A stretch of 63,674 nt of DNA, the filler included, from Platydemus manokwari (taxonomy: Eukaryota): the NCBI GenBank assembly GCA_037951405.1. It is 6 parts of 6 records of this genome, joined end to end, with 100 filler letters (N's around TTAATTAATTAA, not from the genome) between each part and the next. Parts side by side here need not be neighbours in the genome. Positions count along the whole stretch, not along the records: positions 54,413 to 63,674 come from JBBMOY011275873.1; 5 more parts are not named here. One strand, given 5' to 3'. Under the pieces are notes generated by a model. That model was not told the origin of the DNA, did no database searches, and worked only from the letters and a program-made list of their open reading frames with translations. Below, piece after piece: positions 1 to 63,674 of this stretch. The position numbers were made by a program, and so were the translations under genes. How positions within the stretch are numbered: the first letter of the stretch is position 1; the number at the start of each line of letters is the position of its first letter.

Positions 1-988
1 ATACTGAAGGAAATGAAGTGCCAGCATTGTTAATCGATAGAACATAAACTAGTTAACATTACTGAAATATTAATGTTTAATGATTGAGGTACTGGTAAAA
101 AGGTTTAATTCATCAAGCTCTATCTAATGGCTCATTACGATTTGCCATTTTTGTTTCTACTTTATAAAAAAGGAACACAAACTCTACTGTGCACTCTGAT
201 GTTCCAATAAAACAGTAAGGAATACAATAAGTTTGTTGATTATATAAAAATTGACACAATATAAAATTGCCTTTTGGAACATCAAGGTAATGAAGATTAT
301 TGAAGCTGTTGGCATCAAATCTTTTTATTGGATTATAAGATGAAATATCGAATTAGAAATTTTAAATTACTTTCACTCGATTTTAAATAAATTTATAATC
401 GATTAAATGCAATTTTACCGCCTCATACCAAGTCTGGAATAATAAAGAATCTCAAAACGCCATTTCAAAGGATGCTCAGACAATAATTTTGTAACCTCTG
501 TTAGCCGCTTGTATTTCATGAAATTCATATTGAAAATAATTTGAAAAGTCGCAACACATAAATATATTTAATCGATTTATTTAAACAAAAAATTATAATT
601 AATTTTTAATATAATTTTTAAATGTACATTTTTTATTTTCATCATAAAATCCTCAAATTCTGTAATATATCTAGTAAAGAAGTTAATCAAACATAGTCGA
701 AAATATTCACGAGGAAAAAATAAATGCGTATTTTTTTTACTTTTTTTATACTTATTTTTAAATTAAAGTTTTATTTTTAGAAAATAAAAAAATTACAATT
801 TTTTATACTTCTTACTATCTTGTAAAATTATAATTCTAATTTATCTCATTTTTATAAAAATATTTTGAAAAAGTCATTCGGGGCCATCAATATAAATTAT
901 TATTAGATGGTCGCAGTAAGCAGTATCTACTGGATTGCAAAATCAAACATTACGTATGAATTATCTCAGATATTTCAATATTTCTCAC

Positions 989-1250
989 CGAATTTCCTTC
1001 CTTTCGAAGAGCGAAAATAATTCTACAATTCATAGCAATTATTCCAATGAACGGTAGTAAATACGTGAAAGCCAACACGCCACTAAAATAGATCTGTCTC
1101 ATAATGACGCTTGGAAATTGATCTTGACATCGTTTTGTTGGACTCGAATTATTAAAATGTTTAGCACTCTGGACCACTGTGAAATAAATTGCTATTGGAG
1201 TCGAACACAGATATCCAGCTGAATAAGAAAGAAGTGTCAACAATTGACAG
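989..1250 (-). CDS. Internal exon (TM4-ECL2-TM5) of a rhodopsin-class, probably neuropeptide-type, GPCR; may be a pseudogene fragment
   Basis: Translation ...GYLCSTPIAIYF...KRCQDQFP...VLAFTYLLPFIGIIAMNCRIIFALRK matches the TM4 proline, the ECL2 Cys and the TM5 Y-x-x-P motif. Bounded on the minus strand by a CAG acceptor (1251-1253) and a GTGAGA donor (988-983). No other exons were identified. Confidence 0.55.
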
Positions 1251-2439
1251 CTGGTAATCTAGAGTCAATATTTGTCAATAACCTATCCCACTTAACTCCA
1301 ATCGTTCATCATAGTTTCAGAAATGTAAATACAAGATGATAGTTATTTTCAATCTGTTTTAATCATTTCTCGATTAAAAAATAATGGTGATATTTTTTCT
1401 GTAGTCAATAATTGCAAGTCGCGTTGTCAGTAGTAGCTATTTCCTTTAAAATTAATGATTCAGCAAAAGAAATCATTATTATTGTAAGGGAGAAGCGTAA
1501 ATGAGATTAGTGATTGCGCAACTATCAGTTGCTACTAACCATTTTACCTCCCATGATCTGATTACATCATCAGAAATGTGATGATATATAACATTCTAAT
1601 TGTTCTAAATAAATGTTCCCTTATTAAAAAGTCTTATGATTAACAATTAAGAGCTCCATTTTTCGGATTTTAGAATACAATTTTAATGGATTATTTGATT
1701 TTTTGTCGTAAAAAACTCGCTTTTATTACTTGCCATATTGTTATTTATTTAAAATATGTGTCACTAGCTCTAAGAATTAAATGATATGTTTCTCATCACA
1801 GAAACACAAAATACACAATGAAGCAAAACAATATTTCTGAAATCAACTTTCATCAAATCAATTTCGAAAAACAACTAATTTTCTGATGAACAAATTAGAC
1901 AGATCTTATAATGAAGATTAGACATATCAAAGAGGATTTTGGGGAAATCTGATTGCCTAATACTGTAAGTAACAAGCCCATAATTCATCGGTGATTTATT
2001 GAAAATTTTAAATCATTCTGAAAGCAATGTCGATATATTTTATTCGTCGAAATGATATTACTCGTTTTTCAAAAATCACTGCAATCATTTTGGTACATTA
2101 ATTATTTGAGAGTAAATCAAATCTGTTTTCGCATTGAGGGAATTAATATAAATCGATAACGTTTAGAATGGAATTAAATTGATTAGATTACTTCAAATAG
2201 GTGATAAAGGAAAATAAATTAATACCGTATTCAACTGATAAATTTGTTTTTCTTCTATTTTTGAGTAAGGTTTGCGGCTGGGAAGTGGACTAATGTCAAA
2301 TTGTTGATCATATCAATATAAATCATGAGAGAAAATATTGAATTTGTTTGGATATCTCCGATAAATCGAATTATCCATGACTCCAAACACTAGAAGGCTA
2401 TGACTTGAAATTCCAGCTGCATACAACTCAGTACTACTT

Positions 2440-2815
2440 ATAACATCCATAATGACCCTTAACTCAAGAATTTTACAAACACGGTTGCCAACTGATAGTT
2501 GGCCATTTTTAACACCGATATTCGAGATCTGTATGATAATTTTTGTGTCATTTTGCATCACATTTGGATTCTATCTTTGTTTTTCCAAGTTCATATTAGT
2601 TATACTAGTTTTTTCATGAGTGGGATTGCTCAATCCATATGTGGATGTTGTTGTGTGATTATGTCACTTTAGCAATTGTCATTTATCATTTAAGTCCACT
2701 GTGATTGGTTAGTTGCTATACCTGTAGGGTTGTTTAGGTATGCAAATGTTTAAAGTGCCAAAACAAGTGTTTCGATATGCAGATACTTATTTTTACAGAA
2801 TCTCATCTCACTCAA
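2440..2815 (+). repeat. Dispersed repeat family, copy A (decayed, probably TE-derived)
   Basis: Shares colinear blocks CGAGATCT(G/A)T...AATTTTTGT (2523-2549) and TTAAAGTGC(C/T)AAAACAA (~2749-2766) with copies at ~7040-7390 and ~51225-51560. Ends are approximate. Confidence 0.7.
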
Positions 2816-2966
2816 CATATAAATCAATTTACGATTACATTTTTAAGAGGAAAGTAAAGTATAAAATAAAGAAATCTTGAAACTTTTCAAAAAGAAAAAT
2901 TCCTTAAAAAGTATATTAAAGTTCTAAAAATTTTAAATTAAAAATGTACACTTTGCTTGTTTTAAT

Positions 2967-3150
2967 TTGACTTAAGAATAATATTTAAAACACATGGCTG
3001 TCTTGATACATATATATATCCAGATAGAATTGCTCTAAAAGTGATTATGATGATTATTATAATTATTATTTCATAATCATTTTAGAGCAATCTACCTGGA
3101 TATATTTAATCAAGAAAGCTTTGTGTTTTGAATACTATGTTGGAGTCCAA
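2967..3150. repeat. Long imperfect inverted repeat (foldback / MITE-like), arms ~90 bp
   Basis: Left arm ...AAAACACATGGCTGTCTTGAT...ATATCCAGATAGAATTGCTCTAAAAGTGATTATG pairs with right arm CATAATCATTTTAGAGCAATCTACCTGGATAT...ATCAAGAAAGCTTTGTGTTTT. Centre at about 3060. Confidence 0.8.
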
Positions 3151-6100
3151 TGACCGTTTGAGAAATACAGGATTATTTGGGATGAGACTAAAATTAATAA
3201 ACTAATTTAAGGAAATTTTTTTGTTACCATTTATGTACTGTTACAACGCGCTCCATGGATATGCTTTATGATGAAATTTTTTTTGTTAGTCCCATCTTCT
3301 TACAGACCATTTACTAATATGATATCTTCATAAAATCGATAAATCCATACTCAACTGTTTTTGATTAACAAAATATTACGCCATATTTTTTTGTACTTTT
3401 TGAAAAGATAGGGACGCTAAGGTTTTACTAGCACAAGTAGTTTATTTCTTTGTCAATTATAACTCAAAATCATTTGTATGGTGTTTATAATAGGAATATT
3501 CCATCAGTAATTGTTTCCTTCGTAAGAATTCTTAGACAGTTTGTCGAACCTAATATAACCATTACGTTGTAAAACTGGAAACCGAGTTCAACATTATTTT
3601 TAATCAAATAATTTACAGAAAATCTGATTTTTCGAGAGAGGAAATTTAATGTATATTCTAGTGATTGTTCGAACTAGATTGAGTTAAAATGTCATTTATT
3701 TACTATTACATTTATACATAAAAGAATTCAAGTGCAATGACTTACAATTCTGAAGTTATTTAACTATGAAAGAGAATTTGGCCTAGACAGTATTGGACCT
3801 AGAACTGATTTCCTTCAAAATGGCACCTTTTCAGGCAAAAATTTAATGTATTTAAAACATTAAAATTAAAGTAATTTCTTTACTTGGTGTCATGCAAGTA
3901 CCGTTTTGTAAACAAATAATCAAAGTGATTAACATAAATAATAATATAAGCTATTATTATAAAGGATTATCTTATCTAACCTATATCGATTGCATTCTAA
4001 AAGTATTGAAAAATTCTTTACCACTTACAAAAAATAATTGAATCGCTTTTATCCATCATTTTTTTCTCATCAAACATAGAGTCAATTGACATTATCTATT
4101 AAATTTCAGCGAAAATATTCATGGAGATCTAATAATAGAACATTTTATTTCAATAAATGCTTACATGGAGAATGAACTGAAAAATCTATTGATTATAATA
4201 GCATTTTAAATTTTTTATAAATTATATTCTAATTAAAAATAATATTAGATTACGTGGATAATTACAACACCATAATAATTGCAATAACCTTTCAACAAAA
4301 TAGTCGTAGAACTCCTTTATACTGGAACTTATTCTAATATAGATATCCTAATTGTATTCATCTATACCAGAAAAAACCATTGATATAATCTAAACTGGTT
4401 TTAATTGAGAAAAATGAATATTTATCACGAAATAAATTCGCGGTATGAGGCATCTTAAATAAATCAATAACTAGGAGTAGTTTTTCAACAACTACTACAA
4501 TTTAAAATCAATCACCATCTGGATTTTATAAATTATAAGATTTTTTCATCAATCTGAACAATCAGATTTGACCTCGTTTTGACCTTAAGCTAAGATAAAA
4601 CAATTTTGAAATTCTTTATTCTATTTCCATTAATAAGATCATGTAAATTTTTTAATTATATTTATTAAAAACTTTTGAAATTTTTAGTTTAATGATCTGT
4701 AAATTGTTATCCTGGTTTGAAATGAAAAATAAAATAGACTAGAGCCTCAAAATTCTCTAAAAATATTTACTTAAAAACGAATCAAAGAAGGCCAAACTGC
4801 AAATCATTGAAGATTAGACAGGAATCCTTTTTAAACAATAAAAAATTGAGTTACTGTAAATTTTTACGATTATTTTAAAACAGGTAATATTAGATTATTA
4901 AATAGGTCAGGAATTTACTAAGTCGAGTTATAATCTGAAAAATTAAATTTTTAATAACATATCGGGTATAGATGTCGAAAACATGTAGTTGCTATAACCT
5001 TATAAATACTTTTAGCAAATTCAAAAAATCATATCGATGACAAAATTTAGATATAAGAGGTTTCTTGATTAGAATAATAATTTGGTTTAACAATTTTGCT
5101 TGCTTATCACAGTAAGAAAAGTAAGTAAAAGACAAAGATAAAATTAATAAGCTATCCATAATTTAATATTGTATTGAAAGTGGATGAGGCCAGATCAATA
5201 ATTTATACGTTTTACTTACAACGTTCTAAGTTGTCTGGCCGGAACTGTTAACCACTGAAAGTCCAACCAAGACATTTACCATCAGAAAAATGGTTAAAAA
5301 ATTAATTTATGTAATTATACTCTATTATTAACAAATTTTGTAAAAATAACTTTTTCACGAAATTTTCGAAAAATATCCATAAAATTAAATTATAAAATTA
5401 ATTAACGCACGAAAATACATAATAATGAAATGAAGTCAAAGAACCGCTTTTATTAATTTAAGCCAAACAACTAAATGAATTGACTTTCGACATGTACACT
5501 CACTTCAATAACTCAGACCAGTATATATTATATAAATTCGAGAGAATATGCGAATAGTTTTATTTTCAATTTATTTATATTTATGTTTATGATAATCTAA
5601 TAAAAAATAATTGGGATGCTCTAAAATGTAGAAATATAGTTAATAAAATGATATGTTTGCTCAAATTTATGAAGAGTATGATTAAATGATATATTTTATT
5701 CAGACTGAATGATGAACGATGTGAACAAAATGCCACATTTTAATCTTAATTAATTTTCTTCTTCTTCGGGTAATAATAATTTGAAAGTTTTAGGTTTGCT
5801 GGTTTATTATACACACTGACTGAATACAACATTTACAACTTGACAATATCCTTAATTTTATCCTTCAAATCCTGAAATTTTTAAACAATTAAAAGTTTCA
5901 TTAAAATAAATGTTGATCCACTGACTTATTGTGATATTTTCAAATCAATTTCAGACTTATACCGCCAGAAATGGAATTTGATTTGAAGATTTATATCTAC
6001 TTATAAATTGTCAAACGTTTAATGAATTATTGAAAGCGTTTATTTATCTCATATCATATCAAGTCAAACATGCTCACAATAAGTTTTGGAATTTTGCTCA

Positions 6101-7039
6101 CAACAGTTTGCGTGTCTAGCCTTGAGAGAAAATGATGAAGAAGCATATTATATATCAAAAAAACAGGTGGATATTTATCATATAAACAAAGAGTTGTAAT
6201 GTAATTTATTTTCAGTTTATTGAAAAATTGTGAAAAATGTTATCTGTTGTAATTTTGTTGAATTTAAAATTAAAATTAATTTGGATAATTTTTCATAAAA
6301 AATTGAAAGAAATTTTATAAATAGAATTTAACACTTAACGATCAGTTGCATGTTTCACCAATATTAAAGAGGATTTACCTGTGACTAAAACAGATTTTGG
6401 AAAATAAAATTTATCCATTGTTCATTTTTATTTAATTCATTTCACCACCCGAAGATAACACCATCAATTCATCGATTCAATTTTTTTCCAAATTAGATTT
6501 TTATTAAATTATTTTGGCTTTGAGAATATGTAGATGAAAGGCTGTTCATTTTATCATAAATTAATTAAAATTATATATAATTATACTCCATCCAGGACAG
6601 AAGCTGTATTTACTTATATTATAGCCTATGAGAGCTTAGATTATATTGATTAATATACGGTATAATCTGTAAAAATCGGAGCGTTGTATTCATGTATTTA
6701 ATGTTTTGAATGAGTTAGTTAATTTAATAAAGAAATTAAAGATGTCAAAATAGAAATAATTTCGTTCCAATAAATTGAGATGGCGTTGAAACAACCAATC
6801 AAAATTCTAATAAATGATTCGAGATATAGATTTAATTTTCATCTAAAAAATCTTAAAACTTATTTTTACAAAATTAAAAAATTCATCAATACTGTTGGAG
6901 CTAGATTCTGAATACCCAAATAAACGTTGATTCTATAAACCGGTGGTTATAAGCCTTATTTCTAATAGTCGTTACAATCACTACGACTCAAAAAATAACA
7001 CATAGATACAATCAAACTCGTACTACTCATTACAATATC

Positions 7040-7390
7040 TCCACAACCAAAACTTGCATTCAAACTGGCGGTTGATCACCTTTATATCGGTATTTATGCT
7101 CGAGATCTATGTATAATTTTTGTGTCATGTTTGTCTCACGTTTTGATTTGATATTTACTTTCTCATGTTTCCATTGGGCTTTTTGGTTTTCGAATGTCTG
7201 GGATTGGTCAAATCCTCTTGTGTGTTGTTGTGTGGCTATGTTCATTTTTTCAATTATCGTTTTCCATCTAACCCAGCTGCAATTATTTTATTGTCATGCT
7301 TTTATGGTCGTATAGGCATGCAAACGCTTAAAGTGCTAAAACAATGGTTCTTAGGTACAAATCCATTTTTGTTTTGCAAGATTTCGTCTC
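7040..7390 (+). repeat. Dispersed repeat family, copy B
   Basis: CAACCAAAAC..., CGAGATCTATGTATAATTTTTGTGTC (7101-7126), CTTAAAGTGCTAAAACAA (~7327-7344) and TTTTGCAAGATTTCG are all colinear with copies A and/or C. Confidence 0.7.
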
Positions 7391-10300
7391 CATTTTAATC
7401 AATAGAAATTAAGTAAGTAATACAATGTGTTAGCTGCAACTATTTCATGAAATTAGGATTGACAACCATTTTGGAAGTTAACACGATAAAGTATATTTTA
7501 TGATAATATTTTAACAAATGATTTAAAGGCTATTTTACCTTACTTAAAACCACTTTTTTAATAATTATTTATCAAAACAGTGGAATTCTCAAACTTTGCG
7601 TGCTCAGTTGTGTCGTAGATGTGATTTAGTATATATAATAGCTTATAATATTTTATTGGTATTCTCGTAGTGAGCAGTACAACAAAGAGCATGATATCGA
7701 ATAAATTATGCTTGTTTTAATATTCATTTAATACACTTCAGAAAAGATGGTGGCACATCAAATTTGTATAGGACATAATCCCATTTTTAATTCTTATATT
7801 TATTTATTTTCAACTTTTGCGATTAAATTAGTTACTGATATCAGCTGGGCACAGTCAATATGTCGGTTAGAATAAGGATTGTAAGAAGTCATGTAAGAGT
7901 ACAATTAAATAAGGCAACAAAAACAATAATCCTTATTATATTAACATGGTGTTTGAAATGATATCGATTATAGAAGTTGCCGTAAATCATAGACTAGTTT
8001 CCAGTAAATAACGGATGTCTGTCCAGTATTGAACTATATCAAGATAAGTCTATCATTATTGAAAATATAATATGGAAAATTCTGTTTTTGTAAAAGAATA
8101 TTTATTCAAAAATTTAAGCAAAGATAAATTTATATTTTCCACTTTAAAATTGCTTTGTTTTTCAGATTGAGCTGTGTGTGCTGCTTTATGAATAAACTGA
8201 AATTTCCTGTATACTGAGATATATCGTTTAGCTATAATTACAAGAATTTGCTTTATAATATAGTTGTGTGTAGAAAAGATAAGTTTGGAGATCATTTGAG
8301 TATATTTTAATTGATGGGTGCCAAAAGCTTATAAAATCTCAAGAAAGGTCCAGCCCAATTTAAGATGATTTATAGACATTTCTTGAACAAAAAAATGTTA
8401 AAAGAAGTTTGAAATCCACCAATTCTTAAATGCGTTAGGTCTCGTGCCATTCAGTTCTTAACGTGACTCTCGTTCGGTGTGACTGCACCTATGATAAAAA
8501 AGGCAAAATTCTGATTAAAAATGTATTTCTGGTACAATAGGTGAAATCATATTCAAATACAATAACTACACTATGTGCTTGAAACAATACTAAGCTACCA
8601 GTACAGGAATACTTACGAATACTGTTCGAGTTTACGTTACCGTGTCATTTACATGACTCCACTTTCGGGATAATCAATGTTAACATGCCTAGAACTATAG
8701 AGGTAAACGTATGATTAAAATTCACGCTCACCTTGTTCTGGTCTGCTTCTGAAAATGGAAAAGAACTCAATTTAGTCATTCTTTTTATACATGTAATGCA
8801 AGTAATTTATACATTCTGCTTGTTCGTCAATAATTTATTACATGTGAGATTATTTACTGCAATTATGACTATATTTTATAAATGCTATGGGTTTTGTATT
8901 TTTCAATAAACTGACTGAACAAGCTCAATATAAAATTTTATCAATATTTCCAGTTTAAATTAAAATTATTTTGTTAAGAATAAGGACTAAGCAATCCGAT
9001 CCTGGACCCATGGGACCAATAAAGTTTGGTAATAATTTTCAAAACCAGACCTGAAGTTTTAACAATTGAAAGATTAAAACCAACCTTATTTGACATTAAA
9101 TTTTAAATTTTAATTGTAAATTTAATTGAATTTTGATAAGGTTTTAATTTATTTAAAAATTAATTAATTTATTAAAATTATATTATTAACATAAAATTGT
9201 TAAATTTACTTAAATATATAATAATTAGAATTGTTATCAATAGGTTTAAAATTAGTTAAAATTAAATTATAATAAATTGTATTCAGCATTGAACGGTTTG
9301 TTTTGATTAAGAATCAAAATTAAGGATAAATAATCAATTAAGCTAAATGTAGCCTTTTAAGACAAAAAATCAAATATAAAACATAGTGCCATATTATTAA
9401 ATATTATAAAAAAAGAAAAAATTCATTAAATAGTCTGTTTCAATCTAATGATTTTGTACAAATTTATTTTTATAAATATATCTTGTATCGAAAAAATCTT
9501 TTTTCTGGTTTTTATAAGGAATCCATTTCAAGATTTACCACTTCATATTTCAGCACAATGTTTACATTTCCAGAGGTTTATTATTAAAAATCGATAAGTC
9601 TTGTTATATTTTCCTATATAAATACTTGACTAATAAACTGAAAAATAAATCTATAACAATATATAATAATGATAAGAATTTTATTTCATTTTTCTTTCGA
9701 GATTATTTGAAATCATGTTTGAAACGGAATTAATGAATGATAAAGAATTTTCTTTTAGAAATCAATCTAGTTTTGATTATGTTGAAATGATTATAGATAA
9801 TTAAATCGGATATTTCACAATCATTAATATAAAAAATAAACCAAAATTTTCAACGTATTCTTATTAATATCACTAACAATCCAAATAACTATCACAATAG
9901 AAAATTCTTTAAAGAAACTAATTCAATAACTTATTACAAATGAATAATTGCTTGAATTTATCTCACAACATCAAAAGAAATTGAAATAAAATCATTCTTG
10001 ACAAATCAATATGTGTTTACTATAAATAGAATATGTTTTCCAATCTTCAATATTAAGGATTCCATCAAATGTAACCAATTCAAACCTTCAAGAAGACAAC
10101 TTTAATTATTTTAAGCAATTAATTTGAATGGAATTTTGCTTAGCAAATTTGCAATAAAAATTTTCTTCGTTTCTAATTTTAGAATAAATTCAAATTACTT
10201 TAACATTTCATTACATGAAGATTAAGAATATTTAATAATTAGATGGCAAACAAGTGATATCAATAGCTGTTTCTCACATTCCATAGGGTACCAAACCCAA

Positions 10301-10552
10301 TTATAAATATTTTTGATCTTTATTTAATGATGCTGTTATTATTATTATGGATATTATTGTTAATCAAAATAAATTTATTATAATCTACATTATTGCAATC
10401 TAAATTATTACCAATTTTATAATTATTATTATCGTTAGTAGCATTAGTAGTAGTAATCATAAAACAAAAATAATAACAATTTAAACATTTTATTTATAAA
10501 TCACATAATAATAATGAATCAAATTATATTTCATTGTTATTAACCACATAAA

Positions 10553-11869
10553 TTACATACTTGTTTCATGTAATAATTCAACTTTTAATGCTTTATCTTC
10601 TAGTGGAAAATTATCAATATTTTTATTAGGGGTCATAGTATAATCTTTGACATATTTATTCTCTTCGGTAAAACAAAATGTTTTCATATACTGACTATCA
10701 ATAATGTTAGTGCTTCGAGATTCTATGTTTACCAATCGTTTGAGAGGACCACATTTGCATAAACAACACGATTTATACAATAAACGAATGGCTTCTTGAC
10801 GAAATTTCGGCCCACTCATACAGTAAAGTAAAAAGTGTACAGCAAAATTCAAATACCACAAAGTGTAAAGAAGTCTTTCAATACCGAAAATCAAGCCATT
10901 CAATCTACTCTCAAATTGTAACATGATAGTATTAATGTGAGGTACAAAGAAAAGAATGTTGTATGATAAGAGTGGGGTTGTGGACACCAAAAAAAATATA
11001 TTGACAGATAAGAGCATCTTTGTTAGACTTGTTGTCTGCTTATCTCTTGATCGTCGTCTTGTCGACCTCTTTGCTACTTCAAACGGTATTATTTCTTCAT
11101 CATTTTTGCATTTGACATGCTTTCGGTTGGGAATTTGGGTAATGGCAACTGAATTCGAAATCGTTGCCGCGTTTTGTTTAGTTGATTTCATCCGTTTTCT
11201 TATTCTTTCCATTTCTCGAAGTTTGGAAATTATCAAAATATTCGCTACTGACATTATGATGAATGGCAAACCCATGATCAATGTCAAATCAATATATGGA
11301 AATCCATTTTGGAAATAATTTTTAATATTGCATTTGTTCAAGCCGTTCTCTTGATAAATAAATTCCAATGTCCACACAAAATGAATATCAATCAATATAA
11401 ATACACCAACTAACAAGACAACAACAATTTTGGCAATTTTCCGAGTACAAATCATTTTAGCTCGAAAAGGAAATATGACCCAGATCATACGATCTATAGC
11501 AACCGATACTAGCAACCATACACTGATGTAGGTGAGAGTGTAACGGATGATATTCAACGAATAACAAGATAGTGCATGCTCTTCTCTAACTTTTTTCGGG
11601 AATAAAAACGCAAAATTAAACATCTGCCCCCCAAGACTAAAAATTAAATACAAAATATCGATGAATGCCAAAGCGGTAAGATAGAATGTTGTACTACTGT
11701 TATTCAGTTTCGGTGATACAAGAACAGCAATTGTTAGACAATTTCCAAATAATCCAAAAGTCACGATAATTGCCCACAATCCAATGCACGTTTTACGAAT
11801 TGTGTCAATGGAAGCTGGAAATGAAAATGTGCCATTAAATGTGATATTAGATGGGTATGTTTTGTTCAT
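10553..11869 (-). CDS. Intronless rhodopsin-class (class A) GPCR, FMRFamide/peptide-receptor-like, 438 aa
   Basis: Intact ORF with seven hydrophobic segments: GLFGN (TM1), YLTALAFID (TM2), SVAIDRM (DRY variant), LPFIIM (TM5), FFLVSTTP (TM6), NFAVHFLLYCMSGPKFRQE (TM7/helix 8). N-terminal N-glycosylation sequons NKT, NIT, NGT. Confidence 0.95.
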   Translation of the reverse strand: MNKTYPSNITFNGTFSFPASIDTIRKTCIGLWAIIVTFGLFGNCLTIAVLVSPKLNNSSTTFYLTALAFIDILYLIFSLGGQMFNFAFLFPKKVREEHALSCYSLNIIRYTLTYISVWLLVSVAIDRMIWVIFPFRAKMICTRKIAKIVVVLLVGVFILIDIHFVWTLEFIYQENGLNKCNIKNYFQNGFPYIDLTLIMGLPFIIMSVANILIISKLREMERIRKRMKSTKQNAATISNSVAITQIPNRKHVKCKNDEEIIPFEVAKRSTRRRSRDKQTTSLTKMLLSVNIFFLVSTTPLLSYNILFFVPHINTIMLQFESRLNGLIFGIERLLYTLWYLNFAVHFLLYCMSGPKFRQEAIRLLYKSCCLCKCGPLKRLVNIESRSTNIIDSQYMKTFCFTEENKYVKDYTMTPNKNIDNFPLEDKALKVELLHETSM

Positions 11870-12846
11870 AATGAACGATTGAATCCAAAGTGATCAAAGT
11901 TTCATTATTGGGTGGTATTTTTCTGAATTTCCATTGGATCTATCTGAAATTATACAATCTTAAACTTGGTTAATATAATTTGAGAGAAATGATAATACAA
12001 AACTCGGAACTAATCAATACACAGATCACCAATGATGAAGATTGAAGGAATCTCTATTCATTGGAAAACATTAAGTCAACAAACATTTCAGGATGTGCTT
12101 TCCAATAATCTATGATCGACGAACCAATAGCTAAGTAGGAAGAATGAAAGATGTCGAATCACTATAAAGCGAATGCTTAAAGCTGTATTGATTTTAGTGA
12201 AAATTTCTCCGGGTAACAAAATTTGGAAAATAAATAAATCATAAATGAACTTATTAACTTATTGTTTCTCAATATAAACAATCATCATTTCTATATAGCA
12301 TTCAATTTAAGCACTGCGTGAAACTCATTTTTGTATAATAAAACTTTGTAATAAAACAAATAGATTTGTCATCTTCTCGTTGTTATCTTAGTAAAGAAAG
12401 AATAGATTAAATAAATTTTTAGATGAATATTTTATTAACAAGTGCCAACTCAAGTAAATCTGTCTTGAAAGAAAAGCTTTTAATGGATCATATTGATTTA
12501 TATCAAAATAGGAATCGAATAATCGAATGTAAAATTAAGATAAAAATTTCATTAAAATGTTAAAAATGATAATCATCTATTTTTCAGTTCAGTCATGTGA
12601 AACGGTAAAGCAATTTGATTATTTCTAAATTTATATAATTAATTAATTTCAATCATGACTGAAGCGAAATAAGAAATTGAAAATTAATTTGTCGGTTTCT
12701 TTTTTGCATTGATAATTATTTTGGTTAATTATGTAAAAGCATCCTAACATGTTTTGATCGTTTCATTATCATTACTATTTCATACTTTATTCATTTTTCA
12801 TCATTCTGTATTTATTCAATCTTTAAAATTTTTATTCCTTCAATGA

Positions 12847-12946
12847 NNNNNNNNNNNNNNNNNNNNNNNNNNNNNNNNNNNNNNNNNNNNTTAATTAATT
12901 AANNNNNNNNNNNNNNNNNNNNNNNNNNNNNNNNNNNNNNNNNNNN
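12847..12946. other. Artificial contig linker (N44-TTAATTAATTAA-N44)
   Basis: 100-nt spacer whose core gives stop codons in all six frames. Identical to four others in the window. Confidence 0.97.
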
Positions 12947-14195
12947 GTTCAGCGTTATAACAATTTGTGTTAATAAAATACCTGCATAAAAACATGAATA
13001 ACTTTTGACTCAACCTGGTACATATAAAGTGTCATATTTCATAAACACCACACCTATTGAAGTCAGATTATTAATAAATTATTGTATCTGATAAATCTGA
13101 AACTTAAATCATACAAGAAACCTAAAATTATAATTTCTCGAGCTCCATCACATTCGTAAATCTATTGCAACTGACAAAAATAATGATAAGCCTTTAGAAC
13201 ATCAAGGAATCAATAAAAACGATATTTTCAACAAATAGAAAATAAAATGGTGAGAAAACTATTTGTACTGTAAGTCCTTCACAATGCTAATGAATAAGGT
13301 TAGCTTCAGTGATGGAGGTGTGTTTTTTAATAATAATTAATGGATTTTTAAATTTCCAATACTATAGTGAATTAATTGATTCATTACATCTCACGTACAA
13401 TATCAAAATGTTATTGGTGGATGATTAGTTAGTTTGTCTATCTATAACCAGATCTCATTATAACCAACAAGCCAGTATGATATCAAATAATTAAAAATAT
13501 GAATCATTAGTATTATAAATATCTAAAAATGCTTTAACCAATGAAATCCATTGGAAAATGTAAGTCAGTTTTAGATATTTTTGAAATATGATATGCTAAA
13601 AATTATGGATTCTGTTAATGGAGACGAGAGAAAATAGCGTCCAGAAACAAGGTTACATATAATCAATAAGATAATTCAAGCAAAATTAGGAACTAATAAA
13701 CATGTCAAAATGCAGACTGTCGGCAAAACAAATAAAAAACCAAGAAAAATTAGAAATTAGTTAAACGATATCAGCTACACTAGTCTAATTGTTGTAACCT
13801 CCTTTTGTAAATTATATTGCTTATAATCGAATGTCAAATCTCTATTTTATTGATAAATAATATCAGATCGATCAATAAACACTGTTGTTATGGTTAAATA
13901 TTGATTCATCACACTACCTCGATTATCATACCCGAAAAAGGACGTCAGTAATTCATAAATGTTTAAAAATGTCACTTTGATCGATTTAACGAACACCTTA
14001 TTCGATAACTGATAAGACTGGATAATAAACAGATAGCATTGCCCCCAAACCATGGTAGTCCACTTCTATTATAGTCAATTCAGAATTCCCTTCAGTAAAC
14101 AACCGAATTTTCTATGATATTGATTGAAAGCACAAATAAATCAATGAAATTAAAACACGAAGTCAAAATAAAATATAAATTAAAATCGACACAAA

Positions 14196-17100
14196 TCACG
14201 AAATCATTTTAATCAACGCAGCTGATTTATCCTTGATACTGGGGACGCTGTCGTTGCTATAGCACTGGAGAAGTATCTTCAGTTGTTCTTTCATAAGAAT
14301 AAAGATCTCTGAAAGGTAACGGTAACCATAGTTATAATAATAACCAATCGATAACCTTGATTATTCAATAAAATTTCAATTGTATCCAAGCACGATTCTC
14401 TCAATTGTTTATATTTGCTCATTTCGGGAACGCGTTTCCACGATTTCAGCATTGCTTTGAGGCATTTTATAACAGATCCATATTGTTCACCTTCGGGATC
14501 CAACAACTTTCTGGTAGTGACTACCGACATCCTTAACACGGGTTGCAAATTAATTAATATCTCCAATTAATGAAGAGCAGGACATGATGTGGTATTTGTG
14601 GAGGGATTATTTTGCGAAGAAATATTCAAATATAATGATAACATGTGGTAAATGTGAAAGGTATTAGGATGACTGGAAACTTAACTACAAAGGTTCCTTT
14701 GCTTTGGACTTGAATGGCTAGATGAACAAATATTGGATTGGAGGTGGAATATGTGTATAAATAACACGAGATAGGTAATGGGAATGAAATGATTAATGAT
14801 TCATTTACAAATGACTCGAAACATTTAATTGTCATTCATAAGTCATGTTTCCCTATTTACAGGAAAACAGTGGGTTCCTGGAAAACCTTTGATAAGAGAA
14901 TACTAAGGGAGTTTCAAGCTTATAAAATTTTATTCGTATTTTGAAACACAACTTCCCGCATGTACACCACTTATTAATCTCGATGCCCATGGACCTAACC
15001 TTGTGTGATCAGTGGAACACTTGTATTATCAATAATTATTTCAGAGAAATCCCCGTCCCGAATATTGATTGATCAATAATATCAAATTTAATTTCAATAA
15101 CCATAATAATAATGATAATATATTAGCATTGCAGTACCAATCAATTTTAATCATCATGCTCATCATGATGATTGGATAATAAATCAATAATAAAATAATC
15201 AATATTGTGTACAGCTGAAATAATCAAATTGATTAATAATAATATTCCACAGAAAATCAATACAATACGTCATAGAGGGAAATCATTTGATTTGCTAATA
15301 GAAATTACTTTTTGAAAAGAGATTTGAAGCTCTTGAGAACAGCTATCTGCTGTTTCCATTGGCATTCATCCATGGCTTGAGATAACAGCTGTATGACGGT
15401 CACGAAGTGGGATTCTGAATATTAATGATTAACAATTATCTATGCCCGTGTTGTCATGGTAACAAAACCTTGAACATCGTCATAACTCTTTGGCCACATG
15501 TGTCCGACAACTCTCAACAACATTTCGCGCTCGGCAACATTAACTTGAGCTTCACCCTTCACTATAAGGGGCAACATCATGGGGAACAATGACGTCAAAC
15601 ATTCGTTGTCAAGGATATCCGATACCTTAGCAACAGCTTCGAAAGCTACACAGCGATAGGAAGTATCGCTCTTGCCGGTTTCTTTCATGAGAATCTGTAT
15701 CAACTAATAGCATATTCATTAAAATCGATATCGCACGTGGTGGAAATAATAAAATTTACTCGAGCTCGATCCTGAATGATATCAAGAAGTCCATTTTCAT
15801 CAAGTTGGCGCACAAAACTCATTGTAGCGTATAGCAGGTACACTTTTCCCGGCCAGAATTTCACCTGGAATATAAAGAATATCATTATTATTATTCTATC
15901 AGGTACCGTTAATGATGACGTGAAGGGTTATGATTAATCGATATACCTGAGTGAGAAGGGCATTCAAGAGAGCATTATGCAATTGCCCCCACAAACCGGT
16001 CTCTTGATTGGCCCATTGCCTGCCGATTCCTCTAACGAGAGACATCAACGATAAGCAAGCTTGAGTGCGCAAATGATAAAATGAGCTGCCAAGAGCTTCC
16101 GCCACACAAGCCAAAATGTGGGACATCATGCTCGTAATCACTGATCCCTCGGCTCGCACGCATTCCACCCATGTTTGACTCCACAAAGTTCTGCGCTTCT
16201 GGCAATTCTCGGTTTGCAAGGATAACTTTTTCTGCCCAGTCGAACCACTATCGTTGGTTTCAGGCTCATTCTATAGCGAAATAATTGACAATCGATTAAA
16301 ACAAAAATATCAATAAAATCACTTGTTTAGCCAAAAAGATGAGCGGTAAAGTTGTGACTGAATGGAGCTCAAGTGTTCCAGGAGCATATTTCTCGATACA
16401 GTGGTAAACATGACAACAAGCTAACTGATGCTCCTCGGAATCATGATTTTCAAAATACCAAGACCGAGTTATAACAAATAGCTTCTCGACACTCGATTTC
16501 TGAATGATAAAAATAGCTTGCAAGTATTGTCATTATTATGCCAAATATCATCAAAGCCAGCCCAAATATCAATCAAAATATCATCCCAAATATCATCAAT
16601 ATAATTCCAAATATAATCAATATCACCCCAAATATAATAAATATCACCCCAAATATAATAAATATCACCCCAAATATAATCAATATCACCCCAAATATAA
16701 TCAATATCATCCCAAATATAATCAATATCATCCCAAATATAATCAATATCATCACAAATATCATCAATATCATCCCACATATCATCAATATCATCCCACA
16801 TATCATCAATATTATCACAAATATCATCCCAAATATAATCAATATCATAAATAACTAATGGATTAATCAATATCATTCCAAATATAATCAATATCATCCA
16901 AAATATAATCAATATCATCCCAAATATAATCAATGTCATCCCAAATATAATCAATATCATCCCAAATATAATCAATATCACCCAAAATATAATCAATATC
17001 GTCCCAAATATAATCAATATCATTCTAAATATAATCAATATCATCCCAAATATAATCAATATCATCTCAAATATAATCATATCACAAATAATGGATTAAT

Positions 17101-20100
17101 CAATATTATCATCACAAAGATTATACCTTAGAATATTTCACCAGACAACCGATAGCCTTAGCCATTTCCCTCTGGACCACCTCATTTTTATCGAGCACTG
17201 CGTGTAACAAAGCAGCCAATAATTTCCCAGTAGCGCCCATTAATCGCGACCCACAATGTAAACTGAGATCGATGAGAAATTCTGCTGTACCGCATCTGGT
17301 GGCGAGACCGATACCATGGCGAACGATATCTGCCAGAGGAACAAGTAACTGAGCCTGTGTGTCATCCTCGATATAGCGAATACACTGTAAAAAGATGTCA
17401 AGATGAGAATTGTGTTATAATTTCAGGAGATATCGATTACCGATGTCAATATGTCACCAATAGGTGACTGTTTCGCCATATTGACCCGTTGCATGTCCCA
17501 ACGTTCTCGTGAGTCGTGATTGCCCATACCTGCCAGCTGCTGGCTGATATAGCTGCTCTCGCTCGATTCATGGCTACTGAGGGCTTGCAGGCAGGCAATA
17601 ACGATGCTCGGAACGGCACATCTGATTGCTGCACGCCCACTATGCACGATAACGCAAAGTGTGCTGAGAGCAAATTGGTGAACTTGTGGTAAATTGCTAG
17701 GCAGACCATTTTCGAGAAGCACCGGCACAAGACTCGACAACAAAGGCTCTACAGACTGCCGACGAGCTGGATCATCGAGAATGATGGTGCAGAACTGAAA
17801 TTCATCAAATAAATAGCAATCATATCGTTATTGCTGACCTTCTCCACACTCTTGGCAGTCTCGATAGCAGCATCTTTGATTTCAGATCTCGTGTCGTCCA
17901 TAACTCGAACGAGACATCGAACCAACTCGCCAATATCAGCGAGTATGAGTGGATCAGCAGATTCATGTTTAAGAAGTGCTCGAACTGCTCGACAACAAGC
18001 TTCTCGAACCCTGGCTTGATCACTTACTAGACCGTGACGCAATTCAATGATAATCTCCGGAAAGCATTTCCTAACCTAATCACCAATGGCAACCAACAGT
18101 AACCAATCACAGAAAAGATGTTTATAAAATTATTCATACCAATTCCTGATTGGGTGCAATCACACTCAAATTGTTCCATATTTGCTCCATTGCTTTTTGA
18201 GTTCGTGTGTGAGAATCAAATCGATATCGAAACAATTTCGGAACCATATTGGTGATATGGGGTTCCATTTCCTGGCTGTGTTGCATTAACATATGACACA
18301 AACCAATCGATGCCCCTCCACGAGCGGTCCATTTTCTCTGTCCACTAGCCAGTGGCATAAATGAATAAATAAGATCTGGTTGATTCAGTTCGTTTGCCAA
18401 TGAACACAGTTCTTTATATGTGGCTTTGTTAGATCTGTGCACATAACATCAATCACTATATCTGATATCTCGTCATCACTCACTCTCTAGCTTCTATCTC
18501 AGCATCCGTGAATTTCTCATCTTCTGGCAATCCAGTTTCCAATCGTCCTCTACAAAACCAAACAATACAGAAATCATTGAAAAATATTCTTTGTGAAACC
18601 TCTGTCCATGTAAAATGACTTGAATAAGTTCTTCTGACATTAATTTGCGTTCTGTAGAACTGCTCTGTTCATAAATGATGCCAAGAACACACGATGCGGC
18701 ATCTTGAGCGATTTCTGAGGATATAATGATAATCAAGAAACCATGACAACGAGTGATAGATGTCACCTTCTTTATCACCAAGAACAACCAAAATTCGAGA
18801 ATGTAACAAAGGCAGAGAAATGACAGAATGCCAGCCTAATTTTTGAACGAGATACAAGCTCCATACAGCAGCATTGTGTCGACTAATGCTGTTGCCTTGC
18901 GATAATATTTCGTGGATTTTATTCATAACTATTTGAAGATCTTTCGATACAGCTTTTTTGATGGCCGGTATTTTTTGTGTTGGTAAGGAAAACTGACGCT
19001 CATACCATCGACCTTTATAAGGTGAATAAGGTCCCATGATAATACTGACTATTGTTTGAGCTATAGTTTTATGCAATAATGGATCTTTGATCTGCAATTT
19101 TCAGTTAAATAATAGATCAATGATAAACATATGAATTATGATCATGTATTCATTATAGATACCGATATCAATAAATCATATTATTTCGGTTAAACAATTC
19201 CCGTTGATAAGAAGAATAAATAATAATTCTGCTACTTATTTAATAAAAGTTATACATATAAATATATCAGAATTATTAAATCTTTAAATAGCCAAGTATT
19301 TCTCAATGAACACGTGTTTCTCACAATGTTCAGGAATGTTTTCTTCCAATTTTCAAGTTATAAATGAAACACTTATTGCTCCTTGACTTTATTATTGAAA
19401 GGTTTATATGAATCACTACTTCATTGAGATATTATCGGTTTTAAATAGACTGAAAAAGCATTTAGACCAAGTATCACCCAATGAATGATAAAAATAAGCC
19501 ATATCGATTAAGTATCGCCAAATAATGATAATAATAAACTATATTGATCAAGTATCGCCAATTAATGATAATAATAAGCCATATCGATCAAATATCGCCA
19601 AATAATGATAATAATAAGCCATATCGATCAAATATCGCCAATTAATGATAATAATAAGCCATATCGATTAAGTATCGCCAAATAATTATAATAATAAGCC
19701 ATATCGATCAAATATCGCCAAATAATGATAATAATAAGCCATATCGATCAAATATTGCCAAATAATTATAATAATAAGCCATATCGACCAAGTATCACCC
19801 AATAGTTATAATAATGAGATATATCGATTACTTACCGAGTGTGTCTGCATCAGATGCTCCAAAATAGCCTGAGAATGTACAAAATTGTGCTCACCCATGC
19901 AAAGCGCTGATAATGTGTGCAATGCAGCATCCTTCACCTTAATAGGTGTGTTGGCACCTCGTATGAAACTGAATAAGATGATTTTATCAAATGATTCACA
20001 AAATATTTCTGTTACGTAAGACAATATTTGGCAAGGAGTGCCTTATTTGGCCACACAGATGACGCCTCATCGGAGAATTTACCGGCTGGTAAAAATGCGA

Positions 20101-23100
20101 GGGCGCCCGATTGACAGAGACCAGAAATGCAATCCAGAATTATCCTGAGGGTATCCAATAATAATCCATATAATTGTGCTGATTCAGTAGCAGTGCTTGT
20201 CACAGCGAGAACTGGTTCTATAAGCCAAGCAGAAATCATCATTATTCAAATATCACATTTATCGAGTGAGATGAGCACCTATTTTCTGGAGAAATAGCAT
20301 TGATAATTCTTTAGTATCGACTTTTCTTTGCCGTACAACAATTCTCTCGACCAGATATGAAAAACCCAGCGTATTTCCATGATAAGAATAAGATTGGGGA
20401 ATCGATTTCTGCAATGAGAGCTGTTTTGGATTAAGGATTGGAATAGCTTCTAACATGGACTTTAAATTGGCATCAAGGGAGTTATCATCCTCCATTTCCA
20501 GAGCTAGAAGCGCGTGAGCACTAGCACAATTTTCCCTGTTAAACAATTCATCCTGGCAGTCACTGAGCAATAAATTCTAGAAGAAAAGCATGATGAACAC
20601 GTTACAAGCACATGTGTGGTATGCCGCTTTATTAAATTCAATCGGATCGGATACACCGCATTAACTATTACGAGATAAAAGAGATATTTATTACCTTGGT
20701 GCGATGAAGAATAATTCCTTCCTTGGTAGGTAATATCTTAGATGAAGCTGCAATAATTTCCTCGAGGAAATTCATGAAATCTATCGAAGGATGTGTAATT
20801 AACGGTGATGGCAATGAAAGTGAAGGAGTGCACTTACAATTCTTGGTATAATAAATCACTTGAACAAGTTTGCAATACATTTCCAATGCTTTCGATGACG
20901 AGATATCACTTTCAGAATTCTCTTGGGCTGTTTCAAAATATTGTATGTTTCGATATATGCGGTACCGATAATCGTCGACATTGTCATAAACTAATTCTCG
21001 TTTCATCACATCAGTCAAGCCAACATCAAGTGATAAAATGCACATTCGTATGTACTCAACAACCTGTATGGATTTAGGTTAGGATAATAAATAAATATTA
21101 ATAACAAATAAATCGATAATAAAACCATAGGAGAATCATATTTAATGAAGAATGAATGGGTTTAATAGCATTTAATTAACTCAATCCGTTGATGTATTTG
21201 ATATTGATGAGGGGAAGATGTCACAAAATACATCAATTAATAATGTACCGCTTATTGTTGTTGCTGATGTCACCATTTCAACACCCAATATCATCTCAAT
21301 TCAGATATTAAATAACAAGATCGTGTCAATAATAGAAAATCAATTATTATTATTGATATAACTGAAATCAACTCCCCATTACATCATAGCTTTATATCAT
21401 AGGTTTAAAATCGAATAAATTGGTCCAGTGAAAACATTTCTTTCCCAAACTATGATTTTAATTTCTAATAAGCTTAATTTTCATCAATAAAACAATAATT
21501 AAAAATATTTTTTATCCTGTTCAATTCAATTGGCAGAAAATCAATAAAATTTCACAATTGACTCGAATCGAACAAATATGTTCAGAAAGAAAATGAAAAC
21601 CGAAATATTAGTTAATCTCGATAAGTGTATTTTTAAAAAATCGGTTATTTTTCTAATTTTGTAAAAAAAATAAATTAATTATTGATGAAATATTTCATAT
21701 AAATAATTAATTAAATAAATATTTAAAATAATTAATTAACTAATTAAATATTTCAAATAAATAATTAATAAAAAAATAAATATTTCATATAAATAATTAA
21801 ATAAATATTTCAAATAATTAATTAACTAATTAAATATTTCAAATAAATAATTAATTAATTAAATATTTCAAATAAACAATTAATTAAAAAATAAATATTT
21901 CAAATAAATAATTGGTTTTATATTTGAGGTTTCACATTTTGATTTCATATAAGAGGATGCCCTTCAATGATAATCAATAATGAACCGTGATATTACATCA
22001 TATGGAACCATGTAATTATACGGAACAGCCAATGAACATGAAGAGATTATAAACAAAATAACAATTGAATAATAATAACAATAAAAAATTCAATAAAATA
22101 TTGATAAAATGACATCAAATAAACTCACAGGGATCAATTTGACAGGATCTGAGAAGAGATTTCTATTGTAGAGATGTCCATGCTGTGAAGAATAATTAAT
22201 TATTAATATATAATATCCAAATATATTGATATCAATGATAAATCAATATCCAATAATATCCAATCAATGATAAATCAATATCCAATAATATCCAATCAAT
22301 GATAAATCAATATCCAATAATATCTAATCATACATAATTGACGAGATCCACAAAATAAGGCAATTTCACATTTCTCATGACAATGTCGTGTTGTGCCGAT
22401 AACGTGAACAATTCGCTGAATACATGTTCGGCCTCTTCTCGCACAGATTTGCTCCTGGAATAATGTTTAACAATCATCATCACCATCACCATAGTAACAA
22501 TCATACTGGTCTCCCAAAGCTTCTAAAAGTAAGAATCGCGTCGGTATATGAACAGAAGAATAGACCAATCCGGCGAAATACACCACTGCCACTCGACATT
22601 CCTCTTCTTCCTGTAAATAAATGTTGCCATGTCAACCCGACACAAGTAATTGTTGCGATTAAAATTTACCCGGTTAAAATTATGATAAAGAATATTTTCC
22701 AATTTTCCCGATGCTGTCGAATCTTCACCGACATTCTTGTTTTGAAAAATGATGGCAATATTTCTCAGACAATCTTTTACAGCTTCTTTCAGATCTGTAT
22801 CGATATGCTGGAGAAATATGCGAATAATAATCATAATAATAAATCAATTTTGGGCTCACAGGATTACAAAGGGAATCAAATAGTTGAGACAAATAATTCG
22901 TGTCTAATAATAGAAATCGATGATTCCTCTTTAATACTTGTGGAATCAAATTAAGAGCCTTAGTTTTCAGATTGGATTCCTGGATAAATCATTAATTGTT
23001 GTGAATGATCAATTGATAATTAATAAAATGAGACTGACATGTTGATCAAATTGTTTCTGCATGAATGAGATCAGATTCTTTAACAGTAGCTCAGATATTT

Positions 23101-23120
23101 CATCAGTGACATCACTGCAA
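14196..23120 (-). CDS. ECPAS: Proteasome adapter and scaffold protein ECM29, multi-exon (>20 exons), 5' part missing beyond the contig end
   Basis: Spliced GT-AG exons give diagnostic ECM29 segments: CRVAVVYFAGLVYSSVHIPTRFLLLEALGD/SVREEAE, TYKELCSLANELNQPDLIYSFM, MVPKLFRYRFD...AMEQIWNNL, RVREACCRA, FWPGKVYLL, QWKQQIAVLKS. Last exon 14308-14196 ends IKDKSAALIKMIS*. Confidence 0.93.
16540..17110. repeat. 21-bp minisatellite (AATATAATCAATATCATCCCA)n, ~25 copies, inside an ECM29 intron
   Basis: Direct inspection shows a 21-nt period. It explains the four overlapping low-complexity ORFs (PNIINII, KYNQYHP, MILIIFG, DDIDYIW). Confidence 0.95.
19465..19805. repeat. 40-bp minisatellite (AATAATGATAATAATAAGCCATATCGATCAAATATCGCCA)n, ~8 copies, intronic in ECM29
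   Basis: Head-to-tail units with a 40-nt period and no spacers. Confidence 0.93.
21688..21912. repeat. Degenerate AT-rich tandem repeat (AAATATTTCAAATAAATAATTAATTAA-like), intronic
   Basis: AAATATTTCA(A/T)ATAAATAATT recurs about 8 times at ~24-31 nt spacing. Confidence 0.8.
22231..22330. repeat. 32-bp tandem repeat x3 (ATCAATGATAAATCAATATCCAATAATATCCA), intronic in ECM29
   Basis: Three near-perfect consecutive units. Confidence 0.9.
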
Positions 23121-24283
23121 CTAAATATGTACATATAATGACAATCAGAACCAATGCACCCATACATATATCCATAACATATCACATCAAAACCAGACTA
23201 ATTGAATGAGAATCAATGAAGAACCAATGGAAACACATTGGAAATATGGTCAATGTTTGGAATCATATATCAGTATAATTGTATTTATTTATTCACATAT
23301 TTATTTCACATATCAAATAGCTCAATTGCAATGATTGGTCAAAATAACATCAATCATTGAATGATTCCTAATTGCCTAATATCTACACATGTGACAGTAT
23401 GTTATAAAGATGTTATCTTATGCGAATAAATAATTGTTGGACCTTAAATATCAAGTTTGTATATCAATAAATGGATGTGATAAATATGTGAGACTCACAT
23501 ATTATAGATTATCAGTAAATGAAATGCCTGTAAACAATGGAAATATTGCTGGATCAAACTGCAAGAAAAACTTGATTTTGCAACCCATATGATGATCTCA
23601 ATATAAATTCATTATCACGTCCTAAATGTCCAGGAATTGAGAAATGCTTATTTCATTGTTTTATATGGTTATGTTTCATATAGAAATATTATAATAATAT
23701 GATAGAAATAGAATATTTTTAAAATATCCATCGACCATTACAGAGGCAAATTGTGGAAGGAATATTTTTATTCCCACCATATCAACCAATTATAGAGGGT
23801 CTGCCATACACACCTCCAATACCCCATGACTTTTGATAAGTTGTAAAAATTTTAGATGAGCGCTGTGCTATTTTTATCGGAAGAAATCTGTTATTAATAT
23901 TTGAAAAAAGTTAATAAATTATAAATTTATATTTAATAAATAATAATAATCATAATAATTCGTATGTAATTTAATTAAATTAATATTTTAATTAATCCAA
24001 AAAAATTTTCATTTTCGACGTAAATTTTAATTTGAATTGTTTTTAAATCAAAACAGTAAATTATTTCATATTAATTTTAATTATTTTTATTCCAATATAA
24101 TTTATAATTATTATGTTTAAATAAATCCGATTTTACTGTAAGGCCAATCATAGTGAATTAATGATTTTCTTTACAAATATTTGTTAAAATACACACAAGA
24201 AATCCAAGATAGAATAAAATGAAACAAAAACAAGGAACAGGCGTTCATAAATAATATTTAAATGAATATAACGAAGAAATTAA

Positions 24284-24383
24284 NNNNNNNNNNNNNNNNN
24301 NNNNNNNNNNNNNNNNNNNNNNNNNNNTTAATTAATTAANNNNNNNNNNNNNNNNNNNNNNNNNNNNNNNNNNNNNNNNNNNN
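24284..24383. other. Artificial contig linker
   Basis: N44-TTAATTAATTAA-N44. Confidence 0.97.
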
Positions 24384-26401
24384 ATAAATACTGAGACCGA
24401 GATGGTCAAATGCCAGTGTATTGGAGTCAGCAGAGTTAGCTGTTAAAGTGTTAGATGTTACTTTGCGTTTATGTTGAAAATTTTATTAGATTGTTTGGAG
24501 GTAAATTTGTATAATTGTGATTAATAGATTATTTATAATTGTTTTTCCATTTTTATATTCAACAGATTTCACAACTGTTCTTAAGGAGAATTTTGATTCC
24601 TGTTGACATTTGGATCAAGTTTTATTACTCTTTCAATCATGAATTATTTCTTAAACATTTTAAGCTTAAAAATCCCTGACAACTTTGGAAAAAATATAAA
24701 ATTAAAAAAAACTATTTCTCTTCTATGCTGTCTTTCAACGATTGTATAAAATTGGTTTTCTTATTTGAGATTTTTTTTCTCCAGAATTAAATGCCTCGGG
24801 AAAATTGATTTCGGATAATCACCAATTAAGGACTTTTCTCTTACCATATAAATTAATAAATATCTTTATTCGTTTGTTGATAGATTACCGCAATAACTAC
24901 TTCCTAAGATGGATAAAAGGCTGAACAAAAATAAAAGCCTTATTTGGAAAATATCACATAACGTTGGGTCATTTTTTATGGCTTCACTTCTGGAGGTCAC
25001 AGCACAAAAACATTAAAAATAAGTGTCCTTCATTATTGGATTTAGATAATATAGACAAATATTTTTAAAAGAACATAACAGATAAATTAACAAACAAAAT
25101 AGGGCAACCAATTATGGTAAAACATGTTATAATAAAACAGATTGAAGAATAAACATAAAATAAAGATGAAAGTGGAAAATATTAGTTGGGAAGTCGTGAA
25201 GACAAACTTTTTATCCAAGGTTACGTAGAGAAAAAGCTGCTAAAGATTCTGTCCAGAAATCGAAAAATTTGTAATTGAAAATAACCGAGTTAAATAAATA
25301 AAAGTATTATTACTTATAAAATATATTTAAAATATTTTAAGCCTTACTTAGAATTTTTTTTATGCAATCGCACGATGGTCAAGCTTAATAAAAACGGAGT
25401 TGATCCGCTGACAAATCTGATATGCGGGCAGAAAGACTACTCTGGGCAGTACAAGTACAATTCCAAATAATTTTACGATTTCTATTTTTGTCGTTTACAG
25501 ATCATCCACATTATTCCGCTATACATTACTATAGGAGGAAAATATCTTACTTTTCCTTCAGTTCTGGTTAAACAATAAAGAGAAATTTCCTCTTCGCTTA
25601 TTTACGTTTGTTAATCATTTTTTCTCGTTAAAATTCTACAATCAGCTTTTTTCTGTCGATGTTCTACTAATCTTCACCTGACAGCCTCGGTATTTATAAC
25701 GTTTGACTAGCACCGATATGCAATAAATGTCATACATCAAAATCAATTTTTATTTTTATTTTTCTAAATCGGTGTGTTCACATAAATTTTTAAAAGGTTA
25801 AAAGAATTAATTTATTCACATCTTTTATTTATGTTGAATTTGTATATAATTTTATTTATGCATTGACTTTCATTATTTTTTTATATCCTGTTATTAAATT
25901 ATTACTTATATTTTAATTGACAGATGTATTTTGTTTAAGTTTAATTTTGTGGAGTTTTCACTTCCAGTTGATTCGAATCTCTCAATGAAAGAATGAATTG
26001 ACTTAAAATTGATTGATCTACTGTAAAAATATTCCAAATGTCGTGCCACTTCGAGAAAATTTATTGTTTTAGTATAGATGTACACTAATCAAACAAAGAA
26101 TAATCAAAAGAATTTGAATTTTTAAAGTTAGTAGAAATTATTGATTGCGACACAATGAATATCCTAATTAAATATTTAATTAATCTCGCAGTTTTTGTTT
26201 TGGAGTAAAACGCTGTGTGAAATAATACAATTTTCAGAATTATTTTAAAAGTTTGTAAATCGATAATTTAATAAAAGCTAAACTCCACGTTGTTAATTTA
26301 AAATAAATAAAACATTATCATTTTAATTTCAAATTTACTTCTTATTGAGATCTCAAAATATCATATAATAGTGTATAAAAATAAAAAAGAAAATAACTTA
26401 C

Positions 26402-29400
26402 ATTTACCACACAAAACGAATCACTGCTAACTTCTTCATTTGGTAAAAGAGGTTTTTGAAGGATTTTAAAATTATAAATAATCTATTAATAAAATGGTTA
26501 ATAAATAAATAAAATAAATTAATAAAATAAAAAATAAATTTAATTCTTAGTTCTAAACAAATTTTACTTTGAATTCCTTTTGACCTCGACTACCCTCCAT
26601 AGATATGTTTTTATCCATAGCGAGCTAAATAATAATTAAAACAACAATAGCATGTAAAAAATATCTTCAGTATTGAAAACATTTATAATGGACAAAAATA
26701 AGAAGTATAAAGTGAGTTGATCTAATTTATTGAAATGCCAATATTTTCTATCCGGAATATATAAGTACTTTTATAGCTATACTGACTTGTTGAAAACAAT
26801 CGAAAGATAGAATATTTACAAATAGATGTTGTTTGTAATAAAGGGTATGTATATGTGTGTGTACATAGAAAGAAAATTCAGAAACGGTAAAGTATTAAAA
26901 ATGCGAGTATTTTTTAGACTGAATGTAAGACTGACAGTGTCCTTTGTAGCTTTAACCTTTAGCTTTACACAAGCAATACTTTTGAAAATCAAAAGTGCAA
27001 ATGATGATATCGTGTAGAAAACTGTTGAAAATATTGTATCTGTTTTATTTTTTGTCTAACTGGAAACAAATTGAGCACATGGGGCTTACGGCCACATTAG
27101 TCTACCCTATGGAATCAGTGGGTTGGGCGGAACCTTACATGAAAACCACTGGTATGCATGTTATTAATAATATAAACTAAATGACAAATTAATCATTATT
27201 TTTCCATTACATTAAAATCTCACCGCGAAAATATTTGGCATATCCTTGATCATACCCATAACTGGACAGATTCCTTTAACTTTTGTCAGAATGACTTCTT
27301 CCAATCTTTCAATAGCAATATATTATCTTCAAGATTAATTTTTATCATTTACCTGCTATTTGAAACCACTTCTTTTGCGCTATTTAAATTCTTCAATTTC
27401 AAACAGTGCATGAAGAATGTCATATTTTGATTGTCAAACAAAATCGATGCTCCATGGGTCAATAAAAGTCCAACAACATTGCTACGATCATTGATAGCAG
27501 CAACGTGTAGGGCAGTTTTCTGGAAAATAATTTCAAAAATTATATTGTTCGACAAGCAAATCATAAAAATAATCCCTAGAGTTTCAAACCGGCCCCTTAT
27601 ATTATCAAAATCAAATCATATTAAAATATTTATGTAATGCATTTAATAGACCATTAGATATCCGAGAATTGATTTGAATTTACCGTATATGAATCTGTTA
27701 ATTTCTATTTGAAACCAATGAAAAAAATCATCACACAAATCTAATAAGTCAGCATTGTATTCCAAATGTGGATACGTTTGATAAAGAAAAGAAATGTTTT
27801 GAATAGAGAATCGTTATTATAAGCCGTTATTATTTTACAAAAGACGCATCGAAAACAAACCAAAAAGTCACGACATCAAATTATATTTTAATGCAAATAT
27901 TTAAACAAAATAATTTGATTTTATACAAAACATTTTAAATATAATTAAATTTTATATAAAAATAAATCTTTCAAATATATATTTCAATTTAAAATGCTTA
28001 CAGCTATAAATATTATTTATTACTGACAAATTCAAGTAGATAATTTTATTCCATGAAAATAAAGTCGACGAAGACAAAATTAAGTTAGACATCTATGTCT
28101 TTTGATTTATTAATGAAGTTAACTAAAAACGCTGTCTCAGCACATCATATAATCCAGAAGAGGAGATGATTTTTAGCATATGTTGAAAATTTTTTTAAAA
28201 CATTTATAATCATTCGATTTAAATAGACCTGGAATGATTTTACGAAAGAGTAGTCACTACTGGTTACAGAATCAAATTCTCTGATATTACAGAATGTTAT
28301 TCACAGTTTAAATATTTTTGTTCACTTTATCAAACAACTGTGTCCATTAGAGACTGATTAAAACATGAATTAATATTTCGAGACAAACAAAATATGACGA
28401 CGGCTTAACCGTATTAAAAAATCCAAAACTATATGCAATTAAGTAGTAAATGATAAATTGGTTATTTAGAGATAGCATTAAGCCGGGAAATGATAATTAT
28501 TGCAATTATTGACTGAGATTGTCCTGTTTTCAGAGGTTGATCCATGTTCTACTAAATCCGTAACATAAAATAATAATTATGACTGCATTAATGATCAGAA
28601 TATGTGAAAAATTCCTTGATCTAATCCAGTTCAGTCAATGAATATAAAGTAGAGATAGAAAAAAATTACAAAACTGGCTTCAGGAAACTTTGGAAAACGA
28701 TATGATAATTTATCATGTTATAACGGATATGCGAAATAATAAGAGCAATTAACACTGCAGTTTTTTAATGTTGTGATATTAATAATAATAATATATTTAT
28801 TTTTAATAATAATAACAATAATAATATCAGTAAAAGTGTTAATAACTATGATAATTCTATTATTCATAATAATAATATATAATGAATATAAAATAGAAAA
28901 ATTACTCCTTCTTGATTTTGATTATCCAAAAGCGCCGGATTGATTTCGATTAAATATTGACAAGATTCGATGTGGCCATTCTCTGCGGCGTAATGTAAAG
29001 GAGTATTGCCATGGTAACACCTGAAATATAACTTTAGGATTTTTTTTACCAAAAATAAAAATAAAATAAGCTATCAGATAACTCACTCTTTTTTCTAAAC
29101 GTGATATTCTTATTTTTGGATTTGATTGGAAATTAAATTATTATCGGCTAAATCTAAACCTTGAAATTCTCTTTTCGGATGTAAATTCACAGAAAGAAAT
29201 CACACATGTCCATGATAAAATTACACACAAACCTGAATTAATAAACAACCCAACAAATGCAATCAAGATTCCAACCAAAATAAAAACAAATAACTAAAAC
29301 CATTGTAAAACTGAGATTCGAGAATTGAAGTTAAACTGCAATTGCTGCTAATGCGTAATCACAGCGTTATAAAAGCAGAAAGACAATCGACTCGATGCCA

Positions 29401-42582: not shown

Positions 42583-45347
42583 CAATAATTTTGAAGAATT
42601 CATTTGAACTTGTTTCGATCTCTACATTAACGTCTTACCTTCACTATTCATATTAATGATTTTTGAAAATGTTGTTGCCCTTCGTTAAATAGTTGTAGAC
42701 GATTCATGCTCTTGTTTGATACGACAAAATTGGTGAACAATTTATCAGATATCTCGACATTTTTACATAAGTCGAATGAATGTGAAGATCTATTATTTTC
42801 GTATTATGCTCGTATTTTTATGTCTACTTCTGTTATTTTTCTTAAAAGCTGTAGGCTTTTTTAAAATCGAAATTGTGATTAAAATACTGTAATGATGTTT
42901 AATATAATTTTGACGAATGCATGACATCCAGATTCATTAATGAGTTGAAAAAGATTTTCTTAAGACTAAAAGAGTCTGGTGAATATTCCTCATGTCATGA
43001 TTGGATTTAAATTCTACTCCCTCAGCTTAACATTGGAAAATGTATACGGAATTCCAAACGTTGTTGATTTTGTTTAAAATAATTCTGACAAAATAGCATG
43101 AATATGACATGTTATCGTTCCTTAAAATACGTGGCAGTTGGCTATTTTACGGGGACTACCTGTATGAGATTTGTTTTTAATTTCTTATATTTGTATTTAT
43201 ACTATGTAACTCCTGATTCGTACGATATTTGACATAATTGTTGATGAGATCCATTGTGGATTTGATTACTCTATGAATTTATTTTATTTTATTTTTTATT
43301 CTAGAGTAGTGATTGGGCTGTAGGTTCGTGAGCAATTTTATAGATGTAAAACATTATTTAATAGATATACTAATCGAATAAATAATTTTGTTAACTATAA
43401 GTGACGCCTTTGTGTTTCTCGGAATAATTGGAGTAGATAACTGGATACAAGTTGGGTTGTGTGGTAATTTCATGTAGTTCCAAGGTGCTCAATAGAAAAT
43501 TAGTCCAATTCAACATCAATTTCGAATAATTTCAGTGAACTTAATCAGCTACTGAGGTCCATGGCAGCAAAATTAGTTTGATTCCAATAAAATTTATTTC
43601 TTCAAATCATTAATAATAAATTTCATCAAAGATATGTTTAAAATCAACAGTCAACCAGGATTCATTTATTTGAAATATAAATTTGGACAATTATTAGATA
43701 AAAATTTTATGAATAAAATTCGGGAGGCTGGGAAAATCAGCTGGACGATTTTAAAAAATATTTATGAATTAACAAATAAAAAAATAGACTTTGTGGGGAA
43801 CCATACTAACTATCCGAGAACCAAAAAAATCACAATCAAAACGTATAAAAAACTTAAAAATACAATAAAAACAAAGTTAACAAATTTTAACAAAAAATAT
43901 ACGTAAAATTTTTAAAAATTTATTTAAACGTATAAAAATTAAAAATTGTTTAATCAATCTCAAGATCATAAGAAAAAATTCCACAAAAATCTAAAAATAG
44001 AAATCACATCATATAAAAAAATAGAATAACAACAATTGTTGCTATAAATATCTACGTTAGCTGAAAATAATAACTTTTACAACAGAGTCGCCAAAAATAA
44101 TAACACGTGAGACTAAGCATAAAATAAATTAAAATAGTGTATAAACAAGTGGCACCATTTTATGCACAAAATTAATATAACTATTTCGAGTACAAATTTG
44201 TAACCACCATATTAATCGGACATTTATTCCACTGAATTTCCTTATTATTTTCAGTGTGAATTTTATTTATTATTCAGGCCAACTATTACTGTAATAATTA
44301 TGTTCAAAGTCTTGTGGTCTTTTAAAATCCAATTAGAAGCTTATACTTGGTTCTCCACCTTCTTTTATAAAGAGACCTTTTCGAGCATTTTATCTTGGGG
44401 ATACTGTGTTTATGTAATACAATTATATATTATCTGCTACTGTTATAAAATTATCTCAATTAATCGAATATATTTTACTGTTTTATTTTATAATCAGTAT
44501 TTATATTTCAAATATTATTTGATAATATCAAATGATTAAATTGAAGTCCAGATAAGTTAAAATTTTAAAAAACCTTCTGACACAAAGTTTATCAAATCTT
44601 TAACACTTCCAACTGCAGAATTAAATGAGTTTATAAATTTAATTTTTAGATTCCTCCTACTATATTTCTAGACAAGAATCTAAGGATAATAGTTGATACA
44701 TTAGACATCCAAACGATGTTTAAAATCGACTTACAGGTCACATATGCAATTCAAATTTATCTAAACACTGAATTATAGATTTTATATAGAAGAAAATCGT
44801 GTTTTAACCTATTTAGATTCTATAAAAGCGCTCGACAAATAATAAAACTGTCTTTCGCTATTTGTTGTGATTTATATTTGACAGAAATTTAGTAATAAAT
44901 CACTAAAATCGTATAAAAATAAAATAATAGTTATTGATGTGATCATCTATTTAATGATCTGAATATTTATAGTGTATGGATCTCCAGTATAAAATTAGTG
45001 AAGAAATCTGTTCGATAAATTGGTTCAACAAATCAAATATTTTAAAACTCCAATAATCATGGTATTGAGATTATTGATCAAATAAAAAATATGTGTGTGA
45101 GCATGGGAGATTGGTGATGAAAAAGTGATGAATAATATGGATGAATAAATTATTTCAGGATCTAATAAAATGACTGATAAAAATATCGAAAATAATAACA
45201 ATCATAACATAATCGCAATGAAAATCTTCACAAAAGCAACAGAACCCGCAGAAGAGATTTAATTATGATCTAATCAATAAATTAATTTTGTTCTGAACTT
45301 CTGACGGTTTATGATCAACACTTGAAGATACCGATTATGGAATATAA

Positions 45348-45447
45348 NNNNNNNNNNNNNNNNNNNNNNNNNNNNNNNNNNNNNNNNNNNNTTAATTAAT
45401 TAANNNNNNNNNNNNNNNNNNNNNNNNNNNNNNNNNNNNNNNNNNNN
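45348..45447. other. Artificial contig linker
   Basis: N44-TTAATTAATTAA-N44. Confidence 0.97.
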
Positions 45448-47699
45448 TAATAATAATAATAATAATAATAAATGACGATAAAAATGAAAATAAAATATGA
45501 CAATAATAATTGATTATAAAAAATTATAATAGAAATTATGATAATAATAATAAATGATTATAATTAATGATAAGGATTATAAATTATAAATAATTATTTT
45601 GTGATACATCTAAACTGGTAACGTCTATGAAAAACAGCAAAAAAGTTTCCACCGAATAAAAAAACATTTTCAATCAATTGCGAGATAAACAAATATCCAA
45701 TGAAACAAATCAAGAATAATCCAATTATTGAAATAATTAGTTAAAACATCGACTTGGGTTTTGAGCAGTAATTCTTCAAAGAGATATTTTATGATTTACC
45801 GTATTATTATAAACAAACAGAAATCTGAAATTTTCGTACAATTTTGTCACTATTTTAATAAATAGAAATAGAAATCACTTTTAATGAAAAATTTTGTGGA
45901 AAAAATATGTTTTCTATCGATATGATCACTTCGAATAATCAACAAACAAAAGATCTATGATTATGTTTACAAACATTAAATAAAACAATATAACTCACTT
46001 ATTTATTTTTTTTTTTTACTTTTTTTGAGCATTGAATGCTCGTCAAGAGCTTTTGTGAATTGCTAGAGATATCCGGTAATTATGTTATGCTTTTAAGTAA
46101 ATTGTTATAAATTAGGAAAACATAATCAATATATAAATTTTGGGTACAATTTTATATTTTGTATTAGCATTGGAGAAGATAATCAATAATAGATTGATAA
46201 TAGTACTGTAATAATATTTAAAAAAACAAAAGCTTAAAGAATAAATTTCAAAATTTTACAAATATTTCGCCTTTATATTGGTTTGATCTTCTGAAATCAA
46301 TTATAAAATCTTTTGATTTTCTGATTCTAAATATTATCACAATCGATAAAAAAGTACTTTTCCCCCACATTTATACAATAAGAATTTATAATATTAATCA
46401 TAATCATTAATATATAACTGAAACTACTACTCAGCTGAATTGAGTGGCTGTATTCGCTATCTGAATTCTTTCTAAATGAAGTTAGTTGTGAAGTAAAAAC
46501 ACTAACAACTTTTTTCGGCAAATATATTTGATTTATACCGATTTACAGAAGAACAGTGCCATATAATTCAGAGTTCATAATATTTGTCTCAAGACAATAA
46601 TTTCTTCTGGTCTAAAAAATTGGTTACTGACACCAAATTCATTCCAGGAGCTACTACAGTACATCCTCTTCCCCTATTTTTAAAGCTGACTTTGTTACTG
46701 ACATCGTTCCCATGTGGAGCCTCCATTGGTCTTATTTATATTCTACTTTATACAAGTAAGAGTTATTTTATTTATCATTTTCTTAACCATCCCTAGTTTC
46801 TTTATTACTGTATCGTAGGTCTGTGTTCCTAGAACCAAGTTCCTAGAACTCCTACAACAAAAATGAACAATAGTACCACAGTCCAATGGGGTCACTTTTT
46901 TATCTCATTTCGGATGTCTGAGTATTTTCTATATTTTTTGAGTTGTTTCAGCCAATTAAGCAAGTTCATACACGGGGCATTTTAAATCAATTAGGACGAT
47001 CGTGGATTTTCGATCAATTATTAATTGAAGATCCACCTTAAATTTGAATTCCTTGAATTGGTATTCTTTCTCTACAAAGACTCTATAATCCTATACTCTG
47101 TACTGTTAACAATTTCCTTGAAAAGTATATCCATAGTTCTGGATATACAGATACAAATCGAAATGGGACGATTTTAATTAAATATTTAAAATGGCTGAAA
47201 ATAAAAGATAAACCTTATTATGAATTTTTCAACCGCTTAGTTTGTGAAATAGTTTGGTCACAATTAACATTCGCTAGCTCAATATCATTCAATAAAATAA
47301 CAAAAATATTTTATCAATTGTGACTAGCTTTGATTGATTTTATTGATGGGTAAAGGTTATATTATTTAAAAATCGTAACAACTTTAAGTTGTAGGTATAT
47401 CCAAGATTTTTCATTGGTTGTACATGGTTTTTATTACGTTTGAGTATTAATATTCATTAATATTAATATTTTTATTAAACCAAATGAGATGATATTAACT
47501 AAGTCTGGTTGTATTTCTTTCTCTAATATTTTAAATTTGTGAATATTTATCGTTTAATATTCTCCAAGCACAAATATCAAGTAATATCTCGAAAACAAAC
47601 AAGTTGAATCCTAAAATCATTTCTAAATTATGAGAAACAATTTAAAAGAATTCGATAAAAATGTCTAGAGATAATTATAAAAAAATTCCGAATACAAAC

Positions 47700-47840
47700 C
47701 TTGTAAGGTCTTTCTCCATACGAGAACACCTCCCACAAAGTTATACCATAACTCCATACATCTGATTTGCTATCGAATCGAAAGTAATAAATACATTCTG
47801 GTGCATACCATTTTAAAGGCCATTTTCCAGCAGTTGCAGC
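47700..47840 (-). CDS. Single exon of a SYK/ZAP70-family tyrosine kinase (subdomains VIII-IX)
   Basis: [47 protein letters not shown] contains [12 protein letters not shown], characteristic of SYK/ZAP70. 141-nt phase-0 exon with a CAG acceptor and GT donor. Confidence 0.88.
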
Positions 47841-50800
47841 CTGAATTGATTGAGACAATCATTTTATAATCGAATAAAAACGTTCAGAAACAATGATTAA
47901 AAACTCTTTCGTTGAATCAAATGGTTTTGCGAGGATAAGGCAATCATTTTAAGTTCACTGATTTAACAATACAATTATGAATATTAAATGGGGTTGATCA
48001 ATTCCCCATACCATATACGTTAACAGTGAAATTTTAAATTAAAAATCATCATAAACTTTGATTTAACTAGATAAAATTTGATTACAAAAATATCAAATCA
48101 AAAAATTATAAATTGTAATGATAAAATAAGTTTGTATACTATAAATATCTTCATAGGAAGTATTCCCACAATTTAATTAAAACGATATTACCGTAATTTG
48201 TGACTTTTTATAAGCTTATAATAGTTTATAGAAACTACAGTTCAGAATATAAGCATCAAACTCACAATTTTCTTGTGTTTAATAATAATTATGATTAATA
48301 TATAATTTGTTGTGGAAAGAAACGCATAATTTTTAATTAAAAATTGTTAAAAATTTAGAATAAATTATTATTATTAGGTTTATCACAGAGTTTCTTAGAT
48401 TCATAATGAAAGAAAAAATACCTTAGATAAAAAAATAACAAGGATTACAAGAACAAATAGATGAATTACAAAACCCATGTGAAATTCTTGATGTACAGGA
48501 GATTCGCATGTGAATAATGAATCATAACAGTACGGGCATGAAGGTATGTGTGTTGATTTGCATGCTTATTAACGATTACACAATTGTTTTTATTTTCAGT
48601 TACGATTTTCTATTAAAACCTCCAATGACGTAAATATAATTACGTCATCGACAGTGAGACAATTTATTTAGATACACATAGTTGTTATCATAAATAAAGT
48701 TTTCATTATAATAAATCGTGCTATTAATGCTCACTATATCAGATATAATTAGCGTATAATTATAACATTGTGATCAAAACAAAATATTGTATTTAACAAC
48801 GATAAGCAAAACTAAGTAATGATTATTAAAACGAAATAAGCGAAGTTGAATAATTACAAGTAATTTAATTATTAATCGTACAAGAATAGCCACGACGTGA
48901 TTTGAGTTACGAATTATCTTAACAATGCTCGGGCATCAAGAAAACACAGAAGTAACTTTTTAAACGTAGTTAATTTCATTATGAGTTTAGCTAATTGGAT
49001 TTAGTTGTTTATGTTCGTTCTATAATAAGAAAAATATTCGTTATTAGTTTTTCGTAAATATTATTATTATTATAATTGTTATTATTTACTCGAGTTTTAT
49101 TATTGTTATTCAATGTGAAAAAAACACATGTTGAGTTGCAAAGAATAGCCGGTAATAATCTAGCATTTAATATCACAAATCTTTGACAAAACGAAAGCTG
49201 ATGAATCAAAAGATCCGTCTATCTTATTTTTTTTAACTTCATACCCAAACATCTGGAGATGTTAAATAGAAAGTTCAATGTTTATTTCAATCGGCATTCA
49301 AATGAGTTGATTAAGCAAGATGTTGTTAATATTCTTAATCACAATCAATCGACGATTGTCAACACCAATAGAAACTTTCGACATGAAATTTCAAAACAGA
49401 GGATTAAAAAAGAGTAACTTAATAGAAACTGAGAAAATATAATTATGAAAATTGATTTCACAAAAATCAGTCACTCCAACGGAGGCAAAATAATTAAAAT
49501 TCAAAGAAGAAATTTTAAATAAAATAAAATTTATTTACTAAATAAGTTATTAATATAATTATTAAGTAATTTAATTGTTTGGATTTAACCAGTGAAAATC
49601 ATAATAATTAGAATAATAATATAATTATAGATTGCTGAGATTAAATTTGTAATACTCTTTAAAATAAATTCAATTTAATTAAAACAAATATTTAATTGCA
49701 CATTTATTTTATAATAATCGATTTCAATAAATAATCGATAAAATGAGCTCAAAAAACTGAATTAGATAGACATGAATTGATACATAGTTTTTATTAATTT
49801 ATTTTATATCACAAGGTCGGAACAATGGCGAAATATATCTCGATTTTGACTCCCAAGGCCATTTAATTTTCCCGTAAAAAGCTTTGATTGAATGCAAACC
49901 ACGAATATGCGAATTACAAACATAGCAGTAATCATAACGTAGTCAGATTAATAAATTTATTTATGAGTTTGTATAAAATTTTCAAAATTGAAATTGCCAG
50001 CTTGGCAATAATAAGTACTCTATGTTCTCCATTTCACCTAATTCTGGACTGACTGCAAGTAGAAATCACAGTATAATATATGACTTAATAAAAAGAAACA
50101 AAGAATTAATACGATAAAGTAATTAATTAAAATATAAAATGACTACTAATCTGTTATTCATTTTTTTTACTTTTTCATATAGTTTTTATAAAAAATATCA
50201 TTATTTTATTTTTCGAAAATGTTTAAAATAATAATTATAATCCTCTTCTTAATTAAAATGCTTTTAATTTAAAAAAGATTATCAAATAATTAAATTATTA
50301 TTAAAAGAAAGATGATTATAAGATTTATTTTAAAAGGCTGAAAATCAATTAAATTTTATTATTGACTTCAAAATATTAATTCAGTTCAAAAAGCTCTTCA
50401 AAGTAAGTATAAAGCTGAAGGAAAATTGAAATTTAGTCTTTTGTGCTTAATATTTGTAAATCAGTGAATATGATTGAGTAAGGAGTTTTAATCGGCATTT
50501 TTAAAAAGCTAGAATATTAAAAGCTCATATATACCTACATGATGAATAAACTGCAACTCTGACAATTATTCTTGATAACTTTGGTTATATGGCCAATATT
50601 TAAGACATAGTCATTAATAATTCCCGATTTCAACCCAGATAAAGTTCTAAAATAGCTATAAATCGCTCAAATAATCTCATCGGTCATTGTGGAACGTACA
50701 CAAAATCAAAGGAAAGTAAAAATGTTATATATTTTTTTATTCGATTCACTTCATAAAATAATAAAACAAGATTCATTTTAAATTTTAATGTGAAAATTAT

Positions 50801-51224
50801 ATATTTAAATATTCTAATATCAATAAAAGATTTAGTTTACACGAGAAAGAGTTTGTTTCTCATATTTTATCGATAAATCTATTTTTATTCGGTGGTTTAA
50901 TAATTTTGAATTTCGATACAGAATGGTTCAAAATGAAATTTAAATCCTTGAAACCAATTATTTAATGTAGTGAAATGTATCGTTTTGTACATATTGTGGA
51001 TAAAATTCAGATTTATCGCCGATTTCAAACAAATATTTGAACTCATATTTTCCCTTGAAAATCGATTAATTTCACTTGTGAATTTGAAGGTCTTAATTGT
51101 ATGGCAAGGCCGAATTGATTTAAGAATAATTAAAAAAATGATTTTACGCTGAAGTTTATTTTGTAATATTAATAAAATAATAAAATAAACTCAATCATGT
51201 CAGTATGTTAGTGGATTGTTGAGT

Positions 51225-51560
51225 AGAGTCGAAATCTTGCAAAAGAAAAACTGATTTGCGTATTGGAACCCTTGTTTTAGCACTTTAAGCATACACAACT
51301 ATACAGGTATGGCAATCAGCCAATCACACCTGACTTAGACGAAAAACGATAAAGAGACAGAGCTACACAGCAAGAGATAGGGATTAGGCAATGCAGCATA
51401 TACAAAACCGACAAGTTCAATAGAAATATGAGAAATTAAAATGTGATATAAATGTGTTACAAAAATTGCATACAGATCTCGGTTTATAAATATCGATGTA
51501 AGGATGGCCAATTGCCAGTTGAAAGCCAGGTTTTGGTTGGGTTTTTGAGTTATTGTATTG
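51225..51560 (-). repeat. Dispersed repeat family, copy C (inverted relative to A and B)
   Basis: Reverse complement contains CAACCAAAACC...CGAGATCTGTATGCAATTTTTGT...GTGATTGGCTGATTGCCATACCTGTA...CTTAAAGTGCTAAAACAA...TTTTGCAAGATTTCG. Confidence 0.7.
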
Positions 51561-54312
51561 AGTTTTATAGATGTATTGATTGGTAAGAGTAATAGAAATA
51601 AAGTTTGCAACCTTTGATTTTTGGTGTTAGTAATTATTTAGTTATCCAGAATTTAGTACCTACAGTATGGATGGTGAAGGATATTAATTGGAACTCAGAT
51701 TGGACGTAACCTTTATGATAAATGTCTACATCTTTCACAATAAATTTCTAAAACACGGCAGAAACCGAGCCTTATCAACCGATGGATTAAGTTAGAAAAT
51801 TGGGTCTTGGATCAAGACAAATGAGCTCTTTGAAAGACGTAGTTTAATAAGGGTAAAGTCCCAAAGAAATCATAAAAAATCCGGACTTAAAAGGTCTGTG
51901 TTGGATGGCTTACTTGTTTTGTAATATTTTGGAAATTCGCATGGGTTAAAATTTGAATCAACTATAATCCAAAAAATTCTCTCTTATATTTTTCCTTTTC
52001 ATATCCGGAGAATAGAAAATACACGGAATATTCTGAGAATTTATTCAAAACTTAGTTTCTGGATCAGGTTCTGAATATACCACAAAGATTTTGCTGACAC
52101 AAAACCATTAAAAAGACAACAAAAATTTCGAAGTTCAAGCCATCATTTCAAGCCATCATTATTTGACAACCGAAGAAATTATCTCTCCTTCAATTTTATG
52201 TAAAGTGGTAAGCTAATTTAAGGATTCATTGTAAAATAACAGATGATTTTGTTACTAGAACAATGTCTTCTGAAAGAACAGGTGTTTGTGTTCTGCATAT
52301 TAGGCCCATGAATATTGTTAAGAACAATGATATGCAATGATAGTCATACTGGTTTTAGAATATCTTCAATCCATGTTGTCATTGACTAAAAACTATTCAG
52401 AGGTAATTCTTGCAAATTTTAAATTTATTTTAAAGACTTTCAATTATAAAAAATAAATTGTAAAACTTGTTTTGAAAAATCTATGATAAAATTTATTTTA
52501 TATGGAATTCTTAAGTTTGTATTCAATTAAAAACTTAAGCCAAATAATACTGGCTAACAGATGCTTCTATTTCAAAGGACCACAACGTAAAAATTCAAAT
52601 ATAAATCTTTCCTAATCTGTTCTGATTTCGAAGCGCTTTTCTTCATGACTATAAAGATAGAGAATAATATAAAAAATCTGAGCCAAGTCAGAATTACCAG
52701 TGAATTCGATTAAATCAAATGGAAAATATATATAACGGTTTATCTAATAAAGCTGCACTGTCATATTGTCAGCTAAATCGCACTAATGATCAATTATCGT
52801 CGTTCTCAAAAGAGAATAGCGTTTACATCTGTCAACTTTCTTTAAGATCTTAAATTTCTTACTTCAAAAATCCATTCTTTCATCATTTCCTCATCACGAA
52901 ATATCATTAAATAATAATAAATTACACACCGAAATTGTTATGTTTGATATGAGTAAGTCTATATGAATTAGAGCAATTAATCGATATTAAATACCATCAA
53001 ATTTGATGGATTTAAAGAGGAATGATAGACTAAAAATAGAAAATAAATTTTATGTATTATAATTAGACTTGTGATTGGATTTATAAAAAGTGGATTCTTA
53101 AACAAGACCAATTTGTTCCCTTCTTAAACGGTTTGTATTTAAAGGTATGGAGTCAAAGCAACGTTTTAATCAATAAATTTTGATCCAATAAATTATCAAA
53201 CAGAAAATTTAAAACATATTTCAAATTCATCTCACCGAACTTACCATATTAGCGAAATTATCCTAATTGGAAGATAAGTCTATATTATATCCTACATGTC
53301 GGAGTTGTCTACGCCTTAAGTAATGAAAATAAGCAACATAATATATCGGTATTTTCCAATAATTTTTTCACGGCTTCATTGCATAGTTTTCCAAAGTGAT
53401 TTCATTGTAAACTGCTCTTTAATTTAATTTTCGGACTACTATTTAATTCAGTAAAACAAATAAATATTTGATGCTTCATATGAAATATCGCTCTAACGAT
53501 AACAGTTAAAGTAGGATGATATTTGTAGTTGATTTTGTTGATATTAATCAATAAATTTAAAGTTTCTTTCAACCAATCTACTTGGAGCTAATAATAGTAA
53601 TAAACATTATTATTGGAAAAGTTACAAGGCATTATTGAAAGAACAATTAGCAATTCCAACATGTTGTAAACCGATAAGATATTTTTGTAGTCCTTTTTAC
53701 AAATCTGTATAAAATATGATCTGGACTTCATTATTTCACAACTCGCTTATTAGTCAATACAAATCCACAGCATGCCTTGTCCATGGGTCATGGAAATTTG
53801 TTTGAAAAGCATTTTGATTCCATATCAATAAAGCTCTCAAAATATTTATTCTTAATTTTTCAAAAGCAACAATTGTTTAGTTTAGATTTGAAATGATTCA
53901 AACCCATTTGTGATCGTTCACGTTATTAATTCCTAATTCGCTAATCTACCATGTGAGTAGTAACATAAGTCAGTCCTTTGCGGCATAGAAAAAATTAAGA
54001 AAATATATATTTCACACCGATTAGGTATTCAGTCCATTACCAACCCGTACAAGAAATAAATGGAATGACATTTAAAAATAAAAGATGTACTTACAAAATT
54101 AGAGATAATCTGACTTCGATAAATTATTTCCGAGTAAAATGTTTGGTTAAACTGATAAAAACAATCTATAATAGAGAATTCATGCTTTTAATAATTAGAG
54201 AGTAAATATGCTAGCGTGAAGATCTATTGATTATTTATATGTATGCTATCCCTTTAGGTAGAATATACATGTTATATTTTAATAGTAAATGATATTAGAA
54301 AAAAGGAAAAAA

Positions 54313-54412
54313 NNNNNNNNNNNNNNNNNNNNNNNNNNNNNNNNNNNNNNNNNNNNTTAATTAATTAANNNNNNNNNNNNNNNNNNNNNNNNNNNNNNNN
54401 NNNNNNNNNNNN
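54313..54412. other. Artificial contig linker
   Basis: N44-TTAATTAATTAA-N44. Confidence 0.97.
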
Positions 54413-54507
54413 TTAAAAATATATATAACACATGTATATAAAACATCTTCATTTGGTAAAAAAGCAATTGGACAAAATGATGTAGAAAACCGGAAAGAAC
54501 TTTTGGT

Positions 54508-55160
54508 TCACCCTAATATTTGATAAACTATCATTGGTTCTCCCGTGTCACAACTGATTTCATACGCTGTGCAAATTGGATGCGTCATCATTTTCCTGGT
54601 AGGTAAGTCGAACGCTACTTGAAATTTTCTAAGTTGAACTTGATTCTCGCGTTCTACTATTGCATTTTTTATTGTTCGACCCCATATACTGTATAGTCTT
54701 CCGGCACAGTATCCTGATGTTTGTTTCCATCTGACTATATTTCTTTGTTGTCGTATTATCGCTCCTGGTTTTACAATTAATTCTATGCCGTGAATTTTAA
54801 AAATTTTTGTTTGAAATTCATGTTCACATTCTATTGGCGTCACTATAGCTGCTATTGCACTCCATCTTGGCTACAGTTTTTTCGTATATCCTCCATTTTT
54901 TGAACAATAGAATACAAACTCTTGGTATGTAACTATGCACTCTTTTGTCTTTGTTTTTATGAAGTCTCCTTCTTGATATGCATGCAATAATTTCTTCCCT
55001 TCCTGTACCAGGAACACAGGATTTGACTCCGAGCAATCCTCAACATCTAACATAGTTCTGCCCCATTTTTGGCTTTGCGCAGTCAAAGGCTACTAAAGTG
55101 TTGGCCTCTCCATTTATTTCGAAAATGGTCATTTTGACAAGTATCACCTGCATAATGATC
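54508..55160 (-). pseudogene. N-terminal ~215 aa of a chuvirus-like (class III fusion) glycoprotein, env-like; one frameshift (~55062) and one in-frame stop (54871-54873)
   Basis: Reconstruction: IIMQVILVKMTIFEINGEA-NTLVAFDCAKPKMGRTMLDVEDC...ECIVTYQEFVFYCSK...VTPIECEHEFQTKIF...SGYCAGRLYSIWGRTIKNAIVERENQVQL...HPICTAYEISCDTGEPMIVY. Cys order and flanking residues follow the chuvirus glycoprotein pattern (AYDC...LDVxxC; CxxxxxxxxxxCG; GxCxGxxY..G...VxV; CxY...CxD). Confidence 0.7.
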
Positions 55161-56060
55161 GGATTGTCTTTGGCCAATTTTTTAGCTTTCTTTATGGCCT
55201 CTTTTTGTTTGGTTTCTTTCATGATTGGACTGCTCGAGTCGGTTGATGACTCGTCACTTTTTTCTAAAAGAATCTTTTTTAGCGGTGGCTTGCCTTTTAT
55301 TTTTTTGGTTTTTCCATTTAAATTTCCTGGTCGCTATGACTTTCGGCAAAAATCTTTTTTCGTGGTTGTTTGTACGGCACTTTAAATCCTGACTCGTTCC
55401 CCCCAATTAGTGTTCGATTTTCTTATATATCTTTATTATTTGATTATCTCTATCTGTTTGGGCCTTCTCCATTCTTCTTGTTTTTTCGTAATTTTCTCTT
55501 CAAAATTTTTGAATCTTTCATTCCACATGGCCTCATCGTGACCACACTGTGATGGGATATAAGATAGAGATGGCCTGATCTTTGAATCATCATTCATATG
55601 GCTTGTTCCTGCTATCGGCTAAGTGGTTATTGGCTCTGTATTGGTTGCCTCTGGTGATGGTATTTCCCAGCTATATGTGGTCTGAGCATTTGGTTGTTTG
55701 TAGTACTCAGGCATATAGATCGGCCCTTCTAGTGGCTCTCGAACCAATTATTCTCTTTCTCCAGTTGTCGTTGATTGATGAGTTGATCCTATCTTTTAAA
55801 CAGCCTAATGATTGGTTCCACCTGTCGAGCTACCATCTCTGCGGGTTGGCCAATTGTTATTATCTGCGTCACTGGGGCATGTTTGATCAGTGCCAATATG
55901 GCAATTACCTTTTCACAGATACTTTATTTCGGCTGTCCTTTTTTGTTTTCATCATGCTGGTTAATGTCTCTCCATCTTCACTAGTAACACTATAATCTTC
56001 ATCGTTGAGGTCGACTGACCATGTTTTAGTCATAGTTTGAATCTGATATTGTTAGGCAGA

Positions 56061-56606
56061 TTTTCGCCAGATCTGTATTTTATTTGGCCATGGAACAGAA
56101 AAATTATTGATCATTTGTTGTCGTCCTTCTATTTCCTTCCCTTCGTATATGACCTTTATGGTTTTTTCTTCTAATTCTTTAAATGACCATTCAACATGTA
56201 ACCATTTCAACAAACAATCTGTTACTGCTAGTGCGGGCACTTCTGCATGTCTTTCTTGTTCTTCCCCGGTTACATTATTTATTGCAATCATTTGTAACCT
56301 GATTGTCGGGAAAGCATTTTCTGTTATTGGTAATCCATCTGCTTCATCTGGTAATAATTGCACTTCGATAAAATTATCGTGTATTTGCAGCGTGTCTTTG
56401 TCGATCAAATAGTCATAATCCAGTATTTTTCTGCCCTCGTAGGTCATATTAAATGTAGTGCAAATCATTCTCTTTTTCATTAAGGCTTCATAAAACCATT
56501 TCCGCAGTTTTCTTCTAGTAGCACAAGGGTGAAAGTTATGACAACCATTTATTATGTGTTTATTATCCCATTCATAATAATACAAAGCGGTGATCGATAT
56601 TGTTTT
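56061..56606 (-). CDS. Two tandem ubiquitin-like (beta-grasp) domains within the retroelement polyprotein (ORF 56052-56705)
   Basis: Domain 1 FHPCATRRKLRKWF...MTYEGRKILDYDYLID aligns with ubiquitin VEPSDTIENVKAKI...LIFAGKQLEDGRTLSD. Domain 2 reads AEVPALAVTDCLLKWL...IKVIYEGKEIEG. Neither has a C-terminal GG. Confidence 0.6.
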
Positions 56607-57128
56607 ATAGCATTCTTTATGTTGTCTAATAAATTTTCCCATTATTTCATTTACGTCGTGGTACTTATCACTCTGCTCTCCGTATAAATATATGTTATCT
56701 TTCACAACGTTGATGTGGTAAAATATCTCTTATTTCTGCCTCCTTTAGGTCTTGTGTTAATGCATCTGATATAAGATATATAGTTTCATCGATATGAATT
56801 AACATGTCCTTGCCCCTTCTTTATGCTTTGTTTTTGTTTGTCCAATTCTTTGTCAACGAATTCAAATATATCGCTTATCTCTGCTATTGTAAGCTGTATA
56901 GGCTCCTTTTTGTCTTGTGGTATCTGACTCGGTTTCCATTTTAACTTTTCTATTAATAATTCTTGCGTATTTCTATCATCTGTTTTGCAGCATTTATCTC
57001 TTCTTCTGCGGGATGTATTACCTGATCTGCCATCGTTTTAAGATCCATATTTTTTGGTACATGTTTTATCTCTTCTGCTGGAAGTTCTTGCTGTGTCTCT
57101 ATTTTATTTTGATCATTATCCTACTGGT

Positions 57129-58071
57129 TTACGGTTTGCACAAATTTGCGCTCCCCAATGTGGCGTTTTTTATTCTGGCATCATCTAATTCCATTCTCAA
57201 CGTCGCTAACTCCTCATTTTTGGTTACAGATTCTATTCGTTTTGTTTCAGCCTGTTTGATTTTCGTCTCATTTGGTTCATCTTTATACCATTTGGGACAC
57301 GACCTTGCTCGTGGCTCGTATTCACTACAATAATAACATTGGATATGCCCTTCCTGGTTCAACTTGTCTCTCGTGAACCCTGGACTATTAGCTCTATTTC
57401 TAGGATTATACCGTCCAACTTCTCCTGTAAAGGCTTCTCTTTTCCAATTTGCCCCATTATAATTCTTATATGTACCATTATTCATTTCACTTCTTTGCAT
57501 CACTATCATTATTATTACGGTTACAGTCATTTCTCGCCCTTCTCGTCTGGGAATTATCTCTACTGTTCCACTGATAATTGTTTCTCGGTTTTATATTATC
57601 ATTATTGTTCCAATTATGATTGTTTCCTCGTTTTCAATCGCCATTATTTCTCCTAGTTTCCAATTCCCATTATTATTAGACATATTTCTGGCATTTTGTT
57701 CCTTCTGGAATCGCTCTAATAAACTTTTAAAATCTTGTCACTTGAAATCTTGCCTTGAAATCTATTTCTAAATGCCTCGGTATACCTTGCCTGTAAATCT
57801 TCTTCCATAACTATTTCTCGTTTCATCGCCTCTTTAACTCCATTATACGGTAAAGATTGTAACTGGTGGCCTCTTAATAAATTTTTATAAACATCGAATG
57901 CGTATCCTTTTAAATGAAAAGGTAATCTCGCCAGTCTCTGCACGTCATTCCATCCTTAGACTTCTGAAGTTGCTTCATATCCATAAAAAAGTCATTAAAT
58001 TCATCTGCTTTTCCGGAATATATTTCTATAGTTGGTAGTTTAACAACGTTATTTAACCTATTATCTTCCAT
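57129..58071 (-). pseudogene. gag: Retroelement gag: capsid N-terminal part, Asn/Arg-rich spacer and degenerate CCHC zinc knuckle
   Basis: Across frameshifts: MEDN...KLPTIEIYSGKADEFNDFF...GWNDVQRLARLPFHLKGYAFDVY...FRNRFQ, then an N-rich tract, then CYYCSEYEPRARSC (57338-57297; CX2CX4[H>P]X4C). The C-terminal half of the capsid appears deleted near 57720. Confidence 0.82.
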
Positions 58072-58245
58072 ATTATTTCCAGCGTAAATGTTTCTATTTC
58101 TTAACCTATAAATTATTCGATTTTCCAACGCGATTGATTTTAATTAATTAACAACGACTTTTCACAACAATCAATACTTTTATATCACAAACGAATTCGA
58201 ATTTGACGAATTGCACACAGAAATTAATTATATTATTTGACGGTT

Positions 58246-58265
58246 GAGTCCTCACTCGGGCACCA
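58246..58265 (-). promoter_or_regulatory. Primer binding site TGGTGCCCGAGTGAGGACTC
   Basis: Begins TGG (complement of tRNA CCA) 8 nt inside the LTR end. The complement GAGTCCTCACTCGGGCACCA parses as T-loop end, T-stem, acceptor strand, discriminator A and CCA. Confidence 0.8.
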
Positions 58266-58273
58266 AATTTATA

Positions 58274-59239
58274 TGTTGGGTTTTGGTACTTATATGTTTG
58301 TATTCCCAAAACCGGTGAGTTCTTAAGATTGATCTGATTTGAATTCAAATCAACCCTCTCGATTATCAGTATGTTATACTATAAACAATAATACCTAATA
58401 ATACAAATAGTAAATTGGACTATTAATCAATAAATCAAAATGAAGACGGTTTAATAAGAAAATTCCACTATTTAAATCAATATTACAAGATGTTCAAAAT
58501 AATTTACAATTGACAATAATTGATAGATCGGACAAACAAGCAAAATTATTTAATTTACACCAAACTGGATTTTGACTCAAACAAGTTAAGGTTTGGGAGT
58601 GGCCGATTCGAATTTAACGAAACGACCTATATATTAAGATTTTAGACAAATATAGATTTTAAAATATATTATTTCAGTTTCGGCAGCCTCAGAACCTTAG
58701 AATTCACTCCTTCTTGTCGTAATATACAATATTTCCAGCACTTTTGCAAAAGACGTTTATGAGCTTTCTTCTGTTGATTAAACTTCCTTCTTGAGATTAA
58801 AACGGTCGTCGGCAGTTTGCTTCTTTTAAATTTTCAGTTGTTTCTACAAGTTTTCTTTCTGCTTTTAGATTTTCTAAATGTTTGTGTTTAGATATTTGTG
58901 AGCGAAAAATAATGATTTTAGGTGCCTATTTATAGTATTTTAGAATTGGAAAATTCGCTTTAGAATTTTAAAATATTTTTATTTTTCCCAAAAATTTAAT
59001 TCTATTATTTTATTATTTCTATTAAATAAATTCTGTTAATTATAGACTTTTAGAAATTCCAACGAATTAATTTTGGAATTTTTACACATTTCTAAAATTC
59101 TATATAAATTAAATTTAATTTTTTATTATTGTTATTTTGGGAGCGCTATTTATTATTTTTGTTGTCCGATTTATTCTTAAAGTTTATTATCGTTAAAATT
59201 TCCATTATAATAATTGTCATTAAAATATAATTTGTGACA
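58274..59239 (-). repeat. Candidate 5' LTR (~966 bp)
   Basis: Minus strand starts TGTCACAAAT (59239) and ends CCCAACA (58274), giving TGT...ACA termini. Contains a TATAAATAG TATA box (~58926-58934) and is immediately followed by the PBS. The outer boundary is inferred without a second LTR. Confidence 0.65.
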
Positions 59240-59369
59240 AATACATTATGCAAATATTTGAATACAGTATACATTTAAGTAAGGATTTGAGAATTACATA
59301 ATATAAGATACAGATTAGAGACAAAATCATGAAATAAATCAAATGTACGGATTAAATGTGAGTTTTTAT

Positions 59370-59697
59370 GAGAATTTAAGATCGTCTTGTTTGTCAAGAT
59401 CCACACTTTTTGCCCACAATCGGGAATTCTCCTCTCTCAGATCTGTTGGGATTATTGACTCCGTCTTAATTGTTTCCTAGAGTTCTCTCAGGCCAACCTT
59501 CTCGGGCTTATTCCAACGATAAACCATTCAATCCCAGTTGCCATCTTGATTGAGCTCAATCCTTTCATTGGCATTTGTGGCTGTTATATTAGATGTGCTT
59601 GGAGCATTGGATGGTATATGATAGGTTGTGCTTGGGGCGTTAGAGGGCATAAGATAAGATGTGCTTGGGACGTTAGAGGCGCTTTCCCAACAATGCC
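59370..59697 (-). pseudogene. Decayed coding fragment with a 33-bp tandem repeat (PSNAPSTxYxx x3)
   Basis: GC-richer island preceded by TTCAG on the minus strand. Reads HCWESASNVPSTSYLMPSNAPSTTYHIPSNAPSTS...NWD*MVYRWNKPEKVGLREL*ETIK with two in-frame stops. Confidence 0.4.
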
Positions 59698-60360
59698 CTG
59701 AATTTATATGTAACTATTGTACATACTATAAATGCAACTGCTGCCTTATCTAAGCACGTATGAATCACTCTATGATTATTATTTGATAAGATGCGTATTA
59801 TTGTGGCAAAGAAATTTTATTACACAATTGTTCTAAAGTTGGAAACTTTTGGAATACCCGATGAAAAATTTATTAACATTTCGGCAGAACATTTTTAAGT
59901 TCTCTTTCTAAATCTTGCAAATTAGGGACGCTATTTTTTCTAAAAGCTTGAACAATTATTTGAAATGGTGAGAATTTTATCTTGAAAATTTATATAGAAT
60001 TGACCTTTTTTATTTTGTCAATATCGGTTGTTTTTTAACAAAGATTACTCGAAGAATAACTAACGTTATGCGATCGAACACTAAGTGATATGATAAATAC
60101 ATCATAGTTTGTTAAATACAAAATTACATCATTTCGAAACCATAGTTTGCAAATCTCATATTCAAATATAAATCACAAATATAAAATAATAAGTTGTATA
60201 ACAATTATTATTTATTAGAAATTAATAAAACATGATTTAACTGCATAGTACAAATAATTTTCTGTATTAAAATCAAGTTAAAACCTTGGTATAAATAGAT
60301 TTAATCGAACAAAAATATTCAATGTTTCGGAAATTAACATCTCCATCATTTTATAGTAAA

Positions 60361-61982
60361 ATGTCAAATCATTTAGAAAATCGATCCCGTTTTGTTTATA
60401 TAATAATTTAATAAAATTTTTAAATGGGTTTTCTAAAAAAAGTTTTCGTTTTCAGTGCTCTAGTTTTAGTTGGATCGATATTTGCTTATCAGTTTTTAAA
60501 TGAACATCAGATTTCTTCAATATCGATGACAACTTTATTTACAATTACGAAAATAGTAAAATAAATTTCTTCCTCTTCATTTTAATTCATTTTTGAGGAT
60601 TTATATTTGAAATCTTACTTTGGCATCAATGGATTCTACCGTGGTTATGAGAAATTTATATCAAACATGATATATAGCAAGGTCAATAGTTCTGGATTAA
60701 AGGTAAAGTGAATAATAAAAATATAAATTTATTATGAGAATGATATGCAGATTGATATACAACACTTCGATGAAGTGGAGGTTTTAATTTTCAGTCCTCT
60801 CAAGTATAAATCAAAACGACCCGCTATCATTCATTTGCATGGAAGCGGCTGGATCTATTTTAGTCCAAGTTTTTTATTTGATTTTTAATAAAATTTGTAA
60901 TAAGAATATTTCTCCGATTGTTAAGAGGTTTATTCACCGTACTTAGCCGATCTATCTCGTCGATTAAACATATTAATTGTATCCATAAAGTGAGAAAAAA
61001 CCAAATCACTGGTTTTTAGATATATTTCTTCATTACAGTTATCGAAAAGCTCCTGAACATCCATTTCCCGCTGGTGTCACAGATGCCATTGTTGCCACTA
61101 AATATTTCATGGAAAATGCTGAAAAATATGATGTGGATCCGAATCGAGTAGCTTTGATGGGTGGATTAAAATGATTTATGAAAATTTTGGTTTATCAATT
61201 TTTGTTATTTGTAGGAGAAAGTGCTGGTGGTAATTTAGTTGTTTGTGTTGGACATCATTTGGCTTCCATGTTGAAGCTTGGTAAAATTATGAGAGCACCT
61301 AAACTTCTAATTCCAATTGTACCAGCATTTCAAATGGTAGATATGAACACACCATCATTGGTTGATGACAGTCGTGATGAAATATTGAAAAAGTCAGAAT
61401 CTTGCTATTATTTCATGATTGATATAATAAACATTTCAGAGAATGGTGTATGAGTATGGTTTGTAATTATGTGTTTGGAGAATTATCGACTACTGAGCTC
61501 CATGAGTGTATGAATGTGGTGTCAACCAACAATCATTTGAGTGAGGTGGTTGTTAAGAAAGTGAGAGACAATGTTGATTGGAAACAATATTTAAGAGGAA
61601 AGTAATAAATTGATGAATTAAATTCGATATTGAGCAATTTAATAGTGATTACGACAATGTTCCGCAGAGTACTTTCAAATTCACAACGAATAAATTTGTA
61701 AAGAGATTCTCTGAATTGGTTCAAGATCCTTTGTTTTCACCCATGTCAGCTCTGAACAACAGTGATCTTGAGATATTACCACCAGTGTATTTGATAGCGG
61801 CTTCAAAAGATCCATTGAGAGATGATGCTAAAATATTGGCAGCAAGATTGGCGAAAATGAAACGAGGAGAGCTGAAAGAATTTAATTATTCTCATGTTGG
61901 TATTTTGAAGCCTGAAAATTTCGAAGAATATTTTGACTATTTGTTTTCGGTATTGAAAAGACAAGGTTTTACCGAAATTTAA
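60361..61982 (+). CDS. Arylacetamide deacetylase / NCEH1-like esterase (hormone-sensitive lipase family alpha/beta hydrolase), multi-exon
   Basis: Spliced exons give an N-terminal hydrophobic anchor, PAIIHLHGSGW (HGGG-type oxyanion motif), NYRKAPEHPFPAG, VDPNRVALMGESAGGNL (catalytic Ser), SPM, DPLRDD (Asp) and YSHVG (His). The first exon and start codon are tentative. Confidence 0.9.
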
Positions 61983-63674
61983 GTTTAATTTTATTACATC
62001 TTTTATTAATTGATTTTCTTATCGCTGCAACATAAATGTTTTTATAATTTTTATTTATGAAATATCAATTTGTTAGAAATATCAAATTGATTACTCTGAT
62101 TTTGTTCTGAATAAACATTTAACTAGACTCATTTTTCTGATTAATTTTCATTGATCATTCATGATGCACGAATATGTTCCAGATTGATTTGAGTTCGTTT
62201 GCGCTAGCAGTCTAAAACTGATGTTAAATAATTATTATACATATTTGAAACGGCAATAGCAATAATTTGGATTTTGGAATAAGTTTGATAAGACTCATAC
62301 TTTCAAATAAAACCATATTCAACCAGTTTCATAGCTCTTTTGAATTAATTATTTGAAATAAATTATTGATTGTATTCAGTTTAAGAAAAATATTATGTTT
62401 CTTATTCGTCCAACGATTGAAGCCTTGTTGTCATTTCATATACCAAAGATACTCCATATACTTCTTGATCACCGATTATTTTCAATAAGTCAAACATGAT
62501 CAAAGTTCAGTAAATTTAGACATACACCATGTTAGTAAGCTTTATTTACTGAAATATTGATATTGATTATAATTTTATTACTAACGTTGATTGTTGATTT
62601 ATTTAAACATTAAAAAATATTTTATTTACAATAATTTTTATAACAAGAAATTTTTAAATTAACTTTTACTGATTTGAATTTTGTTCTCTACCAAAATCTA
62701 AAAATTTTCCATTACTTTTAAATATAGCTTTGAGATTTAACCATGTATAATTTAAAATGTTCTTGTAATAATAGTATTCAGAATATTGTAACTTTAAATT
62801 TGTAATAAATTTTGATATGCAGAAAATAATCAAAGATTTAAAAAATAAGCCTAAAGGTTGTGAAATCATCTTTAAAATAAATAAAATAACACGCTAAAAT
62901 AAATTTCAGTCAAAATATTTTATGAATACATGAAAGTTCATAAATACAGGTGATTTCACTTAATGATAATGAATATTAAAGGTGCATAACATTGGTCAAA
63001 GTTGATCAAAATTATTTAATGTGTGTTGTTTATTATTATCGATTGTGATTATGTTAATTTTAATTGTGTTTTAATAATACAATCGTAAATTCTCCTATGT
63101 GTCATTCTCATGCCGCTCACTTGTGAAGTTAGTTTAACGTCATTCGTAATAGTCTTACTATCCTACATTGGATTCTTAATTGTCTTAATTTATTTTCAAC
63201 ATCCTCAGGTACTACTGGGAATTCAATAAAAACAAAAAATATAGTTAAATATAATAACAATTTTTAGTTTTAACATGGCAATGAATGGTTACTATATAAA
63301 CAAAAATAGGAATTTGAAAACATCGTTACTTTGAAAAGTAAATTAAATAAGAAGGCTTATGAAAAATATATTCTAAAGTTTTATTTAACCAAGCTATCGG
63401 TGAAATTTCTAAACAAATTTTAGAACCTATTATTCAAATTTTATTATTATTCCAAAAGTCTATAATTGGTACGTAGTTTTATTAAAATATAGACCGAAAT
63501 AAATAGTAGTAGGATTCAAAGATGCTGATATGGGTTTTACAAAAAATAACTCAAAATTTATTCAGATAATTGACAATAATAAAATTAAATAATCGAGAGT
63601 AAAATTAAATAACTCCAATCATTCACTGAATAAAATGTTTTTTGATATACCAAACAATAACCCAGTAGAACCTT

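Follow-up and report, generated by a model that had tools for sequence, protein, structure and literature searches.

A broken env-like gene in DNA of the flatworm Platydemus manokwari, lying downstream of a broken gag, raises the question of where such a gene came from and to what kind of element it belonged. The window, by which is meant the whole stretch of DNA analysed (63,674 nt), consists of six contigs with five identical N spacers between them and has a GC content of ~25%. The element lies on the last contig (54413-63674), at whose end stands the N spacer 54313-54412. An initial annotation had proposed that env represents an independent capture of a viral fusogen. We consider the locus, with a probability of roughly 85%, to be what is likely left of a dead Ty3/gypsy retrotransposon of a flatworm, belonging to the known gag-env-pol kind, with the 5′ third of a class III (gB-type) env, itself broken, placed after the broken gag; the intact form is predicted to have encoded one polyprotein from which Env would have been freed by host signal peptidase. 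Since pol, a second LTR and a target-site duplication were not found within the window, the Ty3/gypsy class and the single-ORF layout are taken from relatives with 21–48% identity.

Table 1. Features of the element on the last contig, in order from the candidate LTR to the contig end.
Feature	Position	Strand	Evidence or remark
Candidate 5′ LTR, ~1.4 kb	58274..59692	-	7-bp inverted repeat ends TGTTGGG...CCCAACA
PBS-like motif TGGTGCCCGAGT... (TGG)	58248..58265	-	8 nt past candidate LTR end
Broken gag with capsid-like part, tract rich in Asn/Arg and a single degenerate zinc knuckle	57129..58072	-	tblastn
225-codon open stretch; probable ubiquitin/SUMO-like domain ~56600-56350, possibly a second ~56306-56055	56052..56729	-	profile, hhalign
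Broken spacer; Bcl-2-like domain suspected by eye ~55940-55730	55334..56051	-	unsupported
Lys-rich tract and internal signal sequence	55097..55333	-	aligned to same segment of P0015-P0018 and P0033
N-terminal ~30% of gB-type/Monjiviricetes-type class III Env (fusion-domain region)	54517..55096	-	frame break ~55050, stop 54871-54873
T-rich stretch between end of env homology and contig end	54413..54516	.	~100 bases

The env fragment and its fold

The env region is spread over three stop-to-stop pieces on the minus strand (55040-55333, 54871-55089 and 54508-54870), with an in-frame TAG at 54871-54873. The three fragments and the stop codon are thus present as the initial annotation had described them, together with all of the motifs that it listed. 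It had also placed a frameshift in a run of G near 55062. The break is real, but it lies a few codons downstream, at ~55050, because tblastn alignments of the relatives P0015, P0016 and P0030 follow the upstream frame down to 55052, most relatives enter the downstream frame at 55056, and the G-x-x-Y/F motif conserved among relatives falls in the upstream frame. Homology to env ends at ~54517, about 30% into the 653-position Pfam profile PF24664, and the rest of env, pol and the 3′ LTR are absent from the window. A few relatives align on to 54457 through one more cysteine in tblastn, a T-rich and gapped extension that is probably due to chance.

These many breaks, with the cut-off near 54517, make it very likely, as judged from the sequence, that the present copy is dead and can make none of the products proposed below. 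Being broken and cut off, it falls outside the intact-ORF inclusion rule of the published errantivirus set. The same damage bears on the idea that env, or gag and env together, has been domesticated as a gene serving the host, for which one could cite the seven intact cysteines and a host alpha/beta-hydrolase gene ~1 kb from the candidate LTR. The mature start is followed within 65 codons by a frame break and a stop, gag and spacer contain many further breaks, and the gene is cut off before the stalk and anchor, all of which makes domestication extremely improbable.

What remains of env can nevertheless be classified. The two downstream pieces each match PF24664 (Monjiviricetes_fusion) weakly and in colinear order (profile positions 39-87, E 0.022; 106-194, E 0.0052), and when they are read together with X at the internal stop (P0001, 193 aa) the match reaches 32.2 bits (E 3.8e-8), against a cut-off of 27 bits. 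These colinear matches are far beyond chance. P0001 had no sequence match in the PDB, and a word-index protein search with the env fragment returned nothing from 113 candidates. Whole three-frame translations read through with X matched 0 Pfam families, a scan that is uninformative because it missed env itself.

An AlphaFold2 model of P0001 (pLDDT 82.5, pTM 0.70) was built with 20 relatives, and shows the fold of the family rather than that the present copy folds. Foldseek returned 24 matches at E≤0.001 among viral models, led by Wenling crustacean virus 14 (E 3.3e-10, TM 0.63, 18% identity); the best, which are glycoproteins of chu-, qin- and xinmo-like type, have E 3e-10 to 4e-6, TM 0.58–0.67 and 10–18% identity. 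Against the PDB, class III fusogens accounted for all 44 of the matches listed, none of which reaches E 0.001. In an all-against-all structure aligner, class III chains fill the best 10 of 50 matches, the first being HSV-1 gB residues 156-358 (Z 8.0, rmsd 3.8, 129 aligned residues), while the first unrelated match has Z 4.1. We take these gB residues to be domain I, the fusion domain. The proposal of a class III, gB-like glycoprotein of the chuvirus/Monjiviricetes type therefore stands, the profile and structure checks suggested for it having given a Pfam score above cut-off and matches to both chu-like glycoproteins and gB.

A HMMER search over 1.84 billion proteins yielded 30 relatives at E≤0.001, of which 26 contain PF24664 at E≤0.01 and 24 score above its cut-off. 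The conservation of the cysteines, on which the initial annotation had laid weight, extends to all seven of those in P0001 across 23 aligned relatives (19/19 to 23/23 non-gap rows, with one exception at one position), seven short matches having been left out of the alignment.

Candidate LTR, broken gag and probable accessory domain upstream of env

The candidate LTR has a 33-bp tandem repeat (2.7 copies) near its start, and GC rises from 0.28 to 0.50 at its left boundary. A second CCCAACA at 59450 leaves the right end of the LTR uncertain, and the adjacent PBS-like site favours 58274. By eye, this site agrees at 10 of 12 positions with the end of tRNA-Lys(UUU), and in its last 8 of 12 with the ends of tRNA-Met(CAU), as these appear in supplement rows of PMC13524379. 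At ~1 kb from the candidate LTR and in the opposite direction begins a multi-exon host alpha/beta-hydrolase gene (60727-61982, plus strand; Abhydrolase_3, E down to 2e-11).

A Ty3/gypsy-type gag with a single zinc knuckle had been suspected upstream, and tblastn bears this out. P0014 matches at 57979-57761 (E 3e-5) and P0033 more weakly (E 0.005), and the knuckle at 57356-57294 is matched by P0014 (E 0.06) and P0016 (E 0.011). The knuckle is degenerate, its cysteine spacing being kept and its histidine lost, and the gag region has no Pfam match. Tandem duplications of 42 bp and 26 bp lie in its Asn-rich part (57553-57674). Between the gag ATG and the env signal there are 971 codons. When eight relatives bearing protease or RT were used as tblastn queries, no pol was matched at E≤1 within 54000-60000, the interval between gag and env included, and the pol-bearing relatives match no pol anywhere in the window.

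A SUMO/ubiquitin-like domain is probably present between gag and env, in the 225-codon open stretch, as judged by profile comparison. With a profile of five such segments from relatives, this stretch came out at the top of 426 window segments (only 9 bits, domain E 0.036), and in hhalign none of 100 shuffles scored as high as its first repeat. A second repeat is possible: when the two repeats were compared with each other, 1 of 100 shuffles scored as high, and when the second was compared with the relatives' profile, 17 of 100 did. Atlas leads pointed to ubiquitin/Rad60-SLD clusters at 0.87–0.89, which have low recognition value. The 225-aa ORF had no Pfam match, a word-index search of 339 candidates returned nothing, and its single-sequence fold was unusable (pLDDT 35).

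A Bcl-2-like domain in the broken spacer is not supported, as neither Pfam nor a four-sequence profile matched it and 28 of 100 shuffles scored as high in hhalign. Such a domain can be made out by eye in four relatives, and weakly by Pfam in P0017 (E 0.00096).

Relatives, known elements and the origin of env

The relatives supply the layout that the window lacks. Eleven of them are at least 748 aa long, and eight of these run in frame from env into an aspartic protease and/or RT, every one that runs well past env continuing into a Ty3/gypsy protease or RT. Four of the eight carry the Ty3/gypsy-type set of RT, RNaseH and integrase, while the other three long relatives stop inside env or within 37 residues of its anchor. 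A zinc knuckle precedes env in three of the 11. By eye, a motif in the 365 residues that precede the env signal of P0038 suggests a DEDD-type exonuclease rather than gag. In an unrooted tree that includes no viral sequences, P0012 and P0013 (44% and 48% identity) form a group with the window env (support 100/99); these two closest relatives are short fragments without context.

Several relatives have peculiarities of their own. P0015, P0016, P0018, P0019 and P0042 contain two to seven aspartic-protease-like repeats per polyprotein, some of which lie beyond the integrase, and have additional hydrophobic segments close to the C-terminus. P0021 comprises env, protease, RT and integrase in one complete polyprotein; its record assigns it to a Flavobacteriaceae MAG as a hypothetical protein, and it is likely animal DNA in a bacterial bin. 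In P0039, the N-terminus of env is joined to a mitochondrial ribosomal protein L47 domain, which is probably a chimeric gene model.

Elements of this kind have been described. Chary and Hayashi (2026; PMC13524379) present nine flatworm GAG-ENV-POL elements with a gB-type env, six of them from Schmidtea mediterranea, in 1–215 copies, and argue for ancient inheritance. As in the window, the gB-type env of Smed_errantivirus_3 and the other flatworm GAG-ENV-POL elements directly follows gag. The Env of Smed_errantivirus_3 is the closest named sequence, with 78 of 160 residues identical (~49%, a hand count on the alignment row in the supplement of that paper), compared with 31–38% between it and its five sister families. 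All six cysteines within these 160 residues are shared and match the Smed C1a rows, the rest of the window ectodomain being missing. The pattern C-x6-C-x-TG-x-x-hydrophobic, judged by eye, is common to the window and Smed envs, unlike the three mosquito BEL rows of the same source. The reported span of Smed_3 is 14,544 nt, of which 2 x 3,000 nt is flank, leaving ~8.5 kb of ORFs, which fits the 2.9 kb from gag to env in the window plus 2 kb of env and 3.5 kb of pol. The window differs in being a broken, cut-off single copy, probably of another species, with a candidate LTR and PBS, neither of which was called for the six Smed families. Nematode gag-env-pol elements (Sacco et al. 2022, as cited in PMC13524379) have the same gene order and env class, with separate pol clades, and belong to another host phylum.

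These comparisons speak against the proposal of the initial annotation that a flatworm Ty3/gypsy element made a lineage-specific, independent capture of a chuvirus glycoprotein, and equally against a chuvirus EVE that would have landed in a gag-only element. The top structural matches among viruses are indeed chu-, qin- and xinmo-like, and the G gene of Jingchuvirales is reported to have been endogenised repeatedly in arthropods (PMC10084718). Jingchuvirales/Monjiviricetes glycoproteins and the Anakin env of mosquito BEL/Pao elements also share PF24664 and the predicted class III fold with the window env. Their identity is only 10–18%, compared with 44–49% for the retroelement-type envs, and the window env stands in a gag-first LTR element whose relatives carry Ty3/gypsy pol. 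The internal signal and its spacing match retroelement polyproteins, none of the 30 relatives has a viral N or L Pfam domain, and a pattern search of IMG/VR viral contigs gave no related locus. Either event is thus very improbable; most likely, as sequence comparison suggests, Env was inherited within the element lineage and not newly taken from a chuvirus. Because the element is likely of a gag-env-pol kind already described in planarians, the locus is an ordinary one and not a new gene capture. Pattern scans of metagenome contigs likewise gave no related locus, and a search of sequencing runs gave one run with 0.45 of the words and, among the matches listed, no RNA runs.

A BEL/Pao (Anakin) layout was also considered and rejected, since env directly follows gag in the window and the relatives carry a Ty3/gypsy Pfam set after env.

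The size of the element is a separate matter. Planarian Burro/GYPSM1 joins gag, a SUMO-like domain (PF11976), Bcl-2, env and pol in one ORF; its env matches mononegavirus fusion glycoproteins and is described as the first case of an in-frame env between gag and pol (PMC6431247, Arkhipova and Yushenova 2019, citing Grohme et al. 2018). The window could accordingly be a cut-off copy of such a giant element (>30 kb, with a ~4,900-aa polyprotein containing MATH, SUMO-like, Bcl-2, env, ankyrin and BIR domains) rather than of a compact one of 11–12 kb. The shared order of domains, with env between gag and pol (in frame in Burro) and a likely SUMO-like domain upstream in the window, is consistent with this, as is P0042, a cluster member of 4,844 aa that has ankyrin and several protease repeats in addition; with the 3′ part missing, the size of the window element is not measurable. 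The window, however, has one degenerate knuckle in its three-frame translation instead of two to three, although decay could hide others, and shows no MATH or Bcl-2 match and no BIR. Its candidate LTR is just 1.4 kb long, and its env falls with P0012 and P0013 rather than in the P0015/P0016/P0019 group, whose cluster includes P0042. Set against Burro as described there, the window element is probably compact, and a giant Burro copy is unlikely.

A model for the release of Env

The compact gag-env-pol reading leaves the question of how Env would be separated from a polyprotein. A hydrophobic stretch precedes the N-terminal [YF]DC motif in 18 relatives. In the window the signal-like segment that had been noted is present but weaker than in 17 of these 18, its best 11-residue Kyte-Doolittle mean being 2.03 compared with 2.11–3.68. 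The signal-peptidase site predicted in the window, preceding L at 55096, has A in position -3 and T in position -1. Small residues at (-3,-1), three residues before [YF]DC, occur in 17 of 18 relatives against a background of 10%, where the site was chosen post hoc and the relatives are not independent; in 14 of the 18 it is preceded by over 100 residues of the ORF. All 11 long proteins checked have an anchor at env+516 to +538. The suggestion that signal peptidase releases Env from the polyprotein is therefore upheld as an inference by the conserved site, whereas the Lys-rich tract linked to it is not conserved: among the 14 relatives that have an upstream stretch, K+R clearly exceed D+E in only two, P0018 and P0028.

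In an intact element, translation would yield a single polyprotein, and host signal peptidase would free Env from it. Gag and the accessory domains would be made in the cytosol, the internal signal would then thread Env into the ER and be followed by cleavage at the (-3,-1) site three residues before [YF]DC, and the anchor ~530 residues later would halt transfer. As the anchor would stop transfer, Pol would stay cytosolic, to be released by the protease of the element itself. Env trimers would allow particles to fuse with nearby cells, stem or germ cells for example. Both this fusion activity and cell-to-cell spread are inferred from the fold and by analogy with the Drosophila errantiviruses; entry by a gB-type env is described as unknown in the sections of PMC13524379 available.

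A more general proposal is offered tentatively, at rather less than even odds. These elements may be compact flatworm retroviruses with a single-ORF, flavivirus-like polyprotein that begins with Gag and tandem SUMO-like domains and continues through the internal signal, class III Env and anchor to Pol. Host signal peptidase would free Env, and the remaining signal stub would tether Gag to the membrane, so that capsid assembly would be coupled to budding with Gag:Env:Pol in a fixed ratio. The conserved internal (-3,-1) site and this topology were not found in the available portions of PMC6431247 and PMC13524379 or in one literature search; the words polyprotein, ubiquitin, Bcl and in-frame do not occur in the available text of PMC13524379.

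The locus adds a further dead copy to an element type already published, env matches of which have been counted in three triclad genomes. Among these, PMC13524379 counts 5 ENV-POL env matches in Dugesia japonica and 20 in Girardia tigrina, and in the model planarian some Smed families number as many as 215 near-identical copies. For a lineage in which none was called, the window supplies a candidate LTR with its primer site, and the conserved internal signal-peptidase site and anchor provide a testable processing model for single-ORF gag-env-pol elements.

Other contigs of the window carry further features. A GPCR gene (10553-11893) has 10 homologues; the only one with a named organism is that of Fasciola gigantica, at 38% identity, and the closest reach 79–82%. 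These matches point to a flatworm host, probably a triclad. A 246-aa ORF on the minus strand (36396-37136) has a C2H2-like motif and the sequence VIYADYE, which we take to be as in the N-termini of Polinton-type polymerases, and it has no Pfam match at E 0.01. Several diverged inverted repeat pairs of 56–125 nt (within 29993-30464 and 41614-41931, and within 37678-37992 and 43966-44542) are likely copies of small DNA transposons. Finally, a long HEAT-repeat-like host gene, presumably ECM29-like, contains 21-bp and 40-bp tandem arrays at 16469-17163 and 19398-19877, and the 21-bp array gives rise to spurious long ORFs.

What the first reader, a model, noticed from the sequence alone, without database searches (positions are those of the whole stretch)
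54508..59239. LTR element with the architecture gag - 2x ubiquitin-like - chuvirus-type fusogen and no pol in between
Seen in sequence: LTR, TATA box, PBS, gag capsid motif and Zn knuckle, then ~2.7 kb that stays coding-like on the same strand and can be stitched across stops and frameshifts into one apparent polyprotein from 58071 to 54508. Between the knuckle (57297) and the glycoprotein (55160) I find no D(T/S)G protease, YxDD reverse transcriptase, RNase H or HHCC/DDE integrase motif. Established: enveloped LTR elements normally read gag-pol-env. Inference: this is either a gag-env element mobilised in trans, an element with pol downstream of env, or an internal-deletion derivative. The first two would be an unusual, possibly undescribed family of enveloped retroelements or virus-like particle producers in this host.
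Basis: partly seen in the sequence, partly recalled or inferred. Interest (0 to 1): 0.9.

Follow-up and report, generated by a model that had tools for sequence, protein, structure and literature searches.

The report
Decayed retrovirus-like fragment: gag, orphan ORF, glycoprotein
This is the broken front half of a retrovirus-like mobile element in an AT-rich invertebrate genome, cut off by the end of the available sequence inside its envelope gene. The missing polymerase probably lies further on, as in gag-env-pol elements already described in nematodes, flatworms and bryozoans, so the finding is mostly ordinary.

Summary
On the minus strand, three blocks are far less interrupted than shuffled sequence. 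They are a gag-like block (58071-57129), an unbroken 217-codon ORF (56705-52) and the first ~30% of a Monjiviricetes/chuvirus-type class III glycoprotein (55222-54413). The glycoprotein call rests on two colinear sub-threshold Pfam PF24664 hits.

Four things do not hold up:
- The piece ends inside env, so "no pol" cannot be said of the element.
- The two stretches between the blocks are about as broken as random sequence, so "one polyprotein" is unsupported.
- "2x ubiquitin-like" has no support. There is no Pfam, PDB or fold match and no homologue among 1.84 billion proteins, only a weak internal repeat.
- The LTR and PBS are unverified. There is no second LTR in the piece and no tRNA partner was found.

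A gag-env-pol order with gB/chuvirus-like Env is already published for Ty3/gypsy-type elements of Nematoda, Platyhelminthes and Bryozoa. The host flank (compact, AT-rich, ~50-nt introns) fits such hosts.

Best reading (about 0.5): a dead 5' portion of such an element. The orphan ORF is the only real curiosity. Interest is low to moderate.

The parts
58274..59239 (-).
   Evidence: It lies directly upstream of the PBS-like site and gag. There is no second copy in the piece. GC is 25%. It has 1 TATAAA and 6 AATAAA, which is no more than the neighbouring AT-rich flanks carry. The 5' boundary is not established.
58246..58265 (-). PBS-like 20-mer (TGG followed by 17 GC-rich bases), 8 nt after the proposed LTR end
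   Evidence: It is one of only two GC-rich islands in about 4 kb of AT-rich flank (11 of 3983 windows). No tRNA partner was found. The nearest ends in the published PBS table are Lys(UUU)-type, at 2 mismatches of 12, which is not significant.
57129..58071 (-). gag-like gene, broken (at least 1 in-frame stop and 2 frameshifts). It contains a 42-nt tandem repeat and a knuckle-like Cys spacing.
   Evidence: Minimum of 3 breaks against 13.4 +/- 2.1 in shuffles, 0 of 500. C-x2-C-x9-C occurs once, where about 0 is expected. Tandem repeat. No Pfam or PDB hit. The gag call rests on position and on motifs read by eye.
56706..57128 (-). Stretch A between gag and ORF217, with doubtful coding status
   Evidence: Minimum of 3 breaks in 426 nt against 5.5 +/- 1.3 in shuffles (30 of 500 as good). 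No Pfam hit.
56052..56705 (-). ORF217: an unbroken orphan ORF (the open run is 225 codons).
   Evidence: Significance of the open run. There is no homologue or family anywhere. Weak internal repeat: BLASTP E 0.006; Smith-Waterman score 40 against 24 +/- 4 in shuffles. No transmembrane segment. AlphaFold2 models are of low confidence and Foldseek finds nothing.
55223..56051 (-). Stretch B between ORF217 and env, with doubtful coding status
   Evidence: Minimum of 7 breaks in 884 nt against 10.0 +/- 1.8 in shuffles (39 of 500 as good). No Pfam hit.
54413..55222 (-). N-terminal ~30% of a Monjiviricetes/chuvirus-type class III fusion glycoprotein gene. It is broken (at least 2 stops and 1 frameshift) and cut by the piece's edge.
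   Evidence: Two colinear PF24664 hits at profile 39-87 and 106-194 of 653. Minimum of 3 breaks against 10.0 +/- 1.7 in shuffles, 0 of 500. No PDB sequence match. No homologue of similar length.
60424..61982 (+). Neighbouring host gene: Abhydrolase_3 (arylacetamide deacetylase / hormone-sensitive-lipase-like), with several short introns. It is divergent from the element, about 1.2 kb from the element's 5' end.
   Evidence: Pfam PF07859 on two exons. Sequence read. The last exon is 58% identical to two proteins on unnamed metagenome contigs.

Best explanation
The piece holds the dead 5' portion of an env-carrying LTR retroelement whose gene order is gag, (orphan ORF), env, pol. This is the arrangement already described for gB/chuvirus-like-Env Ty3/gypsy-type endogenous retroviruses of nematodes, flatworms and bryozoans.

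In an intact relative (inferred, not shown here), transcription would start in the 5' LTR and a tRNA would prime reverse transcription at the PBS. Gag would build the capsid, and the class III glycoprotein would sit in the membrane and mediate fusion for cell-to-cell passage. Protease, reverse transcriptase and integrase would be encoded downstream of env. Here that is beyond base 54413, outside the piece.

This copy cannot work, because gag and env are both interrupted. ORF217 is most likely a lineage-specific accessory or linker gene of the element. Its fold and role are unknown.
For: - Three blocks on one strand are strongly break-depleted, in the order gag-like, ORF217, G-like.
- The same A-rich, T-poor strand bias runs through all of them.
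- No boundaries of a nested insertion were found.
- The G-like block gives two colinear PF24664 hits that cover only the first 30% of the profile, so the gene runs on past the edge.
- No pol remnant lies between gag and env. A simple pol deletion therefore does not explain the 2 kb found there.
- The literature describes the GAG-ENV-POL order with gB-type Env in Nematoda, Platyhelminthes and Bryozoa, and states that the chuvirus-like glycoprotein is structurally gB-like (PMC13524379).
- The listed nematode elements span 8.6-12.9 kb from LTR to LTR. That leaves room for about 3 kb between the LTR and env, as seen here.
- The host flank is compact and AT-rich with introns of about 47-60 nt, which is compatible with such hosts.
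Against: - No pol and no second LTR can be seen, because the piece ends inside env.
- gag has no profile or structure-database hit.
- The PBS has no identified tRNA partner.
- The host phylum is not established.
- The env match is below Pfam's gathering score.
- An ORF between gag and env is not mentioned in the text I could read, and Sacco et al. 2022 could not be read.
- The proposed 966-nt LTR is longer than the 140-470 nt listed for nematode elements.
Confidence: 0.5

Rival explanations
1. The element is a derivative of a canonical gag-pol-env element that lost pol by internal deletion or rearrangement. Alternatively, it belongs to a pol-less gag-env family copied by the enzymes of a relative.
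For: gag-pol-env is the usual order, including for chuvirus-like glycoproteins in mosquito Pao elements (PMC7642597) and in gypsy elements of several arthropod orders. The copy is clearly decayed. No pol is found between gag and env.
Against: A deletion should bring gag and env together. Instead they are separated by about 2 kb that has no pol similarity and contains an intact, unrelated ORF. No pol-less gag-env family turned up in the papers I read. Absence of pol from the whole element cannot be asserted, because the piece ends inside env.
Confidence: 0.2
2. This is a mosaic, not one element. A remnant of some LTR element (LTR-like stretch plus gag), an unrelated orphan ORF and a separately endogenised Jingchuvirales-type glycoprotein fragment happen to lie side by side.
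For: The two stretches between the blocks look non-coding. Jingchuvirales glycoprotein insertions are often flanked by fragmentary LTR retrotransposons (PMC10084718). The LTR, PBS and gag are not verified by homology.
Against: All three blocks are on the same strand with the same strong A-over-T bias. gag and env have similar break densities. No repeat pairs or boundaries of nested insertions were found.
Confidence: 0.18
3. It is not a retroelement at all. It is a multi-gene endogenous copy of a negative-strand RNA virus (for example nucleoprotein, small protein, glycoprotein), and the 'LTR' and 'PBS' are chance features of AT-rich host DNA.
For: The only family-level homology in the whole element is to an RNA-virus glycoprotein family. 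The LTR signals are at background level.
Against: The first block has a Cys spacing typical of a retroelement nucleocapsid knuckle, and read by eye it has a gag-like layout. No nucleoprotein or matrix family hit was found. The GC-rich site starting with TGG sits exactly where a PBS is expected.
Confidence: 0.06

Closest known systems
GAG-ENV-POL env-carrying Ty3/gypsy-type endogenous retroviruses of Nematoda, Platyhelminthes and Bryozoa (Chary & Hayashi, eLife 2026, PMC13524379; nematode ERVs of Sacco et al. 2022, J Gen Virol 103:001739)
   Same: env follows gag with no pol in between. Env is a class III (gB/chuvirus-like) fusogen. The elements are long, 8.6-12.9 kb in nematodes. The hosts have compact, AT-rich genomes.
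   Different: pol, the second LTR and the host phylum could not be seen here. About 2 kb, including an orphan ORF, separates gag from env, and the text I could read does not describe that. The proposed LTR (966 nt) is longer than those listed. The PBS type is not among those tabulated at 0-1 mismatch.
Anakin: mosquito BEL/Pao elements carrying a chuvirus-derived glycoprotein (Dezordi et al. 2020, PMC7642597)
   Same: An LTR element associated with a Jingchuvirales-type glycoprotein. Many copies are defective.
   Different: Anakin reads GAG-PR-RT-RH-INT-Gly. Here no pol domain lies between gag and the glycoprotein.
Solo Jingchuvirales glycoprotein EVEs flanked by LTR-retrotransposon fragments (PMC10084718)
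   Same: A fragmentary glycoprotein next to LTR-element debris.
   Different: Here gag, ORF217 and env share strand, composition and degree of decay. That favours one unit.
Nematode belpaoviruses with captured fusogens (Cer, Tas, Atlas; PMC9094657)
   Same: A nematode retroelement with an envelope gene taken from an unrelated virus and a highly divergent Gag.
   Different: Those elements are Gag-Pol-Env, with a class II phlebovirus-like Gc in Atlas. Here the match is to a class III Monjiviricetes family, and env follows gag.

Membership tests
GAG-ENV-POL env-carrying Ty3/gypsy-type ERVs (nematode/flatworm/bryozoan) | Two LTRs flanking the element | tested here: inconclusive
   There is no direct repeat in the piece. 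The piece ends inside env, so a 3' LTR could not be present anyway.
GAG-ENV-POL env-carrying Ty3/gypsy-type ERVs (nematode/flatworm/bryozoan) | tRNA primer-binding site next to the 5' LTR | tested here: inconclusive
   A GC island starting with TGG sits at 58246-58265. No tRNA gene matches it. The nearest tabulated tRNA ends differ at 2 of 12 positions, and about 1 in 4 random TGG-anchored sites would do as well (my estimate).
GAG-ENV-POL env-carrying Ty3/gypsy-type ERVs (nematode/flatworm/bryozoan) | gag immediately downstream of the LTR/PBS | tested here: inconclusive
   There is a break-depleted block with a knuckle-like Cys spacing, but no gag, capsid or zf-CCHC profile hit and no PDB hit.
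GAG-ENV-POL env-carrying Ty3/gypsy-type ERVs (nematode/flatworm/bryozoan) | Class III (gB/chuvirus-like) env downstream of gag with no pol in between | tested here: met
   PF24664 gives two colinear hits. No pol domain or motif lies between gag and env. Caveat: each hit is below the gathering score, and 2 kb of unknown sequence intervenes.
GAG-ENV-POL env-carrying Ty3/gypsy-type ERVs (nematode/flatworm/bryozoan) | Ty3/gypsy-type PR-RT-RH-IN downstream of env | not testable with these tools
   That region lies beyond the piece's edge at 54413.
GAG-ENV-POL env-carrying Ty3/gypsy-type ERVs (nematode/flatworm/bryozoan) | Host in Nematoda, Platyhelminthes or Bryozoa | tested here: inconclusive
   The flank is AT-rich and compact, with introns of about 47-60 nt. 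The only relatives of the host gene are on unnamed metagenome contigs.
Anakin (BEL/Pao + chuvirus glycoprotein) | Pao-type PR-RT-RH-INT between gag and the glycoprotein | tested here: not met
   There is no pol domain or motif between gag and env.
Pfam PF24664 Monjiviricetes fusion glycoprotein | Profile match at or above the gathering score (27 bits) | tested here: inconclusive
   The two pieces score 13.3 and 15.3 bits. They are colinear, and no other piece of the window hits this family. The gene is broken, and only about 30% of it lies inside the piece.
Ubiquitin-like (beta-grasp) domains | Match to a ubiquitin-family profile or a beta-grasp structure | tested here: not met
   There is no ubiquitin-family Pfam hit for ORF217 or either half, even at E<=10, and no PDB sequence hit. 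The AlphaFold2 models have pLDDT 34.6 and 48.7. Foldseek's best results are E 0.14 and 1.3, with no consistent Ubl hits. The fold test is weak because no alignment could be built.

The most novel reading that the evidence does not exclude
There are two novel readings. The unit LTR-gag-ORF217-env could be a real, recurrent family that lacks pol altogether and is copied in trans. Or ORF217 could be a previously unseen accessory gene (a tandem pair of small alpha/beta modules) carried between gag and env by a lineage of env-bearing retroelements.
Probability: 0.12. Interest if true: 0.6.

Novelty: new member of a known kind. Interest (0 to 1): 0.3.

Why it matters
If the best reading holds, this is one more decayed copy of a class of invertebrate endogenous retroviruses that place a captured RNA-virus-type fusion glycoprotein between gag and pol. 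It is useful for annotation and for cataloguing such elements, but it is not a new principle. The only point that could matter more is the orphan ORF between gag and env. If it recurs in other copies, it would be an undescribed accessory gene of these elements.

Tried and rejected
SEARCHES WITH ORF217 THAT FOUND NOTHING
- Pfam.
- PDB sequences.
- Word-indexed protein search.
- Full HMMER search of 1.84 billion representatives.
- tblastn-confirmed scan of metagenome contigs.
- Exact look-up of ten ORFs of the piece in the 15-billion-protein collection; none is present.

OTHER SEARCHES
- Env piece: no similar-length homologue and no PDB match.
- gag pieces: no Pfam or PDB hit.
- Structure: both AlphaFold2 jobs gave low-confidence models, and Foldseek gave only noise.
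- PBS: ARAGORN and Rfam found nothing in the piece. The 17-mer has 18 metagenome hits, none in a tRNA.
- Host identity: two 58%-identical exon relatives, both on unnamed metagenome contigs. The accession numbers appear in no paper.
- Long plus-strand ORFs across the element: rejected as genes. They are what an A-poor strand gives by chance, and they have no Pfam hits.
- Nested-insertion boundaries: none found.
- Sacco et al. 2022 is not in the paper library. What I say of it beyond its title and its citation in PMC13524379 is from memory.

STEPS LEFT OUT ON PURPOSE
- Any reading joined across frameshifts or stops.
- Any consensus of copies.
- Joining the host gene's exons for a search. Exons were searched singly.
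- Scans of the viral-contig collection.
- Looking up this locus beyond the piece's edge.

Full report
SCOPE
I worked only on 54413-63674. The element lies on the minus strand. Its proposed 5' end is at 59239, and it runs off the piece at 54413. I made no reading across frameshifts or stops. Every protein query was a single open piece given by reference.

WHAT IS THERE

Coding blocks
- The minus strand of 54413-58100 has an open run of 225 codons, which no shuffle out of 2000 reaches.
- I computed a minimum-break count: the fewest stops plus frame changes needed to read a stretch through.
- Three blocks come out far below their shuffles (0 of 500 each): a gag-like block (58071-57129), ORF217 (56705-56052) and a glycoprotein-like block (55222-54413).
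- The two stretches between them (57128-56706 and 56051-55223) are only marginally better than shuffles: 30 and 39 of 500 shuffles do as well. Two non-coding controls give 102 and 63 of 500.
- So there are three coding blocks, not a demonstrable single polyprotein.

Lower bounds on damage
- gag: at least one in-frame stop and two frameshifts.
- The visible part of env: at least two stops and one frameshift.
- ORF217: none.
- The intactness of ORF217 is not remarkable. The break density of gag and env predicts about 2.5 breaks in 654 nt, so P(0) is about 0.07.

Strand bias
All blocks and both intervening stretches share a marked A-over-T bias on the minus strand: A 0.38-0.43, T 0.21-0.27. Long plus-strand ORFs over the element are what that bias gives by chance (141 of 2000 shuffles).

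IDENTITY OF THE BLOCKS

Env
- Two pieces hit Pfam PF24664 (Monjiviricetes fusion glycoprotein) at profile positions 39-87 and 106-194 of 653. E-values are 0.021 and 0.0049.
- Each is below the gathering score. However, they are colinear, on one strand, and the only hits to that family among some 45 pieces scanned.
- I accept the glycoprotein call. Only about the first 30% of the gene is inside the piece.

gag
- There is no profile or PDB hit.
- The call rests on its position after the LTR/PBS-like region and on a layout read by eye. It also has a single C-x2-C-x9-C spacing, expected about zero times by chance, which carries three of the four ligand positions of a CCHC knuckle.

Between gag and env
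- No piece hits a protease, RT, RNase H or integrase family.
- The three frames contain no D[ST]G, YxDD or HHCC motif.

ORF217, THE '2X UBIQUITIN-LIKE' REGION
- No Pfam hit for the ORF or either half, even at E<=10.
- No PDB sequence hit.
- No hit in the word-indexed protein search.
- No hit at E<=0.001 among 1.84 billion representative proteins.
- No relative in metagenome contigs.
- The two halves resemble each other weakly: BLASTP gives 28% identity over 36 residues, E 0.006. Smith-Waterman gives a score of 40 against 24 +/- 4 in shuffles, reached by 7-20 of 3000.
- Single-sequence AlphaFold2 gave pLDDT 34.6 for the whole ORF. For the first module it gave 48.7 with pTM 0.43, and a strand-strand-helix-strand-strand-strand order that is compatible with, but no evidence for, a beta-grasp.
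- Foldseek against the PDB returned nothing meaningful.
- The ubiquitin-like label is therefore unsupported. The region is an orphan.

LTR AND PBS
- The piece holds no repeat of the LTR-like stretch.
- TATA and polyadenylation strings occur there at the same rate as in neighbouring AT-rich DNA.
- The PBS-like 20-mer (58246-58265) is a genuine GC island (11 of 3983 windows as GC-rich) and starts with TGG.
- ARAGORN and Rfam find no tRNA in the piece.
- The 17 bases after TGG occur in 18 metagenome loci, none in a tRNA gene.
- In the PBS table of bioRxiv 10.1101/2023.10.26.564294 there is no exact 11- or 12-mer match. The nearest listed tRNA ends are Lys(UUU)-type, at 2 mismatches of 12.
- By my estimate, about one random TGG-anchored site in four would match a list of that length as well.

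SURROUNDINGS
- On the plus strand at 60424-61982 lies an apparently intact Abhydrolase_3 gene with several introns of about 47-60 nt. It is divergent from the element and about 1.2 kb away.
- I searched its exons singly and left out the joined model.
- Its last exon has two 58%-identical relatives on unnamed metagenome contigs, so the host is not identified.
- The compact, very AT-rich context fits a nematode or a similar small invertebrate genome. This is an inference.

COMPARISON WITH WHAT IS KNOWN
- Mosquito Anakin elements read GAG-PR-RT-RH-INT-Gly (PMC7642597), which this copy does not.
- Jingchuvirales glycoprotein insertions often lie among LTR fragments (PMC10084718).
- Most relevant is PMC13524379. 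It reports that env-carrying Ty3/gypsy-type elements of Nematoda, Bryozoa and Platyhelminthes carry only gB-type Env and are arranged GAG-ENV-POL, citing Sacco et al. 2022 for nematodes. It also states that the chuvirus-like glycoprotein is structurally gB-like.
- Its Table S1 lists such elements in Meloidogyne, Heterodera, Globodera, Caenorhabditis, Schmidtea and others. The nematode entries span 8.6-12.9 kb from LTR to LTR and have LTRs of 140-470 nt.
- An element with about 3 kb between the LTR and env, as here, fits that size range.
- I could not read Sacco et al. 2022.

VERDICT
- The most likely reading (about 0.5) is a dead 5' portion of a gag-env-pol element, with pol beyond the edge.
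- A deletion derivative or a pol-less family (0.2), a mosaic of unrelated fragments (0.18) and a multi-gene RNA-virus insertion (0.06) remain possible.
- What remains unexplained is ORF217.

SLIP

Noticed in passing
window 60424-61982 (+): An apparently intact host gene of the Abhydrolase_3 family (arylacetamide deacetylase / hormone-sensitive-lipase-like) with several introns of about 47-60 nt. The element's 5' end lies about 1.2 kb upstream in divergent orientation.
   Followed up: partly
window 59591-59679, within 59413-59912: A 33-nt tandem repeat (2.7 copies, 80% matches) sits inside the only GC-richer island of the otherwise 20-25% GC flank. It has no Pfam or Rfam match, and its nature is unknown.
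   Followed up: partly
window 57553-57648 (-): A 42-nt tandem duplication inside the gag-like block produces a low-complexity Asn/Gly/Ile-rich stretch.
   Followed up: no
L003:71-87 and L011:5806-5822: In two GC-rich metagenome contigs, the 17-mer of the PBS-like site is followed by a T-arm-like continuation. Neither ARAGORN nor Rfam calls a tRNA there.
   Followed up: partly
L019:1170-1556; P0001, P0002: The only relatives of the host gene's last exon (58% identity) come from metagenome assemblies (ERZ27257134, ERZ27256860, SRR8558719). This suggests that a relative of the host occurs in environmental samples.
   Followed up: partly
window 55261-55372 (+ coordinates): A 32-nt direct repeat with 80-nt spacing (75% identity) lies just upstream of the glycoprotein-like block.
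   Followed up: no

Follow-up and report, generated by a model that had tools for sequence, protein, structure and literature searches.

A probable tandem pair of SUMO-like domains between Gag and Env in a decayed retrotransposon copy of Platydemus manokwari

The segment between Gag and Env of a decayed retrotransposon copy in Platydemus manokwari probably encodes a tandem pair of SUMO-like beta-grasp domains, of the SUMO type rather than the ubiquitin type. The copy was found in a window of 63,674 nt, which is the whole stretch of DNA that was analysed, and according to three-frame translation it spans roughly 58090-54508 of the minus strand. That this part of the gag-env-pol element is an internal Gag-to-Env piece whose SUMO-like pair docks host SUMO-pathway proteins is a proposal for which we see the chances as evenly balanced. 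If the fold assignment is true, the giant Burro elements of planarians are not alone in carrying SUMO-like cargo between Gag and Env, which occurs, doubled, in a compact lineage as well. The lineage has intact published relatives, and the pair would then offer a small, tractable object for probing effects on the host SUMO/ubiquitin system; what the elements do to this system was posed as a question in an earlier study and is left unanswered in its available text (PMC6431247). The present copy is decayed and its architecture is not new, so that the surprise for a specialist should be modest.

Results and Discussion

Layout of the element

The sequence is likely a decayed LTR retrotransposon copy of the flatworm gag-env-pol type. 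Its features, in the order of transcription and with the basis of each reading, are as follows.

58244..58265, minus strand: primer-binding-site-like sequence that begins with TGGTGCCC and lies some 175 nt before the Gag-like start (position)
57716..58090, minus strand: Gag capsid-like region, split over two frames (three-frame translation)
57129..57480, minus strand: Asn/Arg-rich stretch with a degenerate zinc knuckle and a coiled-coil-like tail (reading by eye)
56052..56729, minus strand: stop-free frame of 225 codons with both units inside (translation, third-position composition)
56349..56606, minus strand: unit 1, probable SUMO-like (beta-grasp) domain (SUMO profile, gap-free register from helix to YEG)
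56061..56309, minus strand: unit 2, probable SUMO-like (beta-grasp) domain (SUMO profile, first match in ESM Atlas)
55160..56051, minus strand: Lys/Glu-rich, low-complexity spacer, broken (no protease, RT or integrase motif)
54508..55159, minus strand: signal-like hydrophobic stretch, then the N-terminal portion of a class III Env (PF24664, one internal stop)

The Gag capsid-like region, which we take to resemble a Ty3/gypsy capsid, found no supporting match in Pfam or in a PDB sequence search. The primer-binding-site-like sequence is one of four TGGYGCC sites that the window has on its minus strand and is distinguished solely by its position. The zinc knuckle, as read by eye, has the form C-x2-C-x9-C with a residue other than His at the His position, and an acidic, coiled-coil-like region precedes the 225-codon frame. 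The distance between this frame and Env is about 0.9 kb, and the Gag-to-Env segment as a whole comprises about 2.9 kb or about 980 codons. Upstream of the element, at 59400-59700 of the window, there is a GC-richer stretch with short imperfect repeats.

The presence of a fusogen, already proposed in the initial annotation of this DNA, was borne out by the Pfam search. With X in place of its one stop, the Env piece matched PF24664 (Monjiviricetes fusion glycoprotein) with an E-value of 3.5e-8 and 32.3 bits at a cutoff of 27. It is cysteine-rich and of the HSV gB/chuvirus-type class III, the Env class of the flatworm GAG-ENV-POL errantiviruses, and the most hydrophobic 15-mer of the element lies at 55159. 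No relative of this piece was found among 100 longer candidates, and none in phages. The copy breaks off inside Env at 54508, 95 nt short of the N-linker; the window contains no LTR pair, and Pol and the 3′ LTR are absent from it. The motifs D[TS]G, YxDD and GPF are absent from the three minus-strand frames of 54413-58300, and, as in the flatworm GAG-ENV-POL errantiviruses, no Pol is present between Gag and Env.

In flatworms, nematodes and bryozoans, Ty3/gypsy elements with env encode an HSV/gB-type Env and are organized in the order GAG-ENV-POL (Chary and Hayashi, PMC13524379). This gene order together with the truncation inside Env would explain the missing Pol. The protease is accordingly expected after Env, so the 225-codon frame does not occupy the expected protease position, and the initial description of the units as standing where a protease would be expected was mistaken. 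One polyprotein would cover Gag to Env, and by analogy with these relatives Pol would follow Env in intact copies. Troyka was also considered as the family of the element and was dropped, since in the available part of the source no Troyka encodes an envelope (PMC12440569).

The stop-free frame and its two units

Direct translation of 56705-56052 (minus strand) yields 217 aa without a stop, as initially annotated. These residues are part of the 225-codon frame, which is indeed the longest stop-free frame of the element, the next ones having 153 and 120 codons. The notion of an intact ORF fared less well. The start at 56705 is a GTG within open reading, no ATG occurs before codon 23, and past the stop the same frame is open for a further 48 codons. 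For these reasons, we regard the frame as a likely inner portion of a longer Gag-to-Env polyprotein segment and hardly as a free-standing gene. A stretch of this length can be expected by chance in a decayed element, P being 0.27-0.85 if 1200 codons carry 22 to 12 breaks (the number of breaks is a rough estimate).

In its base composition (A 0.41, T 0.25) the frame resembles the rest of the element. The ratio of A to T at third positions is 92:56, compared with 166:95 in three other pieces of the element (p 0.83) and with 282:346 in six presumed host frames (p 1.7e-4; p 0.048 at fourfold sites). Because the composition matches the element and its third-position bias differs from that of the host frames, the frame appears to be native and a recent host insertion, which had been named as one case against the initial reading, is unlikely. 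A host gene fragment private to this copy might be suspected from the fact that the frame is the longest unbroken stretch of the element and was read in one copy. This explanation we consider very improbable, as the A/T content and third-position bias are those of the element, the latter differing from that of the host frames, the frame lies on the strand of the element, and its length can be accounted for by chance.

Two units of about 85 aa sharing L-x-K-W and YEG(R/K)xI had been described in this frame, and they were recovered: unit 1 (56606-56349, minus strand) has 86 aa and unit 2 (56309-56061, minus strand) 83 aa, with LRKW/LLKW and YEGRKI/YEGKEI at equal spacing. The units are 26% identical in alignment A1. 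Their local alignment score was equalled in 15 of 5000 shuffles and the global score in 34 of 5000, and at the DNA level no similarity between them was detected (112 of 500 shuffles). The limits of the units were set after looking, hence their similarity gives modest support for a duplication, and we suggest that the pair arose from an old internal duplication. Translation also confirmed that neither unit ends in GG, so that both lack the C-terminal Gly-Gly of conjugatable ubiquitin or SUMO.

Profile and fold evidence

Unit 1 had been said to match ubiquitin position for position, a claim that did not hold. The 12-mer concerned shares 4 of 12 identities with viral ubiquitins, which by shuffling is near chance, and in pairwise scores against viral ubiquitins 466 and 254 of 3000 shuffles did as well. 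A ubiquitin profile of our own was derived from 121 loci fetched by pattern, of which 28 without a full 76-codon frame were dropped and the remaining 93 gave 76 unique sequences. For the two units, 44 and 47 of 1000 shuffles scored as high against this profile; the frame ranked outside the top 6 of the 92 stop-free frames of the window.

The second of the two profiles tried, for SUMO, was picked after looking; it was built from six SUMO proteins, one of seven matches being set aside because it was 99% identical to another. Its score was reached by 7 of 2000 shuffles for unit 2, 54 of 2000 for unit 1 and 25 of 2000 for the whole frame, and the frame ranks first among the 92 stop-free frames with a lead of 0.2 bits over the next. 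Both units are aligned by this profile in a gap-free register which begins at the helix, ends at the Y-(D/E)-G-x-x-I strand and covers 32 columns. The HMM scores are weak (1.7-3.7 bits). In HHalign, 2 of 150 shuffles equalled the score against SUMO, whose probability is only 2.6%, and 11 of 150 equalled that against ubiquitin. The idea of integral, non-conjugatable Ubl domains was therefore kept in modified form: the units are probably of the ubiquitin fold, and SUMO fits them better than ubiquitin.

A separate line of evidence comes from the ESM Atlas. For the whole frame, ubiquitin and Rad60-SLD clusters were matched at 0.85-0.89, behind an unnamed cluster at 0.90, with a recognition value of 2067, which is under the mark of 2300. 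For unit 2 alone, the first match was a ubiquitin-family cluster at 0.91, with 162 of 256 features shared, which is under 170.

The structure prediction proposed in the initial annotation, where two beta-grasp folds were expected, gave models of low confidence. AlphaFold reached a pLDDT of 35.8 for the whole frame alone and of 57.0 for unit 1 when unit 2 was given as a second row. In the latter model, residues 1-63 are predicted as strand-strand-helix-strand (pLDDT 60-72 for residues 1-60) and the C-terminal third is unfolded; the helix is basic. This predicted order of elements would fit the first two-thirds of a beta-grasp. Foldseek and VIA-align, run with both low-confidence models, had no Ubl among the matches listed, the best Z values being 3.9 and 4.8. 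As the models are poor (pLDDT 36 and 57), these searches say nothing either way.

Sequence searches gave no homologues. No match to the frame was found in Pfam, no ubiquitin-clan match to either unit, no match to the frame or the units in a PDB sequence search, and no alignment of the frame by BLASTP with the fetched SUMO protein. None of 50 candidates of near length in a word-indexed search, no sequence among 1.84 billion representatives and none in viral contigs proved to be homologous to the frame. One sequencing run contains 0.43 of its words, and no RNA run is among the matches listed. A metagenome locus (L001) was dropped as a relative, since the match was by chance and fell in a topoisomerase II-like ORF (1256 aa; 2081-5851, plus strand). 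This ORF seems to contain an intein in its middle, to judge from its motifs. Another contig, from a giant-virus MAG (L123), carries at 150-422 (plus strand) a complete SUMO gene (PF11976, E 4.6e-20) which ends in TGGK and has 7 matches in the protein collection; it may be viral or a host contamination.

Could the units be something other than ubiquitin-fold domains, such as a different duplicated small alpha/beta domain or a drifting spacer, with a YEG likeness to SUMO that arose by chance? The lack of any Pfam, PDB or homologue match would be in line with this, as would the fold searches, whose listed matches contained no Ubl and reached at best a Z of 4.8 to unrelated chains, and the weakness of every profile score. 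Against it, the ESM Atlas and the SUMO profile, as two separate lines, both indicate a Ubl/SLD, the predicted order of unit 1 fits the first two-thirds of a beta-grasp, and a planarian relative carries PF11976 in the same segment (PMC6431247). We regard this explanation as rather unlikely. Our preference for a pair of SUMO-like beta-grasp domains is thus founded on individually weak lines, namely the SUMO profile and the ESM Atlas, together with the Burro precedent.

Possible functions of the pair

A role as built-in ubiquitin mimics which recruit ESCRT to Gag and drive budding had been suggested at the outset. The precedent is real in that a fusion of ubiquitin to Gag gives ESCRT-dependent release (PMC2958808), and the element encodes a class III Env as fusogen. 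Neither PTAP/PSAP nor PPxY was found, nor was YPxL in the frames read as coding; if the element buds, another ESCRT route would therefore be needed, although these late motifs may merely have decayed. Moreover, budding by fused ubiquitin depends on the L8/I44 patch (PMC2958808), whereas at the position equivalent to I44 unit 1 has Thr and only unit 2 has Ile, and ubiquitin is the poorer fit (11 of 150 shuffles vs 2 of 150 for SUMO). A budding module is thus poorly supported and, in our estimate, improbable.

The units might also be of the ubiquitin fold and serve a structural purpose, binding the nucleocapsid or RNA of the element itself or spacing the polyprotein. Ubl1 of coronavirus nsp3 is known to bind the N protein. 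The position of the units shortly downstream of the zinc knuckle in the same segment and the basic predicted helix of unit 1 are compatible with such a function, which we nevertheless hold to be doubtful, since the other cargo of Burro at this place (MATH, BIR, BCL2) is host-directed (PMC6431247).

We rather propose that the SUMO-like pair is directed at host proteins. As can be inferred from Burro, it would be accessory cargo of one long Gag-Env-Pol precursor and would be placed on the cytoplasmic side of the Env signal. There, it would present a fixed SUMO-like surface without GG ends for Ubc9 or SIM-bearing host proteins. The docking to the SUMO pathway is the weakest step of this proposal and is suggested by analogy with Rad60, Esc2 and NIP45; Esc2 and NFATC2IP contact Ubc9 via their SUMO-like domains (PMC7891725, PMC11065178).

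A more far-reaching idea is that the pair is freed from the polyprotein and serves as a SUMO decoy: by sequestering Ubc9 or SIM-bearing co-repressors, it would weaken the SUMO-dependent silencing by nuclear PIWI and would thus be an anti-piRNA factor of an animal retrotransposon lineage. SUMOylation connects Piwi with heterochromatin in Drosophila (bioRxiv 10.1101/2021.07.27.453956), and in planarians Burro elements are silenced by nuclear SMEDWI-2, in a paper whose available text does not contain the word SUMO (PMC8532177). We consider a decoy of this kind quite improbable.

Other features of the window

The window consists of six joined pieces, and neighbours across a linker may not adjoin in the genome. 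The five linkers are identical (44 N, 12 bases, 44 N) and are located at 12847-12946, 24284-24383, 33403-33502, 45348-45447 and 54313-54412. An ECM29-like HEAT-repeat gene (PF24492) at 14291-21078 (minus strand) lies in a piece with a higher GC content of 0.34-0.39 and is broken by a 21-nt-type tandem repeat at 16469-17130, in which several frames stay open. Ordinary animal genes are represented by an intronless 7TM receptor gene (10553-11893, minus strand), an ankyrin-repeat exon (31732-32073, minus strand), a tyrosine-kinase exon (47628-47858, minus strand) and an alpha/beta hydrolase exon (61617-61982, plus strand). An A-rich frame of 246 codons at 36396-37136 (minus strand) has no real Pfam match; we take it to be similar to the N-terminal part of a Polinton-type protein-primed DNA polymerase.

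Comparison with known elements and proteins

Among published elements, the planarian Smed_errantivirus_3, one of the flatworm GAG-ENV-POL errantiviruses, resembles the present copy in Env type, in the order of Gag and Env, and in an Env identity of about 48% (around 77 of 160 columns, counted by hand in an alignment by eye). For comparison, only 2 of the 15 Env pairs among the six listed Schmidtea elements exceed 38% and 13 lie below it (supplement of PMC13524379). The motifs KMMTH, SCDTGE, LRKF and YQE occur 2, 1, 3 and 11 times in this supplement, and all four are found together only in the row of Smed_errantivirus_3. The span given for this element (CM039680.1:205212057-205226601, minus strand) is 14,544 nt, which would correspond to about 8.5 kb if flanks of 3 kb are included, and fits a Gag-to-Env segment of 2.9 kb. 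In contrast to it, the present copy is decayed and ends within Env. The Gag-to-Env segment is left unannotated in the available parts of that publication, with neither 'ubiquitin' nor 'SUMO' in the text and no 'ubiquitin' in the supplements (PMC13524379).

Tandem non-conjugatable SUMO-like domains are known from the RENi proteins (Rad60, Esc2, NIP45/NFATC2IP), and the top ESM Atlas clusters consist of 190-aa proteins with PF11976. RENi proteins are encoded by host genome-stability genes and carry the tandem domains at their end, whereas the present pair is embedded in a retrotransposon whose base composition it shares.

In domain order, there is a likeness to the planarian Burro/GYPSM1 elements, which are giant gypsy elements. 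Their polyproteins comprise Gag, zinc knuckles, an Smc-like region, MATH, a Ubi2/SUMO-like domain (PF11976) and BCL2, followed by a mononegavirus-like Env that sits between gag and pol without a change of frame, ahead of the protease (Arkhipova and Yushenova 2019, PMC6431247). The copy described here likewise has a Gag-like region, a zinc knuckle, a coiled-coil-like region and the probable SUMO-like units, then Env ahead of where the protease is expected; the position of the units between Gag and Env fits that in Burro, and their SUMO-like identity is only probable. The differences are mainly in size and number. ORF1 of Burro runs to about 4,900 aa and includes MATH, BIR, ankyrin and BCL2 domains, compared with about 980 codons from Gag to Env here, and none of these four families was found by Pfam in the 8 pieces of the element scanned; an internal deletion may have shortened the cargo segment in this copy. 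The Burro text names one Ubi2/SUMO-like motif, whereas two units are present here (PMC6431247). A literature search retrieved neither a tandem pair nor a compact element with a SUMO-like domain, to which the Burro figure, Jurka 2007 and Grohme 2018 may add. A SUMO-like domain between Gag and Env is thus already in print for the planarian Burro elements, and what is new here is its probable occurrence in a compact element and in two units.
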